Shown here one piece after another: positions 1 through 64,000 of a stretch of DNA of 64,000 nt. The first letter of the stretch is position 1, and the number at the start of each line of letters is the position of its first letter. The DNA is from an uncultured Woeseiaceae bacterium (GTDB lineage Bacteria; Pseudomonadota; Gammaproteobacteria; Steroidobacterales; Woeseiaceae). The stretch lies in contig CALZMQ010000022.1 in NCBI GenBank assembly GCA_945788625.1, forward strand, positions 30,007 through 94,006. Reading direction: 5' to 3'. The translations under genes and the position numbers were made by a program. The notes under the pieces are model-generated. The model ran no database searches. It had not been told where the DNA came from and saw nothing but the letters and a program-made list of their open reading frames with translations.

Positions 1-321
1 GATGGCAGGCGTATGGACCTTGCGCGGCTTCGACCAGCGCCGCAGCCGTTTCCTGCAGTAGGCGGCGTCCCCGCCGACGTAGGAAATCTCCGCGGTCCAC
101 GATTCGAGCGGCGGCTTGCCGAGATCCTGGTGCAGCGCTTCGGTTATCTCGGCTTCGCGCTCGGCCATCATGCGTTCCAGCGCGGCGAGTTGTGCATCGC
201 GCCACGCGAGATCGCGGCTGCGCCCGCTACGGAAAGTGGCCTGCAGGTCCTTGAAAACGGAGGTGTAGTCCGGCGCGGAGGCGGTCGATTGTTCGATATT
301 CTGGATGGCTGATTCGGTCAT
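1..321 (-). CDS. Aldehyde dehydrogenase (ALDH3/fatty-aldehyde type), N-terminal part; the gene runs off the left edge
   Basis: My translation of the minus strand from ATG at 321 gives MTESAIQNIEQS...FRSGRSRDLAWRDAQLAALERMMAEREAEITEALHQDLGKPPLESWTAEI, which resembles ALDH3 N-termini. There is no stop before the window edge, so it is absent from the ORF track. Confidence 0.55.
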   Translation of the reverse strand, partial: MTESAIQNIEQSTASAPDYTSVFKDLQATFRSGRSRDLAWRDAQLAALERMMAEREAEITEALHQDLGKPPLESWTAEISYVGGDAAYCRKRLRRWSKPRKVHTPAI

Positions 322-458
322 GGTCGGCAACTCATCGGTATTGATTCTGTGCGGGGTGATTCACCATTATATCGGAGTACCCCGGGCCATACTCGGTCGT
401 GCGGTTTCCGGCAGAGAACTTACGGTATGGTAGCGGGTCCTAAGACCACTGCCCATTC

Positions 459-3215
459 ATGGTTCTCGAGGTTCATTCCGTGACACACGCAAAACGCGCC
501 ATTTCCCTGCTGCTCGGCCTGGTCATGCTGTCCGCCCTGGCGGTCTCCGCGAATGCGGACGACGACATTTCGACGCAGGTCGATATTCCCTACGAGATGT
601 TCACGCTCGACAACGGGCTCACGGTACTCGTGCACAGCGACCATTCGACACCGACGGTGTTCGTCGGCATGTGGTACGGCGTCGGCTCGAAAGACGAGCC
701 GGAAGGCAAGACGGGATTCGCGCACCTCTTCGAACACCTGATGTTCCAGGGCAGCGAAAACAGGGAGGGCGAGTACTTCTCACCATTCACCGACGCGGGA
801 GCAACGGGAATGAACGGCACCACGGCGGAGGATCGTACGAATTACTATGCGACCGTGCCGTCGGGTGCGCTGGATATGGCGTTGTGGATGGAGAGCGACC
901 GCATGTCGCACCTGCTCGGGGCGGTCACACAGGAAGCGCTCGATGAGCAGCGCGGCGTCGTCCAGAACGAGAAACGGCAAGGCGAGACGCGGCCGTACGC
1001 GAAGATGTACGACAGGATTCGCGCCGGCCTGTATCCGGTCGATCACCCGTACAGGCACTCGGTCATCGGTTCCATGGAGGATCTCGATGCCGCGTCGCTG
1101 GAAGACGTGCACGAGTGGTTCAACAAGTACTACGGCGCGTCGAACGTCGTGCTGGTGCTGGCCGGAGACGTCAGCTACGACGATGCCAGGGCCAGGGTAG
1201 AGCATTACTTTGGCGAGGCGCCGGCCGGCGAACCCCTGGTGTATCCGCAAAAATGGGTGCCGATGCTGGCCGAAAACCGCGAAGAGGTGATGTACGACCG
1301 CGTCGGGCAGACGCGTATCGCCCGTGTATGGGCATTGCCGGGGCTCAATGACAGGGACACGTCGTTGATGTACCTCGTCAACGAATCGCTGGTCGGCAAC
1401 AAGAACTCACCGCTGCGCAAGAAACTGGTCGACGAACTGCAGTTGGCAACGCGCGTAACGGGCAGCGCTTACGGCCGGGTATTGAGCGGCGAATACAACC
1501 TTACCATCGATCTGCGCCCGGGCGTCTCTCCCGAGGAGGTCATGTCGATCGTTGACGAAACCATCTCCGACTACCTCGTGTCCGGCCCGGAACAGCAGCT
1601 TGTCGAGAACGCGAAGCTCGGTGTGAACATGTACATGCTGGGTGCGCTGGAAACCGGATCGTCGATCGGACGCATGCTCGCCGAAGGCTTCCTGTATTCG
1701 AGCGACCCGCTGTTCATCAACCAGGAACTCGAATGGCTCAACGCGGCGAGCGCGGAGGAACTGCGCCAGGTTGCGGAGCGCTGGCTGAGCCGTGGCTACT
1801 ACCAGTTGACGGTAGAGCCGTTCCCCGAGTACCGCAACGCCGCGGCGGTTGCCGACCGGTCGTCGATTCCGGCAGTGACGGCGAGTTCCGAAATCAACTT
1901 CCCCGAGATTGAGACCGCGACGCTCGAGAACGGCATGAAACTGGTCGTCGCGACGCGCGGCAGTATTCCCCTCATCGACATTTCGATACAGATCGAAACG
2001 GGCAACACGGCGGCTCCGTCGCAGGCACCGGGCATCCCGGCATTCGTGTTCGGCCTGCTGGATAAAGGCACGAAGAAATACGACCTGCACGAGCTTGCTG
2101 CCGCCAGGGACAAGATCGGCATGGCCGGTCAGTTCCAGGCAGGCGACGAACGCAGTTCCTTCGCGTATCGCATACTGGAAAACCACTTTGAATCCTCGCT
2201 TGGCCTTGCGGCGGAAATGCTGCGCAATCCGACGTTTCCCGAGGAGGAACTGGGCAAGTTCAAAGCGCGCATCTCGGCGTATCTCGCGACGCTCGAGAAA
2301 GCCCCGTCCAGGGCGGCGCGCAGCCTTTTCAACCGGGCGATGTACGGCGCCGAACACCCGTTGGGGGCTACCTGGAGCCCGCCGCTCGTCGAGCAGGTCG
2401 ACCGCACGATGCTCAAGGCGTTTCATCGCGCCGAGCTTACGCCGGACAACATTACGATCTACATGATCGGCGACTTACGTATAGAGGAGGCCGCGCAGGC
2501 GGTCCGGAAGGCTTTCGGCAAGTGGCGCGACAAAGCCAGCTCGGCACGCAAGGCGGTGGGCTCTGCGGCCGAATCCGCTGCACGAGTCATCCTCGTCGAC
2601 CACCCGGAAGCCGCCTCCAGCACGATATACGCGGGCCACGCAATCGGGCCTTATGACGCCTCTACCTGGACCGAGATTTCGGTGATGAACAGGGTATTCG
2701 GCGGGGGTTTCGAGTCGCGCCTCAACCTGAATCTTCGCGAAGACAAGAGCTGGTCTTACGGTTACCGTTCCCGCGTGGGAATGAACACCAGCGGCGACAT
2801 GACGTTCTCGTCGAGCGGGCAGGTGCAGACCGACAAGACCATGGCGGCGATGCAGGAGATCAGGCGCGAATTCGAAGAGTTCGTGTCCACGCGACCGGCG
2901 ACCGATGTTGAAGTCGAGCGTGTCAAACTCAATCGCACCCGGTCACTGCCGGGCTCGTTCTCGACTAACCGAGGCTTCCTCGGCAGCATAATTACTTCGG
3001 ATAGCTTCGGATTGCCGTTCGACTATGCGGAATCGAGTGCTGAGCGCGTGGCGGCGGTGACGACCGAGAATGTCGCCGCCCGCGCCCGCGAGTTGATCGA
3101 CCCGGACAAGCTGACCTGGGTCGTCGTCGGCGACCTCGAGAAAATCGAGGAGGACGTGCGTTCCCTCGGCTACGGCGAAGTAGAAACCTGGGATGCATAC
3201 GGTAACGCGCGGTAG
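459..3215 (+). CDS. Secreted two-module M16 (pitrilysin/PqqL-like) zinc peptidase
   Basis: 918-aa ORF with an N-terminal signal peptide (LLLGLVMLSALAVSANA) and the inverted zinc motif HxxEH (HLFEHLMFQGS). Two tandem M16 active/inactive halves. The start could be the GTG at 480. Confidence 0.9.
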   Translation: MVLEVHSVTHAKRAISLLLGLVMLSALAVSANADDDISTQVDIPYEMFTLDNGLTVLVHSDHSTPTVFVGMWYGVGSKDEPEGKTGFAHLFEHLMFQGSENREGEYFSPFTDAGATGMNGTTAEDRTNYYATVPSGALDMALWMESDRMSHLLGAVTQEALDEQRGVVQNEKRQGETRPYAKMYDRIRAGLYPVDHPYRHSVIGSMEDLDAASLEDVHEWFNKYYGASNVVLVLAGDVSYDDARARVEHYFGEAPAGEPLVYPQKWVPMLAENREEVMYDRVGQTRIARVWALPGLNDRDTSLMYLVNESLVGNKNSPLRKKLVDELQLATRVTGSAYGRVLSGEYNLTIDLRPGVSPEEVMSIVDETISDYLVSGPEQQLVENAKLGVNMYMLGALETGSSIGRMLAEGFLYSSDPLFINQELEWLNAASAEELRQVAERWLSRGYYQLTVEPFPEYRNAAAVADRSSIPAVTASSEINFPEIETATLENGMKLVVATRGSIPLIDISIQIETGNTAAPSQAPGIPAFVFGLLDKGTKKYDLHELAAARDKIGMAGQFQAGDERSSFAYRILENHFESSLGLAAEMLRNPTFPEEELGKFKARISAYLATLEKAPSRAARSLFNRAMYGAEHPLGATWSPPLVEQVDRTMLKAFHRAELTPDNITIYMIGDLRIEEAAQAVRKAFGKWRDKASSARKAVGSAAESAARVILVDHPEAASSTIYAGHAIGPYDASTWTEISVMNRVFGGGFESRLNLNLREDKSWSYGYRSRVGMNTSGDMTFSSSGQVQTDKTMAAMQEIRREFEEFVSTRPATDVEVERVKLNRTRSLPGSFSTNRGFLGSIITSDSFGLPFDYAESSAERVAAVTTENVAARARELIDPDKLTWVVVGDLEKIEEDVRSLGYGEVETWDAYGNAR

Positions 3216-3245
3216 CAATAAGCCGGACAGGATCGTCATGAAGCG

Positions 3246-4643
3246 CTAGTTGCGATTATCGCAATCAGCGTCCTGCCGACCCCTCAGTGCCCACAGGTGA
3301 GAAACGGCCAGGTCCCGATCCATCTGCTCGCCGCGCCACTGGGTCACACAGGTCTGTGAGTGGATGCGGCGGTCTTCGAGTCTTTCTTTGGCGTTCGTGG
3401 CGATGTCATCTGTCAGTTGCGGCAACGCGTGCCCCGATGCATCGATCTTGTGACCTATCGGGTTCCTGAAAACGATTTTCCCGTCGTTGTTCTTCTCACA
3501 GCCAAAGCCGCCGTCGTGTACCAGCGTATGGTGGAAGCGACACAACTGCACGAGATTGTCGAGGCTCGTTTCACCACCGTTGGCCCAGTGCTTTATATGG
3601 TGTCCGTCGATGCGGTAGCGGTGCGTACAGCCCGGGAAGCGGCAGTTTCTGTCTCTCGCCTTCAATGCGCGTCGCATGGCGGGCGGAATAACGCGGGATT
3701 TGCGGCCGATAGACAGCGGTTCGCCCTTGATATCCTCGACGAGCGTGCTGATGGAGGTGTCGCAGCAGATACGCCGCGACGTTTCCGCGGTAACGTGAGG
3801 ACCGACTTCCAATAAAGGGGTCAATAAAGGGGTCGGATCTATTTTCTCGGTCGGAGCACAACCTGGGTCGGGCGTTATCTCTCGAAAAGAAAATGGATCC
3901 GACCCCTTTATTACATGCAGCATCACCTGGTAGCGATCGGCGGAGGAGGACCTGGCCGGGCCTTTCTCGAGGTAAGTCTCGGCCATGGCAGCAAGCGCGT
4001 CCGCGCGTCGCTGGCCGATCGGCTCCCAGTCATCGCCCGAATCTTCATCTGCGGATGCCTCTCTTGATTCGTTGTCGATGGCACTCTCGAGTGCTTTCAA
4101 CAACATCGCACCGACCTCCGACGGTAAACGGCCTTTCAACAGCAGTGAACCGTCCTCGTCCCAGCGAAAGCTGAGTGAGCGGCTATCGAACTGTTGCGAC
4201 GCAATGTCCTCGTCGTTCAATCGCTCTGCGCGTCGATAGCCACGAACCAGTGTCTCCACATGATGCGCCGTACCGTTGCGCGCGATCATCAGCAGGTAGT
4301 CTTCATTTTCCGGTGTTGCTACACGTGTAATGGCCCGCACTTTCGAGTAGCTGATCTCACCCGAGCGAAACGCTGCACTGATCTTCGGCAGCGCACCCAG
4401 CGCATTGGCTACCCGAACTTTTTCACGCCCGGCGTTCATGCCGATGCCGCACTTCCAGTTGAGCCAATGCGCACAGGAACACACCCCTTCCAGTTTCCAC
4501 AGGCCTTCCTGGTCGAACTCGCGGATCTTCACGAGGAGATCGTAGGTGGCGGCGGTGATGAAGCCGAAGAGCTCGGTGATCTCGTCGCCGAGCGACTCGG
4601 AGCGGGTGTACCTGGGGTGCAAAGCAATGGCGGTAGAGGACAT
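3246..4643 (-). CDS. DUF222 (REP13E12-like) protein with C-terminal HNH endonuclease domain
   Basis: 465 aa. The C-terminus carries CRFPGC...HHIKHWANGGETSLDNLVQLCRFHHTLVH (HNH/CxxC zinc finger). The N-terminal ~300 aa have DUF222-type organisation. Confidence 0.85.
   Translation of the reverse strand: MSSTAIALHPRYTRSESLGDEITELFGFITAATYDLLVKIREFDQEGLWKLEGVCSCAHWLNWKCGIGMNAGREKVRVANALGALPKISAAFRSGEISYSKVRAITRVATPENEDYLLMIARNGTAHHVETLVRGYRRAERLNDEDIASQQFDSRSLSFRWDEDGSLLLKGRLPSEVGAMLLKALESAIDNESREASADEDSGDDWEPIGQRRADALAAMAETYLEKGPARSSSADRYQVMLHVIKGSDPFSFREITPDPGCAPTEKIDPTPLLTPLLEVGPHVTAETSRRICCDTSISTLVEDIKGEPLSIGRKSRVIPPAMRRALKARDRNCRFPGCTHRYRIDGHHIKHWANGGETSLDNLVQLCRFHHTLVHDGGFGCEKNNDGKIVFRNPIGHKIDASGHALPQLTDDIATNAKERLEDRRIHSQTCVTQWRGEQMDRDLAVSHLWALRGRQDADCDNRN
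3811..3912. repeat. AT-rich palindromic insert inside the HNH-gene linker
   Basis: A perfect 17-bp inverted repeat, aataaaggggtcggatc (3823-3839) and gatccgacccctttatt (3896-3912), plus a tandem 12-mer aataaaggggtc (3811-3822, 3823-3834). Much lower GC than the flanks. It is read through in frame as ...SDPFSFREITPDPGCAPTEKIDPTPLLTPLL... Confidence 0.5.
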
Positions 4644-4672
4644 GGCAGGCGCTCTCGGGAGATGGACGATAA

Positions 4673-4692
4673 ACTGTTTTTATATACAGTAG
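4673..4692. promoter_or_regulatory. Candidate LexA (SOS) box upstream of the DUF222-HNH gene
   Basis: aaCTGTttttatatACAGta has CTGT-N8-ACAG with an AT-only spacer. It matches 17 of 20 positions of TACTGTATATATATACAGTA and lies 30 bp upstream of the ATG at 4643. Confidence 0.6.
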
Positions 4693-4776
4693 TATACCCC
4701 TATGCCACTGTTTTTCCTATCATTAATCTACTCCGAGCACAGAGATTCGGACACGAAAAACGTCACCCCAGCCGCT

Positions 4777-4832
4777 ATACGCGGGTAAGCCGCCGGTCGA
4801 ATGTCAGGATTGCGACGGGCTTCATGTGACCC
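4777..4832 (+). repeat. Possible degenerate copy of the 56-nt intergenic repeat seen at 60955-63185
   Basis: Aligned in register with copy 63130-63185, positions 14-22 (ccgccggtc) and 51-56 (tgaccc) match, and 29 of 56 positions are identical overall. Weak evidence. Confidence 0.25.
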
Positions 4833-5039
4833 AGACTTGCCGTTGTAGGTACATCCCAGAATTGATCATTATCGAACATATGCGAGCATTGTTCGGTTGA
4901 TAAGGGCAAACCTGACGAAAGTCAGGGACGCAAAGCCGCGGGTCCTCGCTTCCTCCGCGACGCTTCCTGCTACGCCACGAAGGACCCCAAGATCGCCGGG
5001 CTACCGCACTACCAATACTGAATGTGCGAGGCACGCGAA

Positions 5040-5594
5040 ATGAGCAAGAAGATAGTGGTCGTAATAGGTGCGTTTCTCTTGGCGCTGGCTGCAATGCAAC
5101 CCGCTGGCGCTCAAGATGAAGAAACACAATGCAAAAAGGTTCGAGGTCACGGGGAGGTCGTTGCTTATCAGATTCCGTGTCTAGAAGACCCTGAGTTCTA
5201 TTTCTGCATTGTCTCGGAGACGCGTGGAGGACTCAAAGGAAAATGGGTGTCCTACCAGCAAGAAGACTGGGGGAGCATGTTTTTGGGAGACGCCGGGCTA
5301 CCCGTCCCACCTGGCGCTCCTGTAACGTGGTACATCCGTGAATTCGAGGTCTTTTCGACGAAGAAGGGTACGGTCTACGGTGACATGCAGGCTACATTTG
5401 ACGCCCGCATTTTCGATTCGGGCGGAGGCGCTGCGCTACCAACAATAGTCACGGGTGGAACTGGTATCTACGAGGATGCGACGGGCTGGATCGTCGTCAT
5501 ACTTACAGACGAATCACTTGAAAATTTCAAGATTCTAGGTCGAATCTGTGGGCCGAATATTCCGTCTGATGATGATGACAGTGACGACGACTGA
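5040..5594 (+). CDS. Small secreted hypothetical protein with an acidic C-terminal tail
   Basis: Signal peptide MSKKIVVVIGAFLLALAAMQPAGAQ, a GAGG Shine-Dalgarno 8 nt upstream, and a C-terminus of SDDDDSDDD. Lies in a low-GC patch. No recognisable family. Confidence 0.55.
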   Translation: MSKKIVVVIGAFLLALAAMQPAGAQDEETQCKKVRGHGEVVAYQIPCLEDPEFYFCIVSETRGGLKGKWVSYQQEDWGSMFLGDAGLPVPPGAPVTWYIREFEVFSTKKGTVYGDMQATFDARIFDSGGGAALPTIVTGGTGIYEDATGWIVVILTDESLENFKILGRICGPNIPSDDDDSDDD

Positions 5595-5906
5595 AAGATA
5601 GTAAGCTGACGTTTCCAAACAACCCTGCTACGGCGGGGTCCTTGTCGATTGGCCGATGTTTGCTTCTCTAATCGGGTATTGAAGTCAAGCCAGCATTGAT
5701 AGTGGCAGTTTGTTGGTCGCGTCTTGGTGCGGGTCACGCTTCTGTACGCAGTCGGTACCGGCTGCAACCAGCCGCAGCGGGCATAGGTCGGACGGTGCGG
5801 AGAGGCAGGTTTTTTGACGTGCTCTACGGTACAGAGATCGTATTCGGTTTCATCCGGGCCACGTCCGCGTCAGGACGCTTCTTCTGGGGTGGAGCGAGTC
5901 GTTACT

Positions 5907-6053
5907 TCATGACCTGACTCTCTCCATGCCCCAATTGGAACTGCGTTTCGTCGAACCACATTCGGTGTAGGAGGACGGCAGAGCTTTCTGCCAACGATCC
6001 CGCATCAATGCCTTTTGTTCGTCTGAGTAGTAGACCCTAGGTCTTTGATTCAT
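5907..6053 (-). pseudogene. Short remnant resembling an IS30-family transposase N-terminus (HTH region)
   Basis: The minus-strand translation MNQRPRVYYSDEQKALMRDRWQKA... fits the S-x-x-QK-x-x-L/M-x-x-RW-K/Q pattern I recall for IS30-family N-termini. Similarity then breaks and there is no catalytic domain downstream. Confidence 0.3.
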
Positions 6054-6330
6054 CTCCAACAACCTCCTCTCTATGCTGTGAGATCAGATGTTTTGACGAC
6101 CTGATGAATCCGCAGCGAAAAGCGGACGTTCAAGGCACGATCCGACCAGACATAGTATGCAGGGTTGGATACCGGATTCCGTCGGATCCAGGCGCGTTCT
6201 GTCCATAAAACCCGGCGCCTACATACTTTATGGTACGTAGTGTTTCACACGATAGACGTAGGTGATAACTGGCTTTTAAATAGGCGCCATGACCAACAGA
6301 TGCCGGAAACGGCGGTTCGGAGCTATTGGA

Positions 6331-8013
6331 ATGGCTGGATTAACACAGAGTTACACCTGCGGTGGGTCGAGCGACCCGATCATCTACAACACGATCGGCA
6401 ACTACTTCGAAGAGGTCGCCAGGCAACACCCGGACACGGAAGCGCTGGTCGTTTGCCACCAGGAAATTCGCTGGACCTACGCGGAGTTCAACCGCAGGAT
6501 CGACGAGCTTGCCGCCGGATTGCTGCATCTCGGCATCGAGACGGGCGATCGCGTGGGAATATGGGGACCCAACAGCTATGAGTGGGTGCTCACGCAGATG
6601 GCCACCGCCAAGATCGGTGCGATCCTGGTCTGCATAAATCCCGCCTACCGCCTTTACGAACTCGAGTACGCACTGAACAAGTCGGGCTGCCGCGCCATAG
6701 TGAGCGCCGAGCAATTCAAGTCCAGCAAGTACCTGGAAATGCTGTACGCCCTGGCGCCTTCGCTCAAGACCTGCCCCCCCGGCAGACTCCGCTCGCACAA
6801 GATACCGGCGCTCGAAATGGTCATCCGTATGGGCGATTCGGAATCGCCCGGTATGTTGAATTTTCCGTCGGTTTGCGCAGCCGGCACCGAGGAAGATCGC
6901 AAGCGCCTCGAGGAGCTTCGACGCGAGCTGCGCCCTGACGACGCTATCAACATTCAATTTACGTCGGGCACTACAGGCAACCCGAAAGGGGCGACGCTCA
7001 CGCATTGCAATATCCTCAACAACGGTTACCTCACGGGGGCCGGCATGCAGTTGTCAGCGACGGACCGCCTGTGTATTCCGGTGCCGCTCTACCACTGCTT
7101 CGGAATGGTCCTGGGCAACCTCGCGGTCTTCTCACACGGCGCGACCGCAGTGTATCCCAGTGAGGTTTTCGATCCGGAGGCGACGCTGCGAGCGGTCGAG
7201 TCGGAACAATGCACGGCCTTGCATGGCGTGCCGACCATGTTCGTTACGGAACTCGCTCATCCCGACTTCGAGAAATACGACCTTTCCACTCTGCGGACAG
7301 GGGTCATGGCAGGCGCGCCTTGTCCGGTCGATGTCATGAAGCGCGTGATTTCCGACATGAACATGAAACACATACTCATCGGCTACGGCCAGACGGAAGT
7401 CAGTCCCATCAATCACCTCACGCTGCCCGAGGACCCGATCGAGAAACGCGTCGAGACCGTCGGCCGCGCCGTGCCCTGGGTGGAGATCAAGCTGGTCGAC
7501 CCGGACGGGCGCGTTGTGCCGATCGGCGAAAAGGGCGAGGTCTGCACTCGCGGGTACTCGGTCATGCTGGGGTACTGGAATGACGAGGAGCAGACGAGGG
7601 AGACTATCGACGTGGCGCGCTGGCTGCACTCGGGTGACTTAGGCATCATGGATGACGAGGGCTATTTGCGCATCGTCGGCCGCATCAAGGACATGATCAT
7701 TCGCGGTGGCGAGAACATCTATCCGCGCGAGGTCGAGGAGTTTCTCTACACGCACCCGAAGATCAAGGAAGTGCAGGTGTTCGGCATTCCGGAGCCGAGA
7801 ATGGGCGAAGAGGTGTGTGCCTGGATTCAGCTTCGCAAGGGTGAATCACTCACGGAAGAAGAGGTGAAGGCTTTCTGCAAGGGCCAGATCACGCATTTCA
7901 AGGTCCCGAAACACGTTCGATTCGTCGACGAATACCCGATGACGGTCACCGGCAAAATCCAGAAATTCCGGATGGCCGAAATAATGTCCGAGGAGTTGCA
8001 GAACGCCGCCTGA
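6331..8013 (+). CDS. AMP-dependent acyl-CoA synthetase/ligase (ACSF2/medium-chain type)
   Basis: AMP-binding signature [16 protein letters not shown] plus YGQTE and the C-terminal GKIQKF. The ORF track opens at 6289, but ATG 6331 has a GGAG Shine-Dalgarno. Confidence 0.9.
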
Positions 8014-8040
8014 GCGGCGCTTGCCTTGCCGCGAGCGGCG

Positions 8041-8571
8041 CTAGGATGCCGTCGGCAGGATTATGAGGTCGCCGTCAATGCCGATGAAGCGGCTTTCATT
8101 GGCAGCGCGCGGTGCCGTGGCTGACTGGAGTGTGATATCCCGTATGTTGCCGGGCGCATGACCGCCTCGACAATTGTCCACTTTCAGCTCCAGCAGCGAG
8201 TCGTTGTCGCGAAACAGCAGTGAGCGGCGCGGGTCGTGACTGGACCAGCCGACGAACTTGCGGGCATCTGCCAGGGGTACCTTGCGTCGATCCGAAAGCA
8301 GGGCGAAGCACTCGGCATAGCGCATCGGGATTTCGACGGAATAGGCGATGACGTCGGCGTGGCTGGCGCCCTGCAGCGGAATGACGTCGTCGAGAATGTT
8401 GACGGCGTGGTCGAATACTTCGATGGTTCTGACCGCCTCACGGCCGCGACGGCGTTCGATGGCGGTGCGGCGCTCGTCGTGCCTGGTGCCGTTCATGTTC
8501 AGGCCATACAGCGCGTCGATCAGGCTCCCGCAGAGCGAATCGGGCATCAGTAGCTGTTGTTGCTGCGTCAT
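8041..8571 (-). CDS. Hypothetical cytoplasmic protein
   Basis: Clean ORF. A GAGGGA Shine-Dalgarno precedes the internal ATG (MTQQQQLL...). No family recognised. Confidence 0.5.
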   Translation of the reverse strand: MTQQQQLLMPDSLCGSLIDALYGLNMNGTRHDERRTAIERRRGREAVRTIEVFDHAVNILDDVIPLQGASHADVIAYSVEIPMRYAECFALLSDRRKVPLADARKFVGWSSHDPRRSLLFRDNDSLLELKVDNCRGGHAPGNIRDITLQSATAPRAANESRFIGIDGDLIILPTAS

Positions 8572-8718
8572 GTCGTTTTCCCTCGTTGTATCAGGTTCCG
8601 GGATCAATGAGCTTGTTTCCTGATTCCGATACTACGAAAGATCGCTATGAAATTTCACAGAAAAAATTTCACAGTGTTAATTTTACACATGGATCCTGTG
8701 CCCGCCGGCATCGGGACC

Positions 8719-8756
8719 AAAAAAAGAGGCGGTGGCGCCGTCAAAGCACCACCGCC
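8719..8756 (-). terminator. Rho-independent terminator downstream of the PG-binding lipoprotein gene
   Basis: On the minus strand, ggcggtggtgc / gcgccaccgcc forms a stem followed by tcttttttt. Confidence 0.6.
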
Positions 8757-8781
8757 CAAACGAGCCGGTTGAATCGCGTCC

Positions 8782-9927
8782 TTAGAGGCTCAGATTCAGG
8801 CTCTTCACAACCTCCACGGGGACATAATTGCTGCCAGCGGGGAGGTTATTCTCGATCGCGTACTTCTGTGCTGCCGCAAGCGTTTGACCGCCGATGATGC
8901 CGTCCAGGCCGGCCTTGTAGTAACCCTCGTCGGCGAGTGCCTTCTGCAGGGCCAGGACGTTGTCGCGCGTCATGTTGACTTCGCACATCACCTGGCGCCA
9001 CTCCATGCGCTCGTCGCTGGTCTTGTCGGTGCGGGTTACGGTCTGGTATTCGGCTGGAATGACAGAGCGTTGCTCGTTCGCGGGGGACACCAGTTTCGTC
9101 ACGGAAACCGTGTCGTACTTCGCCGGAATGACGACCTCGCGAGCTGTAGCCGGTTGCTTGACGACCGTCCTTGTGACCGTCTTGTACTCGGCAGGGATCT
9201 CGATGCTCTTCGTGTGTGCGGCTTCGACCAGCACGCGCTTCTCGATCGTCTTGTAACTTGCCGGCACTTCGACCAGGCACATGATCTCACCCGTGTCAGT
9301 GGTCGACTGTGACAGGACGGTCGCAGACTGCATCGCCGCCGGGCCCTTCTTCCAGGCGGTGTGAGCCGGCTTGTCGAGGACGCGCTCCGTTACCGTTTCA
9401 TAGACCGCCGGGACTTCGACGATTTTCTTCGATGCCGGCTTGACCAGAACCCGTTCTTCGACCTCACCGTATACGGCGGGGACGACTTCCAGCTTCGTGG
9501 AGGCTTCCTTCACCAGCACGGTCTCTTCGCCCATCTCGTAACGCGCGGGGATGATCTCGATACGTTCCGAGGCATCGCGGGTCATTACCTGCTCTGAAAC
9601 CGTCTGGTAGGTGGCCGGAATCAGTACCCGTGCGTAGCACTGGCCGGGCTTGGGATTCGGCGGAAACAGGCTCGCGTCGGCGGGCATCGAACGCGACGTT
9701 GAGTTGCTGTCGCTGATACGCGCCTGGGCATTGGCCAGGTCCCGATCCTTTGAAGCCAGCGCGGATTCGAGCTCGCTGATTCGTTGCTTCGACGCCTGCA
9801 ATTCGGCCGCCGTGATCGAGCTGCTGCCCGAGTCCATGCTTGAAGATTCTGCTGCCAGTGTAGAACAGCCGCTGGCGATGGCGGCACCCGCCACGATTGC
9901 CAGCGTCCTGACGTAAATTCTGTACAT
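8782..9927 (-). CDS. Lipoprotein with repeated (V/I)PAxYxTV modules and a C-terminal peptidoglycan-binding domain
   Basis: Lipobox AIASGC after MYRIYVRTLAIVAGA, with an AGGAG Shine-Dalgarno. About 8 copies of an approximately 19-aa repeat. C-terminal PG_binding_1-like motif LQKALADEGYYKAGLDGIIGGQTLAAAQKY. Confidence 0.8.
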   Translation of the reverse strand: MYRIYVRTLAIVAGAAIASGCSTLAAESSSMDSGSSSITAAELQASKQRISELESALASKDRDLANAQARISDSNSTSRSMPADASLFPPNPKPGQCYARVLIPATYQTVSEQVMTRDASERIEIIPARYEMGEETVLVKEASTKLEVVPAVYGEVEERVLVKPASKKIVEVPAVYETVTERVLDKPAHTAWKKGPAAMQSATVLSQSTTDTGEIMCLVEVPASYKTIEKRVLVEAAHTKSIEIPAEYKTVTRTVVKQPATAREVVIPAKYDTVSVTKLVSPANEQRSVIPAEYQTVTRTDKTSDERMEWRQVMCEVNMTRDNVLALQKALADEGYYKAGLDGIIGGQTLAAAQKYAIENNLPAGSNYVPVEVVKSLNLSL

Positions 9928-10026
9928 ACCCCTAACTCCTGTGTCTGACTCTTGTGAAAGTCGGCGGAGTATAGGTACTGGACCGTGCGACTCGTCGCAC
10001 TGTAACAATCGTTAACAATCGCTCCG

Positions 10027-10365
10027 TCAGTCGGACTTGGCGACGAGTTCGATGCGTTCCTCGATCATTTCGTAGCCGACGACCGTGTTCGATACGGGGT
10101 CGATGACCGGATCGCCCTGGGTAAGGCAGGTTGTGGAACTATCGCGGTTGTTCTTGAAACACAGATCGGCGCTGGAGTGGATGGTCTGCTTGATGACCGA
10201 TCCATCGTCCAGGCTGACGAGGAGAATCGTTTCGTGCGCGGTGGCGGCTACAGGCGATGCGGCTTCATTGAACGCGACCTGCGTCGCGGCCGCCGGCAGC
10301 AGGCTATTGGCGCCGCAGCCCGTCAGGACGGCTGCAAGCAGTAATGCCAGGGACAGGTTTTTCAT
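10027..10365 (-). CDS. Small lipoprotein, hypothetical
   Basis: MKNLSLALLLAAVLTGCG lipobox with a GGAG Shine-Dalgarno. The 167-aa ORF in the track is over-extended upstream. Confidence 0.6.
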   Translation of the reverse strand: MKNLSLALLLAAVLTGCGANSLLPAAATQVAFNEAASPVAATAHETILLVSLDDGSVIKQTIHSSADLCFKNNRDSSTTCLTQGDPVIDPVSNTVVGYEMIEERIELVAKSD

Positions 10366-10632
10366 AGTTCGCTCCGTGATCAATGGTGACCCCGAAACGC
10401 CCGGGGCCTGCCCCCTGTTCCTGTGCCGGTCTGTATTGTCCAATCGCCCGCTTATTAAGGAGACTAGCAGCAAGGTCACGGCCCGAAGCGTGACCGATCT
10501 CTCACAACGCGGCGTCCCGCCAGTCCTCAAGCGGCTTTGTCAACAAATGTCACAAACGGCAAAACAACCGCGAGGCTGGCATAGACTGCGCCGCAGTTAT
10601 TCACACCCACACATTCGAAGAGAGAACGAACG

Positions 10633-11040
10633 ATGTCAAAGAGTATTGAACAAATCGAAGGTATCGGCCCGAAATTCGGCGCCACACTGCGTAAAGCCGG
10701 CATACGAACGGTGGAGAGCCTTCTGGACGCGGCCGCCGACAAGAAATCACGCGCCGCACTGGCCGCGCGTACCGAAATCAGCGAGGCGCGGCTTCTGAAG
10801 TGCGTCAACATGGCGGACCTGTTCCGTATCAACGGCGTGGCCAGCCAGTACGCACAGCTGCTGGAATGCGCCGGCGTCGACACGGTCAAGGAACTGAAGC
10901 ACCGCAATGCGGAGAACCTCGCAACGAAGATGGCTGAAGTGAACGATGCCAAGAACCTGGTGCGTCGTCCGCCGTCGAGCACGGTGGTCAGTGACTGGGT
11001 CGCCCAGGCCAAGAAGTTGCCGGCAAAGGTTTCCCACTAG
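10633..11040 (+). CDS. DUF4332-like helix-hairpin-helix protein
   Basis: Two HhH-like segments (IEGIGPKFGATLRKAGIRTVESLL and INGVASQYAQLLECAGVDTVKEL), as I recall for DUF4332. Confidence 0.7.
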   Translation: MSKSIEQIEGIGPKFGATLRKAGIRTVESLLDAAADKKSRAALAARTEISEARLLKCVNMADLFRINGVASQYAQLLECAGVDTVKELKHRNAENLATKMAEVNDAKNLVRRPPSSTVVSDWVAQAKKLPAKVSH

Positions 11041-11052
11041 GGAATACGCTAC

Positions 11053-11080
11053 TGCCCGCCGCAAGGGATTGCGGCGGGCA
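11053..11080 (+). terminator. Stem-loop after the DUF4332 gene
   Basis: tgcccgccgcaa-ggga-ttgcggcgggca forms a 12-bp stem. There is no clear T tract. Confidence 0.4.
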
Positions 11081-11114
11081 ATTGTAAGAGAAAAATCGCG
11101 AGAGGAGATTCAAC

Positions 11115-12581
11115 GTGAGCATCGATTCGGTAATGGAATCACTTCAGGGAACGCTTAGCAGCACACTACCAAGCCTGCTCGCTGCCGTCGGCATCCTGGT
11201 CGTCGGCTGGCTGGTTGCCGTAGTGCTGCGCGCAGGTACGCGGCGTCTCCTGGGCCTGGCGAATCTCAACGAGCGTATAGCAAGCAGTACCGATAGCGAC
11301 ATCAACGCCGAGTCGTGGGGCGCTTCCGGCGTCTTCTGGATAGTCATGTTCCTCGTCCTCATCGCGTTCTTCAACGTGTTGGACCTGCAAATCGTTTCCG
11401 AGCCGCTGCGCGCGCTGGTGACCAAGGTGTTCGAGTTCGGTCCGAGTTTGTTCGCCGGTGCCATCCTGGCATTGATCGCCTGGATACTGGCCAACGTCGT
11501 CCGAACATTGACTACAAGCGCGCTCTCCAAAACCACGATCGACGAAAAGGTCAGCAAGGCTGCGGAGATGAGGCCCGTCAGCGACAGCATTGGCGACGTC
11601 CTTTACTGGCTGATCATGCTCATGTTCCTGCCGGCTATTCTCGGTACGCTGAAAATGGAGGGCTTGCTCGTGCCCGTCCAGGGCATGGTCGACAAGATAT
11701 TGGCGATGCTGCCCAACATCCTCGCGGCTGGCGTCATCGGTCTCATAGGCTGGTTCGTGGCAGGCATACTGCGGGACCTCGTGCAAAACCTGCTGCAAAT
11801 CGTGGGTTTCGATCGCCTTGGCGAAAAGGCAGGACTGACGGGTAACGTCAGCCTGTCGCAACTGAGCGGCCTGCTCGTCTTCATATTCGTTTTCGTTCCC
11901 GCGCTCGTTGCAGCTTTGAACACATTACAGATCGAGGCGATTTCCGGACCCGCAACGGAAATGCTGGGCGCCTTCATGGCCGCCATTCCGGACATCTTCG
12001 CCGCCGTCATCATCTTGTCGATTTCATTCGTGCTGGCGCGGTTCGTGTCGGGCCTGATATCGAGGATGCTGGATGGACTCGGCGCGAATTCACTACCCGA
12101 AAAACTCGGCCTTGCCGCGGGGCACAAGGACGGTTTTTACCTCTCGAGCTTCGTCGGCAAGGTGGTCAGCGTATTCATCATGTTGTTTGCGAGCGTCGAG
12201 GCCGCGAATCAACTCGGTTTTGGCCAGGTGTCGGAAATCGTGTCCACGTTGATCGAATTTGCTGGCCAGGTACTCCTCGGCGGCGTCATTCTGACAGCGG
12301 GTTTCTGGATTGCCGGGCTGGCCCAGGCGGCCGTCGTTAAAGTCAGCGGCGAGTCGGCGACGGCGCTTGCCGGCATACTGCGAGCTGCGATTCTCGGGCT
12401 CGTGCTTGCAATGGGCTTGCGCGCCATGGGCATCGCCGACGATATCGTGAACCTGGCATTCGGGCTGGTACTCGGTGCGATTGCCGTCGCGTTCGCGCTG
12501 TCATTCGGGCTCGGAGGCCGCGAGGCGGCCGGCAGGCAAATGGAGCACTGGCTCGCTCGCCTCAGGAATGACGATGACTGA
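11115..12581 (+). CDS. Multi-pass membrane protein of the conserved TM-helix-repeat (mechanosensitive-channel-related) type
   Basis: 488 aa with repeated glycine-rich TM hairpins and internal repeats. GTG start 7 nt after AGGAG. Confidence 0.7.
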   Translation: MSIDSVMESLQGTLSSTLPSLLAAVGILVVGWLVAVVLRAGTRRLLGLANLNERIASSTDSDINAESWGASGVFWIVMFLVLIAFFNVLDLQIVSEPLRALVTKVFEFGPSLFAGAILALIAWILANVVRTLTTSALSKTTIDEKVSKAAEMRPVSDSIGDVLYWLIMLMFLPAILGTLKMEGLLVPVQGMVDKILAMLPNILAAGVIGLIGWFVAGILRDLVQNLLQIVGFDRLGEKAGLTGNVSLSQLSGLLVFIFVFVPALVAALNTLQIEAISGPATEMLGAFMAAIPDIFAAVIILSISFVLARFVSGLISRMLDGLGANSLPEKLGLAAGHKDGFYLSSFVGKVVSVFIMLFASVEAANQLGFGQVSEIVSTLIEFAGQVLLGGVILTAGFWIAGLAQAAVVKVSGESATALAGILRAAILGLVLAMGLRAMGIADDIVNLAFGLVLGAIAVAFALSFGLGGREAAGRQMEHWLARLRNDDD

Positions 12582-12651
12582 TTACGCCGAACCGGCCGGC
12601 AACACTGTCAAGAACACACCGCCAATGGGAAGGTAAACTATCGCGAATGGG

Positions 12652-12972
12652 ATGGAGTTGGGCAAAGTGAACGACAAGCAAGGCAAGCCAATCGAGATCG
12701 AAGATCCGTTCGCCCGCCGACTGATGGGCAAGTACCTCGGTCACCGCAAGGATGACGTCGACAAGCTGAGGACCGCACTGGCCGCCTCGGACTTCGACAC
12801 GATCCGGATCACAGGGCACAACCTGTACGGTTCCGGCGCCGCCTACGGACTCGACGATATTTCGTGGCTCGGCGCGAGCATAGAGCGTGCTGCCGAGTCG
12901 AAAGACGTCCCCGATACCGAACGCCTGATCGGCGAACTGGAGTTGTTTCTGCGCAAGCTCAACGTCTATTAG
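12652..12972 (+). CDS. Hpt (histidine phosphotransfer) domain protein
   Basis: 106 aa, predicted helical, with ITGHNLYGSGAAYG matching the HxLKGSxxxxG phospho-His motif. Confidence 0.6.
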   Translation: MELGKVNDKQGKPIEIEDPFARRLMGKYLGHRKDDVDKLRTALAASDFDTIRITGHNLYGSGAAYGLDDISWLGASIERAAESKDVPDTERLIGELELFLRKLNVY

Positions 12973-13109
12973 GGCGGGTTACCCGGGCCGGAATTTGAAA
13001 TAATCTCCAATATTTTCCGGTCCTTGCCAGCGATATCGCTATAATCAGTAAAAAGCCGCCACCATGGGGCTGCCCGGCGATACCATTATTTCCCTGGACT
13101 GGAGCAACG

Positions 13110-13802
13110 TTGCGAGTAGCAATTCTTGAGGACGATCCCGATCAGGCGGAGATTACCGGACTTTGGCTGAGTCACGCGGAACACACGGTCGATAGTTTTG
13201 CGAACGCGACCGACTTCCTGCGCGCCGTGAAACGCGACAGCTTCGACTTGTACGTGCTCGACTGGATGCTTCCGGACCTGAGTGGAATCGAAGTACTCAA
13301 GAAGCTGCGCACGGAGATGGACGACTACACGCCGGTCGTAATTGCAACTGCGAAGGACGAAGAGCAGAGTATCGTACGAGGGCTCGAGGCGGGCGCCGAC
13401 GACTACATCGTGAAACCCATTCGGCAGGCCGAACTGGTGGCGCGAGTATCGGCGGTATTGAGACGGGCAACGGGCGGCAAACCGGATGACGAGGGACTGG
13501 ATGTCGCGCCGTACTCAGTGCACCTCGCGAACAAGACTGTAAGCCTGGGCGATGAAAAAATCGCCCTGACGAACAGGGAATTTGAACTGGCGCTGTTCTT
13601 TTTCCGCAACGCTGGAAAAATGGTATCAAGGGGCCACATTCTGCAGGCGATCTGGGGAATCGAGAATCGATCGGTATCGACACGAACGGTGGATACGCAT
13701 GTGAGCCGACTGCGAAAGAAGCTCAAGCTGTGCGAGGCAAACGGCTGGGTACTTTCGGCGATTTACCAGCACGGTTATCGTATTGAGCGCGTTGCCGCAT
13801 AA
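13110..13802 (+). CDS. OmpR/PhoB-family response regulator
   Basis: Receiver features (DLYVLDWMLPDLSG, K in DYIVKP) plus a winged-helix output (LTNREFELALFF...VDTHVSRLRKKL). TTG start after GGAG. Confidence 0.9.
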   Translation: MRVAILEDDPDQAEITGLWLSHAEHTVDSFANATDFLRAVKRDSFDLYVLDWMLPDLSGIEVLKKLRTEMDDYTPVVIATAKDEEQSIVRGLEAGADDYIVKPIRQAELVARVSAVLRRATGGKPDDEGLDVAPYSVHLANKTVSLGDEKIALTNREFELALFFFRNAGKMVSRGHILQAIWGIENRSVSTRTVDTHVSRLRKKLKLCEANGWVLSAIYQHGYRIERVAA

Positions 13803-13838
13803 GAGCGCCGCGGCGCCGGGAGAGAAAAGGTACATTTT

Positions 13839-14399
13839 ATGGCCAGAAAACAAACACAGAATCAATCCGGTTTGACCACAGATAACATGGACGGCAACGT
13901 CGACAAGATCCGCGAAATCCTTTTTGGCGGACAGATGCGCGACTACGAGCAACGCTTTGCGGATCTCGAGAAGCGGCTGTCGAGAAACATCGAGCTCATG
14001 TCGAGCAATCTCGAGAAAAAAGTGGAGCGCCTGAATACCTACGCAAAGCGAGAGATCGAGAAACTCTCCGTGCAGATCAAGGAAGAGCGCAAGGCACGCA
14101 GGGATGACGGCAAGCAGGGCTCCAAAGATCTCAAGGAACTCTCGCAACAGGTCGAGTCCTGGTGTGCGGAACTCGAAGAGCATATCGGTAGCGAATCACA
14201 CGACCTTCGCGGCATTCTGCAGGAGCAGAGTGAGGAGCTCTCAGGGATGATCCACGACACGCACGATCAGCTCAGCAAGACGATGGCCGCCGAAACGCGC
14301 AATCTCGCCGACGACAAACTGGCGAGAGACGACCTGGCCGCGTTGCTGACCGAGGTCGCCCTGCGCCTGAAAAAAGATTTCAAGCTGCCGGACGCCTGA
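13839..14399 (+). CDS. Coiled-coil hypothetical protein
   Basis: 186 aa, charged heptad-rich. The N-terminal motif KIREILFGG is shared with the next ORF (LKELLFGA). Confidence 0.6.
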   Translation: MARKQTQNQSGLTTDNMDGNVDKIREILFGGQMRDYEQRFADLEKRLSRNIELMSSNLEKKVERLNTYAKREIEKLSVQIKEERKARRDDGKQGSKDLKELSQQVESWCAELEEHIGSESHDLRGILQEQSEELSGMIHDTHDQLSKTMAAETRNLADDKLARDDLAALLTEVALRLKKDFKLPDA

Positions 14400-14423
14400 G
14401 ACAGCGCCTGAGGTGGCGTTATC

Positions 14424-16127
14424 ATGAACGATCTCGATCAGCTAAAAGAGCTGCTGTTTGGCGCTGAGAAACAGACTCTCGACACGATCTCGAAGCGCGT
14501 CGAACAACGCGAAGTGCGTACCGTAGACGTTGCCGATATCCTGCCCGAGGCCATTTATCAGAGCCACCGCAAGGACGGCGAGCTTGTCGAGTCGCTGACG
14601 CAGCCGGTGGGTGAATGCCTGCAGCAAGCCCTCCGTGACGATCCGCAGACTTATGGTGACGCGCTGTACCCGGTTATGGGTCCGGCGATTCGCAAGTCGA
14701 TCATGCACGCATTGCGCACGTTCGCCCAACAGATCAACGAGGCCGTCGAGCACAGCGTGAGTCCGAAAGGACTCCGGTGGCGCTGGCAGGCCATGCGCGC
14801 CGGTGTCCCCTTCGGCGAATTCGTACTGCAAAAAACGATGCGCTATCGCGTCGAACAGGCCTACCTGATCAGCCGGGAAAACGGATTGCTCGTCGGGCAC
14901 GTCCACCACGAGGCGTCGAAGATAAAGGACAGTGATGCCGTTTCCGCGATGTTCACGGCCATACAGGATTTCGTCAAAGAGTCGTTTTCGCCGGATCGCA
15001 CGGGGCGACTCGAATCCGCTGATATGGGTGACTTCACCTTGTGGGCGGTACACGGGCCGCATGCATTGCTGGTATGCGTCATACGCGGTGTACCGCCAAA
15101 GAGTCTGCGCGCTGACCTGAGCGCGATTCTCGAGCGTATTCACTTCCGTTACGGCGAGGCAATCAGGGAGTACAAGGGGGATACGTCCACCGTTCCGGAC
15201 GTCGAAATCGAACTGGGGCGTTGCCTGCGTTTCGAGGCGCGCCAGGAAAGCAGCGAAAAACGCAAGGGGCCGCCGGTACCGATCATTGTCCTGTTGCTCC
15301 TGTCAGTCGCTGCGGTTGCGTTTCTCGGCATCCGCAGCTGGCTGTATGCGCAACAACTCGAGCGGCTCGCCGAAGCGCTCGAGAGCACCCCGGGAATTCA
15401 CGTCTCGCAAATCGAGCGTAGCGGCGGCGACGTATCCGTGCGCGGCCTGAGGGATCCGCTCGCCATCGGTGTTGCGGATGTTGCGGCGAGCGTCGACGTG
15501 CCGGCGGATCGGCTTAGCGTTTTCATGCAGCCTTTTCAGTCCCTGCAACCCGAGATCGTGGCCCTGCGCGCGGCGCAGACGTTCGGTCAGCCGGGATCCG
15601 TTAAGTACGACGTCGCGGGCACAACCCTGCTCGTGACCGGTGACGCGCCGTGGTCGTGGCGACAGCGAATACAGTCCGGTTTCGTCAACCTGGCTGGCGT
15701 AGATGTGCTGGATTTGAGCGGCCTGACGTCCGGTGACCGGCAACGGTTCGTCGAGCGCGTCGAAAACATCGAGCAAAAGAAGTTCTACTACGCGGATGAC
15801 GTCGAATTCGCCCGGGGCAATGCGGATGCGTTACGCCAATACTCCGATGAGCTACGTGCGGTTGCCGACCAGGGGTCCGGTTACGGTTACGCAATAACCA
15901 TTACCTTGCAGGGGTCAGCCGATGCTGCCGGCACTTTGGCGGAAAACGAGGTACTGGCGCAGCGCCGCGCGACACATGCGGCAGGATTACTCGAATCCTA
16001 CGGACTCGACACGCAAATAGTTTCGCCACCGGCAGATTCTATCAAGGGCGGTCAGACCCGGGAGGACGCTGCCAGGCGGTACGTGCAGATCGACGTGCAG
16101 CTGCAGCTATTACCGGAATCGCCGTGA
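14424..16127 (+). CDS. Membrane protein: cytoplasmic Roadblock/LC7-like domain, one TM helix, periplasmic BON-like and OmpA-like domains
   Basis: VEQAYLISRENGLLVGHV...DSDAVSAMFTAIQDFV...GDFTLWAVHGPHALLVCVIRG fits the Roadblock/MglB pattern. The TM helix is PVPIIVLLLLSVAAVAFLGI. The C-terminus ITITLQGSADAAGTLAENEVLAQRRATHAAGLL is OmpA_C-like. Confidence 0.6.
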   Translation: MNDLDQLKELLFGAEKQTLDTISKRVEQREVRTVDVADILPEAIYQSHRKDGELVESLTQPVGECLQQALRDDPQTYGDALYPVMGPAIRKSIMHALRTFAQQINEAVEHSVSPKGLRWRWQAMRAGVPFGEFVLQKTMRYRVEQAYLISRENGLLVGHVHHEASKIKDSDAVSAMFTAIQDFVKESFSPDRTGRLESADMGDFTLWAVHGPHALLVCVIRGVPPKSLRADLSAILERIHFRYGEAIREYKGDTSTVPDVEIELGRCLRFEARQESSEKRKGPPVPIIVLLLLSVAAVAFLGIRSWLYAQQLERLAEALESTPGIHVSQIERSGGDVSVRGLRDPLAIGVADVAASVDVPADRLSVFMQPFQSLQPEIVALRAAQTFGQPGSVKYDVAGTTLLVTGDAPWSWRQRIQSGFVNLAGVDVLDLSGLTSGDRQRFVERVENIEQKKFYYADDVEFARGNADALRQYSDELRAVADQGSGYGYAITITLQGSADAAGTLAENEVLAQRRATHAAGLLESYGLDTQIVSPPADSIKGGQTREDAARRYVQIDVQLQLLPESP

Positions 16128-16648
16128 CGCCGGTCACTAGCAAAGTATGCGTCGTCGGCGATTTTGCCGTTGGCAAAACCAGCGTCGTCGAACGTTTTGT
16201 GAACAATCATTTTTCCGAGAAATACCTCACCACCGTCGGAGTCAAGATCGATACCAAGGAGATCGAGTCTGCGGGAACGGGCATAGCGCACAAGCTGGTA
16301 ATCTGGGACGTTGCGGGATCCGACAGGTTCGGCGATACCGAGTTCGCCTATCTTCGCGGCGCTAGCGGCTACATCTATGTCGCGGACGGCACGAGGCCTG
16401 CGACCCTGGGCGCGGTCGAAAACCTGCGCGAGCAAATTGCCGGGAAATACGGTCCTGCGCCGAGCGTACTGCTGGTCAACAAGCGCGATCTAACGTCCGA
16501 ATGGTGCATTAGCGACGAGCGTATCAGTGGTGTTTCCGGCGCATATGACGATCTGTACCGGACTAGCGCAAGAACCGGAGAGGATGTCGAACATGCACTG
16601 ACGCGCCTTGCCGGGCTTATCATAGACAACGATTTTCGCGGCGCGTAA
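16124..16648 (+). CDS. Ras/Rab-like small GTPase
   Basis: G1 GDFAVGKTS, G3 WDVAGSD, G4 NKRD, G5 SAR. GTGA overlap with the upstream gene and TAATG overlap with the downstream kinase. Confidence 0.85.
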   Translation: MTPVTSKVCVVGDFAVGKTSVVERFVNNHFSEKYLTTVGVKIDTKEIESAGTGIAHKLVIWDVAGSDRFGDTEFAYLRGASGYIYVADGTRPATLGAVENLREQIAGKYGPAPSVLLVNKRDLTSEWCISDERISGVSGAYDDLYRTSARTGEDVEHALTRLAGLIIDNDFRGA

Positions 16649-18198
16649 TGGAGCTGCCTGCGCCCGTCGTCGACTACCTGCAAAGCGAGTTCCTTTCGCA
16701 AACCAGGCCGTTCTGTTTCCTGATCGACGACAACTACCGACTCATTGAAAGCTGGGGCCGCAACGACTGGTGTGGCCTGACCGGACTCGAAACGGCCGTG
16801 GATATGCGCGAGCCGGCGCCGTTTCTCGTAGGTATTGATATAAGCGCGTTGCAACAGTTCGAATTCATTGAGACGTCCGGCCGGGCCGTGGTGAATGTGC
16901 ACGTGATTCCGGCAGATGGCCAGTGCTACATCGTATTGCTCGACGCACACAGGGACCATGCTTCGCTGCAGTCGAAACAGCAGTCGGTGAATGAGCTGCG
17001 ATTGATGCACGGCCGCCTGCACAAGCTGATCGAACGCCAGCGCGAACTCATCAGCGAGCTCATCGAGACACGGTCTGAGCTGGATCATCATCGCCGCGAC
17101 GCCGAGCGCATCAGTGCCAACAAGAGTCGATTCATCGCCATGATGTCGCACGAATTTCGCACGCCCCTCGCGTCCATCATCAACTATGCAACACTCGCCG
17201 GCGAAGAGCCGACAAGCAGCAACGACGTTCAGAAGAGCATCGAGACGATATCCCGCTCTGCGCGGCACCTGACGTCCATGGTCGAGGCCGTGCTCGACGA
17301 TGCAAGCCTCGATGCCGGCCAGGTGCGCCTGGTCGAAGCCGACTTCGAGATATACAGTCTTCTCGATGACGTAGCGGCAATGATGGCGCCGCTCGCTGCG
17401 GAAAAAGGACTGTCGTTCGCGACGCAGATCGACCCCGATGTACCCGAAGTCATTCACGCTGACGAGGTTCGCCTGCGCCAGGTGTTGATCAACCTGCTCG
17501 GCAATGCAGTGAAGTTCACGCTCGATGGGGGGGTGCGGTTGGTGGCCACCTACAACGATGGCCGGCTGGTGATAACGGTCAGCGACAGTGGGCCGGGCAT
17601 CAGCCTGGAAGACCAGGAGCGGGTATTCCAGGCGTTCGAGCGCGGCAGTCGCCAGGACGCGACCGGCGCAGGGCTTGGCCTCACGATTACGCTGCGCCTC
17701 GTCGAACTCATGCGCGGCGAGGTATCGCTGGACTCATTGCCGGGCGAGGGATGCACGGTCAGTGTTCACTTGCCCGTCCAGTCTGCGGCAGGCGATGCCG
17801 CCAGGAGCGCTCCGGTATTGCCGACACCCAGCAACGACACCATCGCGACGAAGGCTTTGAGCATCCTCGTCTGCGACGATGACGACGATATGATTGCACT
17901 GGTCGAGCATTACCTGCATCGCTCCGGATACGGGTTGATTACGAGCTCGGACAGTTCCGAGGCGATCGCGAAAACGCTCAAGTACGATCCCGACCTGGTA
18001 CTGATGGATTGCAACGTGCCGGGCGTCGGTGGTGTGGTCGCGGCAAGGGTCCTGCGTGAACGCGGTTATGCCAAGCCGATTGTTGCGCTGACGGCCTCGA
18101 AACTCAGCGACGAGGAAAAGGCCGAGTTTACGCACTTCTTTCGAAAACCGGCGCCGATGCAGCAGCTTCTTACCGAAATCAAGCGCCTGACCCACTAA
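16648..18198 (+). CDS. Hybrid sensor histidine kinase/response regulator with a cytoplasmic N-terminal sensor
   Basis: HisKA H-box MSHEFRTPL, HATPase N/G boxes (NLLGNAVKFT, DSGPGI, GAGLGL), and a C-terminal receiver (ILVCDDDDDM...LVLMDCNVPG). Confidence 0.9.
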   Translation: MELPAPVVDYLQSEFLSQTRPFCFLIDDNYRLIESWGRNDWCGLTGLETAVDMREPAPFLVGIDISALQQFEFIETSGRAVVNVHVIPADGQCYIVLLDAHRDHASLQSKQQSVNELRLMHGRLHKLIERQRELISELIETRSELDHHRRDAERISANKSRFIAMMSHEFRTPLASIINYATLAGEEPTSSNDVQKSIETISRSARHLTSMVEAVLDDASLDAGQVRLVEADFEIYSLLDDVAAMMAPLAAEKGLSFATQIDPDVPEVIHADEVRLRQVLINLLGNAVKFTLDGGVRLVATYNDGRLVITVSDSGPGISLEDQERVFQAFERGSRQDATGAGLGLTITLRLVELMRGEVSLDSLPGEGCTVSVHLPVQSAAGDAARSAPVLPTPSNDTIATKALSILVCDDDDDMIALVEHYLHRSGYGLITSSDSSEAIAKTLKYDPDLVLMDCNVPGVGGVVAARVLRERGYAKPIVALTASKLSDEEKAEFTHFFRKPAPMQQLLTEIKRLTH

Positions 18199-18314
18199 GG
18201 CAAATGTCAACGATTGTTGCAAAACGCGGATGCAGCTCGCGTAGCCGATAACATCCCCGACCGAATCACAATCAATCGGGGCCCTGAGCCTCGTGGTCCA
18301 ACAGGGGAATCAAC

Positions 18315-18734
18315 ATGTTAAACGAATTCAAGAAGTTTGCGATGCGCGGCAATGTCGTCGACATGGCTGTCGGTATCATTATCGGTGCAGCGTTCGGCAA
18401 GATAATCAGTTCTCTGGTCGCCGATGTCATCATGCCGCCCATCGGGCTGTTGATGGGCAAGGTCGATTTCAGCCAGTTGTTCATCAACCTCGGCGAGACG
18501 AAGTACGAGACGCTGGTCCTCGCCAAGGAAGCCGGTGCCGCGACCATCAACTATGGCGTGTTCCTGAACACGGTGCTCAATTTCCTGATCGTCGCTTTCG
18601 CCATTTTCATGGTCATCCGCGGCATGAACAAATTGAAGAAGAAGGAAGAGGAGAAACCGGCAGAGCCGGCAAAGCCGTCGGAAGAGGTTCAACTGCTCAC
18701 GGACATTCGCGACGCACTCAGTAACCGCGCTTAA
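18315..18734 (+). CDS. mscL: Large-conductance mechanosensitive channel
   Basis: [31 protein letters not shown] is the canonical MscL N-terminus. 139 aa. Confidence 0.95.
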
Positions 18735-18760
18735 CAAAACAGGGTTACGTTACGGAGATG

Positions 18761-18791
18761 TCGGGCGCTCTTCGCGGGGCGCCCGATTTTT
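18761..18791 (+). terminator. Rho-independent terminator after mscL
   Basis: tcgggcgc...gcgcccga stem followed by ttttt. Confidence 0.7.
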
Positions 18792-18830
18792 ACGTTTAGT
18801 GCAGGCGGTATTTGCGGTACCCTCACGCGC

Positions 18831-20864
18831 ATGTCCCGACTCTTGATACTACTGGCGGCAACGCTTGCGCCACACCCCGCTGCGGCCGACGATTCCGAAA
18901 TAGAGGAAGTGCTGGTGACGGCGACGCGCCGTGCGGTCAGCAGTGAAGAGGTATCGTCCGGACTTACGCTTGTCGACCGCGAGCGCGTGCAGGCGAATGA
19001 ACTGGTCACTGATGCGCTGGCCGGCGAGGTCGGCGTTTTTCTTCAGCAAACGACCCCGGGGCAGGGGGCCGCAATCATCCGCGGCCTGAAGGGGTCGGCG
19101 ATATTGCACCTCGTCGATGGGATGCGACTGAATAACGCGATATTCCGCAGCGCGCCGACGCAGTATCTCGCTTTGGTGCCGACGTCGGCCATTGAGCGCA
19201 TCGAAGTGCTACGCGGCACGTCGGCCTCCCTGTACGGCAACGATGCCGTTGGCGGCGTCGTGCAACTGGTCACGCGCGTTCCGAAGTTCGAGTCGCTCGA
19301 GACGGAGCTGCGGGGTGAGGCGCTGCTCGCATTCGACACTGCCGAGCTTGCGAAGACGTTTCGCACCAGCGTCGATTTCGGTAACAGCGAACTGGCCTCG
19401 TCCTTCAGCGCGGAGTACGTCCGGACAGGAAATCGCCGCACGGGTGGCGGTGAGCGCACCGGGCCGGGTGCTTACGAGTCCAGGGCGGCGCGCTACGTGC
19501 TGTCGGCGAATCCGCGGGACGATCGCTCGTGGCTGTTCGACGTTCAGTATCTCACGCAGCCGGAAACGCCACGTATCGACGAACTGGTGGCCGGTTTCGG
19601 GCAGACAGAACCGTCGTCTTCCGAATTCCTGTTTGCACCCAACCGCCGAATTTTCGCCCACGGCAAATACACGGTCACCGGTGGATTTGCAGGGCTCGAC
19701 TGGAACACCGACCTCGCATGGCAACGTATCGATGACGATCGCGTGACGCGCGATACAGGCGCCCCGAATCGGCGCCGCGAAGCGAACAGCAGCGATCTCT
19801 TTGGGCTAACTTTCAGCGGCTCGAGGATCAACGACGACGGCTCGTGGATTGTCGGGGCCGAGGTCTACTACGACAAGGTCAGGAGCGCGCGTATCGACGA
19901 GGACGTCACGACCGGCCTGCAGGTGGGCGTACCGTCGAGGTTTCCCGACGGCGCTACGGTCCGCCAGGCCGCGCTGTACGCGAACGTGTTGAAAGTTGTC
20001 GGTGACCGCCACCGGTTCAGCGGCGGACTTCGCATCAGCAACGACGAGGTCACGTTGCCGACGACGACAGTTTCGGGTGCGGCGACCATCGACGGCACCG
20101 ACCTGAGCGGCGACCTGGGGTGGATATTCGATGCCGGCCGCAATCTGCAACTCGTCGCAAATGCCGGGTTCGGATTCAGGGCACCGAACGTGTTCGACGT
20201 CGGAACGCTCGGAAACCGCCCGGGCAATCGTTTCAATATTCCGAATACGGCGCTCGACGCGGAACGTGTCGTGCAGGCGGATTTCGGTATTCGCCAACAC
20301 TCGGAGCGAGCCAAACTCGAGCTGATGGCGTACGCGTTGCGCTACACGGATCGCATCACGTCGATTGACACGGGTGTCGTAACGCCCGAAGGGCGCGATA
20401 TCGTGCAAAGCGTCAACGCCGCGGAGACGTCGATCCGCGGTGTCGAAGCGGGACTCGAGTATCGCTTCAGCGACACGGTCAATGCGCGGGTGGTCCTCAA
20501 CTACACGTGGGGCGAGCAGATTGTGTCAGGTGCCGACCCCGAGGCGGCCGGGCGTATACCGCCCCTCAACGGCGTGGTCGAAATTTCCTACGATGCTGGC
20601 GAGAAATTCCACATTGAGGGCTGGGTGCGATTCGCGGACGAACAAGATCGGCTCAGCGCGCGGGACGTCAGGGACGTGCGCATCGACCCCGCAGGAACCG
20701 ACGCATGGGCGTCAGTCGGTGCGCGCTTACACTGGCAGGGCGACGGGAACTGGCGGCTTGCCGCAGGTGTCGATAATCTTCTCGACGAACGTTATCGCGT
20801 CCATGGTTCTGGACTCGATGCGCCGGGGCGAAATCTGTCGTTCAGTGTGCACCGCTCGTGGTAG
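18831..20864 (+). CDS. TonB-dependent outer-membrane receptor
   Basis: Signal peptide, TonB box EEVLVTATR, plug domain motifs (IRGLKGS, RIEVLRG) and a C-terminal beta-barrel ending in W. Confidence 0.9.
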   Translation: MSRLLILLAATLAPHPAAADDSEIEEVLVTATRRAVSSEEVSSGLTLVDRERVQANELVTDALAGEVGVFLQQTTPGQGAAIIRGLKGSAILHLVDGMRLNNAIFRSAPTQYLALVPTSAIERIEVLRGTSASLYGNDAVGGVVQLVTRVPKFESLETELRGEALLAFDTAELAKTFRTSVDFGNSELASSFSAEYVRTGNRRTGGGERTGPGAYESRAARYVLSANPRDDRSWLFDVQYLTQPETPRIDELVAGFGQTEPSSSEFLFAPNRRIFAHGKYTVTGGFAGLDWNTDLAWQRIDDDRVTRDTGAPNRRREANSSDLFGLTFSGSRINDDGSWIVGAEVYYDKVRSARIDEDVTTGLQVGVPSRFPDGATVRQAALYANVLKVVGDRHRFSGGLRISNDEVTLPTTTVSGAATIDGTDLSGDLGWIFDAGRNLQLVANAGFGFRAPNVFDVGTLGNRPGNRFNIPNTALDAERVVQADFGIRQHSERAKLELMAYALRYTDRITSIDTGVVTPEGRDIVQSVNAAETSIRGVEAGLEYRFSDTVNARVVLNYTWGEQIVSGADPEAAGRIPPLNGVVEISYDAGEKFHIEGWVRFADEQDRLSARDVRDVRIDPAGTDAWASVGARLHWQGDGNWRLAAGVDNLLDERYRVHGSGLDAPGRNLSFSVHRSW

Positions 20865-20923
20865 GTATTCGCGCCTCTACCGCGTGCTAGACTGGCGGCG
20901 CAAAAAACCACAGGCGGAAATAA

Positions 20924-23071
20924 GTGCTGAAAAAGTTCGTCAGGGAGTTGCGGCGCCGCGAAGTTTTTCGCGCTACCGGACTGTACGTTGGAATTTGCTG
21001 GCTGCTGATCGAGGTCAGTAGCACCGTACTGCCTACCTTCGATGCGCCGGAGTGGATCGTGCGGGCGATAATCATCGTCAGCATCATCGGGTTTCCGGTC
21101 GCTGTCGTGCTGGCCTGGATATACGATTTCACCGATCACGGTATTGTCGTGCAGGCCGACCCTACGGATACCGTCGTGCCGCCGGTCGGCAGCCGCAAGA
21201 TGGACTTCGTCGTCATCGGCATACTGTCGGTGGCCTTAATGGTTTCGGTGTACCTGAACGTCACGGGTCGCCCCGGCGACGTTGCCGAGCCGCAGCAGCC
21301 GGTCTCGGTGCTGATTGCGGATTTCGACAATGCCACCGGTGATCCCGTCTTTGATGGTTCCATCGAACAGGCGCTGCAGATCGGCCTCGAGGGCGCCTCG
21401 TTTATTACGACGTTTCCGCGTGCGTCCGCAGAACGTGCAGCAAGGACTTTGCAGCCGGGGTCGATGGGATTATCTGCGGAACTCGCGAGGCTGGTTTCGG
21501 TGCGCGAAGGCATCAACGTAATGCTGGACGGCGAAATCAGTACCAAAGGCGATGGATACGTACTGGTGATCAGGGCCAGTGACGGCGCCGCGGGTGAAGA
21601 GCTTGTCAACGCAAGCGCCGATGTCGACAGCAAACTGGATGTGCTGTCTGCCGTTAACAGGTTGACCGGCGAAATCCGTGAAGCCCTGGGTGACGAGAGC
21701 GTCGATGGTCGTGTCATGGAGACGTTCACCGCGCACTCGATCGAGGCTATGCAGGACTACACGACCGCACAACAGCTGGTGTTGGCGGGCAAGCGCGATG
21801 AAGCCGTGGCCTACTATGCGAGCGCCGTCGAGCAAGACCCGGATTTCGGCCGCGCGCTGTCGGGTTGGGCGTTGACGCTCTTCAACCTGGGGCGCACGGA
21901 AGAGGCGAACGCCTTGTGGGAGCGGGCGCTGTCGAAGATGGACACGATGACGGCGCGCGAACGCTACCGGACGCTTGGCTTGTACTACATGAGGGTAACC
22001 GGCAACTACGAGAAAGCCATCGAGAATTACCAGGCGCTGGTCGACGCATATCCCGCCGATAATTCAGCACACAACAACCTGGCGGTCGCGTATTTTGCGA
22101 CGCTAAATTTTGACAAAGCGCGCGATCACGGCCGCCAGGCGCTGGAGGTATATCCGAATAACGTAATCATGCGGTCGAACTACGCGTTGTTCGCCATGTA
22201 CGCCGGAGATTTCGCGACCGCTACGGCCGAAGCAGAACAAACCCTGGCCCTCGAAGAAAACCGCCATGTCGCGTGGTTGCCGATCGCTATGGCGAACGCC
22301 GCTGAAGGGGACCTCGGGGGCGCCCAGGCCGCTTTCGACAGCATGATGACGCTCGGTGACGGAGGTCGTTCGCTGGCCAACCTGGGAAGCGCGGATCTGC
22401 AGATAGTGCGCGGTGACTACGTGGCTGCAATCGAGACGCTGCGGGCCGGCATTGCGCATGACGAAGAAACCGGCAATGCACGAACACGCGCTACCAAGGA
22501 GGTCATGCTCGCGGACGCTCTTGCAGCAGGCGGCGCGTCAAAAAGCGCGACGGAAGCGCTGGCGCCCGCGATCGAAGCGGGCGGGCTCGGCCGGCTGGTG
22601 CCGGCCGCACTGATCAGTATTCAGATCGGCGACACGGAAACGGCCTCCGCCATTGCCGAGTCGCTTGGCCAGAAGCTGCAATCCCAGAGTCGGGCATACA
22701 GTCTCATGATCGCAGGTATCCTGGAACTCGAGGCCGGCAAGCAGGTTCCCGCTATCGACAAGCTCCGGGCTGCCATAGAGATGTCGGACCTGTGGCTGAT
22801 CCGCTTCCATCTCGGCAGGGCCTACCTGGAAGCTGGCTTTGCGGCCGAGGCGGTGGGGGAGTTCCAGATCTGTCAGGACCGCATCGGAGAGGCCACGGCG
22901 ATGTTTCTCGATGACCGCCCGACCTGGCGTTACACCGCGACCTTATCCTACTGGTCCGGGCGGGCCGAAGAAGGACTCGGCATGGCTCATTCGGCCAGGG
23001 AGAAGTACCGACTGTTCCTGCAAACGCGGCCAAACGGCCCTTTGGCAGACGATGCCAAAGGGCGCTTGTAA
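20924..23071 (+). CDS. Membrane-anchored TPR-repeat protein
   Basis: N-terminal FVRELRRREVFRATGLYVGICWLLIEV anchor and multiple TPR units in the C-terminal half. GTG start. Confidence 0.75.
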   Translation: MLKKFVRELRRREVFRATGLYVGICWLLIEVSSTVLPTFDAPEWIVRAIIIVSIIGFPVAVVLAWIYDFTDHGIVVQADPTDTVVPPVGSRKMDFVVIGILSVALMVSVYLNVTGRPGDVAEPQQPVSVLIADFDNATGDPVFDGSIEQALQIGLEGASFITTFPRASAERAARTLQPGSMGLSAELARLVSVREGINVMLDGEISTKGDGYVLVIRASDGAAGEELVNASADVDSKLDVLSAVNRLTGEIREALGDESVDGRVMETFTAHSIEAMQDYTTAQQLVLAGKRDEAVAYYASAVEQDPDFGRALSGWALTLFNLGRTEEANALWERALSKMDTMTARERYRTLGLYYMRVTGNYEKAIENYQALVDAYPADNSAHNNLAVAYFATLNFDKARDHGRQALEVYPNNVIMRSNYALFAMYAGDFATATAEAEQTLALEENRHVAWLPIAMANAAEGDLGGAQAAFDSMMTLGDGGRSLANLGSADLQIVRGDYVAAIETLRAGIAHDEETGNARTRATKEVMLADALAAGGASKSATEALAPAIEAGGLGRLVPAALISIQIGDTETASAIAESLGQKLQSQSRAYSLMIAGILELEAGKQVPAIDKLRAAIEMSDLWLIRFHLGRAYLEAGFAAEAVGEFQICQDRIGEATAMFLDDRPTWRYTATLSYWSGRAEEGLGMAHSAREKYRLFLQTRPNGPLADDAKGRL

Positions 23072-23079
23072 CGACTGCC

Positions 23080-26000
23080 TTAGCGAAGCCGGATCGGCGG
23101 CGACTCGAGGAACTGGCCGGTAATCGAACTCGTCACGCGGGCACAATACGTGCCTTTCGGCAACGGGTTACCGGCGCCATCGTCGGACTGCCAGTTGAAT
23201 TCCCAGGTATTATCGGACTTGACGCGGAAGCCGCTGCTGCCGGGGTCGCCGGCCATCGACAGCACTGTCGATCCATTGCCACAAGAGCGAATCTCCAGCA
23301 ATTGCTGGTCGTCGGAACTGTCGATGATAGCGCCGTTGGAGTCCAGCCAGCCCCAGGTCAGCGGGTTGCTGCTGCCCGCTTTGCTGTTGAGCTTCGTCGG
23401 TGTGATACCGACGCCGCCGGCGTAACCGACGCGCACTTCGAAGCTGGCGGTGCTGGCGTTGCCCGCGCTATCGGTCGCCGTGCAATCGACAGTTGTAGCG
23501 CCCGGCGGGAACAGGGTCCCGGATGCCGGCGTGCAGAGGAGATTCGGCGAAGGATCGATGTTGTCACTGACCGTGACATCGGAGCTGTAGTCGACGATCG
23601 CTCCTGACGTGTTTTGCAGGTCCGCGTCAAGGCCGCCGACCGGCACGTTGATCACCGGCGGCACAGTGTCCGTTACGGTAACCACGAAGCTCGCCGTCGC
23701 CGTGTTCCCCGAGTTGTCGGTTGCGGTGCACGTTACGCTCGTATCGCCTATCGCAAAGACCGTGCCCGAGGGTGGCAGGCAACTCACCGAAGGTGTGATA
23801 CCGCTGGTGTCCGAGGCCGCCGGCAACGCATAGCTCACAGTAGCGCCATTGATGCCCGTAGCAGGAACCGTCACGTCCGGCAGCGGCAAATCGATGAACT
23901 GTGGTGCGGTGACGTCATTGACCTGCACGACGTAACTTTGCGTCGTCATGTTGCCGGACGCGTCCGACACCGTGCAGTCGATCGTCGTTGCGCCGATTGG
24001 CAGCGGTTCACCCGAAATCTGCCCCGATTCCGCGGTGCAGCTAATCACAGGCGTCGGGTCGACATCGTCGACGTCGGCCGCCGCAAGTCCGCTCTCGAAA
24101 TCGAGACTGGCCGTACCGCTGACGGCATCCGCATCGACGTTGACCGGCTGTGACGGGAAACTCGTAAACAGCGGCGCCTGGTTGTCCCGTACGTCGACCA
24201 GTAAGTTGATCGTCGCGGTATTGCCCGCGTCATCCGTAGCGCTGCACATGATCGGGGCCGGGTTAGGGTTGGCAAGCGTAATGACGGGAATCGACTGGCC
24301 GGGTTCCATGCTCGTACAAATCGTTTCGCCGAGGCTGTCGGTACAGCTCACCGCGACAGGTTCGCCGTTGTCGCTGGCGCTCACGATACCCGCGCCGACC
24401 AGGTCCACGCAGGCGCCGCCGGGACGATTCGCCTCGATGGCCGGAACCGGAATCACGTCGCCGTCCGTCAGGCCGCCGAACTCGGGAGGCGCGGTGTCCA
24501 GCAGGATGCGCTCACGTTCATCGGCGAGATCCAGCTGGCAGAAGTAAGGATCGGTATTGCCCGGCGGCCTGTCCGTCTGGCTGCAGTTGGCGGCTTGCGA
24601 TGCCGACGTGAATCCACTGACCTGGATATTGTCGAGTTCTTCCTGCGTCCCGAACACACGACGTGTGAAGAACAGCGTCTGGCCAGGGACCGCGATCGCG
24701 CTGATTTCGCCGTCGAAAGGAGATTCGATCGTCGCAACGTCCAGCGCGTCGTCTGGATTGTCGACCATGGCAAGTACGCGCCGCTCGACCTGGGGCAGAT
24801 AATCGCAGTCGCGCGATGTCGGCGTGATGTACAGCGTCCATGCCACCAATTGCGAATCGACGTCGTCTGCTGCGGGACCGGAGAGAGCGATGTCCGCGTC
24901 GAACGACGTCGTGACATTGCCCGTGTTCCTGACGGCAAACGTGTAGTCGGTCCAGGTGACGCCTTCGCCTTCGGCAATGGTCGAGTTGATGAGTTCCGGA
25001 TTGATGAGTTCGGGGTTGATGAGTTCCGGATTGATCAACTCGGGATTGATGAGCTCGGGATTGATCAGTTCGGGGTTGATCAACTCCGGGTTGGCGAAGC
25101 CGAGATTGATGAGTTCCGGATTGATGAGTTCCGGATTGATCAGCTCGGGATTGATGAGTTCGGGGTTTATGAGCTCGGGATTGATGAGTTCGGGATTGAT
25201 CAATTCGGGGTTGATCAACTCCGGGTTGATGAGTTCGGGATTGTGCAGTTCGGCTTGCAGGACGTCATCCGTGCAGTCCGGATCGGCCGCGTCGCAGACG
25301 GGACTCTGGTAATTCGGCTGCTGCAGCACACCGGACGGACCCATGCCGCCCAGCGTGATGCTCGTCACGATGGGACAGGCGCCCAGGTAGTAATCGGCCG
25401 GGTTCGAATCGACGCAAGATTGCGTGAATACCTGCACGCCGGTCGTGGCATCGGGCAGATTGGAAACCAGGAATACCGTGCGTGCGAGCGCCGACTTCGC
25501 CGGCACGACCAGGTCTTCCGTTACGACCGGCGCGGGTATGTCGGGGCCGTCGAATGGCGGCACCGCCGGCAGCTGCCGGAACGACGCGCGGCCCAGCAAC
25601 GGGGCGTCGGCGGGCTGCCCGGTTATACGCATACGGTAGGCTTGTTCGACGTTGTTGGCGTTGCTCAGCGCGATTGGTATTGCACGTTGCAGATTCGTAA
25701 GTGGTTTGCTCGGTGTCGGTGCGGTCAGGCGCACCTGGTCCCGTATACGGGCGCCGTAGATATTCGCGTTGCGGGTGCGGTCCTGCGGGTCCAGCGGCGC
25801 ACACACGTCGGGCATGGGATCGAACGGATCTTCGATGCCTTCGGTCGTTCGAGTCGTGCCATCGAGTTCGGCGGGCGGCCCGCCGGCATCTGCCAGCATG
25901 GGTTTCTCGGGCCGTTCATGCGGTGGCAGCAATTTCGAAGGGACGGTTCTGCTTCCGGGTCCCGGCGTGTTCTCCGGAGGTGAGTAGGGGACTGTGTTTT

Positions 26001-27768
26001 CGAGGGTCGTGGGATCGAAAATATTGCCGCGCACGTCACGATTGTCCGCCCAGGCGATGAAGAAGTCCGTGTTGTCGGCGGCAGCGCTCGATATCGGTGT
26101 CGCGTTGCTGATGACCTTGCCGTTCGTGTCGTAACGGAATTCCTGCGCGGCGACAGCGAGGTAATCGCCCAGGAACGAAAGGCTGCCGGAGGCATAGAGT
26201 TTCGCATTGCCGAAGGACGCTTCTCCCTCGATAGCAATGCTCCCGGCCGTCGTTCCTCCACCACCCGTATTCTCGACGCGTGCGCCAATACGGAACTGCG
26301 ATACGCGCACCGCCGGCGAAATCTCGACGTTGTTGCCGGTCGAATCGGAAATCACCCGGGCCGTGTAGACGTCGACACGGCGATTGATCTGCGCGCTCGA
26401 ACCCGGGTCGAAATAATCGGCAATCACCGGAGGACCGCCGGCGATTCCCTCGCGCCGTGTGTCGTACCAGGCGATCTGTACCTTGCCATTGGCACCGAAT
26501 GCCGCCGGCATGAACTGGAAGCTGCCACCCGCATCCTCGGTGGTCATCGGGTTGCCGTCGTCGGAGTCGTCGATTGCAATAACGGCGGCAGCGTCGAGAT
26601 TGGCGGCGGACGTCGAGTGCTTCATTACGATGCGTGGGCGGCCGAGTGTGCAGTCGCTGGCGCCATCCCAGTTACGGTCCGAATAGAAGACGTAGAAATT
26701 CTTGCCGTCGTTGGCGGCCCAGGGGAAGTCATTGGTCCTGAAGGTCACCGCCGTCGGCGTCGATGCGCTGATCTGGTCGAAACTGCAGATGTCGGCGAGC
26801 ACGGCGCCCTTGGTCCATTTCTTGCCGCGATTCGTCGTGTAGGCGTACATGATCGAATCGAAATCGTTGTTGTCGCCGGCGCGGCGCCAGACGGCGAGGA
26901 CGGTATCGTCCATGGCGGTCATCGAGATGCCGGATACGAGATTCTGGTCTTCCGACAGCTTGACGACCTGGTTTTGCCAGGTCTGGCCCCAATCGTCGGA
27001 ATCCTTCACGAGGACCTTGACGCTCTGGTTGTTGTTGCCGCCCTGGTTGCCCGTGAAAACGGCGAAAGCGGCGAACAGTTTGCCGGTCGGGAAATCGCGC
27101 GTGATGGTGCCGAGAGCCTCGTTCTCCATGAGCGTGGACAGCGTGATCGTGCCCTGCTGCTGTGACTTGTCCAAAAGGGCGACGATGTCGGGCTTGTCGA
27201 TGAATCGTCCGCTCGTGCCGAGGTCGGCGATCACCGTGTCACGGCCGGGCTCGTAGAAGTCAGCATCTTCCTTGTTGACTTCGAGCCAGTGCTGGATGGC
27301 GAGGACACCGCTGTCCTGGTCCCTGTCACCGCCGATGAAATTGAATATCGCCATTCCGGGCAGCGCGATCATTCGCGGGTCGGCCGCGAACTCCGTGCCG
27401 ATCGGGGACGGGTGCAGCGCGTGCCCGGGCGCGATGCGGCTGGTCCAGGTCGTGCCCGCGTCACAGCTCATGGCGACGCCCTGCCAGGCGTCTGCGATTT
27501 CCGGAACGTCGACCGTGCGGTAATCGTTGAACGCGCAAATGATGCATGCCGAGTCGCCGGGTCGCCATGCGCAGGCCGGTTCGTTCTGTTGTTTGAGCCC
27601 GTCGTCGCGGATGTCGTCCGGATCCGGTGTCGGGCCGACGACATTGACGTTGGCCCCGGGGTCGCCCGGGTTAACCTCGGACAATGCCGGTTGGGGGGCA
27701 AACATCAGGTACGCAGCTGCGGCCGTAAAGATGAATGAAATGCGACGATTTGCGCACGGATTCTGCAT
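23080..27768 (-). CDS. 1562-aa secreted/surface protein: BNR (sialidase-like) propeller, NPELI repeat array, several HYR/Ig-like domains
   Basis: Signal peptide, then Asp-boxes SCDAGTTW and SDDWGQTW. HYR-like units (e.g. ATVSYALPAASD...VSCLPPSGTVFAIGDTSVTCTATDNSGNTATASFVVTV) occur at least three times. Its own AT-rich upstream region lies at 27769-27978. Confidence 0.85.
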   Translation of the reverse strand: MQNPCANRRISFIFTAAAAYLMFAPQPALSEVNPGDPGANVNVVGPTPDPDDIRDDGLKQQNEPACAWRPGDSACIICAFNDYRTVDVPEIADAWQGVAMSCDAGTTWTSRIAPGHALHPSPIGTEFAADPRMIALPGMAIFNFIGGDRDQDSGVLAIQHWLEVNKEDADFYEPGRDTVIADLGTSGRFIDKPDIVALLDKSQQQGTITLSTLMENEALGTITRDFPTGKLFAAFAVFTGNQGGNNNQSVKVLVKDSDDWGQTWQNQVVKLSEDQNLVSGISMTAMDDTVLAVWRRAGDNNDFDSIMYAYTTNRGKKWTKGAVLADICSFDQISASTPTAVTFRTNDFPWAANDGKNFYVFYSDRNWDGASDCTLGRPRIVMKHSTSAANLDAAAVIAIDDSDDGNPMTTEDAGGSFQFMPAAFGANGKVQIAWYDTRREGIAGGPPVIADYFDPGSSAQINRRVDVYTARVISDSTGNNVEISPAVRVSQFRIGARVENTGGGGTTAGSIAIEGEASFGNAKLYASGSLSFLGDYLAVAAQEFRYDTNGKVISNATPISSAAADNTDFFIAWADNRDVRGNIFDPTTLENTVPYSPPENTPGPGSRTVPSKLLPPHERPEKPMLADAGGPPAELDGTTRTTEGIEDPFDPMPDVCAPLDPQDRTRNANIYGARIRDQVRLTAPTPSKPLTNLQRAIPIALSNANNVEQAYRMRITGQPADAPLLGRASFRQLPAVPPFDGPDIPAPVVTEDLVVPAKSALARTVFLVSNLPDATTGVQVFTQSCVDSNPADYYLGACPIVTSITLGGMGPSGVLQQPNYQSPVCDAADPDCTDDVLQAELHNPELINPELINPELINPELINPELINPELINPELINPELINPELINLGFANPELINPELINPELINPELINPELINPELINPELINSTIAEGEGVTWTDYTFAVRNTGNVTTSFDADIALSGPAADDVDSQLVAWTLYITPTSRDCDYLPQVERRVLAMVDNPDDALDVATIESPFDGEISAIAVPGQTLFFTRRVFGTQEELDNIQVSGFTSASQAANCSQTDRPPGNTDPYFCQLDLADERERILLDTAPPEFGGLTDGDVIPVPAIEANRPGGACVDLVGAGIVSASDNGEPVAVSCTDSLGETICTSMEPGQSIPVITLANPNPAPIMCSATDDAGNTATINLLVDVRDNQAPLFTSFPSQPVNVDADAVSGTASLDFESGLAAADVDDVDPTPVISCTAESGQISGEPLPIGATTIDCTVSDASGNMTTQSYVVQVNDVTAPQFIDLPLPDVTVPATGINGATVSYALPAASDTSGITPSVSCLPPSGTVFAIGDTSVTCTATDNSGNTATASFVVTVTDTVPPVINVPVGGLDADLQNTSGAIVDYSSDVTVSDNIDPSPNLLCTPASGTLFPPGATTVDCTATDSAGNASTASFEVRVGYAGGVGITPTKLNSKAGSSNPLTWGWLDSNGAIIDSSDDQQLLEIRSCGNGSTVLSMAGDPGSSGFRVKSDNTWEFNWQSDDGAGNPLPKGTYCARVTSSITGQFLESPPIRLR
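24985..25242 (-). repeat. Coding tandem array of 16 NPELI pentapeptides (15-nt units) with one degenerate unit (NLGFA)
   Basis: Read directly: 9 units, then NLGFA, then 7 units. The DNA units differ at synonymous positions (gagttccggattgat, gagttcggggttgat, caactcgggattgat and others). Confidence 0.95.
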
Positions 27769-27978
27769 TGACGATCCCCCCCATAGGGACGAGGCTTGCC
27801 GAGAAATTCGCGGACCTCTGATTCTTATTATTGCGGACTTTTGTTTTGTTTCTGGTGCCGCTTATTTATTGATTCGTCGAAAGATTATAGAACACACGAG
27901 CACCGCGTATTATAGTTTCTGCGCTATCGGCTTATGTAAAGCTTTGGGGCGTTGCGCAACGAAACCGCAGAACTCCGT

Positions 27979-29307
27979 CTATTTGAAAAACGTCTCCATC
28001 TCGTCGTTGAAGGCATCGGCGTCCGAGCTTTGCCGCTGTTCCATGTAATCGATGATCTCGATGGTGTCTTCGTCGACCTCCTCGGTTTCGGCGCTGAGTA
28101 TCGTCGGCGTGATGAGCACTACCGTTTCGGTGTTGACCTTGGTTTGCTCGCGGTTCGAAAACAGGCGCCCGAGGACGGGAATGCGGCCTATTACTGGCAC
28201 TCCGCGTTTGCTTTCCTCAATGCGATGCTTGATGAGTCCGCCGACGAATATGGTTTTGCCGTCCGGCACGATCATTCTGGTCGTTACCTCGGTCGTGGTT
28301 TGCGAGGGAATGCCGGTTATCGGATCGATAATACCGGTACTGACTTCCGGATGGATATCCATCATTACCTTACCGTTTGCATCGACCGACGGGGTTACAC
28401 GGAGAATGACACCCGACTCGAGGAACTCGATGCTCTCGGTCGTTACCTGGTTGATGGTCGTGATGACACTGTAGCCGCGGCGATCGCCGATGATCACCGA
28501 TGATTCCTGGTCTTCGACGGCCAGCAGCTTCGGTGACGACAGGGTGCGCACGCGTCCCTGCGATGTGAGCGCATCCAGTACCGCGGAGATGTCGGTGTTC
28601 GCATAGCTGAAGAACAGTCCCGGGCTACCCGCGTTGCCGAGCCCCTGGGTACCGAACGAGCCGCTGCCACCGTCACTGTCGAAGAATTTCGTCCAGTCGA
28701 GCCCGTACGAGTCCTCGTCGGTGAGCGATACTTCGAGAATCTTGGCCTCGATCAAGATCTGCGTAGGCTGCCTGTCGATTTCGAGCACGAGCGCGGCCGT
28801 CCGATGCAGGAATTCCGGGGTGTCTTCAATCAGAAGAATATTCCTGTCGTTGAAAACAGTGATCTCGCCGTATTCCGAGAGGTAGGGTTGAAGCAGCGAT
28901 TGCATTTCGTCGACAGCGACGTATTGCAGCTCGAAACTTCGGACCTTCGTCAATGTGTCCGGAGCATACTTACCTGCCTCGTCGCGGTCGACAATGAAGT
29001 AGTTACCCTCGTAGTGCTCGACCGCAAGTCCGGCCGCGTTGGCAATTGCGCGAATAGCGTCCGGCAGCGTCATGTCGTAAAGGCTGAAGGAGACTTGTTC
29101 GTTGGAGTCCGTGGAAACGAAGATGTTGACTCGTTGCTCGCGCGAAATCATGTCCATCACGTCAACGAGGTCGGCGTCTCTCATGGTCATGCTGATGCGG
29201 TGCTCGACCTCCTGCGCGCAGGCAAGCGACGAAATCAGGAGGGTTACGGCCAGGAGCCCGTGAACGAAAGTCCTTGTCAGGAAGCCTGGAATTGTATGTC
29301 TACTCAT
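27979..29307 (-). CDS. Secretin (GspD/PilQ/MshL family)
   Basis: C-terminal secretin signature GVPVIGRIPVLGRLFSNREQTKVNTETVVLITPTI, with an N-terminal signal and secretin-N-like domain. Confidence 0.9.
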   Translation of the reverse strand: MSRHTIPGFLTRTFVHGLLAVTLLISSLACAQEVEHRISMTMRDADLVDVMDMISREQRVNIFVSTDSNEQVSFSLYDMTLPDAIRAIANAAGLAVEHYEGNYFIVDRDEAGKYAPDTLTKVRSFELQYVAVDEMQSLLQPYLSEYGEITVFNDRNILLIEDTPEFLHRTAALVLEIDRQPTQILIEAKILEVSLTDEDSYGLDWTKFFDSDGGSGSFGTQGLGNAGSPGLFFSYANTDISAVLDALTSQGRVRTLSSPKLLAVEDQESSVIIGDRRGYSVITTINQVTTESIEFLESGVILRVTPSVDANGKVMMDIHPEVSTGIIDPITGIPSQTTTEVTTRMIVPDGKTIFVGGLIKHRIEESKRGVPVIGRIPVLGRLFSNREQTKVNTETVVLITPTILSAETEEVDEDTIEIIDYMEQRQSSDADAFNDEMETFFK

Positions 29308-29668
29308 TGTCTTCTGCCAAGTTCGGTCTCACGTACACGGTTATCGTTCTGCTGTCTCGTTTGAAAACGGCGTATTCTTCATGGACGGCGACCAGGACGT
29401 AACCTTGAATCTCGTCGCCCGGTTTGAGGATTCGTCCCGCGACGTTCGCGAGCTCGCTGACTTTGCCCACCATGGTGGCTTGCAATTCCAGGGCGACGCC
29501 GGTGTCGTCACCCCGTTCGATGGGGCCACGCTCGCTGCGAATGACTTCGGACGGCGGCCTCGAAAACGGATTGTGCGCAAGGGCGGGCGGCTCGTCGGCC
29601 GCGTGCGCAATCGGAAGCAAAGCGGACAATACCGCAAGGCCGATTGCCCGATAAGCCGCGACCGTCAT
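29300..29668 (-). CDS. PilP/MshK/GspC-HR-like small periplasmic protein
   Basis: Signal peptide, then LQATMVGKVSELANVAGRILKPGDEIQGYVLVAVHEEYAVF, which resembles the PilP/GspC HR beta-domain. Sits immediately upstream of the secretin with an 8-nt overlap. Confidence 0.5.
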   Translation of the reverse strand: MTVAAYRAIGLAVLSALLPIAHAADEPPALAHNPFSRPPSEVIRSERGPIERGDDTGVALELQATMVGKVSELANVAGRILKPGDEIQGYVLVAVHEEYAVFKRDSRTITVYVRPNLAEDNE

Positions 29669-30222
29669 TCCTGCACCCGGTACGAAGCAAGGCTGACCTC
29701 GGCAAGCAGTTTCGGATTGTCGTCAATGGCGTCGCGCCGGCTCATTCCGTACTCCTTGACAACGACGAATCCGAGCTCGTTCTTCGCATCCCAAAGCCAG
29801 CGATAAATATTGTCGTACTCGCCGACCAGTTCGATATTGAAAAGAATCTCGCTGAATACCTGTACCTGCTGCCCCAGGGCCGGCTTCACGCTGACGAGCT
29901 CGACGTCGTTTCGCCACGAGATGTTCTGCAGCCGCCCGATGACGTATGACTCGACCTGCTTCAGGGGAAGGTTGGCCATATCCCCGTGCAGCCGGAACTT
30001 GAGATCTTCGATCTTTGCGTGGCGTTCCTGCAGTTGCTGCTCGAGATTGGCGCTGTTTTGCCGGGCGCCCTCGAGAACGGCAACGGCCCTGGACGTCGCC
30101 CGATACTCCTTGACGACGGGGAGCAGTGCAGCGGTCACCGCGATCGATGTGAGTACCAGGCCAAGCCCCAGGAGAAGCATTCGAAACTCGCGCTCGCCGA
30201 GCTTTTTCAGGGACGACAACAT
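29665..30222 (-). CDS. PilO/GspM/MshJ-like bitopic inner-membrane protein
   Basis: N-terminal TM helix, a coiled coil, then a ferredoxin-like C-terminus. Called from position and architecture. Confidence 0.6.
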   Translation of the reverse strand: MLSSLKKLGEREFRMLLLGLGLVLTSIAVTAALLPVVKEYRATSRAVAVLEGARQNSANLEQQLQERHAKIEDLKFRLHGDMANLPLKQVESYVIGRLQNISWRNDVELVSVKPALGQQVQVFSEILFNIELVGEYDNIYRWLWDAKNELGFVVVKEYGMSRRDAIDDNPKLLAEVSLASYRVQE

Positions 30223-30878
30223 CAGGCACCCTCGATGTCGCTGTTGAGAATAATCGTCAGGTCAAAGCTGACGACGCGGCCGTTCGCATAGTCGATCAGG
30301 GAGGTCCTTTGCACGCTGACGTCCTTGATGTCGGGCTGCTCGAACAGCGAGCGCACGAACGTCGACAACGCCTGGTGATCACGCGCCTGACCTTCCAGCG
30401 ACATATGGGTTTCAACCTGCCAGTCAACTGCTTCGTTGCTGCGATCTTCGGCCGGCACGATCACGAAATAGCCGGTCTCGATGCCGCGCGTCTTTCCGTC
30501 GACGACAACACCGGCTCTGCGGAAGCTCCAATCGACGAACCAGAGATCATCGTCGACCAAAGCGCGGTCGATGATCCTGAAAATATCTTCCACGGCAGCA
30601 CCCGCGCGCAGTCCGCGCAGTTGGGACCAGCGTTGCTCGTATTCTGATTGCCGGGCCGACAGTTGCTCCAGCTGACCCTGCTGTTGCTCTGTAATTGCGC
30701 TCTGCGATTTGAGTTCCTGTACGCGTTCGCTTGCCTGCCGTGACAGGTGTGCGAAAAAGCCGGTGGACGAGAGAATGACGACGTTCAGCACAACAAACGC
30801 GATGAGGTACTGGCGCATCATCGAGCGCCGATTGATCCAGTCTCGGTAATCTTGCGGGATCAGGTCGAGTTCAGCCAC
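30222..30878 (-). CDS. PilN-like (fimbrial assembly/GspL C-terminal half-like) protein
   Basis: LDLIPQDYRD matches the PilN INLLP motif, followed by a TM helix and a coiled coil. Confidence 0.6.
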   Translation of the reverse strand: MAELDLIPQDYRDWINRRSMMRQYLIAFVVLNVVILSSTGFFAHLSRQASERVQELKSQSAITEQQQGQLEQLSARQSEYEQRWSQLRGLRAGAAVEDIFRIIDRALVDDDLWFVDWSFRRAGVVVDGKTRGIETGYFVIVPAEDRSNEAVDWQVETHMSLEGQARDHQALSTFVRSLFEQPDIKDVSVQRTSLIDYANGRVVSFDLTIILNSDIEGA

Positions 30879-32040
30879 GGTCCGTTATCCCCCGTAGCGC
30901 AAGTCCCGTTGCCACGGCGATCTCGGGCGCGGAGCCGCTGGCGTCGGCACGCGCTGCTTTGTCGCTGGCAGGGAATAGCGACAAGGGATCGGGAATTTTC
31001 GAAACTTCCGATCCGGTCAGCGAGCTCAAGAGTTGGTCCGAGCCCGGCCAGCGCGCAATACTTCCCAGCAAATACACCCTGGTAACGCCGCGGCCGCGCG
31101 TTTCGGACGCGGCATACAGAAACGCGCGCTTGATTTCCTCGACGAGTTTCAGGAACTGCGGTTTGAGAATCTCCGACAAGGTATTGAACAGTCCGCTTTC
31201 ATCGATCGCGTCGGATACGACATCGCTGTTCCCGGTTGATTGCACCCCAGTGCGGACGACCAGTTGTCGTGCTGTCTCCTCCGGCATGTCGAGCGTCTCG
31301 CAGATATGCTGGATGAGGCTCTGTTCGCCGACCGCGACTTCCTGGTCGAACAACAAGTCGTTCCCCGATATCAGGGTCAGGTAACTGGCGCGTCTGCCCG
31401 AGTTGATGACGAGAGTATTGGCCGAATCCGATTCGCCGGACATCGCTCGGGCCAGGCGGCTAATCGCCAGCGGCCCGATCTCCAGTGCGGAAACATCCAG
31501 GCCCGCCTTGCGCGCCAATTCCAGGTAGTTGACGACGGGCTCGCGCTCACTGACGGCAACGAGGGCCAGCCGTTCGTCGCTCTTCGAACGGCCCCGCACC
31601 GGCATGTAATCGAGGACGTAATTGCCGAGGTCGCCGTCCAGCCGGTCCTTCATGATGCGTACGATCGCTGCGGCTTCGTTCTTCTCCCCGCCGGCGACCT
31701 GGTAGTTGATTGACACGGTGCGGAACATGCCGGAGGGCATTGCGAGCACCGCCTTGTTGCCGTAAAAGCGGTCCGAATCCAGCGCCTTCCTGACCAGGGA
31801 CCGGAATCGCTGCGGCTGTTCCAGCAGCTCGCGGCGCGAGCCGCCGATGTCCACAGAGGCTCTGGCCCGCACGACGGGCGCGTTTTCGCCGGACCGCTCG
31901 AGTTGCACGAGGTGAACTGCTTCCAGCGCAACGTCCAGCCCGATGGGACCGACCTGCACGGCTGAAGAGCGCCGAAAACTCGTCGCAGACAACGCATTGC
32001 TCAGGAAGTTTCTAACGGCCAAGGCTTCGCCCCACTGCAA
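30871..32040 (-). CDS. PilM-like actin-fold assembly protein (GspL cytoplasmic-domain equivalent)
   Basis: GLDVALEAVHLVQLERSG resembles the PilM GIDIGSSSIKLVEL motif, with actin/FtsA-like length. The TTG start is uncertain. Confidence 0.7.
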   Translation of the reverse strand: MQWGEALAVRNFLSNALSATSFRRSSAVQVGPIGLDVALEAVHLVQLERSGENAPVVRARASVDIGGSRRELLEQPQRFRSLVRKALDSDRFYGNKAVLAMPSGMFRTVSINYQVAGGEKNEAAAIVRIMKDRLDGDLGNYVLDYMPVRGRSKSDERLALVAVSEREPVVNYLELARKAGLDVSALEIGPLAISRLARAMSGESDSANTLVINSGRRASYLTLISGNDLLFDQEVAVGEQSLIQHICETLDMPEETARQLVVRTGVQSTGNSDVVSDAIDESGLFNTLSEILKPQFLKLVEEIKRAFLYAASETRGRGVTRVYLLGSIARWPGSDQLLSSLTGSEVSKIPDPLSLFPASDKAARADASGSAPEIAVATGLALRGITDRG

Positions 32041-32127
32041 AATGACAGCTATCTCTAAATACAGCGGCCGAAAACGTTAAATCTTTAATATTTAGCGGTT
32101 TTTTCGACCCCAATTACCCCGGTATTG

Positions 32128-35100
32128 CTAGGGCGCGCAGGTGATTTCGACGTTGTCGAACCAGACCTTGTTGCTGTTGCTCATACCGCTGTTCGGCGTC
32201 CGGAAACGAATGCGGGTACTCGAGCTCAGTGAGCCTGCGTTCAGCGGGTAGCTGGCGCCGGTATAAGATCCATCGGTCGCCGTACCGATAAAGCGATCGA
32301 GCTCCGACCAATTATCCCCGCCGTCGTAGGAGACCTCGACGGCGACGTAGTCGTTGCTGCCACTCAGGTTCTGGCGACGATAGTCAAAGCTCAGCGTCGC
32401 ACTCGTGGCACCGCTCAGGTCGGCCTCGCGCCACACGGTCTGGCCATCGTCGCGAACCTGCAGCTGGTAGTTGCTGATGTCATTAGCAATTTGAATATCG
32501 CCGCCGGAGGCGCTGGTTGCTTCGCCGGTCTCCTGCCAATCGGTCTTCCAGTTCGTCGAGCCGCCGCCGTAGTTCACGGCATCGAAACTATCGGTGAAGG
32601 GACCATTACAGCCGCCACCACCACCACCGCCGCTACCACCGCCAGCGGTGAATAAATCGGAAACCTCCGTTGCGCTCATCGGATAATCGTAGAGCCGAAT
32701 GTCGTCGAGCATCCCCGGCCAGTAGGTGCCGGCGTCGGGGGTTCCCCCTATCGTGAGCGGTTCGGTATTCGGCAGCGGGTGGTATGGCGTTGTGGTGTTG
32801 TATATCGATGTCCCGTCGACATAAATGTTGATGTCACCTGTGGTGTCATCAAGCGTCGCGGCGACGTGATACCACTGGTTGGTCGTTAGATTCGCGTTGG
32901 TGGTTTGAAACAGCTTCATTCCCGAGCCGTCGTTGAACGCAAATACAATTTCGTCGCTCCAGGTGGTGAGCTGATAGTTCGCTTGCTGCTTCTTTCGTAC
33001 CATCGTCTGGTATACGTTATTCAGAGCGGACGTTTTCAGCCAAAGACTGATCGTCATGTCGGTCAGCGAGAGTGCATCGTCGTGCGGCACATTGACGTAA
33101 TCATCGTTGCCCGGAAAACTAAGCGCATCACCGAGCTGACCTGCCACCCACACCGGGCCATTCGCCAGCGTTCCGTCGTGGCCGCCCTCGGAATCGATTG
33201 CCGTTAGTCCCGTGCCATCATCCAGTTTCCAATGCGCGATCGGACCTGTCGTGGTGGTTTCGGCCGCCAGCGTGGCAATTTCGACGGCGCTCAAGGCGAC
33301 ATCGTAGATGCGCAGGTCATCGAACTTGCCGTGGTAATCGCTGACCCATTGAGGATTTCCGAGTCGCAGGTTGCCGGTATTTGTTGGCGGTGTGAGACCT
33401 GTCGTGTCGCTCAGTACCTCTGTTCCGTCGAGATAGAGCCTGACGGCGTCACCAGAGTTATCGAATACACCGGCGATGTGATACCAGGTTCCTGACTGTA
33501 AGCCGAGTCCGGTGGTCTTGAATTCGATCCAGGCGCCGTCGTACCAGCCAAACGCGAGGTCCCCGTCAACCGTGCCGAAAAAGTAGTTGGAGTCGTAACC
33601 GACCTGGCCCTTATTGAAAATCTGATCGTAATAATCAACGGATGATTTGTTGATCCACGCAGTCAATGTGAATGCATCAGTGAGAGATAGCGATTCATCG
33701 TGCGGTACGACAATTACGTCGTCGACGCCATCGATATCCAGGGCACCATCGAGATAACCTGTACTCCAGGCCGGGCCGTTCTGCAGAGTGCCATTGTGTC
33801 CACCTACTGAATCGAGGGCCGTCGTGCCACTTGTCTCGTCCAGCTTCCAATGTGCAATCGGTCCTGTGTCCGTACTGCCTGCCCCCCACTCGATGGCGCG
33901 CTGCATAATCGTGAGACCGTCATCGGTGAGGAGATTGACGTCGAAATTGTACGATCCCCACGGTAATTTCACGCGGCGCGCCGGCGCCGGCGTACTGTCG
34001 TTGCGTAGCTCTCCGGATTCGAGATAAGCAAGACCCGGGTCGGTTCCACTCAGTTCGCCGAGGACATGCAGGTCGACAGCCAGCGTTCCCTGCAGCACCC
34101 ACATGGACTGGATCGCGGTGGAGAGTTGCACATTGCCGATAGCCAACGTCTCTGTAATGTAGTGAGAATTGTCAGTGAGGTTTATCGAGTCGGTATCGAC
34201 GAACGGGAACAGCGCGAAACCGCCAAGCAGCAACGCGCGCCTGGCCTCTTCTGTAATTACACCAACCGCGAGGTTATCCGCTTTATTGCCAAGCTCGTTC
34301 ATCGGCGTAGTGCCGAGCTCCGGAATGTAGACTACGTCGACTGCTCCTGCTGCCGTATCAAAGGCGGCCTGCGTGTCGGCCGTGGCGATCAGCGATATCG
34401 TGTGCCCCCAGCCCTCCATAAGAGCCTTTTTGTCGGCTTGCTCGATGGTCAGGTTGGCAGTATCACCCACGACCAGCAGGACCTTTTTGCCGTTGCTGGC
34501 CTTGCCCGCCCCCATCGCCCAGTCCAGCGAACGCTGCATAATCAATTGACCGCTGTTGTTGACCTCGGTCCAATCGATCTGCGTGTCGCGCCCGAACGGC
34601 AACATGACACGCCGCCCTGCGGCTGTTCCGCCGGTGGCGGACTTCGCGCCCGCGTCCAGCAAGGTAATCGTCAAACCGCCGCCCCAATCGGCCAGAGACC
34701 GTGCGTCGGGCGCGGGTGTTCCACCGATGGTCAGTCCACCCATGTCGGCGTTGTAGATCTCCAGTGCACCTGCAGCGAACGGCGCCGTGATGTAGTGGTC
34801 AGTATCGGTAACGGTAATACTCCGACCAACGGGCCAGCTACTCGAATTGCCCAATTCGAAGCCGAGTTCATCGTTCATCCAGCCATCTTCGTTGACCACG
34901 CCGATGGGCACGTCGCTCACCTTGGTGCCCAGACTGGTCGGATCGACGGTCTCCGATATATACACGACATCGCGGTCAGCAAGCTTGGTCTCATAGGAGT
35001 TCGCGCCGGCGCCATCGTTTATTACCTCCACGCTGTAGCCCCAGGCCTCGAAAAGAGCTTTCTTGTAGGCGTCTTGCGGATCGCTGAGGTTCGACTCCGC

Positions 35101-36603
35101 TACGATCATCAGGATGTTGCCGCTACCGCGTGGTGCGAGGCAGGCGTTACCGCACTCGCAGGCATAGGTGATTGTCAGCTTCGGACGGAGCGTGTAATCG
35201 CTGGTCTCGCGGGAGGCGAACTTTGCCTGCCTCAGACCGTCGGTGCTCCGGATCAGGAGACCATTGTTGGCCGTGCCATTCAGCCAGGCATTAGCCAGTG
35301 AGGTGACGTCCCAGGACACCCAACCGCTGGATGCGTCGATATTCGCTGTTGCAACGGGCGCCGGGTCAAAATCGCCGCCCGGCGAAGTCCAGGCAGCCGA
35401 TCCGTCGTGTGTTGACCAGGTCGCGCCATCGGCCACGCCCCCGCCGGTTCGTGTGCCCTCAACAAAGCGCTGTGTAAGCCGATGGACAGTGGCCGTGCCA
35501 GCGGTGTTAGTGGCCGAATTATTGAGTTGCAGCGTCGCCGTGAGGACTTTAGCTCCATACGGCAGGGTGGCAAGGTTGAACCTGAGCAACGGGTACTGCT
35601 GCCAATTTGACTCGTCATTGATCTGCAGGTAGTCGGCTCCGCCGTAATTGCGCTCATAGAACGAGTCTATCAGCGCATCCGCGCCGGAGTCGGCACCGAG
35701 CTGCAGTGTTACGGTTCCTGGCGCCTGGTAGGCGGCGGCAAGCTTATCCTTCAACTTCCGGGCGACGCCATTATCGAGCTTGCCCGTTGCTTTGATCGTA
35801 ACGGGCGATGCCGGCCCGCTGCCGACGACCACCTCGAGGCGTGGCGGATTCGTGCCATCTTCGCGCGACGTGTACTCGGTGTGCGTTCCGTCGGCTTGCG
35901 GGTTGAACAGGATGCCGTAGTTCGGTTGGCCGTTGATCCAGGCCTGAACCTGGGCTGTCAGGTTTATCCCCACCCACACGTCGCCCGTATCCTGGGCGGA
36001 TATCATGCCGATGGGGCTGCTGCCGTAAGCACCGGCGAATGACTCCCATGTGACGGTTGTTTCGGTCCAATCCGCGGTGATTTCGTGAATTGTTATCGGG
36101 CCTTCCGGATGCATTTTGCCGGCCTTGATGTGGAACCAGGCAATCGCTGAACTGATCTGCGCCTTGGCGGCAATGGAGGAAACGTCGAAGCGCGTCAGTA
36201 CCAGTTCGGTTCCGGCAGCCTCGCGCCTGACGTGATTCCACGTGGTCTTGCCGTTGTTCATCGAAACAGCGTCGCTGCGTATCCAGGCATCCTTATCAGC
36301 AGTAAATGAGAGTGCCGTACCCGGCGCTGCACCAGTAATCGTCGCGTTGTAGCTATCGGCGCCGAGCGAGGTGTCAGGAATCGTTACGTCGCCCATGCAG
36401 GCGTTGTTCTGCGCGCGCCACAGCGCATGCTGCGATCCGGCTTGTGCCACATAGTCCACACGTGCTGCGTCAAGCTCTCCGGACGATGCGTTTGCGCTTA
36501 CCGCGGAGTCGTAGTTCAACAGCAGCGAGATCGACGCAACCAGAAACAACATCACGACTACGGTGATGAGAAGATAGCCGCGTTGCTGAGTGCGTGTGCT
36601 CAC
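32128..36603 (-). CDS. 1491-aa GspK/PilX-like minor pseudopilin fused to DNRLRE-like, LamG/ConA-like and other modules (MshQ-like adhesin candidate)
   Basis: N-terminus QRGYLLITVVVMLFLVASISLL is a pseudopilin-type helix without Glu5, as in GspK. Two DNRLRE-like units (LTRFDVSS..., LLRFNLATLP..., WDVTSLANAWLNGTANNGLLI). Two duplicated alpha/beta modules. Two LamG units (GPIAHWKLDETSGTTALDSVGGHNGTL..., GPIAHWKLDDGTGLTAIDSEGGHDGTL...). A poly-Gly linker and a C-terminal beta module. GTGA overlap with the upstream pilin gene. Confidence 0.8.
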   Translation of the reverse strand: MSTRTQQRGYLLITVVVMLFLVASISLLLNYDSAVSANASSGELDAARVDYVAQAGSQHALWRAQNNACMGDVTIPDTSLGADSYNATITGAAPGTALSFTADKDAWIRSDAVSMNNGKTTWNHVRREAAGTELVLTRFDVSSIAAKAQISSAIAWFHIKAGKMHPEGPITIHEITADWTETTVTWESFAGAYGSSPIGMISAQDTGDVWVGINLTAQVQAWINGQPNYGILFNPQADGTHTEYTSREDGTNPPRLEVVVGSGPASPVTIKATGKLDNGVARKLKDKLAAAYQAPGTVTLQLGADSGADALIDSFYERNYGGADYLQINDESNWQQYPLLRFNLATLPYGAKVLTATLQLNNSATNTAGTATVHRLTQRFVEGTRTGGGVADGATWSTHDGSAAWTSPGGDFDPAPVATANIDASSGWVSWDVTSLANAWLNGTANNGLLIRSTDGLRQAKFASRETSDYTLRPKLTITYACECGNACLAPRGSGNILMIVAESNLSDPQDAYKKALFEAWGYSVEVINDGAGANSYETKLADRDVVYISETVDPTSLGTKVSDVPIGVVNEDGWMNDELGFELGNSSSWPVGRSITVTDTDHYITAPFAAGALEIYNADMGGLTIGGTPAPDARSLADWGGGLTITLLDAGAKSATGGTAAGRRVMLPFGRDTQIDWTEVNNSGQLIMQRSLDWAMGAGKASNGKKVLLVVGDTANLTIEQADKKALMEGWGHTISLIATADTQAAFDTAAGAVDVVYIPELGTTPMNELGNKADNLAVGVITEEARRALLLGGFALFPFVDTDSINLTDNSHYITETLAIGNVQLSTAIQSMWVLQGTLAVDLHVLGELSGTDPGLAYLESGELRNDSTPAPARRVKLPWGSYNFDVNLLTDDGLTIMQRAIEWGAGSTDTGPIAHWKLDETSGTTALDSVGGHNGTLQNGPAWSTGYLDGALDIDGVDDVIVVPHDESLSLTDAFTLTAWINKSSVDYYDQIFNKGQVGYDSNYFFGTVDGDLAFGWYDGAWIEFKTTGLGLQSGTWYHIAGVFDNSGDAVRLYLDGTEVLSDTTGLTPPTNTGNLRLGNPQWVSDYHGKFDDLRIYDVALSAVEIATLAAETTTTGPIAHWKLDDGTGLTAIDSEGGHDGTLANGPVWVAGQLGDALSFPGNDDYVNVPHDDALSLTDMTISLWLKTSALNNVYQTMVRKKQQANYQLTTWSDEIVFAFNDGSGMKLFQTTNANLTTNQWYHVAATLDDTTGDINIYVDGTSIYNTTTPYHPLPNTEPLTIGGTPDAGTYWPGMLDDIRLYDYPMSATEVSDLFTAGGGSGGGGGGGCNGPFTDSFDAVNYGGGSTNWKTDWQETGEATSASGGDIQIANDISNYQLQVRDDGQTVWREADLSGATSATLSFDYRRQNLSGSNDYVAVEVSYDGGDNWSELDRFIGTATDGSYTGASYPLNAGSLSSSTRIRFRTPNSGMSNSNKVWFDNVEITCAP

Positions 36604-37583
36604 AACATACCGCCCACCCGGACCCGGGCGCCGAGGCTGACGACGGCGCCGCCCGGACCCGTGAGTTCGAGTTCGATGGCGACCAGTTGCGGGGAACCGG
36701 CAGCAGAGGGAATTCGTTCGACGCGAAATCGCGTCACGTTTTCCGCGATCACGGATTCTACGAAGTCACGGCCGTCGACAGGGCCGTCTGGTACGCTGAT
36801 GCCGTCCTCGTTCCACGGCACGGGCATACGCTCGATCAACGACGAGCCGTCGAGGTAGTAGACGACCGGGTCGTAGGGGTCGTCAAACGAGCCGCCGTCT
36901 TCATCGTCGTCATCGTTCGTGCCGTCGTCGATCGTAGCGTCGGAATCGTCATCGACACCGCAGCGGCCGGGACAACCGTCTCCGTTGTTGTCGCTGGGCG
37001 GATCCTCATCGATGCTACCGTCGCCGTCGTTGTCGATGCCGTCCAGAGGATCCTCGTTTTGAGCGCCGTCTTCGTCGTCCTCGGCCCAGCCGGATCCATC
37101 GTCCACGGTGCCGTCACCGTCGTCGTCGATCAGCATGATCCCCGGCTGGAAGTCGTGGTGAATGTCGTTCGGGAGGTCCTCGTCGATCAGGCCGTCCCTG
37201 TCATCGTCAGCGTCGGGGAACCCGTCTGCGTCGAGATCGATGGACACGGGTAAGGTAATCGCCAGCACTGCCGTCGCGAGTGTGCTGTTGCCGACAGGGG
37301 CAGAAGGAGGCACGGTCTGTTCACGAAAATTCTCGGGCCAGTTCGTCGCCGGGTTGTCGGCGAGCGGCAGCAGCAGGCGACGCGACTCGCTGCTGACTCT
37401 CACCATTCGGTTGAGCCCAAAGCGTGCGTCTCGAAGCAGTTGATTCCGCTCTGCAACGAGTTCGTCGGTGCCCAGTGCATGCTTGGCGATACTTGCGACG
37501 GCGCCGAGCACAAGTCCGGCGAGCAGCATTGCGACCAGGAGCTCGACGAGCGTGAATCCGGATTGTCGTTTTCCGCGGCGCAT
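36600..37583 (-). CDS. Minor (pseudo)pilin, GspJ/PilW position, with an acidic DxDxDG calcium-binding-type repeat region
   Basis: Prepilin motif QSGFTLVELLVAMLLAG. The central region reads DLDADGFPDADDDRDGLIDED...DDDGDGTVDD...DNDGDGSIDED... Confidence 0.8.
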   Translation of the reverse strand: MRRGKRQSGFTLVELLVAMLLAGLVLGAVASIAKHALGTDELVAERNQLLRDARFGLNRMVRVSSESRRLLLPLADNPATNWPENFREQTVPPSAPVGNSTLATAVLAITLPVSIDLDADGFPDADDDRDGLIDEDLPNDIHHDFQPGIMLIDDDGDGTVDDGSGWAEDDEDGAQNEDPLDGIDNDGDGSIDEDPPSDNNGDGCPGRCGVDDDSDATIDDGTNDDDDEDGGSFDDPYDPVVYYLDGSSLIERMPVPWNEDGISVPDGPVDGRDFVESVIAENVTRFRVERIPSAAGSPQLVAIELELTGPGGAVVSLGARVRVGGML

Positions 37584-37585
37584 GG

Positions 37586-38014
37586 CTAGAAACCACGTGC
37601 GGTCACGGTCTGAATCGAGTGTACGGTCCCTTCGATTTCGACTCGGATCCAGACGAGATCCGCATCGCCGCCGGTAAACGTGTCGTTGTCGGCATCCGCG
37701 TTGTCGCCGTCATAGAGAGACAGATAGACGAGCAAGCGGACAGGCGGTCCGGCTGGATCGGAATAGCTACTGGGTGTTGTCGGCGCGCCCGCAGCGATCG
37801 CCGCATCCGACAGATCCGCAAACGGCTCGGCGAGCAGTTCCTCGAGTCGCGAGGACAATCGATAATGTCCTGACGCGAGACTCGCGTGAATATCGGTGCC
37901 AACGACGCTGGTCTGCAATGCGTGCATGGCCGGCACCAGGGCGATCGCCAGCAATGCTATCGCGATCAGCACTTCGATTAGCGTAAGACCGCTCTCCATT
38001 CGTCGTACCGTCAC
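37586..38014 (-). CDS. Minor (pseudo)pilin, GspI/PilV-like
   Basis: Prepilin motif ESGLTLIEVLIAIALLAIAL. 142 aa. Confidence 0.75.
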   Translation of the reverse strand: MTVRRMESGLTLIEVLIAIALLAIALVPAMHALQTSVVGTDIHASLASGHYRLSSRLEELLAEPFADLSDAAIAAGAPTTPSSYSDPAGPPVRLLVYLSLYDGDNADADNDTFTGGDADLVWIRVEIEGTVHSIQTVTARGF

Positions 38015-38568
38015 TGGATCGTTACCCGGCCGGTTATTGGGGCCACACTAACGAGGCTCCGTTGATTCCCGTAGCTCAGCTCGATGATTCCATCGCCGAG
38101 CAGATAAGTGGTGGGGCCAGAACCGACAATCCACTTGGGCGTGCCGTAAGCGTCGAAGATCAAACTTCTGCGCCGGCCCAGGCCTGTGAAGTTGAACACG
38201 TCCTGACTGTTACTGATGGTTACGCCTTGAGTGGTTGATCCGGTGGCGACATTGAAATCGTAGGGCTGCTTGTCGACGGGGTGGACCAGGGTATAGAGCG
38301 TGCTGATCGGGGCTGTGGTCATGTCGTACTTGTTGACCGTTACTTTCTGTGTGGCCTGGCTGACCGTAAGCCCATGTTCTTCGCCGGTACGGATTGCTTC
38401 ATCGCGGGCGAAGCGAATCGCGCTTGCGACTTTGTTTGCGGCCAGGTGCAGCCGCTTGTCGTGACTTGACGAGAATCCCGGTACTGCAATAGCAGCGACA
38501 ATTCCGAGAATCGTAATGACGACGACAAGTTCCACCAGCGTATAGCCGCGCTCCACTCGTGCCTTCAT
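38011..38568 (-). CDS. Minor (pseudo)pilin, GspH/FimT-like
   Basis: Prepilin motif RGYTLVELVVVITILGIVAAIAVPGF, then LAANKVASAIRFARDEAIR, which is typical of GspH/FimT. Confidence 0.8.
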   Translation of the reverse strand: MKARVERGYTLVELVVVITILGIVAAIAVPGFSSSHDKRLHLAANKVASAIRFARDEAIRTGEEHGLTVSQATQKVTVNKYDMTTAPISTLYTLVHPVDKQPYDFNVATGSTTQGVTISNSQDVFNFTGLGRRRSLIFDAYGTPKWIVGSGPTTYLLGDGIIELSYGNQRSLVSVAPITGRVTIQ

Positions 38569-38588
38569 CGTGTTCTCTCCACGAAAAC

Positions 38589-38658
38589 GGGGACATTCCT
38601 GATTCAGCCTGACCGGGCCAAACCAGGAATGTCCCCATGTGCAATCAGGAATGTCCCC
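38589..38658 (-). terminator. Stem-loop/attenuator between the major and minor pilin genes, with a duplicated 5-prime arm
   Basis: ggggacattcctg (38589-38601) is the exact reverse complement of caggaatgtcccc, which occurs twice (38624-38636 and 38646-58). On the minus-strand RNA the hairpin is followed by GUUUUCG and then the Shine-Dalgarno of the next gene. Confidence 0.5.
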
Positions 38659-38667
38659 GGATCGGGT

Positions 38668-39180
38668 TTACTCGTCGCCGATGAACTCGCCGGTGACCGA
38701 GTCGAAGCGCCAGCCGCCCGTCGAGCCGCTCGTCAGCCCGAGTACACCGGTGTTGACGACCGCCAGCGTGTTGACCGTGCCGAGCGGGTTCACCGGTAGA
38801 TCGTCCTTCAGGTACGGGCCGTACTTGAACTCGTTCGGGTCCGTACCGGTGCAGGCAAGGCCCGCCGCATTGGTGTAATTCTTGAGCTGGGCGATAAACG
38901 CCGGTTCGCCGACCGCACCGGCGACCGCGACACCGTTTATGCAGGTTGCGCCAGATGACGCGACAGCGCCCGGATACGCGTTGTGCTGTTGCCGGTACAA
39001 ATCGACAGCAGAGCGGATATTGGCGATATTCGTGTCATAGGCCGACTGATTCGCATCGTCCGTGGCTGCCGAGAATTGGGGCACGATGATTGCTGCCAGG
39101 ATTGCCAGGATAATGACGACAATCAGCAACTCCACCAACGTGAAACCATCCTGGTCTCTGGATCTTACAAGCGAAATCAT
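38668..39180 (-). CDS. Major (pseudo)pilin, GspG-like
   Basis: Leader MISLVRSRDQDG, then FTLVELLIVVIILAILAAIIVPQF. The following DTNIANIRSAVDLYRQQHNAYPG resembles the GspG ...LxLYxLDNGxYP motif. A GGGAG Shine-Dalgarno precedes this ATG; the ORF track starts at 39201. Confidence 0.85.
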   Translation of the reverse strand: MISLVRSRDQDGFTLVELLIVVIILAILAAIIVPQFSAATDDANQSAYDTNIANIRSAVDLYRQQHNAYPGAVASSGATCINGVAVAGAVGEPAFIAQLKNYTNAAGLACTGTDPNEFKYGPYLKDDLPVNPLGTVNTLAVVNTGVLGLTSGSTGGWRFDSVTGEFIGDE

Positions 39181-39293
39181 AGACTTATCTCCCGTATGCA
39201 TATCTTTAGTCCGCTACTGCAAGGGTTGTCGGCGCCTGGGCCGGAATCTTTAGGGGCTGCGTCGCTTTTTGAGCATCTGTACGGCTTCTCAAA

Positions 39294-40421
39294 TCAGGAA
39301 ACCGCGCGCGACAGCTTGAAGATCGGCAGGATGAGCGAGCTCACGAGTACGCCGACGACGACGCCCATCACGAGCAGCATGATTGGTTCGGCCAGTTTCG
39401 ACAGGGAATCCAGCTTCTTGGCCAACTGGACCTCGTAGTACTCGCAGATTCGCCCGGCTACTTTGCCGAGATTGCCGGTCTGCTCGCCCGTGGCGATCAT
39501 GTGTTTGGCCAACTCGGGCAGGAAGGTGGAGTCGGCGAATCCGGCGGCCACGCCGGCGCCCGCCTGCACGGATTCCTCGACTTTCATTATGAGTTTGCGA
39601 AACAGGGAGTTGCGCACAACGTCGCGGCAGGCTTCGAGGCTCTCCATGACCGAAACGCCGTTATTGAGCGACAGGCTGAGCACCTGCAGCGACTGCACGA
39701 GATAGATCTGCGTGAAGATGTCACGCAGCCCCGGCGTGCGCAGCTTCATGCGATCGACCGTCGTCACGCCACCGTCGCTGGCCAGCCACTGACGCAGCCC
39801 GACGACAAAGACACCGAGCCCGCCCAGCAGGACGAACCAGTACTGGCGCAACAGATCGCTCACGGCCATGAGTGCTTTCGTGGACATGGGCAGCTGGTCG
39901 TAGATCGACTCGAACATATCGCCGAATTTCGGAAACACGGCGACCAGCACGAACACGACGACTGCGAGCGAGAACGCGATCAGGAACATCGGGTAGGTGG
40001 CTGCCGACACCAGGGTGTTGCGTAACTGCTCGCGTTTCTGGTCCATGTGCAGCAACTGCTCGAGGACTTCGTGCATGAAGCCGCCGGCCTCGCTGGCCGA
40101 AATCAGGTTGACGTAGGTCGAGGAGAAAATGTGGTCGTGATCGGCCAGGGCGCTGCCGAACGAGCGACCTTCACTGATGTTCTGTGCGACGGTTTCGACC
40201 ACGGAACGCATTTCCGCGTTCTCGGTTTGTTTGACGATCGTAGTCAGTGCGCCGAACAGGCTCTCACCCGTTTCGAGCAACAGCGCAAGTTGTTCCGTGA
40301 AGAACATGCGGTCCGATGCGCTGGCACGCCTGCCGTTTCCCGGCATGCGCAGTTTGAAGCCGGCGTCTTCGTTGCCGCCGGTAGTCTCCTCGAGTTCTTC
40401 AGTGTCAAGTTGAATCGCCAA
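39294..40421 (-). CDS. GspF/PilC/MshG-family inner-membrane platform protein
   Basis: Two T2SSF repeats. A TTG at 40421 just after the ATPase stop is the likely start; the 402-aa track ORF overlaps the ATPase gene by 71 nt. Confidence 0.85.
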   Translation of the reverse strand: MAIQLDTEELEETTGGNEDAGFKLRMPGNGRRASASDRMFFTEQLALLLETGESLFGALTTIVKQTENAEMRSVVETVAQNISEGRSFGSALADHDHIFSSTYVNLISASEAGGFMHEVLEQLLHMDQKREQLRNTLVSAATYPMFLIAFSLAVVVFVLVAVFPKFGDMFESIYDQLPMSTKALMAVSDLLRQYWFVLLGGLGVFVVGLRQWLASDGGVTTVDRMKLRTPGLRDIFTQIYLVQSLQVLSLSLNNGVSVMESLEACRDVVRNSLFRKLIMKVEESVQAGAGVAAGFADSTFLPELAKHMIATGEQTGNLGKVAGRICEYYEVQLAKKLDSLSKLAEPIMLLVMGVVVGVLVSSLILPIFKLSRAVS

Positions 40422-40431
40422 TGCCGGGTAC

Positions 40432-42459
40432 CTAGGTGCTGGTGGCGCGCGAGACTTCCTCGATCGTGGTCTTGCGATCGAGCGCCCGCTGCAGGCCGTC
40501 ATGGAAAAGGTTATGGAAGCCGCGGCGGTCGAGGTAATCGCTCAGCTCGTCACGAGTCGGGCTGGAGATAATCAGTTTCTGCAGGTCGACGTCCGTCTTC
40601 AGTACTTCGTGTATGCCGATGCGGCCCTTGTGCCCCGAGTCATAGCATTGCTCGCAGCCTTTACCTTTCGCGAGCTTGACGTCGCCCTGGTCCTGCCAAC
40701 CGTATTGCTGCACGAGCTCGGGCGGCGCGAGAAACTCGTACTTGCAGTTGGAGCATATCGTTCGCACCAGGCGCTGGCCGACGACGCCGAGCAGTGCAGA
40801 CGACAGGAGATAGGGCTCGACGCCCATATCGATGAGGCGCGTAATCGCGCCGACCGCGTCGTTGGTATGCAGGGTCGAGAGAACGAGATGACCGGTCAGC
40901 GCGGCCTGCACCGCAATTTCCGCGGTCTCGCGTTCACGGATCTCGCCGACCATGACGATGTCCGGGTCCTGCCTGAGTACGTGTTTAAGAATCTTCGCGA
41001 ACGACAGCCCTATGCCGTCGCGGACTTCGTTCTGGTTGATGATGTCGAGCTGATACTCTACCGGGTCTTCGATCGTGACGATGTTCTTCTCGATACTCTT
41101 CAAGTAGTTGAGGGCCGCGTACAGGCTCGTCGTCTTGCCGCTTCCGGTCGGTCCGGTTACGAGAATGAGGCCGTGACTCGCATCGAGGAGATTCTTGAAT
41201 ATGCCTAAGTTGTCGCTCGCCATGTTGAGCTTGTTGACGTCGAGTATCGCCTGGTTCTTGTCGAGTATTCTCAACACCACCTTTTCGCCGTACAGGCCGG
41301 GCAGGGAGCTGAATCTGAGGTCGACCGAGCGCCCCTGCGTGTGCACCTGGATGCGGCCGTCCTGTGGCATGCGCCGCTCGGCGATATCGAGGTTTGCCAT
41401 AACTTTCAGGCGGGAGATCAGCGCCGGGTGCAGTTCCACGCGCGGTGCGGTGAATTCGTACAATAGACCGTCGATGCGAAAACGGATACGCGAGTGCGTG
41501 CGAAACGGCTCGAGGTGTATATCCGATGCGCCGTCATGGACCGCGCGCTGAATGATGGAATTCACCAGGTTTACGACAGGGCTGCCGGCAGCGACTTCAT
41601 CGATCGTCGAGTGATCCTCGATCTGCATGCTTTCGACGACGGCAAAGTCCTCGTCGACGTCGCCGACCATGTCGAACTGCATGTCGGCAATGCCGAGCGA
41701 TTCGCTCAGGAGTTTCTGGATGTCCTGTTTGCGCGCCAGCACGGGCCGGACCTCGCACTGCAGACGCTCGGAGACTTCCTCGAAAGTCGGCATGTCCTGC
41801 GGTTTCGCGGTTGCCAGGTACAGGACGCTGCGCACCCTGAAGATCGGCATGACGCAGAGGCGTCGCGCGACGCCGACATCGAGCGTCGCCGCGGTGGTGG
41901 GGTCGAAGAGTCCCGGGCGCAGGCGCACGAACGGTACGCCGAGCTGCTCTCCCAGCGCGCGCAGGACGTCATACTCCTCGACCCATCCCTTGTCGATAAT
42001 GATTCGGCCCATGCGTTTGCCGAGACGATCCTGGAGTTTCAATGCCTCGTCGATTCTCGCCTGGGGCCTCGAGCCGGGACCGAAGCTCACGTCGTCCGGA
42101 TCTTTGCGTTCCTGGCGCCCATCGCTGTCGAGAAAGGAAATGTAGTCCGAAAGGCCGGTGATCGCGGCGATTTCGCCGATAATGGAGTTGTGAGTCGTGA
42201 TCTTGACCCAGCCGCCGATTTTCATCAGGCGATCCTGGAGGTCCGCAAGGCAGGACAGGGCCAGGCTGTCGATCGTCTGCACCGCGGAGAAGTCGATAAT
42301 GATCTTTGAATCGCCGGCGTCGATGGATTCGTCGATGGCCAGCATCAGGTCTTGCAGCGCGTCGTTGCCGACCAGCGAAAACTTCGGCGTCACATGTGTC
42401 GCGACACCGATTCTTACGCGGGCAATGGCCGACGATGCCGTTTTTGCGGGCTCGTTCAT
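40432..42459 (-). CDS. GspE/PilB/MshE-family secretion ATPase with an N-terminal STAS (anti-sigma-antagonist-like) domain
   Basis: Residues ~20-110, KIIIDFSAVQTIDSLALSCLADLQDRLMKIGGWVKITTHNSIIGEIAAITGLSDYISF, fit the STAS pattern. A GspE_N-type domain follows (RMGRIIIDKGWVEEYDVLRALGEQLGVPFV). Walker A GPTGSGKTT and the tetracysteine CSNC...CEQC are present. ATGA overlap with the upstream gene. Confidence 0.9.
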   Translation of the reverse strand: MNEPAKTASSAIARVRIGVATHVTPKFSLVGNDALQDLMLAIDESIDAGDSKIIIDFSAVQTIDSLALSCLADLQDRLMKIGGWVKITTHNSIIGEIAAITGLSDYISFLDSDGRQERKDPDDVSFGPGSRPQARIDEALKLQDRLGKRMGRIIIDKGWVEEYDVLRALGEQLGVPFVRLRPGLFDPTTAATLDVGVARRLCVMPIFRVRSVLYLATAKPQDMPTFEEVSERLQCEVRPVLARKQDIQKLLSESLGIADMQFDMVGDVDEDFAVVESMQIEDHSTIDEVAAGSPVVNLVNSIIQRAVHDGASDIHLEPFRTHSRIRFRIDGLLYEFTAPRVELHPALISRLKVMANLDIAERRMPQDGRIQVHTQGRSVDLRFSSLPGLYGEKVVLRILDKNQAILDVNKLNMASDNLGIFKNLLDASHGLILVTGPTGSGKTTSLYAALNYLKSIEKNIVTIEDPVEYQLDIINQNEVRDGIGLSFAKILKHVLRQDPDIVMVGEIRERETAEIAVQAALTGHLVLSTLHTNDAVGAITRLIDMGVEPYLLSSALLGVVGQRLVRTICSNCKYEFLAPPELVQQYGWQDQGDVKLAKGKGCEQCYDSGHKGRIGIHEVLKTDVDLQKLIISSPTRDELSDYLDRRGFHNLFHDGLQRALDRKTTIEEVSRATST

Positions 42460-44663
42460 GCCGAGACGGCGATGGCGCCTGCTTTGAGGCCATCCAGTAT
42501 TTCGATGATGGGAACCGGTTTGCCGATGCCGAATCCCTGCACGTAGTCGACACCGATTACACGGAGGGCTTCTTTCGTTTCTGCATCGCCAACGAATTCG
42601 GCGACCATCGAAAGTTGCATGGTTCTGCCGATCTGACAGATGGCCTCGACCATGGATTCCGACACTTCGTCCGTCGTAATCTCGCGGACGAAGCTGCCGT
42701 CGATCTTGAGGTAGTCCACCGGGAGTACCTTGAGATAGCCGAACGAACTCAGGCCCGCGCCGAAGTCGTCGAGGGAGAAGCGGCAGCCGATCTCACGCAA
42801 CGCGGTCATGAAGCGGACGGCATCGTCAATATTCGATATCGCCGCCGTCTCGGTCACCTCGAAGCAGATATTCTGCGCCGGTACTCCGGATTGCCGAATT
42901 TCATCGACGATAAAGGACTGGAATCCAGGATTGGCAAACGACTGCCCTGACAGATTGATGCAGAACACGGGTTCGTGAGTCGCTATCTCGGACCAGCCCT
43001 CACCGAGCGACACCAGCGCGTTGTGCACGACCCAACGGTCGACCAGGGGCATGAGCTGGTAGCGCTCGGCGGCCGGCAGGAACACGTTGGGGCCCAGAAT
43101 TTCGCCCTCTTCGCCGCGCAAGCGTATCAAAAGTTCGAAATGCGGAGATTTCGACTGATCCAGCAGCGGCAACACAGGCTGGCAATAGAGCGTGAAGCGA
43201 TCGCTGCGCAGGGCATCCTGGACACGGCCGATCCATTCGATCTCTTCGCTTCTGCGTACCAGCGTCGTATTGTCTTGTTCGAAAATCTGGATGCGGTCCC
43301 GGCCTTCTTCCTTGGCTGCCTTGCAGGCAATTTCGGCCGCAGCCATGACGCCGACGATACCGTCGGTATCACGGTTGACCTGGGCGATCCCGACGCAGGC
43401 GGATACGTCCAGCGTTCGCTGCGCTGACACGACGGTCAGCTCGTGAATGGCGCCGCGCAGTTTTTCCGCGACGGAAAAACCCTGGCGAATATCGCAGTTG
43501 AGCAGCAATACGCCGAACTCGCCGCCGCCTATGCGTGACATGACGTCCGCTTCGCGCAGAACGCCGGTCATGGTCCTGGCAACCCGGCGAATGAGCGCGT
43601 CGCCCTCCTGGTATCCCATGAGATCGTTGACGACATGCAGCTGATCGATGTTTATGTGCAACAAACAGTGCTGCAGGCTCTTGCTTTGCGTGCTGGCGAG
43701 CGACGCGATGAGCGATGACTCGAAACCGCTGCGGTTCATCAGGCCCGTCAGGGAGTCGTGATGTGTATGGATGATGCGGGACGCTTTCTTCGCCATGACC
43801 TCGAGGAGGTTGCGGTCGCCGTTCGAGAACGTGTGCATGTCGTGCCGCGCCACGACGGCCAGCAAACCGATTGCCGTGCCATGATTGTCGATGACGGGAT
43901 AAGCGAGCAGGTTTTCGTTTCTGCCTTCGAACAGGTGAATACGCTCTTCAGCATCCGTCGCGTTGAGAACGACGCTCTGAACCTGCGACTCGACGCGGTC
44001 GTATATGGTCGTTGCCAGCAATTCGAGCAGCTGTTCGACGCCAGGGGGCGATTCGGTGCCGTTGACGTTGTGGATTTTCAAGCCACGGTCCCTGCAGATA
44101 AGGGCGGCGAGGCCGACATCCAGGTAGTCCGCACAATTGTGGACCAGCCTGACCAGCGCTTCCTGGCCTTCTTCGAAAAATTCGACCTGGTCTTTCGTCG
44201 AATAGACGAGATTGAGTTCCTCGTAGCGTTCGCCGAGCTCGGCGGCGAGCTGGTTGCATTCCGACTGCAGTTCGATCTCTTCCTGCAGGAATACCGTCGC
44301 GTCTGCAAAAGCACGGCGCAACGGCTCGGGAGCGGTCTCCATCGCGATACTGGGTTGCGTATCGTAGGTTGTGATTAACCACCCGATGGGGCCGTAGTCT
44401 TTCTGTGCGAGAGACACTCGAAACTGCATCCGCGTATCGGGCAACTGGCGCTTTTCGATGCCCGCTCCGAACGGCGACCAGACCACGACCGGATTGTCGT
44501 CCTGCGTTTCTGCGTCGGTCTGCCCTGCTACCGGAGGCAACCAGGCCCAGAACGACTCACCCTGGCGATCGCGGATTTCGAGGCCGGCGACGCCGGGAAA
44601 CACACGCGGCAACAGCCGCGCGTATTTCTGCATCGACAACGATTTGAGGATTCTCGCGCTCAC
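42456..44663 (-). CDS. GGDEF-EAL protein: degenerate cyclase motif (GGGEF) with an intact RxxD I-site, and an apparently competent EAL phosphodiesterase
   Basis: READVMSRIGGGEFGVLL. The EAL domain carries FELLIR, EVTE, DDFGAG, KIDGSF and QGF. A GAF-like N-terminal region is present. GTGA overlap with the receiver gene. Confidence 0.9.
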   Translation of the reverse strand: MSARILKSLSMQKYARLLPRVFPGVAGLEIRDRQGESFWAWLPPVAGQTDAETQDDNPVVVWSPFGAGIEKRQLPDTRMQFRVSLAQKDYGPIGWLITTYDTQPSIAMETAPEPLRRAFADATVFLQEEIELQSECNQLAAELGERYEELNLVYSTKDQVEFFEEGQEALVRLVHNCADYLDVGLAALICRDRGLKIHNVNGTESPPGVEQLLELLATTIYDRVESQVQSVVLNATDAEERIHLFEGRNENLLAYPVIDNHGTAIGLLAVVARHDMHTFSNGDRNLLEVMAKKASRIIHTHHDSLTGLMNRSGFESSLIASLASTQSKSLQHCLLHINIDQLHVVNDLMGYQEGDALIRRVARTMTGVLREADVMSRIGGGEFGVLLLNCDIRQGFSVAEKLRGAIHELTVVSAQRTLDVSACVGIAQVNRDTDGIVGVMAAAEIACKAAKEEGRDRIQIFEQDNTTLVRRSEEIEWIGRVQDALRSDRFTLYCQPVLPLLDQSKSPHFELLIRLRGEEGEILGPNVFLPAAERYQLMPLVDRWVVHNALVSLGEGWSEIATHEPVFCINLSGQSFANPGFQSFIVDEIRQSGVPAQNICFEVTETAAISNIDDAVRFMTALREIGCRFSLDDFGAGLSSFGYLKVLPVDYLKIDGSFVREITTDEVSESMVEAICQIGRTMQLSMVAEFVGDAETKEALRVIGVDYVQGFGIGKPVPIIEILDGLKAGAIAVSA

Positions 44664-45049
44664 TGCGCCGCCACCGGCCTGTCGGGTTGCTCGAGGCTCT
44701 TGCCGATATAGGACACCAGGCGCCGCACGCTGACCGGTTTTTCCATGAACAACAGGTTGTCGATGCCCGTGGTCCAGGTGCGGTGCTCAATCTCCGTTCG
44801 CGATGTCAGTACAACGATTGGAAACGTCCTGTCCGGGAACTGCTCTTCGATTGTAAGGCAGAGTTCCTTGCCGCCCATACGCGGCATATCGATATCCGTG
44901 ATCAGGAAATCGGGATGGCCGTTGCATAGCTTCACCAGGCATTCGGAGCCGTTCGCCGCAGTGTCGACGTCATAGCCGGCGTCCTCGATACCGAGTTTCA
45001 ACACGCGCACGACCGGTGGGTGATCGTCGACAATGAGAATTCGTTTCAT
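44660..45049 (-). CDS. Stand-alone CheY-like receiver protein
   Basis: MKRILIVDDHP...FLITDIDMPRMGG...MEKP. 129 aa with no output domain. Confidence 0.9.
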   Translation of the reverse strand: MKRILIVDDHPPVVRVLKLGIEDAGYDVDTAANGSECLVKLCNGHPDFLITDIDMPRMGGKELCLTIEEQFPDRTFPIVVLTSRTEIEHRTWTTGIDNLLFMEKPVSVRRLVSYIGKSLEQPDRPVAAQ

Positions 45050-45051
45050 AC

Positions 45052-46896
45052 CTAGATAACCTGTTTAACCGCGGTCGACTCGGCCCAGAGATTGATGATG
45101 AATTCGGCACCTTCGTCCCGGTCCCGATTGAGCGACAGCGTGCCGTGATGTAATTCGACGATTTGCCTCGCAAGCGCTAACCCCAGGCCATGACCCCCGA
45201 TCGCCTGAACTCGCTCATCAGCAGAGCGGTAAAACTTGTCGAAGATGCGGGCTTCCTCGGCGTCGCTGATGCCGATGCCGGTGTCGGCAACGCGAACCTG
45301 TACGGCGTCGCCGGTGTCTTCGAGCGTCACGGTCACCTTGCCGTCTTCCTTGTTGTACTTGACGGCATTGCTCATCAGGTTGGTGATGGCGACGCGAATG
45401 AGGTCCTTGTCCACCATGACCGGGTTCATTTCCTTCGGCACGTCGAGTTCGAGATCGCAGTTCGTGCCGGCGGCCATGTAGCAGGCCTCGTCATAGGCCG
45501 CGCGGACGACGTCCTGCAGTTTCACGAGGCTCCGCTCGGGCGAGATGCTGCCGCTCTCGATCTGGGTCATGTTCAGCAACCCGGTAATCAGGGTGCCCAA
45601 TCGGTCGACCTCTGCAGCGATGACGTTGGCCGCCTCGATCTGGTGTTCCCTCGACTTGCCTGCATCGCTCAAGAGCGACTCGCTGTAAAGGCCGAGTACG
45701 TTGAGCGGCGACTTCAGCTCGTGGGACAGGTGGGAGACAAACTCGGTTCTCGCTTTCCTGGCGAGTGCCTCCTGGGTTTCGTCGCGAAAAACAATCAGCG
45801 TGCCGATGGCGGATGCCGGGTTCTTCGGCGAGAACAGGGGATAGGTCTTCGTGGCGATCGACTTCGAGTACGCGGTTCGCGTATCGAAGCGAATGGTCTC
45901 GCTGAAGTTGCGCGAATTGCGCTTTGCCTGGAACTTCATGATGAGATCGAGCACGTCGGGGTGCTCGCACCAGCTTTGCGGCGCCTGGGACAACAGCGTT
46001 TCCTGCGTCACGTCGAACAGCGCGGCGAGCTTCTGGTTAGCAAACGTAACGGTCCCCGATTCGTCGAGAATCATTACGGCCTCGGGCAGGGTTTCGAGCA
46101 CCGTTTCAACGCGGTTTTTGCGGTAGGTCAGCAGCTTGCTGGAGGTGAGCAGGCGGTCCTTGTCCTGCTCCAGCAACTGGATCTTCGAGGAGGCCATCTC
46201 GACGAAGTGGTTGAAACGCCGCATGAACTCGCCGAGTTCACCGGTCGCCGAGACTTGCACCGACTGGAAGCCGTCGCCATCGATCAGCTTGCTGATCTCG
46301 TCGTTGGCGGCCCTGATTGGCCGCACTTCCATTCTCAGCAGGAAGTAGAAGAACGGGGCAAGCAGGAAAACGGGCAGTGCGACCATGGCGAGGAATGGCA
46401 TCTGCGCGAGGCTGAGTCCGGCTGACGGGTGGAGGTAGCCAAGCCGAACGAAACCCCTCAAGTCGCCGTCTTGCAGGAGCGGCGCATGGAATTCGATGAA
46501 GCGCTGGTCGCCCGAGCGTAGTTCCATATTGCCGAGCCAGGCGCTGGGTTCTGCCGGGATTTTCGCCACTGGCACAATCGAACCGCCGGCCGCGGCTTCC
46601 GCCACGGTGCGGCCGTCGCCGTCGCTGATCGTTACATAAGCGAGCCGTGTATTCGCGGCACCGTGGTGCAGCGCCTGTACGACGCCCTGCTGCTGGCCGC
46701 CCGGAACGAGCTGCTCGTAGGGTATGGCCGATATCGCGCGGGCCAGGCTCACACCCTGCGTGCGAATCTCCGCCAGCTGGTCGTCCTTCTGGTTTTGAAA
46801 CAGCAAAAACACTATCGTTGCTATAGCAAGCAATGATGCAACCACGACGACGAGGCCAATTCGATCGGCTTTTGGCAACGGACTAATCCAATTCAA
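45052..46896 (-). CDS. Membrane sensor histidine kinase (periplasmic loop, HAMP, PAS, HisKA, HATPase)
   Basis: H-box SHELKSPLN, N box NLMSNAVKYN, G boxes DTGIGI and GHGLGL. Two TM segments. TTG start. Confidence 0.9.
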   Translation of the reverse strand: MNWISPLPKADRIGLVVVVASLLAIATIVFLLFQNQKDDQLAEIRTQGVSLARAISAIPYEQLVPGGQQQGVVQALHHGAANTRLAYVTISDGDGRTVAEAAAGGSIVPVAKIPAEPSAWLGNMELRSGDQRFIEFHAPLLQDGDLRGFVRLGYLHPSAGLSLAQMPFLAMVALPVFLLAPFFYFLLRMEVRPIRAANDEISKLIDGDGFQSVQVSATGELGEFMRRFNHFVEMASSKIQLLEQDKDRLLTSSKLLTYRKNRVETVLETLPEAVMILDESGTVTFANQKLAALFDVTQETLLSQAPQSWCEHPDVLDLIMKFQAKRNSRNFSETIRFDTRTAYSKSIATKTYPLFSPKNPASAIGTLIVFRDETQEALARKARTEFVSHLSHELKSPLNVLGLYSESLLSDAGKSREHQIEAANVIAAEVDRLGTLITGLLNMTQIESGSISPERSLVKLQDVVRAAYDEACYMAAGTNCDLELDVPKEMNPVMVDKDLIRVAITNLMSNAVKYNKEDGKVTVTLEDTGDAVQVRVADTGIGISDAEEARIFDKFYRSADERVQAIGGHGLGLALARQIVELHHGTLSLNRDRDEGAEFIINLWAESTAVKQVI

Positions 46897-46937
46897 TGAT
46901 CCTTAGGTGATATCGACGGAAATCGCTGATTCTTTAG

Positions 46938-47669
46938 ATGAAAATCAACAATATTGTCGTAGTTGCCAGCTTTGTCTGCTTGGTAGTGTCGTTCTGGAAC
47001 CGCAACGACCTGCCGGGCAACGTCGAGTTTCTGCCCGAGCTGATGGCCGAGCCCTTGCAGACGGCGACCCTGGCCGAGCCGTTCGATGCGCTCTACAACG
47101 ACGTCGAATATTATGTCGAGCCGGAGTACGAGTACGATCTGTACGGCATGGTGGTGTCCTACCGGCACCATGACGGCAAAAGCCGCATGCACTTTCTGGC
47201 TAACGATCACCTCAATATGCTCGACGTCTGCGTTGTCTGGGGCGAGAACGCAAAGGGCCGGTGGCTGCACAAGATCAAGTTCTGGAACGGCATCTTCACC
47301 TGCAATGTCAGCACCCGGGACAACGACGCCTGGGCGGCCTTCAACATGGAGCAATTGTCGAACAATCACCTGATTTCCAACGATGATTACATTCGTTCGC
47401 GGGTGAAAGACATTCGCATTGGCGACCAGATTCGCGTACGCGGATACCTGGCAAGTTACAGCAGTGCCAACGGCGGCAAGCGCGGCACGAGCACGACGCG
47501 CACGGACACCGGCGACGGCGCATGTGAGACCCTGTTCGTCGAACGCTTCGATATCGTCGCTCCGGCGACGAGCTACTGGCGCATATCGATGTACGCGTCG
47601 CTCGCAGTGCTTGCAATCGGCCTGATTTTTCACTTCAGGCGCCCCTACCGGCCCTACCAGGGCGATTGA
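46938..47669 (+). CDS. Hypothetical membrane protein (TM helices at both ends)
   Basis: 243-aa ORF convergent with the GT2 gene. No family recognised. Confidence 0.55.
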   Translation: MKINNIVVVASFVCLVVSFWNRNDLPGNVEFLPELMAEPLQTATLAEPFDALYNDVEYYVEPEYEYDLYGMVVSYRHHDGKSRMHFLANDHLNMLDVCVVWGENAKGRWLHKIKFWNGIFTCNVSTRDNDAWAAFNMEQLSNNHLISNDDYIRSRVKDIRIGDQIRVRGYLASYSSANGGKRGTSTTRTDTGDGACETLFVERFDIVAPATSYWRISMYASLAVLAIGLIFHFRRPYRPYQGD

Positions 47670-47679
47670 AACCTCGGCG

Positions 47680-49095
47680 TCAGGTCTCCTCGTCGGCGAG
47701 ATTATCGCTGCGCGTTAACGTCTCCCACTTGTGTTCGCGGCCCCGCAACCACCGCATCAGACCCTGAAAGCGCCAGACCGCCGTCAGCTGGCGAAAACCG
47801 AAATTCTCGAAAATGGCGACCAGGTACAGAAGGGCGAGCTGCTTGAAGCGTGGATACATGTGAAACGACTGTTCCTCGAGCATGATCGCGCTCGTCGAGA
47901 GCAGAACACCGAGTCCTATTGCAAGGCCGAGAAAAATGGCCGCCTGCGGCCAGGCGATCCAGCCCATCAGCGCGCAAATAATGATGAACAGGTACCCGGC
48001 GACCTCGATGATCGGCCCGAATAACTCGAAAATTACGTAAAAGGGGATGGCGACCCACGTGACGGTGCCGCCGCGCGGATCGGTGATCAGTTCCCTGTTC
48101 AGGGCGAGCGCCTGCCCCAGCCCATTTTGCCAGCGAACGCGTTGACTTTTCAGGTCACGCAGGTTCGACGGCGCGTCGGTCCAGCAGACCGGGTCGGGGA
48201 CGAAAGTAATACGGTAGGGTTTTCGCTTCGACTTCATGAGCCGATGCAGGCGCAACACCAGTTCCATGTCCTCGCCGACGGCTTTCGGGTTGTAGCCTCC
48301 CGCTTCGACGAGTGTTTCCTTGTGAAACAGGCCGAACGCCCCGGAGATGATCAGCAGGCCGTTGATGGGCGACCAGCCCATGCGCCCGAAGAGGAAGGCG
48401 CGCAAGTACTCCACCACCTGGACGAGGGCGAGGAAATTGCTCGGCAGACCGACTTTCTCGAGGAAACCCTGCCGTATGGTACAGCCGTTCGATATCCGCA
48501 CGGTGCCGCCGACTGCGACCGTCGTAGGATCTTCCAGGAACGGGCGTACGACGCGCCGCAGGCTGTCGGGCTGCAGGACGGAATCGGCGTCCACAATGCA
48601 CACCAGGGGGTAGCGGGCGATATTGATACCGGCGTTCGCGGCGTCGGCTTTGCTGCCGCCGTTTTCCTTGTCCACGACGCGCAGGTTGCCCTGCTGTGTC
48701 GAGCGGAAGACGCCACGAACCTGCGCGCACGGGACCCGCGCGCGATAGGCTTCCGGAAACTCCTGCATGCGAAACTCGTCGACCAGTTTTTGCAGCGTGT
48801 CGTCCGTCGAGCCGTCGTTGACGACGATCAGTTCGTACTGGGGATACTCGAGCTGCAGCATTGCCTTGACCGACGTAATGATCGATGCCGACTCGTTGAA
48901 GGCCGGTACGATAACGCTGATCGGGATATCCAGCGACGAAAACACGCTCTCGGCCTCGAATTGCTCGGCCGTTTGCAGGTAGCGGCGAATACCCCAGGCG
49001 GCGATAACGTTCTGCAGCAGATAGCCGACATTGATCCCGATGAAATAGGCGAGAAACACCCACTGTCCCGACAAAACGAAGTCCTGCAGCGTCAT
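47680..49095 (-). CDS. Processive family-2 glycosyltransferase (PgaC/IcaA/NfrB-like polysaccharide synthase)
   Basis: VIVPAFNES, VNDGSTDDT, DADS, GEDMEL and QRVRWQNG (the QxxRW motif), with multiple C-terminal TM helices. ATG 49095 forms an ATGA overlap with the upstream gene; the track ORF is over-extended. Confidence 0.85.
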   Translation of the reverse strand: MTLQDFVLSGQWVFLAYFIGINVGYLLQNVIAAWGIRRYLQTAEQFEAESVFSSLDIPISVIVPAFNESASIITSVKAMLQLEYPQYELIVVNDGSTDDTLQKLVDEFRMQEFPEAYRARVPCAQVRGVFRSTQQGNLRVVDKENGGSKADAANAGINIARYPLVCIVDADSVLQPDSLRRVVRPFLEDPTTVAVGGTVRISNGCTIRQGFLEKVGLPSNFLALVQVVEYLRAFLFGRMGWSPINGLLIISGAFGLFHKETLVEAGGYNPKAVGEDMELVLRLHRLMKSKRKPYRITFVPDPVCWTDAPSNLRDLKSQRVRWQNGLGQALALNRELITDPRGGTVTWVAIPFYVIFELFGPIIEVAGYLFIIICALMGWIAWPQAAIFLGLAIGLGVLLSTSAIMLEEQSFHMYPRFKQLALLYLVAIFENFGFRQLTAVWRFQGLMRWLRGREHKWETLTRSDNLADEET

Positions 49096-50165
49096 GCGAG
49101 GCCAACCTCCGCGAACGATTGCTGCAAGATGTCGCTTGCATAGCGGTCGGACTGCCGCTCGCGCAGCCGCCTCAAGCAGTTGGGACCCAGGAACGGCAGG
49201 GACGCGATCGCCTGGGCAGCACGGTAGCGGACCCACCATTCGGGGTCGTCGAGCAGGGATTCGAGTAGCGACAAATGCTCTTCCTGACCGATACGCCCCA
49301 GGACTTTTGCAGCCTGCATGCGTACGAACCAGGCATCGTGCTGTGTCAGTGCCGCGATACGCGGCACGCCGCCAAAGCCGCCGACCAGTTTGAGCGCAGC
49401 GTTCAGCACTCCGGGGTCGTTACTGTCCCTGATGAGATCTTCAAGTAGAGCGTCGAGTACTTCGGCCTCGATCAGCCGGGAGAACTGCAGCAGGTAGGTT
49501 CTATTGGCATTGTTGGCCGAGCGAATAGCGCGGTACATGGGCTCGCTTATGCGCTCGCTGCCTGCCATGCGCAGCATGATAGAGATGCGGTTTCTCGGCC
49601 AGTCGCGACGTTTCTCGATCATCGGTATGACGATCGGGACCGCGTAGCTCGGGTCGATATCGACGAGGGCAACCGCCGCTGTAATCGAAAGCGCCGTGTT
49701 TTCGTGGTCCAGAAGCGACCGGATGTCGTCTCGCCGCCGGGAGTCGCGCAGGTGGCCGAAGGTTTGAACCGCGAGAATCCGTGGTCGCACACGGCGTTTG
49801 TGCAACAGATTGAGTGCGAGGCCCGGTATACCGGTTCGCCGCGCAAGGACGATCAGGTTTTCGGCGGCCGTACCGTCGACCATGCTGCGGGAGTGGTTCC
49901 ATTCCTCGAGCAGGTCCGTGCGGCTACTGCGACCGACGGGCGGCAACGTGCATTGCCGGGCAGCGTCCTCCGACAACATCGCGCTTGCGAATACGTCGCG
50001 CCAGGCCCTGATGAAACGCGCACGTCGCCTGTCGCTGGCGAGAGTCGCGAATCGCAAACCGAGCGTGTAGACGAACAGGACGATCGTCGTCGCAACGACC
50101 ACGGCGATGGACCACAACGCAACGGTTGTAATGGCGTCAAATTCGGATCGAAACAGCCATTCCAA
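49092..50165 (-). CDS. Membrane-anchored HEAT/PBS-lyase-repeat protein
   Basis: N-terminal TM helix. HEAT-like units such as DAWFVRMQAAKVLGRIG and DPEWWVRYRAAQAIASL. A TTG at 50165 lies 7 nt after AGGAGG; the alternative ATG is at 50207. Confidence 0.6.
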   Translation of the reverse strand: MEWLFRSEFDAITTVALWSIAVVVATTIVLFVYTLGLRFATLASDRRRARFIRAWRDVFASAMLSEDAARQCTLPPVGRSSRTDLLEEWNHSRSMVDGTAAENLIVLARRTGIPGLALNLLHKRRVRPRILAVQTFGHLRDSRRRDDIRSLLDHENTALSITAAVALVDIDPSYAVPIVIPMIEKRRDWPRNRISIMLRMAGSERISEPMYRAIRSANNANRTYLLQFSRLIEAEVLDALLEDLIRDSNDPGVLNAALKLVGGFGGVPRIAALTQHDAWFVRMQAAKVLGRIGQEEHLSLLESLLDDPEWWVRYRAAQAIASLPFLGPNCLRRLRERQSDRYASDILQQSFAEVGLA

Positions 50166-51291
50166 GGTAATGCCTCCTGTAGTAATCGCCCTGGTCGTGC
50201 ACGCCAAGCCACCATTGAAGGCCGAAACGATCGCTCAGCTTGCGGCGACCGCTCACCGAGAAACCACGCACCTCCGTCTCCAGCACACGGCCGTTGCCGA
50301 CGGCCTCTGCTTCTTCGCCCGTACTCAGCGTGAAGCCGACACTCGCGTTGTCGTTGTAGTACCAGTTCGCCGTAAGTCCGTGGTTCAGGGAGTTCGACGC
50401 GCCTTGCAGCCGGGACATCCCGAGCGCATAACTGATGCGAAAGTCACCGAAGTAATTTTCGACGGTGCCTGTTAGCGAATCGACCGTCGCAGAGGGGTAT
50501 TGCCGCCGGCGATATCGAAGGTCGACAACCCATCCGTCGGCGAGCGGCGTGCCGGCGTGGCCGCCGTAGCCGAGTTCGGGCTGGAATTCGGCGCCGCCGG
50601 CCGTGGTCAGGTCGAGGCCCGCAAACCAGCCACGTTTCCATGCGTGTTCGATTCCCACGCCAACAGTAGAATCGGCCCCCGCATACCGCTCGTCGCGCGC
50701 TAGCCGGAACAGGTATCGCCGATCCGGATCCGGGTCGAGAGAAAGCTCCACGAACTGGCCGTTCCAGCCCGGCAGGCTGTTGCTGAGCGCATCGTGGCTC
50801 GCGCCAAGCAACAGCGTCCATCGTGACGCCTCGCGCCGGTCTGCTGCGCGCCACCAGTCGGCATCCGGGAATCGCTCGGCCGCCTCGAGACGCAAGGATT
50901 CGTGGTCTGTGTTTTCTGTTCCCGATTGCCCGCGTGCGAGCAGGTTCAACCTGAGTTTCCAGACATCCTCGTAGTGCGGAGCGAGTTCGGTTGCGGCTTC
51001 GAGTTCGCGTAATGCGTCATCGACCCGTTCCAGCCGTGAGTAGATCTGGGCACGCGCCAACGCGTAGTCCACGTCGAAGGGATAATCGTCGCGCAGGGCG
51101 TCCAGGCACGTTAATGCGGCGTCGAGGTTACCGGCATCGCGCCACGAGAGAGCCTGTCTGAATCGCTGCGCGGGGATCGACGAGGCGCATTCTGCACCGT
51201 CGTTTGCCATCGCATCTGCAAGCGCAGGCGGGGCGCCCGAGAACATGCCGAAAAGAACAACCAAAGCGCCGATTTTTCGAATGTTGTTCAT
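50137..51291 (-). CDS. Outer-membrane TPR plus beta-barrel protein (YaiO/PgaA/NfrA-like exopolysaccharide porin candidate)
   Basis: Signal peptide MNNIRKIGALVVLFGMFSGAPPALA, TPR-like helices, then alternating beta-strand sequence to the C-terminus. The 569-aa track ORF is an over-extension into the receiver gene. Confidence 0.6.
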   Translation of the reverse strand: MNNIRKIGALVVLFGMFSGAPPALADAMANDGAECASSIPAQRFRQALSWRDAGNLDAALTCLDALRDDYPFDVDYALARAQIYSRLERVDDALRELEAATELAPHYEDVWKLRLNLLARGQSGTENTDHESLRLEAAERFPDADWWRAADRREASRWTLLLGASHDALSNSLPGWNGQFVELSLDPDPDRRYLFRLARDERYAGADSTVGVGIEHAWKRGWFAGLDLTTAGGAEFQPELGYGGHAGTPLADGWVVDLRYRRRQYPSATVDSLTGTVENYFGDFRISYALGMSRLQGASNSLNHGLTANWYYNDNASVGFTLSTGEEAEAVGNGRVLETEVRGFSVSGRRKLSDRFGLQWWLGVHDQGDYYRRHYLGMAVSIRI

Positions 51292-51707
51292 GACGGCGGC
51301 ATCAGGCGTTCGTGATCCGCAACCACCCGGCGCAACCGGGCGAGCAGCTCTTCGGGCCGAAATGGTTTCGTAACGTAGTCGTTTGCACCCAGGTCGAGCG
51401 CTTTGACGATGTCGTGCTCCAGCACTTTTCCCGACAACACGACGATTGGGACATGCTGCCAGAGCGGGTCCTCCCTGATCTCGGTGATGAGCTGATAGCC
51501 CGAGATGTAAGGCAGCATCAGGTCCAGGAGGACAACATCGACGGGCTCGAGATTCTCGATTGCGGCCTGCGCGTCCCTGCCATTCGGCACCGCATTCACA
51601 TCGTAGCCGGCGCGCCGCAGGATGAATTCGAGCATATAGCAAACGTGCTCGTTGTCCTCGACGACGAGCGCTCGATGCGTGCTGAATTGTTGGGCTCGTG
51701 CCACCAC
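51288..51707 (-). CDS. Stand-alone receiver-domain response regulator
   Basis: ALVVEDNE...VVLLDLMLPYISG...DYVTKPF. ATGA overlap with the porin-like gene. GTG start. Confidence 0.85.
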   Translation of the reverse strand: MVARAQQFSTHRALVVEDNEHVCYMLEFILRRAGYDVNAVPNGRDAQAAIENLEPVDVVLLDLMLPYISGYQLITEIREDPLWQHVPIVVLSGKVLEHDIVKALDLGANDYVTKPFRPEELLARLRRVVADHERLMPPS

Positions 51708-51905
51708 CGTCAGAAAGTCCCGTCTGTTTCACATAATGTTCGGTCGCCCCGATCGTTACGGGCGGTATTCCATAACGAATTGTCGGCAAGGGGGCCGAAT
51801 TCTGAATACCCGACCGGACCGGGTTGCGGTCGATACCACTGTGCAACGGCCTGAAAACCGTGGAAAATCCGGCCCTCTTAGCACGAGTTCTCCGAGGGCG
51901 GCATC

Positions 51906-53063
51906 TTGAGTTTCTTCGAACGGTACCTGACGGTGTGGGTCTTGTTGTGCATCGTCGCGGGAATCGCGCTCGGCAAGATCGCGCCCGAAGTCGCCCAGGC
52001 GCTGGACGGAATGGCGATCACGGTAAACGGGGCTCCGGTGATTTCGGTGCCGATCGCCGTTTGCCTGTTCCTCATGATGTACCCGATCATGGTGAAGATC
52101 GATTTCCACGAGGTGGTAAAGGCCGGCAAGGCCGCGCGCCCTGTGGGCCTGACGCTGTTCATCAACTGGGCCGTCAAGCCCTTCACGATGTACGCGATCG
52201 CGAGTTTCTTCCTCGGCACGCTGTTCCTCGCGTTCATAGGGCCCGATGCCGTCGATCTCGTCAAAATGCCGCTGGGTGAGAGCCTCGTCGTCGGAGATAC
52301 CTACGGCGCCGGACGCGTTGTGCTCGTCGACGGCGTGAAGATGCTCGAAGTGCCGTTGTGGCGCAGCTACCTCGCCGGCTGCATCCTGCTGGGTATTGCC
52401 CCCTGCACGGCCATGGTGCTCGTGTGGGGCTACCTGTCGAAGGGGAACGACGGCCACACGCTGGTCATGGTGGCAATCAACTCGCTCACGATGCTATTGC
52501 TGTTCGGCTTTCTCGGCGGTTTCCTGCTGGGCGTGGGCAAGTTGCCCGTGCCCTGGGAGGCCCTGTTGCTCTCGATCGGCGTCTACGTTGCTCTGCCGCT
52601 GGTCGCCGGCTACGGGTCTCGAAAATGGATAATCGCGGCAAAAGGCGAGGAGTGGTTCCGCGAGAGGTTCCTGCATTTTCTCACGCCGGTCACCATTACC
52701 GCGCTGCTGGTCACGCTGGTCCTGTTGTTCTCTTTCAAGGGCGAGACGATCGTGCAGAAGCCGCTGACGATACTCTGGATCGCTATTCCGCTGTTCATTC
52801 AAACGGTCGTCGTTTTTGCGCTTGGCTATGGACTGGCGAAGCTGTTGCGGCTCAGTTACGAGAATGCGGCGCCCACTGCGATGATTGGTGCGTCCAACCA
52901 CTTCGAGGTAGCCATTGCCACCGCGGCCATGCTGTACGGGCTGTCGTCGGGCGCCGCACTCGCTACGGTTGTCGGCGTCCTGATCGAGGTGCCACTCATG
53001 TTAATGTTAGTCAGGGTCTGTCTGGCGACGCAGGACTGGTTTCGCCATGAAACTGCAAACTAG
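51906..53063 (+). CDS. acr3: ACR3-family arsenite efflux permease
   Basis: [24 protein letters not shown]-terminus and [14 protein letters not shown] with the conserved Cys. TTG start. Carries an extra ~40-aa loop ([38 protein letters not shown]). Confidence 0.8.
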
Positions 53064-54219
53064 CCCGCTGTTTGCGCTGGGCTTTCGTCCGTTCTACCTG
53101 TTTGCAGGCCTGTTTGCGATTGTGTCGATAGCGTTCTGGTTGCTGACCTACGTGGGTGACATCCAGGCGGGCGGATACCTGCGTGGGGTTTTCTGGCACA
53201 GGCACGAAATGGTGTACGGCTTCGCGATTGCCGTGATGGCTGGCTTTCTGCTGACCGCCGTGCGCAACTGGACAGGACTGCCGACGCCTACCGGATTGGC
53301 CCTTGCCGGTCTGGCCGCAGTATGGCTCGCGGGACGCGTTTTTATCGTTACGGGACCGCCGATGCTGGCAGCGCTCGTGGACGTAACGTTCATTCCACTA
53401 CTCGCTGTTGCCATCGCCGTGCCGATAATCAGGAGCCGCAACGGTCGTAACTACAAGATCGTCGCTTTGTTGGCCCTCATTGCGATCGCACACCTCGTGT
53501 ACCATCTTGCGTTTCTCGGTTCTTTCCCGTCCTGGCTCAACCACACATCGGTCATCTCGGCGATCGAACTCATTACGCTAGTGTTCGCCATCGTAGCCGG
53601 CCGGGTAATACCGGCATTTACGAGAAATGCGATCCCCGGATCGGACCCGAAAAACGAAACGTGGCTGGAGACACTGGCATTCGGGTCGCTGGTGCTGATC
53701 GCCATCGCAACAGTGAGCAGCGATTGGGTATCTGTACCGGTGCTCATCCCCACCGTCTTGCTCGTCATTGCCGCGGTATCGCATTCGCTGCGGCTCGCCC
53801 TGTGGCAACCGCACCTGACGGTCACCAGGCCCTTGTTGTGGATGATGCCGGTGGCGTATTCCTGGTTGCCGCTGGCGCTGTTCCTGCGCGCGTTGGCCGG
53901 ACACGCGGTCGTCGGCCAGGGGGCGTGGATACATGCGCTAACGGCCGGTGCCATCAGCGGCATGATGCTCGCAATGATGATGCGAAGTTCGCTGGGCCAT
54001 ACGGGCCGGGCGCTCGAGGCGACGAGTGTGGATATGAGCGCGTTTCTGCTGTTGCAACTGGCAGCAATCGTCCGCGTGACCGCCGGGTTCTTTTCGGCGG
54101 ACCTGTACCGGCCGCTCGTTATTTTTTCGGGCGTGTTATGGGTTCTGGCATTCAGCGTTTTCGTTGCGCGCTATCTGCCGATGTTCGTAAAGCCACGGAT
54201 TGACGGCCGCCCCGGGTAA
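53047..54219 (+). CDS. nnrS: NnrS-family membrane protein
   Basis: [19 protein letters not shown]...[10 protein letters not shown] is the characteristic NnrS N-terminus. Multi-TM. 17-nt overlap with acr3. Confidence 0.85.
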
Positions 54220-55383
54220 TTACCCATAAAGTTCGGCGATGCTGTGCCTTGCCAAATCGACCAGTTCCGGCACTGCGCGATCGAGTTCTTCCTTTATGGC
54301 CGCCGAGCGATCGAGCGTTTCTAGCGCAAGTTCGACGATCTTGCCGGCGTCCCAGTCCGCATCCTCCACGACTTGCCCGGCGAGTCCCAGGGAGCCCAGG
54401 TAGGCGGCGACTTTTGCGTCGTAAGCCAGGCCGATGGCCGGCACGCGTTCACTCGCGGCGAAGATTACCGAATGCAGGCGGGCGCCGATGAGCAGGTCGA
54501 GTTCGGCGACAATCGATTTGATGGCGCCCGGCGACAGTTTTCCCGGAACGACGGTTATGTGTTCTGCAACGGGCATTGACGACAGCAGGCGCTCGCCAAT
54601 CGCGTCGTCCTGGTCCGGATGCATGGAGACGAAGACAATGTGTGCGGCGTGTTCGTCGACGAGACGCTTCGCAACGTCGGCCGCTGCACGAAAGGTCTCT
54701 TCGAATTCCGCCGAGTACGCGGAGCGCTGCTTCGCATTGCCGACGGGCGGGCGCAGAGATAAACCGATCAGGCGCCGGCCCTGCTGCCTGGCCTTTGCGA
54801 GCGAATCGACGATTGCGCCGGTCGCATGCTCGCCGGTCACGGCCAACAGGTGCGCGAGATCGGCCGTGATTTCGGCGCGCTCGGCCTTTATACCAATGTC
54901 GGCCAGCAGCTCAGCCGATTTCCGGTCACGGACGCTGATTGACCTGGCGTGCCGACAGGCCGACGCCGTCAGGCGCCGTGAGATCGACCGGCGCAGCGGA
55001 CCGATACCGACGCCACACAATGCATAGGGTGTTCTTGCCAGCCTTGCCATCCAGGTGCGACTCATGTGGAACAACAGGTTTCCGAGGCTGGTCGAGTCCT
55101 GGATGATGCCGCCGCCACCAACGACCAGGAGGTCGGCTTGTCGAATCGCGTTGAATGTCGACATTGCGCCGCGAAGGACGCCGGAACGCACCACGCCGGC
55201 GCCTGCCTGGCGCTTGCCAGTGGCTTCAGGAGTGAACGTGAGGATATCCACCGTATGGCCGCGATCGACGAGTTCGCGAACCAGCACGGAGAGTATTGCC
55301 TCGTCGCCGACGTTCAGGGTGCCGTAGGAATTCGACAGTACTATTCGCAATCTTTCAGAGCCGCCAGTGACGTGTGGGTCCAT
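54220..55383 (-). CDS. Polysaccharide pyruvyl transferase family protein
   Basis: RIVLSNSYGTLNVGDEAILSVLVREL and GGGGIIQD motifs. The start is uncertain (ATG 55383 or GTG 55455). Confidence 0.7.
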   Translation of the reverse strand: MDPHVTGGSERLRIVLSNSYGTLNVGDEAILSVLVRELVDRGHTVDILTFTPEATGKRQAGAGVVRSGVLRGAMSTFNAIRQADLLVVGGGGIIQDSTSLGNLLFHMSRTWMARLARTPYALCGVGIGPLRRSISRRLTASACRHARSISVRDRKSAELLADIGIKAERAEITADLAHLLAVTGEHATGAIVDSLAKARQQGRRLIGLSLRPPVGNAKQRSAYSAEFEETFRAAADVAKRLVDEHAAHIVFVSMHPDQDDAIGERLLSSMPVAEHITVVPGKLSPGAIKSIVAELDLLIGARLHSVIFAASERVPAIGLAYDAKVAAYLGSLGLAGQVVEDADWDAGKIVELALETLDRSAAIKEELDRAVPELVDLARHSIAELYG

Positions 55384-55476
55384 TGTAACGACATTTGGCA
55401 GCGACGAAACGTGCCAGAAGCACGACGAAGCGTGGGTGCGGTAACGGTCGAACACCTATAATCGGCAATTCGACAG

Positions 55477-56559
55477 GTGGGAGCGCACATCTTGAATCTT
55501 GACCAGTTGTTCCGGGACAGGGGCCGCCTGTTCTGGATACTGAATATTTCCGGTTGGGTCGGCTATACCGTGGCCGCCTGGTTGGGTGCGCTCGCCCACG
55601 AAAAACCAGAGTCCTATTTCGCGGTCATAGCGGTCACGGCCGTGGCAGGATTCCTGCTCACGCTCGTATTGCGCGCGATAAACCGTCGCCTCTGGGCGCA
55701 GTCGCCCGCGATCCTCGCATTGGGGCTCATCGTCAGCTGCTACGTCATGGCCATCGGCTGGCGCTGGTTGCAAAACGTCCTTTACTACGACTGGGTAAAG
55801 CAAAACTGGCAGCCCGAACACCTGATGGACTATGTCGGCGGTGTGATGGGTTCGTTTTATATATTGCTGTGCTGGAGCGGCCTGTATTTCGGCATCAAGT
55901 ACTACCAGAAACTGCAGGAGCAGACGGAACAGACCCTGAAGGCGACAGCCGCCGCGCACCAGGCGCAATTGAAGATGCTGCGCTACCAGCTCAACCCGCA
56001 TTTCCTGTTCAATACGCTGAACGCAATTTCGACGCTGATACTGGATGGTGCGAACGATACGGCCAACAAGGCGGTGAGTCGCTTGAGCGATTTCCTGCGT
56101 TACACGCTCGACAACGATCCAATGAGCCGCGTGACGCTCGGCTCCGAACTCGGCGCCATCGATCTCTATCTTGAAATAGAGAAAGTCCGCTTCGGCGATC
56201 GCCTCGTGATCGAAAAAGCGGTCGAGGATAAAGCGCTGCAGGCGCTGCTGCCGAGCCTGATACTGCAACCCCTGATCGAAAACGCGATCAAGCACGCCAT
56301 TTCGCCCAGCGAGGAAGGGGGCACGCTTCGAATCTCGGCGAAGGTGCAGCGCGACACGCTTGTGTTGCAGTTGACCGATACAGGGCCCGGACTCGGGAAC
56401 GGCGGGACGGCAAAGAAGTCCAGCGGCGTGGGGCTCAAGAACACGCGGGAGCGACTGCAACAGCTCTATGGAGAGCGGCAGGCGTTCACACTGGCGCCCA
56501 ATGAACCGTCCGGCCTAACGATTACGATCAATATCCCCTACGAGGTAGAGCATGCTTAA
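55477..56559 (+). CDS. LytS/YehU-type sensor histidine kinase
   Basis: Multi-TM N-terminus. His_kinase motif LRYQLNPHFLFNTLNAISTLI and a C-terminal HATPase (GVGLKNTRERL). Confidence 0.85.
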   Translation: MGAHILNLDQLFRDRGRLFWILNISGWVGYTVAAWLGALAHEKPESYFAVIAVTAVAGFLLTLVLRAINRRLWAQSPAILALGLIVSCYVMAIGWRWLQNVLYYDWVKQNWQPEHLMDYVGGVMGSFYILLCWSGLYFGIKYYQKLQEQTEQTLKATAAAHQAQLKMLRYQLNPHFLFNTLNAISTLILDGANDTANKAVSRLSDFLRYTLDNDPMSRVTLGSELGAIDLYLEIEKVRFGDRLVIEKAVEDKALQALLPSLILQPLIENAIKHAISPSEEGGTLRISAKVQRDTLVLQLTDTGPGLGNGGTAKKSSGVGLKNTRERLQQLYGERQAFTLAPNEPSGLTITINIPYEVEHA

Positions 56560-57358
56560 GGCGCTTATTGTCGACGACGAGGAACTCGCGCGTCGCGGTC
56601 TTGAAATACGGCTTGAACAGTTCCCCGATATCTCGATCTGCGGACAGAGCCGCAATGGCCGCGAGGCGCTTGCTGCCGTGCGTGAACATTCACCGGACCT
56701 GATGTTCCTCGACGTGCAGATGCCCGGGATGGACGGTTTCGAGGTGTTGCGCCGGCTGTCAGGAAGCAAGATGCCGGCGATCATCTTTGTCACGGCTTAC
56801 GACGAGTTCGCGTTGCAGGCCTTTGACGCCAATGCCCTCGACTACCTTCTGAAACCGATCAATGACGAGCGCCTCCTCGAGGCCATCGAACGCGCGCGCA
56901 AGATCAGCGACGAACGGCTCGCCAACGAGCACCGCAGTAAGCTGCTCAAATTCGTGTGTGAACTGACCGGCCGGGAGCTGACGCTCGAATCCGCCCTGGC
57001 GGCGGCCGGCGGCGACGGACCGTCGTACCCCAAGCGCATTGCGATTCGCGACGGCAGCGAGACAACGTTTGTCGACGTGGATGCCATCGACTGGATCGAC
57101 GCGGCCGGAGACTATATGTGCGTGCACGCACACGGCGACACGCATGTACTGCGCGGCACGATGAAGCACCTCGAGGAGCTGCTGAGCCCCGAGGTCTTCG
57201 TGCGCATTCACCGCTCTGCGATCGTCAACCGGCACCGTGTGACCTCCATGCGACCGCATCGTAACGGCGAGTATTTCCTGAGGCTCGACACGGACACGGA
57301 GCTCAAGCTGAGTCGCAAATACAAGGGGAACCTCGAACGTCTCGCGAATCAGATGTAG
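56552..57358 (+). CDS. LytTR-family response regulator
   Basis: Receiver (LIVDDEELAR...MFLDVQMPGMDG) plus a LytTR domain (IAIRDGSETTFVDVDAIDWIDAAGDYMCVH...RIHRSAIVN). Confidence 0.9.
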   Translation: MLKALIVDDEELARRGLEIRLEQFPDISICGQSRNGREALAAVREHSPDLMFLDVQMPGMDGFEVLRRLSGSKMPAIIFVTAYDEFALQAFDANALDYLLKPINDERLLEAIERARKISDERLANEHRSKLLKFVCELTGRELTLESALAAAGGDGPSYPKRIAIRDGSETTFVDVDAIDWIDAAGDYMCVHAHGDTHVLRGTMKHLEELLSPEVFVRIHRSAIVNRHRVTSMRPHRNGEYFLRLDTDTELKLSRKYKGNLERLANQM

Positions 57359-57487
57359 GAATCCGGGCCCGTAGCAGGGCACCGCACGTTTCGTCGTGAG
57401 CGCGAAACGGCTCGTCGCAAACCGTTAAACGCCGGATCAGCAGCCAGACTCTAAAGGGCATTGCGTCATCGCCTTTGGGGAAACGAC

Positions 57488-64000: not shown

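Follow-up and report, generated by a model that had tools for sequence, protein, structure and literature searches.

A giant pilin-like gene product that most likely tips a pilus-like filament and carries about 147 kDa of putative sugar-binding and other modules

Described K-type subunits and modular pilins

In the T2SS and in T4aP, the K-type subunits GspK/XcpX and PilX/PilK come last in a block of H-I-J-K minor pilins, and as a rule K homologues lack the glutamate at position +5 (Glu5) and are apical (PMC13533445). Some such subunits carry an adhesin in the same chain, as in ComZ-type large K-like subunits and in CpaL of the Tad pilus (about 600 aa), whose extreme C-terminal strand returns to its own pilin sheet (PMC13533445). 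PilC/PilY1 and MshQ (about 1000 to 1200 aa) are non-pilins that attach in trans to a distinct K-type pilin, and MshQ, with about 1200 residues, is located after mshDOP (PMC13533445). Additional domains are also found in modular pilins like PilB (vWA module) and PilC (ConA/LamG lectin module) of S. sanguinis; those surveyed contain Glu5 as part of the IPR012902 motif and mostly have a single additional module, with PF13385/LamG among the commonest grafted modules and 860 aa as the largest size noted (PMC8179133, PMC9934059).

We rate the protein described here, referred to as K, as a variant within this known theme, with modular pilins including LamG-bearing ones (PMC8179133) and K-type subunits with an adhesin domain such as CpaL (PMC13533445) as precedents. 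Unlike the surveyed modular pilins, it is K-type and would therefore be missed by an IPR012902-based survey, has 1491 aa and seven additional modules, which are of four kinds, and belongs to a diderm; unlike CpaL and ComZ of the Tad or Com systems, it is part of a PilMNO/secretin system.

The giant K gene and its filament operon

We analysed a 64-kb stretch of DNA (the window) from an uncultured Woeseiaceae bacterium. The K gene (32128..36603, minus strand like all features given with coordinates below) is one uninterrupted frame of 1491 aa with a GTG start, the single giant gene that had been proposed from the sequence-only reading. As also read there, this GTG overlaps the TGA stop of the preceding J-like pilin gene (GTGA; context ...atgttGTGAgcaca...), so that K is translationally coupled to J like GspK/XcpX and PilX/PilK. 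The public gene call for K (P0001, 1474 aa) begins at Met18 and therefore cuts off the pilin signal (aa 7-22, QRGYLLITVVVMLFLV), but a QxG[YF] segment conserved in around 100 homologues supports the upstream GTG start.

The gene order of histidine kinase (HK), response regulator (RR), GGDEF protein, E, F, G, H, I, J and K, followed by PilMNO and secretin, is kept across about 45 species, and K lies directly after the J-like pilin in all 47 related loci, in line with the tip-cap position assigned to it earlier. The operon includes a conserved regulatory trio (42456..46896) of a histidine kinase (45052-46896), a receiver protein (the response regulator; 44660-45049) and a GAF-GGDEF-EAL protein (42456-44663). 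It continues with an assembly ATPase of the GspE/PilB class (40432..42459) that has a STAS domain at its N-terminus and a single MshEN-type c-di-GMP motif (aa 149-172), a GspF/PilC platform protein (39294..40502) and a major pilin candidate of 177 aa (38668..39201; G/FTLVE, the slash marking the predicted cleavage site) with a GspG-like N-terminus, Cys87 and Cys117. Three minor pilins precede K: an H-like one of 185 aa (38011..38568; G/YTLVE; GspH Pfam match), an I/PilV-like one of 142 aa (37586..38014; G/LTLIE) and the J-like one of 327 aa (36600..37583; G/FTLVE) with an acidic DxDGDG-rich insert. The J-like pilin also gives a weak NCBIfam match to HpsC. All four pilins upstream of K have Glu5, and no second Glu5-less pilin gene besides K was found in the operon. 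Downstream, a block of PilMNO and secretin genes (27979..32040) comprises PilM (30871-32040), PilN (30222-30878), PilO (29665-30222), a 122-aa Sec-signal protein (29300-29668) and a short secretin of 442 aa (27979-29307), after which a Sec-exported 1562-aa HYR/BNR protein is encoded. Neither a prepilin peptidase nor a retraction ATPase was found in the window, a point against the filament reading given below. The machinery is a PilMNO-plus-secretin filament system with conserved HK, response regulator and GGDEF-EAL protein, not a classical T2SS.

We consider it probable that K is a K-type minor pilin without Glu5, placed at the apex of a type IV filament, and carries a tip adhesin in the same polypeptide. 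An unlikely alternative is that K tips a short periplasmic pseudopilus of a T2SS-like secretion machine, with its head staying in the periplasm or the secretin vestibule, where it would bind cargo (polysaccharide or the HYR/BNR protein) and expel it as the piston tip. For the ATPase, platform and major pilin, the GspE, GspF and GspG models give slightly higher scores than the PilB/PilC models, but every T2SS equivalog score is under its cut-off, and the assembly platform is PilM/PilN/PilO instead of GspC, GspL and GspM, whose equivalogs were not found. The lack of a retraction ATPase in the window would agree with a T2SS-like machine, as would the large Sec-signal HYR protein after the secretin, which is retained in the close relatives L008 and L014 but missing from most related loci. 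Furthermore, an EPS synthase module adjoins the operon, and the cyanobacterial Hps pseudopilin and polysaccharide-secretion locus provides a precedent, with the HpsC match as the only Hps trace here. However, the EPS unit comes with a YaiO-type outer-membrane barrel of its own and is unlinked to the operon, without adjacent filament genes, in both other genomes checked, and the rapidly diverging mosaic head of K is more in keeping with an exposed adhesin than with a fixed cargo receptor.

A K-type signal and alpha1 helix

The pilin-like module of K (aa 1-109; 36277..36603) consists of a leader, alpha1 and three strands. The leader has 9 aa and ends with Gly9 (QQRG/YLLITVVV), alpha1 spans aa 10-66 with Thr and not Glu at +5, and an invariant Cys69 precedes strands at aa 73-80, 83-90 and 95-109. 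As in GspK/XcpX and PilX/PilK, the signal therefore reads QRG before a hydrophobic stretch with no Glu5. This pattern is shared across the family, with Gly at -1 in 222 of 224 N-termini, Gln at -3 in 180 of 221, Tyr or Phe at +1 in 217 of 224 and Glu at +5 in none of 235 members, where Pro or Thr is found. AlphaFold2 (pLDDT 86, pTM 0.75) predicts a 57-residue alpha1 (10-66), three strands and then two beta-sandwiches, in agreement with the pseudopilin helix seen by the sequence-only reading. The very small beta-sheet of three strands is a point against the pilin reading; unlike in GspK and PilX, this is the whole globular pilin part, and around 1380 extra residues follow.

In profile comparisons (hhalign), the N-terminus of K matched alpha1 of the GspK family at 94.4% (E 9.5e-8) over 63-64 columns and in register at the cleavage Gly, showing homology at profile level to GspK/XcpX and PilX/PilK (94%), whereas the co-encoded G/H/I/J pilins as controls gave 38-68% across 25-31 columns confined to the membrane helix. 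In the PilX_N/T2SSK search suggested earlier, K is below threshold for Pfam N_methyl, PilX_N and T2SSK, a point against the pilin reading. PilX_N is the sole recurrent Pfam match, sub-threshold in 4 of 30 members (best E 2e-4), and speaks for that reading. Unlike GspK/XcpX, K also has no alpha-helical insertion domain, and its N-terminal module found no match when searched as a profile against PDB sequences. K is no member of the GspK, PilX, PilY1 or MshQ families. The K-type pilin reading held in every computational test run and is thus supported.

It seems improbable that K stands outside the filament and is found in the pilin operon by location alone, possibly as cargo, being either a multidomain lectin that ordinary Sec export brings to the surface or the medium, or a membrane protein held by a simple signal anchor. 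Pfam and NCBIfam call no prepilin motif in K, the public annotation of the family is merely "DNRLRE domain-containing protein", and in close relatives an "ISA/N"-like stretch after the hydrophobic segment could be taken for a signal-peptidase I site. Yet this putative AxA site is not kept in distant members, and no conserved AxA site was found among family N-termini, while only one residue within the first 50 family positions is invariant, the Gly that precedes the hydrophobic stretch, and it is followed by the conserved aromatic residue, a pattern that a Sec signal does not need. This disfavours the ordinary cleaved Sec signal that the sequence-only reading had named as one refutation of its proposal. 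Moreover, the hydrophobic stretch of about 20 residues runs on as a single 57-residue helix, whereas the h-regions are short in the Sec signals of three other products of this operon (122-aa protein, secretin, HYR protein). The specific similarity to the entire GspK alpha1, the constant position after J and the lack of a second K-type gene likewise speak against this reading.

Modules of the stalk and head

Mature K has 157.6 kDa, and the portion past the pilin module (1382 aa) has 147 kDa; the sequence-only reading had put the head at roughly 160 kDa. The two DNRLRE-like units predicted from the sequence were recovered by NF033679 (E 4.5e-42) and PF24517 (E 9.6e-31), each in two stretches. 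Module 1 (aa ~100-262; 35818..36306) is delimited by Pfam/NCBIfam, AlphaFold2 and Foldseek, and module 2 (aa ~295-481; 35161..35721) by Pfam/NCBIfam, AlphaFold2 and self-comparison (E 1.6e-10 between the units). Both are well over the Pfam cut-off of CBM96, described as an alginate-specific module (PMC9971899), and superpose in Foldseek on the alginate-binding CBM 7vbo and the chondroitin-sulfate-binding CBM 8wab with TM 0.64-0.79 (normalised to target), a likeness by fold at around 16% sequence identity. Whereas those CBMs are parts of polysaccharide lyases, K has no catalytic module.

An invariant CxCxxxC cluster (Cys482/484/488; 35140..35160) closes the conserved N-terminal block. Next come the duplicated alpha/beta modules noticed earlier (31% identity, E 1.8e-23), of which module 1 (aa 489-705; 34489..35139) has a class-I glutamine-amidotransferase-like fold with no Cys and with invariant H603-x-I-T and R664-R665, and module 2 (aa 706-932; 33808..34488) is its duplicate. 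These cysteine-less amidotransferase-like folds were rejected as lectins. They account for about 445 aa, or one third, of the 1450 aa that the sequence-only reading had called lectin-like. The expected LamG/ConA-like pair (PF13385, E 1.2e-55) was found by Pfam and self-comparison as Laminin_G_3 modules 1 (aa ~935-1122; 33238..33801) and 2 (aa ~1123-1318; 32650..33237), with 38% identity to each other (E 8.6e-39). The GGGSGGGGGGG linker is read at aa 1321-1331 (32611..32643), followed by the predicted terminal beta module (32131..32610), which is bracketed by Cys1332 and Cys1489 and weakly MAM-like, with sub-threshold matches to Reelin_subrepeat-B, MAM and choice-of-anchor J (Pfam/NCBIfam). At the level of sequence, all predictions of a K-position Glu5-less pseudopilin with adhesin modules held, which supports this reading.

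As an apical pilin, the K precursor would be held in the inner membrane by its hydrophobic helix until a prepilin peptidase encoded elsewhere cleaves the 9-residue leader after Gly9. Since Glu5 is absent, K would be restricted to the top of an H-I-J-K priming complex, below which the GspE/PilB-class ATPase, the PilC-like platform and PilMNO would polymerise the 177-aa major pilin, pushing the head outward via the 442-aa secretin. It is plausible, by analogy to PilY1, that the head of about 147 kDa passes through this short secretin or is pre-loaded in it. The exposed head would comprise a conserved stalk of two CBM96-like and two presumably inactive amidotransferase-like modules and a lineage-variable distal set, here two LamG modules and the MAM-like module. 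Judging from fold and family similarity, it may bind (probably acidic) polysaccharides multivalently, with particles, matrix or other cells as targets. A possible gating of assembly by c-di-GMP is suggested by the conserved HK, response regulator and GGDEF-EAL genes and by the ATPase's MshEN-type motif.

Conservation and mosaicism of the K family

The K family is large (505 or more clusters at 50% identity) and unstudied, occurs in marine-sediment Gammaproteobacteria, and is known almost entirely from uncultured MAGs. Its members share a conserved stalk (aa 1-930) and a mosaic C-terminal head, of which the extreme C-terminus falls into at least 4 unrelated classes; the terminal beta module of K is one of at least 4 alternatives. 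Unlike CpaL with its returning strand, the family shows no extreme C-terminal strand that is universally conserved, which counts against an apical pilin if the "beta-strand addition" rule (PMC13533445) applies.

These termini also bear on whether K could be a PilY1/MshQ-type non-pilin tip adhesin that binds the minor pilins in trans through beta-strand addition, which we regard as very improbable. K resembles MshQ in its size, LamG content and place after the minor pilins, would likewise serve as tip adhesin of a c-di-GMP-linked pilus, and its operon recalls the msh locus by the MshEN-type ATPase motif and the preceding GGDEF-EAL gene. However, the would-be docking strand is the very segment that differs between unrelated classes, K itself bears a K-type signal and alpha1, and it has neither a PilY1 beta-propeller nor a MshQ-type Pfam domain. 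A non-pilin K would leave the operon without any K/MshP-type pilin, given that Glu5 is present in H, I and J alike, and no PilY1-like or MshQ-like partner gene was found between K and PilM in other loci. Of the proteins in the cluster, K is one of the least conserved (median identity 42% vs 61% for the ATPase), and its C-terminus is mosaic, as expected of an exposed adhesin.

A single giant ORF encodes a modular pilin-like protein

The protein K is encoded on the minus strand by a single ORF of 1491 codons (window 32128-36603), with its GTG start overlapping the TGA stop of the minor pilin gene before it (…ttGTGAgc…). In the public gene call, this same protein (P0001, 1474 aa) starts at Met18 and so loses aa 1-17 of K (window 36553-36603) along with the N-terminal signal QQRG/YLLITVVV (the slash marks the predicted cleavage site). 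Since the segment upstream of Met18 is conserved in around 100 homologues, we take GTG as the real start, and it is probably because such start calls delete the pilin signal that the family is only annotated as "DNRLRE domain-containing protein". The same N-terminal loss is seen in several database homologues (e.g., P0019, P0022, and P0025).

Downstream of the N-terminus, K comprises two DNRLRE/CBM96 units (PF24517 E 9.6e-31, 107 bits at a cut-off of 26; NF033679 E 4.5e-42, 144 bits at a cut-off of 34; unit versus unit E 1.6e-10), two alpha/beta modules that are 31% identical to each other (E 1.8e-23), two Laminin_G_3 (LamG) modules (E 1.2e-55; 38% mutual identity), a GGGSGGGGGGG linker (aa 1321-1331), and a last module with only sub-threshold similarity to MAM, Reelin-B, and choice-of-anchor-J domains. 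The predicted mature protein has a mass of 157.6 kDa and a pI of 4.3. The sequence-only reading had described this ORF with its GTGA overlap and this list of domains, and the sequence, family searches, and internal comparisons confirm its observation.

The N-terminus of K is related to the alpha1 helix of GspK

The hallmarks of a class III signal run through the K family, with Gly at position -1 in 222 of 224 and Tyr or Phe at +1 in 217 of 224 N-termini, Gln at -3 in 180 of 221, Pro or Thr at +5, and Glu at +5 in none of 235. K itself reads QQRG/YLLIT with Thr at +5, and Gly-1 is the sole invariant residue of the first 50 positions in the family. The leader before this Gly is short and basic, and the ~20 hydrophobic residues behind it make up the first half of the long alpha1 helix. 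An AlphaFold2 model of aa 1-500 (22-sequence alignment; pLDDT 86, pTM 0.75) shows a single helix at residues 10-66, strands at 73-80, 83-90, and 95-109, and then two beta-sandwiches, with aa 1-109 forming the predicted pilin module. K does not match the N_methyl family (PF07963, IPR012902), which 1 of 10 family members reaches at E 0.047. A lack of Glu5 is expected of K-type subunits, which are always without Glu5 and apical (PMC13533445).

Among the profiles suggested by the sequence-only reading, DNRLRE and Laminin_G_3 score above threshold, whereas those for pilins do not: the T2SSK domains PF03934 and PF21687 give nothing in K at E<=0.1, and PilX_N (PF14341, gathering threshold 25.5 bits) does not match K and is found in 4 of 30 family members with E values of 2e-4 to 0.07, in matches that span the whole profile in register yet always stay below the cut-off. 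PilX_N is nevertheless the sole recurrent and coherent Pfam match of this N-terminus, for which single sequences give none above threshold. Comparison of whole families is more telling: by hhalign, the N-terminal profile of K matches a 24-sequence GspK alignment with 94.4% probability (E 9.5e-8, 64 columns) across all of alpha1 and in register at the cleavage Gly, whereas the controls give 38-68% over 25-31 columns of membrane segment for K against the co-encoded pilin families G, H, I, and J and 6-51% for GspK against these same families. Only this family-versus-family alignment is informative; a single-sequence hhalign comparison with E. coli GspK is in register yet weak (17%). The likeness stops at the helix, with the match ending at column 67 and the alpha-domain insertion absent from the AlphaFold2 model, where the three strands run straight into a beta-sandwich. 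A PDB sequence-profile search with the N-terminal module returned chance membrane-helix matches only, and Foldseek with the aa 1-500 model was dominated by CBM and TGF-beta-prodomain matches, leaving the pilin part unscored.

The sequence-only reading had proposed a Glu5-less pseudopilin helix and had named an ordinary Sec signal or simple membrane anchor as the alternative. The latter is disfavoured by the statistics at Gly-1 and the aromatic +1 position, by an AxA site that is not conserved in the family, by the 57-residue helix, and by the homology to GspK alpha1, while the signal statistics, the modelled helix, and the same homology support the pseudopilin. Judged by its sequence and gene position, K has two features of a GspK subunit—a Glu5-less alpha1 homologous to that of GspK and a gene right after J—without being a member of the GspK, PilY1, or MshQ families, while the PilX_N matches in its family stay below the cut-off.

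K is encoded in the operon of a divergent type IV filament system

On the minus strand, a histidine kinase (HK), a receiver, a GAF-GGDEF-EAL protein, an ATPase, a platform protein, the 177-aa major pilin candidate G, and the H-like (185 aa), I-like (142 aa), and J-like (327 aa) minor pilins precede K, which is followed by PilM, PilN, PilO, a 122-aa Sec-signal protein, a 442-aa secretin, and a 1562-aa Sec-signal HYR/BNR protein. On one-genome-per-species contigs, 53 loci carry a true relative. J lies directly 5' of K in all 47 loci that have upstream DNA, in line with the K position assigned from sequence alone, and the order of genes down to the secretin recurs in approximately 45 of them. The G, H, I, and J pilins read G/FTLVE, G/YTLVE, G/LTLIE, and G/FTLVE, all with Glu5, and K is the only Glu5-less pilin subunit in the operon. 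If K were a non-pilin tip protein of the PilY1/MshQ type, this system would have no K subunit. PilC/PilY1 proteins moreover have a C-terminal beta-propeller and a conserved extreme C-terminal docking strand, whereas K has no such Pfam match and its family ends in at least 4 unrelated C-terminus classes. MshQ follows a separate K-type pilin (MshP), unlike K, whose operon encodes no other Glu5-less pilin, and K shares only LamG with MshQ and has no MshQ-type family match in Pfam or NCBIfam.

The assembly ATPase of the GspE/PilB class (40432-42459) carries an N-terminal STAS domain (anti-sigma-antagonist-like) followed by an MshEN region with a single copy of the 24-residue MshEN-type c-di-GMP-binding motif (RMGRIIIDKGWVEEYDVLRALGEQ, aa 149-172), for which the NCBIfam motif model gives 34.8 bits, short of its cut-off of 38. 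The platform protein is of the GspF/PilC type. No T2SS or T4aP equivalog model reaches its cut-off in this system, and PilM_2, PilN, and PilO domains stand where GspC/L/M would. The genes therefore encode a divergent type IV filament system and not a textbook T2SS, which would have GspC, L, M, and D equivalogs and E/F/G above cut-offs. Neither a prepilin peptidase gene nor a PilT-like ATPase was found within the 64-kb window. Pilin J (36600-37583) contains an extremely acidic insert of around 125 residues (aa ~110-235) with DxDGDG / DxDxDG repeats resembling calcium-binding sites as well as a CPGRC pair, and in the I-like pilin there is a shorter stretch, DGDNADADND.

It is possible that K instead forms the tip of a T2SS-like piston, remains in the periplasm, and acts on a polysaccharide or on the HYR protein, but this reading is weakened by the PilMNO platform, by poor conservation of the HYR gene among related loci, and by the independence of the neighbouring exopolysaccharide (EPS) genes from the filament operon. 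The HYR/BNR protein (23080-27768, 1562 aa, same strand, 3' of the secretin) joins a Sec signal to BNR/sortilin-like and HYR domains and an Ig-like C-terminus and could be a cargo or partner of the filament or unrelated to it. It is kept (74-77% identity) only in the closest loci L008 and L014. The DNA next to the operon (47680-52457 and 54220-55455) holds a synthase-type EPS unit of a receiver, a TPR/YaiO-family outer-membrane barrel, a HEAT-repeat protein, and a PgaC/cellulose-synthase-like GT2, with a polysaccharide pyruvyl transferase nearby. These four genes are 82-90% conserved in many Woeseiaceae and lack an adjacent filament operon in both genomes checked (L062 and L063), which also makes it less likely that the EPS produced by the neighbouring GT2/YaiO genes is a ligand of K.

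A conserved putative stalk and a mosaic head

Residues 1 to ~930 of K are alignable family-wide, and in many homologues the alignment spans just 61% of the query. This putative 930-residue stalk consists of the K alpha1, two CBM96 units, and two presumably inactive amidotransferase folds, while the remainder is a mosaic of 0-4 LamG modules and at least 4 unrelated terminal modules. By Foldseek, the DNRLRE units resemble a chondroitin-sulfate-binding CBM (8wab, E 5e-7, TM 0.77), the alginate-binding CBM96 7vbo (E 1.4e-4), and TGF-beta prodomains. By its original definition, CBM96 is specific for alginate (PMC9971899), and curated cut-offs together with the modelled fold place the units of K in this family with putative binding activity. 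The alpha/beta pair (aa 489-932; AlphaFold2 pLDDT 82) has the predicted fold of class-I glutamine amidotransferases (TrpG 1i1q_B, target-normalised TM 0.69; gamma-glutamyl hydrolase; SpuA) and invariant HxIT and RR motifs. The cysteines of K are located at positions 69, 482, 484, 488, 1332, and 1489 only, with none in aa 489-935, so that the pair lacks the catalytic Cys-His-Glu triad of these enzymes. Without Cys and without any matching Pfam family, we therefore read the pair as a non-catalytic scaffold or binding module. An NCBIfam match of K to TafC (111 bits against a cut-off of 410) merely reflects LamG similarity to this haloarchaeal Tat-fimbria subunit, and a conserved cis beta-strand at the extreme C-terminus, as in CpaL/GspK, is unsupported because the C-termini fall into at least 4 classes.

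A probable K-type minor pilin with its own adhesin

The best-supported reading of these analyses is that K is a K-type apical minor pilin with an adhesin in the same chain, and our sequence comparisons and models support the proposal of a Glu5-less tip pseudopilin with adhesin modules in silico. K would be cleaved as a prepilin after Gly9 and, because it lacks Glu5, sit atop the H-I-J complex, with the major pilin polymerising beneath it and pushing it out through the secretin. The displayed multivalent head would then bind polysaccharides, probably acidic ones, and the filament would be under c-di-GMP control. K would thus unite the work of a K subunit with that of a tip adhesin in a single protein. 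Each of these elements has an analogous case in the literature: additional domains are present in cis in GspK and CpaL, while PilY1 and MshQ dock in trans (PMC13533445), and modular pilins that bear vWA or ConA/LamG modules serve as tip adhesins and are widespread, the largest noted having 860 aa (PMC8179133). With CBM96 x2, amidotransferase-like x2, and LamG x2 grafted onto a predicted pilin module, K is a modular pilin in that sense and, as the sequence-only reading had suggested, an extreme one, though it lacks the IPR012902 signature by which these were defined. Pilin surveys based on IPR012902 and automatic start-codon calls would miss such proteins, and we found no published description of K or its family in the literature.

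Woeseiaceae rank with the most abundant bacteria in marine sediments, so that a c-di-GMP-controlled filament with a lectin tip could be one of the main ways in which cells attach to particles or polysaccharides in this habitat. Tentatively, and with somewhat more doubt than confidence, we propose that benthic Gammaproteobacteria (Woeseiaceae and relatives) have a distinct class of c-di-GMP-gated type IV filaments in which a single K/tip-adhesin polypeptide of ~158 kDa combines the 930-residue stalk with a swappable lectin head; if so, the filament would serve as a grapple for polysaccharides that can be deployed to attach to particles or matrix. If located at a filament tip, K would far exceed in size every other pilin-anchored adhesin described. 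It would also be a natural fusion of two parts that are separate in T4aP and MSHA pili, the K initiator and the PilY1/MshQ adhesin, and hence useful for testing the beta-strand-addition model recently proposed for the assembly of tip complexes.

Distribution and variation among related loci

Full-length K has more than 170 strong homologues, and those with named sources are labelled as Gammaproteobacteria, Woeseiaceae, Thiogranum, Thiodiazotropha, or Xanthomonadales MAGs and are annotated at source as "DNRLRE domain-containing" or occasionally as "Tfp pilus assembly protein PilX". Of 1.84 billion representatives, the N-terminal profile alone picks up 1199 at E<=1e-3 and 505 at E<=1e-10. The family is large: it numbers at least 505 clusters at 50% identity, with a concentration in Woeseiaceae, Chromatiales, and the lineages of sulfur-oxidising symbionts. 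Among the 150 matches listed, all are family members or fragments, with no classical short PilX/GspK relatives. K is one of the cluster's least conserved proteins: its median identity to the window is 42%, while the ATPase reaches 61% and J 59%.

A PilY1-like gene was never found between K and PilM in the other loci, where this interval holds a membrane GGDEF protein, an HDOD protein, a RAYT transposase, or pieces of a frameshifted K. The membrane-bound GGDEF protein (~385-426 aa, intact motif) is found in many related loci, e.g., L001, L012, L013, L017, L018, L022, L024, and L026, sometimes together with the HDOD protein (287 aa), and the window itself has only an 88-bp gap there. In several Woeseiaceae-type loci, a REP-associated tyrosine transposase (RAYT-like, "...MPNHFHLV...") lies immediately 3' of K (L002 14604-15332, L014 14705-15364, L015, and L023). 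The K frame is broken in L008, L028, L045, L048, and L049, reflecting either assembly frameshifts or a K pseudogene.

Some genomes have two copies of the whole G-H-I-J-K block (L005 and L007 in one MAG, L034 and L052 in another). Four short contigs with a gammaproteobacterial J-K or K-PilMNO block are labelled as Halobacteria archaeon (L016 and L027) or Rhodospirillales (L019 and L041), most likely due to binning errors rather than horizontal transfer. Locus L029 (Gammaproteobacteria bacterium Milos-ODIII6) bears no MAG flag and may come from a cultured strain; its gene order is rearranged, with the H-I-J-K block upstream of HK-RR-GGDEF-E-F-G.

Follow-up and report, generated by a model that had tools for sequence, protein, structure and literature searches.

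A SpoIIAA/RsbV-type STAS domain fused to the assembly ATPase of an unclassified type IV filament machine

One gene of the window (the whole stretch of DNA that was analysed, 64 kb) encodes an assembly ATPase of type IV filaments whose N-terminus bears a true SpoIIAA/RsbV-type STAS domain. This STAS domain belongs to a conserved cassette, known only from uncultured sediment bacteria, which consists of a histidine kinase, a CheY-like regulator, one or more c-di-GMP turnover enzymes, STAS and an ATPase with an MshEN domain; Proteobacteria and Myxococcota have STAS fused to the ATPase, and Planctomycetota have it as a separate adjoining gene. The locations of the gene, its parts and its neighbours are given in Table 1.

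Table 1. Features of the STAS-ATPase gene and of the genes around it (positions in the window; residues numbered in the STAS-ATPase protein).
Feature	Position	Strand	Residues	Remarks
STAS-ATPase orf	40432..42459	(-)		675 aa: STAS, linker, truncated MshEN_N, MshEN_C/N1, N2+CTD ATPase
STAS domain	42130..42429	(-)	11-110	Pfam, PDB profile match, AF2, Foldseek
STAS strands and helices				b1 12-17, b2 20-25, a1 32-47, b3 52-56, a2 65-80, b4 84-88, a3 92-101, b5 108-110
Ser65 codon (AGC) in IDS	42265..42267	(-)	65	N-terminus of helix a2; SpoIIAA alignment
Linker between STAS and MshEN	42067..42129	(-)	111-131	Poorly conserved; pLDDT <50 for aa 118-131; variable alignment columns
Junction of 33-nt in-frame deletion	42061..42069	(-)		Protein alignment; DNA alignment with 5 related loci
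Remnant of 53-residue c-di-GMP-binding element	41944..42060	(-)	134-172	NF053729, AF2
MshEN (PF05157) / T2SSE_N1-type subdomain	41695..41943	(-)	173-255	46.8 bits, GA 23.1
T2SSE ATPase core (PF00437)	40447..41583	(-)	293-671	444 bits
Walker A	41131-41154	(-)	G436-T443	Invariant in family
Tetracysteine site	40645-40755	(-)	C569/C572/C602/C605	Invariant in family
Sensor histidine kinase	45052..46896	(-)		PAS-HisKA-HATPase_c
Receiver-only CheY-like response regulator	44660..45049	(-)		129 aa
GAF?-GGDEF-EAL protein	42456..44663	(-)		735 aa; upstream, translationally coupled
GspF/PilC-type platform protein	39294..40421	(-)
Probable major pilin	38668..39201	(-)		N_methyl, GspG-like N-terminus
Terminator-like hairpin	38589-38636			20-bp stem, after major pilin
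Three minor (pseudo)pilins	36600..38568	(-)		GspH-like 38011-38568; 37586-38014; 36600-37583
1491-aa protein	32128..36603	(-)		CBM96/DNRLRE and LamG domains
PilM	30871-32040	(-)		PilM-to-secretin block 27979..32040
PilN	30222-30878	(-)
PilO	29665-30222	(-)
122-aa orf	29300-29668	(-)
Secretin	27979-29307	(-)

Identity of the STAS domain

The ATG at 42459 shares the bases ATGA with the stop codon TGA of the upstream GGDEF-EAL gene, an overlap that is called identically in the closest relative (locus L081), and an alignment of 43 homologues (61-87% identity) shows conservation of the N-terminus from Met1 onwards; this conservation excludes the start downstream of STAS that the preliminary description had allowed for. 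An artefact, be it a misplaced start codon, a chimeric assembly or a frameshift that joins STAS to an upstream gene, deserves almost no credence and is refuted by the conservation data. Although such artefacts do occur here, as in the sequence P0144, where a GGDEF-EAL-STAS-MshEN protein is encoded by a single orf whose junction looks like frameshift read-through (for which reason it was rejected as a Rosetta-stone for an interaction of EAL with STAS), the architecture and ATGA-coupled start of the window gene recur in independent assemblies, its N-terminus is conserved, and its GC3 of 0.79 is similar to that of neighbouring genes.

The assignment of the first ~110 residues to the STAS family, originally made from the sequence alone, holds by profile and by fold. 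PF01740 matches aa 40-109 with 30.9 bits (E=2.4e-7; gathering score 22.6) and is flagged in 111 of the best 120 homologue matches (61-100% identity); STAS_2 (17.7 bits) falls below its cut-off, as does TIGR00377 (ant_ant_sig), which gives 30.4 bits for the window protein and 29-36 bits for homologues against a cut-off of 53.45. When a profile of 21 N-termini of the family was compared with the PDB, SpoIIAA (1AUZ, E=3.7e-7) was followed by TM1081 and other anti-sigma antagonists; structures of MlaB were matched too, by sequence and by fold. The AF2 model of aa 1-125 has a mean pLDDT of 82.6, with values of 87-94 over aa 11-110, and its topology b1-b2-a1-b3-a2-b4-a3-b5 is the STAS-type order. 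All 29 Foldseek matches in the PDB with E<=0.001 have the STAS fold; most are anti-sigma antagonists, and the others include MlaB, SLC26 transporters and YtvA. The top matches are 3F43, RsbV (6M36) and SpoIIAA (1THN), with TM scores of 0.65-0.86 and rmsd of 1.4-2.9 Å, and TM1081 and RsbS are found among the fold matches as well (TM 0.65-0.86). The region thus neither scores below the STAS threshold nor models as another fold.

The tripeptide IDS, which had been pointed out as the segment where antagonists are phosphorylated, does align with MDSSGLG of SpoIIAA, and Ser65 aligns with the first serine of that motif, which we take to be phospho-Ser58; the presence of the residue does not equal its phosphorylation. 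Among 67 fused sequences, this position is Ser in 63 and Gly in four. The motif of the fused family is DSLAL(S/E), not DSSGLG, and the conserved STAS positions in the family alignment are D56, S65, Q75, L78, GGW/K 82-86 and T101.

The ATPase, its c-di-GMP receptor domain and the filament machine

The Walker A motif and the CxxC...CxxC zinc site recognized in the preliminary description are both present and are invariant across the family alignment. The family-invariant motifs GPTGSGKT, IEDPVE, DPDIVMVGEIR and TGHLVLSTLHTN represent the Walker A motif, Asp and His boxes and Walker B motif of T2SSE proteins. In the full-length AF2 model the ATPase core is poor (pLDDT 35-65), and the model carries no information on the arrangement of domains. 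The ATPase is about equidistant from GspE (4PHT, 423 bits) and PilB (5TSG, 422 bits), and scores below the equivalog cut-offs of both GspE (TIGR02533, 558.8 against 630.25) and PilB (TIGR02538, 546 against 675.65). The GspF, pilin, PilM and secretin of the window are each under their own equivalog cut-off, and because all components fall short in this way, typing of the machine as T2SS, T4aP or MSHA was rejected. The gene product is the assembly ATPase of a complete yet unclassified type IV filament machine with a platform protein, major and minor pilins, a giant LamG/CBM protein, PilMNO and a secretin. In contrast to MSHA, the cluster lacks MshM/N, has PilMNO in place of MshIJK and differs in gene order, and its secretin is under the MshL cut-off (144.9 against 250); the GGDEF-EAL gene at the head of the cluster and the giant LamG protein downstream recall, as we see it, mshH and mshQ. 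The hydrophobic N-terminus of the 1491-aa LamG/CBM protein ('QRGYLLITVVVML') presumably resembles that of GspK, and the protein is a candidate tip adhesin. The platform gene likely starts with the TTG at 40421, 11 nt past the ATPase stop codon, as in L081.

The domain that follows the linker is not a normal GspE_N domain, as had been thought, but is of the MshEN c-di-GMP receptor type, as indicated by PF05157 and by the tandem motif of its homologues. MshE-type ATPases (Vibrio cholerae MshE, Clostridium perfringens PilB2, Myxococcus xanthus PilB, Thermus thermophilus PilF) have tandem 24-residue MshEN motifs with a 5-residue spacer, which the relatives of the window protein share, and a T2SSE ATPase with a tetracysteine site after MshEN, as in the window family. 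They differ from the family in that the latter adds STAS ahead of MshEN, and from the window copy in that it is without half of motif I.

The full tandem motif (24+5+24) is present in 43 of 43 aligned homologues, and an 11-aa gap is private to the window copy. This 33-nt in-frame deletion takes out LGDILVARxLI, so that c-di-GMP motif I lacks its first half, the LG of its RLG included, and helix 1 is gone. What remains is IDEALKLQ at the end of motif I, the spacer DRLGK and an intact motif II ('RMGRIIIDKGWVEEYDVLRALGEQ'), and the AF2 model of the element has three helices where four are expected. Because of the private deletion, NF053729 (cut-off 38) scores low and partially on the window protein (34.8 bits, model positions 15-53 only); three scored homologues reach 61-65 bits. 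The earlier observation of one MshEN motif rather than two is therefore literally correct for the window, but reflects its private deletion, since the homologues keep the tandem pair. The motif residues are needed for c-di-GMP binding and MshE function (PMC5013675; PMC11656802), and the mutational data of PMC5013675 are the reason to predict that binding is lost or strongly weakened here: with half of motif I removed, the window allele has most likely lost much or all of its affinity for c-di-GMP. Most likely, then, the STAS arm is left as the main regulatory input of this allele, or the motor is inactive. Seen in a single contig, the deletion may be an error of assembly or consensus; as a natural 11-aa deletion in a c-di-GMP site, it constitutes a ready-made comparison allele.

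Conservation of the cassette in fused and split forms

The survey of STAS-T2SSE fusions proposed in the preliminary description uncovered a conserved family in at least 65 species-level loci, with scores of 68-180 bits on the family STAS HMM within the ATPase orf. All of the carriers are MAGs, belonging to Woeseiaceae, other Gammaproteobacteria and Myxococcota. The survey used a STAS+MshEN alignment and depends on two peptide patterns of MshEN_C, and the number of loci is therefore a lower bound. A search with STAS only returned mainly contig-truncated fragments, and many of its clusters show STAS followed by MshEN. Possible longer fusions upstream of STAS (for example at L002 and L064) were dismissed as open frames in GC-rich DNA, their frame being different from that of the upstream gene.

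For each related locus, ~20 kb of DNA was examined. A histidine kinase, a response regulator and a GGDEF-EAL protein are encoded upstream on the same strand in all 44 loci whose upstream DNA extends for at least 5 kb; on the downstream side, GspF follows the ATPase in 40 of 40 loci, and pilins and the LamG protein are found in 36-39 of the 40. The catalytic motifs of EAL are kept in all loci, and the GGDEF motif is degenerate in ~60% of those aligned, including that of the window (RIGGGEF), where the EAL motifs ELLIR, DDFGAG, KIDGSF, AEFV and QGF are intact. The N-terminus of the window's histidine kinase has two hydrophobic segments in its translation and a weak match to sCache_3. The cassette is not strictly invariant, because no c-di-GMP enzyme intervenes in at least two loci: L059 of Myxococcota, where the kinase is directly upstream, and L075 of Phycisphaerae, where the kinase gene immediately precedes STAS.

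In 11 of 11 Planctomycetota loci, a separate STAS orf of ~111 aa is found just before an ATPase that starts at the MshEN motif. On the family HMM, these STAS proteins reach 43-62 bits in nine cases and 26-30 bits in two; the best STAS of the PDB, taken as a yardstick, reaches 33 bits. The phospho-site is Ser in ten and Gly in one, within a more canonical motif, DSxGLE. HD-GYP and GGDEF genes stand in the place of GGDEF-EAL in these loci: the five split operons scanned encode a histidine kinase (5/5), a GGDEF protein (4/5) and, upstream of the latter, an HD-GYP protein (3/5), and HD-GYP was confirmed in one further locus.

Possible roles of the STAS domain

SpoIIAA, RsbV, HsbA and HmpV, the group to which the best PDB matches belong, have the same fold with Ser at the N-terminus of helix a2. 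They are single-domain proteins, whereas the STAS domain described here is fused to or encoded beside a secretion-type ATPase, in an operon of the window without a cognate kinase, phosphatase or sigma factor. Classical partner switching, in which an RsbW/SpoIIAB-type kinase and a PP2C phosphatase, encoded at other loci of the genome, would add and remove a phosphate at Ser65, so that the phospho-state sets the activity of the motor, is on balance unlikely. It retains some probability because conservation of Ser65 reaches 94% and the closest relatives of solved structure, the top sequence and fold matches SpoIIAA and RsbV, are phosphorylatable antagonists (TM1081, another top match, is only a putative one); the prevalence of Ser among the split sequences as well, and their more canonical motif, also favour it. 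Against it, the genes of a partner switch normally adjoin STAS, yet the partner-switching context implied by the preliminary description was not found: no RsbW/SpoIIAB-type kinase (that is, no gene with HATPase_c_2 only) and no SpoIIE/PP2C phosphatase was identified, either among the main orfs predicted in the 64-kb window or in the related operons that were scanned. What lies upstream in all 44 loci is instead a two-component system together with enzymes of c-di-GMP turnover. HATPase_c_2 matches on the histidine kinases were not accepted as RsbW-like, being overlapped by much stronger HATPase_c matches. The Gly found at the site in four of the fused and one of the split sequences and the departure of the fused motif from DSSGLG argue the same way, and Ser or Thr at the antagonist phospho-site is also conserved in STAS domains that are not known to be phosphorylated, such as MlaB.

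Two other roles are given still less probability than a partner switch. STAS might be a ligand sensor that binds GTP or ATP, an anion or a lipid and thereby passes metabolic information to the motor; nucleotide binding is known for some STAS domains, and the fold matches include those of SLC26/SulP transporters and of YtvA, but a nucleotide-binding motif is not evident, the closest relatives are of the antagonist rather than the transporter type, and the conserved positions include the N-terminus of helix a2 (S65), which antagonists use for protein contacts. It is about equally improbable that STAS is a passive appendage, a tag for solubility, oligomerization or localization with no signalling role: its tether is a flexible, poorly conserved linker, but STAS is kept as an independent gene at the same position in another phylum, always sits within a signalling cassette, and seems by alignment to have strongly conserved surface positions across 25-87% identity.

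The role that we consider just on the probable side is that STAS serves a pilus motor gated by c-di-GMP as a regulatory or docking subunit, rather than as a classical partner-switch element. Filament assembly would be gated by c-di-GMP on MshEN, as in MshE and some PilB proteins, and this signal would be set locally by the two-component system and the EAL (or HD-GYP plus GGDEF) enzymes of the operon. STAS would be a protein-protein regulatory subunit that either acts on the ATPase or docks the signalling proteins of the operon there, modelled on the action of MlaB on the ATPase MlaF or on the binding of the cyclase HsbD by HsbA, with no dedicated Ser-kinase/phosphatase partner switch apparent. 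We infer the partner touched by STAS from gene fusion and gene order alone. MlaB is the regulatory subunit of the ABC ATPase MlaF and is not known to be phospho-regulated; its likeness to the window STAS, a STAS module attached to an ATPase motor, is an analogy, as MlaF belongs to a different ATPase superfamily (ABC) and serves lipid transport. A more far-reaching version, tentative and rather doubtful, would make STAS an unrecognised dedicated subunit, in fused and split forms, that physically couples the operon's two-component system and c-di-GMP enzymes to the type IV filament ATPase for local signalling at the pilus base without a Ser-kinase/phosphatase pair; in the window allele, the c-di-GMP arm would be disabled and the STAS arm alone would be in control.

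Links of STAS proteins with c-di-GMP enzymes and with pilus-dependent motility have been described: HsbA is a binding partner of HsbD, a cyclase that modulates the assembly of type IV pili (PMC5085249), and HmpV forms the output of a switch governing pilus-dependent motility, its effector being undefined (PMC6495340). In the FimX-PilZ-PilB and PdeK-PdeR systems, a GGDEF-EAL protein or the EAL output of a two-component system controls the T4P extension ATPase post-translationally (PMC11656802). Those systems use PilZ/FimX adaptors and no STAS, whereas an ATPase of the window type itself bears the c-di-GMP receptor and STAS. In the literature searched, STAS was not found linked to PilB, GspE, MshE, T2SSE or MshEN, and it is never mentioned in the 2024 review of PilB regulation (PMC11656802) or in the MshEN paper and its supplement (PMC5013675), in agreement with the earlier suggestion that a regulatory input of this kind to a type IV filament motor had not been described.

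The post-translational switching on and off of type IV filament extension ATPases is an active question, for which the inputs already known include c-di-GMP through MshEN, PilZ/FimX and the Pil-Chp regulators PilG/PilH. If the proposed role is true, STAS on or beside the motor would be another class of input, within a kinase/CheY-like/c-di-GMP cassette that spans three phyla, and another instance of STAS without a visible kinase and phosphatase, with an ATPase, not a sigma-factor pathway, as its target. The pair of fused and split forms makes the interaction hypothesis directly testable. The carriers, Woeseiaceae and their relatives, are abundant uncultured sediment bacteria to which surface attachment is ecologically central.

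N-terminal STAS domain of the ATPase

The ATPase gene encodes 675 amino acids, and its ATG overlaps the stop codon of the upstream gene as ATGA, a coupling also called independently in L081, the closest relative. The alignment holds from Met1 in 43 homologues (61-87% identity); therefore, a wrong start codon is not the source of the STAS domain, and a true start further downstream was ruled out. The Pfam scan proposed in the preliminary description found the STAS, MshEN and T2SSE domains (see the table), and the Walker A motif and the four cysteines of the CxxC...CxxC site, which had been noticed there, are invariant in the alignment. When a profile of 21 family N-termini was searched against a structure database, it matched SpoIIAA (1AUZ, E=3.7e-7), followed by TM1081 and other anti-sigma antagonists. 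The AF2 model of residues 1-125 has canonical STAS topology with a core pLDDT of 87-94, and all 29 of its Foldseek matches in the PDB at E<=0.001 are STAS-fold proteins, the best being TM1081, RsbV and SpoIIAA (TM 0.65-0.86, rmsd 1.4-2.9 Å). With a score above threshold and no different fold, the N-terminal STAS domain on this GspE/PilB-family, pilus-type ATPase holds. The serine (Ser65) of its IDS segment, previously placed where antagonists are phosphorylated, does align in the profile match with the first serine of the SpoIIAA motif MDSSGLG, which we take to be the phosphorylation site.

Coordinates of features in the window and, where marked, in the Planctomycetota locus L074
Feature	Location	Strand	Remarks
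STAS-ATPase orf	40432-42459	-	
STAS domain (PF01740)	aa 40-109		Pfam 30.9 bits vs gathering score 22.6
MshEN domain (PF05157)	aa 173-255		Pfam 46.8 bits
T2SSE domain	aa 293-671		Pfam 444 bits
Deletion junction	42061-42069	-	
Probable major pilin gene	38668-39201	-	first pilin of the cluster
Terminator-like hairpin	38589-38636	-	strong, 20-bp stem; immediately 3′ of the first pilin gene
1491-aa protein	32128-36603	-	hydrophobic, presumably GspK-like N-terminus QRGYLLITVVVML; two CBM96/DNRLRE, two LamG, partial TafC match
1562-aa HYR-domain protein	23080-27768		last gene of the cluster
Conserved 243-aa orf	46938-47669	+	no family match
PgaC/IcaA-like GT2 synthase	47680-49239		
YaiO-barrel and TPR outer-membrane protein	50137-51846		
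Ras/Roc-like small GTPase	16124-16648	+	
Hybrid histidine kinase-receiver	16648-18198	+	
DUF222-HNH endonuclease	3246-4643	-	
L074 stand-alone STAS	5531-5866		Pfam 45 bits
L074 ATPase	5972-7741		

Fused and split forms

How often such fusions occur was surveyed as proposed. PF01740 is flagged in 111 of the 120 best database matches (61-100% identity), and a genome scan found at least 80 loci, every one in a MAG, a lower bound given by two MshEN_C peptide patterns. They belong to Woeseiaceae, unclassified Gammaproteobacteria, Sedimenticolaceae, Thiobacillus, Ectothiorhodospiraceae, Methylococcaceae, Pseudomonadales, Myxococcota and Planctomycetota. In 65 loci the family STAS HMM matches the ATPase orf, in which MshEN motifs and Walker A come after the STAS. 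All 44 loci that have 5 kb or more of upstream DNA encode a histidine kinase, a CheY-like response regulator and a GGDEF-EAL protein upstream on the same strand; downstream, GspF is present in 40 of 40, and pilins and a LamG protein in 36-39 of 40. Judged from these sequences, the fusion forms a conserved family, and its upstream signalling genes do not vary in the 44 loci. EAL catalytic motifs are kept in every GGDEF-EAL protein aligned, whereas the GGDEF motif is degenerate in about 60% of aligned loci (RIGGGEF in the window); therefore, the conserved activity is probably EAL-type c-di-GMP hydrolysis or binding.

In all 11 Planctomycetota loci (L070-L080), a stand-alone STAS protein of about 111 amino acids is encoded directly upstream of an ATPase that begins with the MshEN motif. 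These proteins score 43-62 bits (nine loci) or 26-30 bits (two) on the family STAS HMM, on which the best PDB STAS scores 33 bits. All five split-form operons scanned encode a histidine kinase (directly before STAS in L075) and four a membrane GGDEF protein, and in three of these four HD-GYP lies upstream of the GGDEF gene; HD-GYP was confirmed in one additional Planctomycetota locus. The same cassette logic thus appears to be assembled from non-homologous c-di-GMP enzymes, and the existence of both forms argues that STAS and ATPase work together physically.

A regulatory STAS input on a pilus motor, noted earlier as not known to be described, was indeed not found in the literature searched: no paper joins STAS with PilB, GspE, MshE, T2SSE, MshEN, or pilus assembly and c-di-GMP, and STAS is absent from the 2024 review of PilB regulation (PMC11656802) and from the MshEN paper and its supplement (PMC5013675). 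The domains are already flagged by automatic Pfam annotation and the proteins already named in the sources as PilB, TadA or T2SS/T4P/T4SS ATPase; the sequences are therefore public, whereas their architecture is undiscussed in the literature searched. The public names of close homologues disagree ('Flp pilus assembly complex ATPase component TadA', 'PilB' or a generic T2SS/T4P/T4SS ATPase; P0022, P0037, P0053), which could mislead surveys of Woeseiaceae gene content. One contig with the same bacterial cluster (L069) is labelled 'Halobacteria archaeon', probably by mis-binning. Remoter STAS relatives (P0186, P0226, P0240, P0247) include FHA-STAS and STAS-REC-HisKA-HATPase architectures and a 5690-aa protein with seven STAS-like stretches.

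Regulation and the c-di-GMP motif

The preliminary description named partner switching among the usual roles of STAS domains, besides the sensing of ligands and nucleotides; a search for partner-switching enzymes found no RsbW-type kinase or PP2C phosphatase among the main predicted orfs of the window or in any operon scanned. The main rival explanation is phosphorylation of Ser65 by a distant kinase, with which the 94% conservation of this residue in family sequences is compatible; the same conservation would fit a structural and interface residue. The STAS domain may be a regulatory or docking subunit that acts on the ATPase or recruits signalling proteins to it. One precedent is MlaB, which acts on the ATPase MlaF. 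Others are HmpV (PMC6495340) and HsbA, whose binding to the cyclase HsbD affects type IV pili (PMC5085249). Binding of c-di-GMP to MshEN would gate filament assembly, as it does for MshE and certain PilB proteins (PMC11656802, PMC5013675), and the local c-di-GMP signal might be set by the two-component system encoded in the operon together with its EAL or HD-GYP/GGDEF enzymes.

The single MshEN-like motif noted earlier is true of the window sequence but reflects a private deletion. Each of the 43 homologues in the alignment has the tandem element RLGDILVARxLIxQxxIDEALKLQ - DRLGK - RMGQIIIDKGWVxENDVLRALxEQ, which matches exactly the 24+5+24 layout of the MshE c-di-GMP element (PMC5013675). The window protein lacks eleven of these residues (LGDILVARxLI), a clean 33-nt in-frame gap in the DNA relative to five related loci, all intact. 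Against a cut-off of 38, three homologues reach 61-65 bits on the NCBIfam model of the c-di-GMP motif and the window protein 34.8 bits (model positions 15-53 only), and the MshEN_N remnant in the full-length AF2 model has three helices, not four. Motif I of the c-di-GMP element has thereby lost its first half, including helix 1 and the leucine and glycine of RLG; substituting two or three of the conserved leucines practically abolishes binding (PMC5013675), so weak or no c-di-GMP binding is predicted for the window allele. General decay of the gene cluster was ruled out because the remaining genes are intact, with lengths matching L081. The deletion, seen in a single contig, is either a natural allele blind to c-di-GMP or an assembly error.

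Filament system and adjoining genes

The cluster encodes, on one strand and in this order, a histidine kinase (PAS-HisKA-HATPase_c; sCache_3 matches weakly), the CheY-like regulator, GGDEF-EAL, STAS-ATPase, GspF, the major pilin and, beyond the hairpin, three minor pilins, a LamG/CBM96 protein, PilM, PilN, PilO, a 122-aa orf, a secretin and the HYR protein. The hairpin would fit strong expression of the major pilin, with some transcripts reading through to the minor pilin genes, and the 1491-aa protein may be a giant tip pilin or an adhesin for carbohydrates. No cluster component reaches the T2SS, T4aP or MSHA equivalog cut-offs, and the ATPase is equally distant from solved GspE and PilB structures; the cluster is best called an unclassified type IV filament system that resembles MSHA in some traits.

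By the histidine kinase gene, the region 46938-51846 looks like an exopolysaccharide module adjoining the pilus genes. Its 243-aa orf recurs next to the cluster in several related loci, among which GT2 and YaiO were detected in L006 only. Elsewhere in the window (12652-18198, +), the Ras/Roc-like GTPase gene lies between those of a 567-aa protein without family match and the hybrid kinase; just upstream are the genes of an Hpt protein and of an OmpR-type regulator. Part of the endonuclease gene lies in a stretch of lower GC content at 4-6 kb (0.55 vs about 0.60), and the last 4 kb (60-64 kb) likewise have a lower GC content, of 0.54, and low-GC3 orfs.
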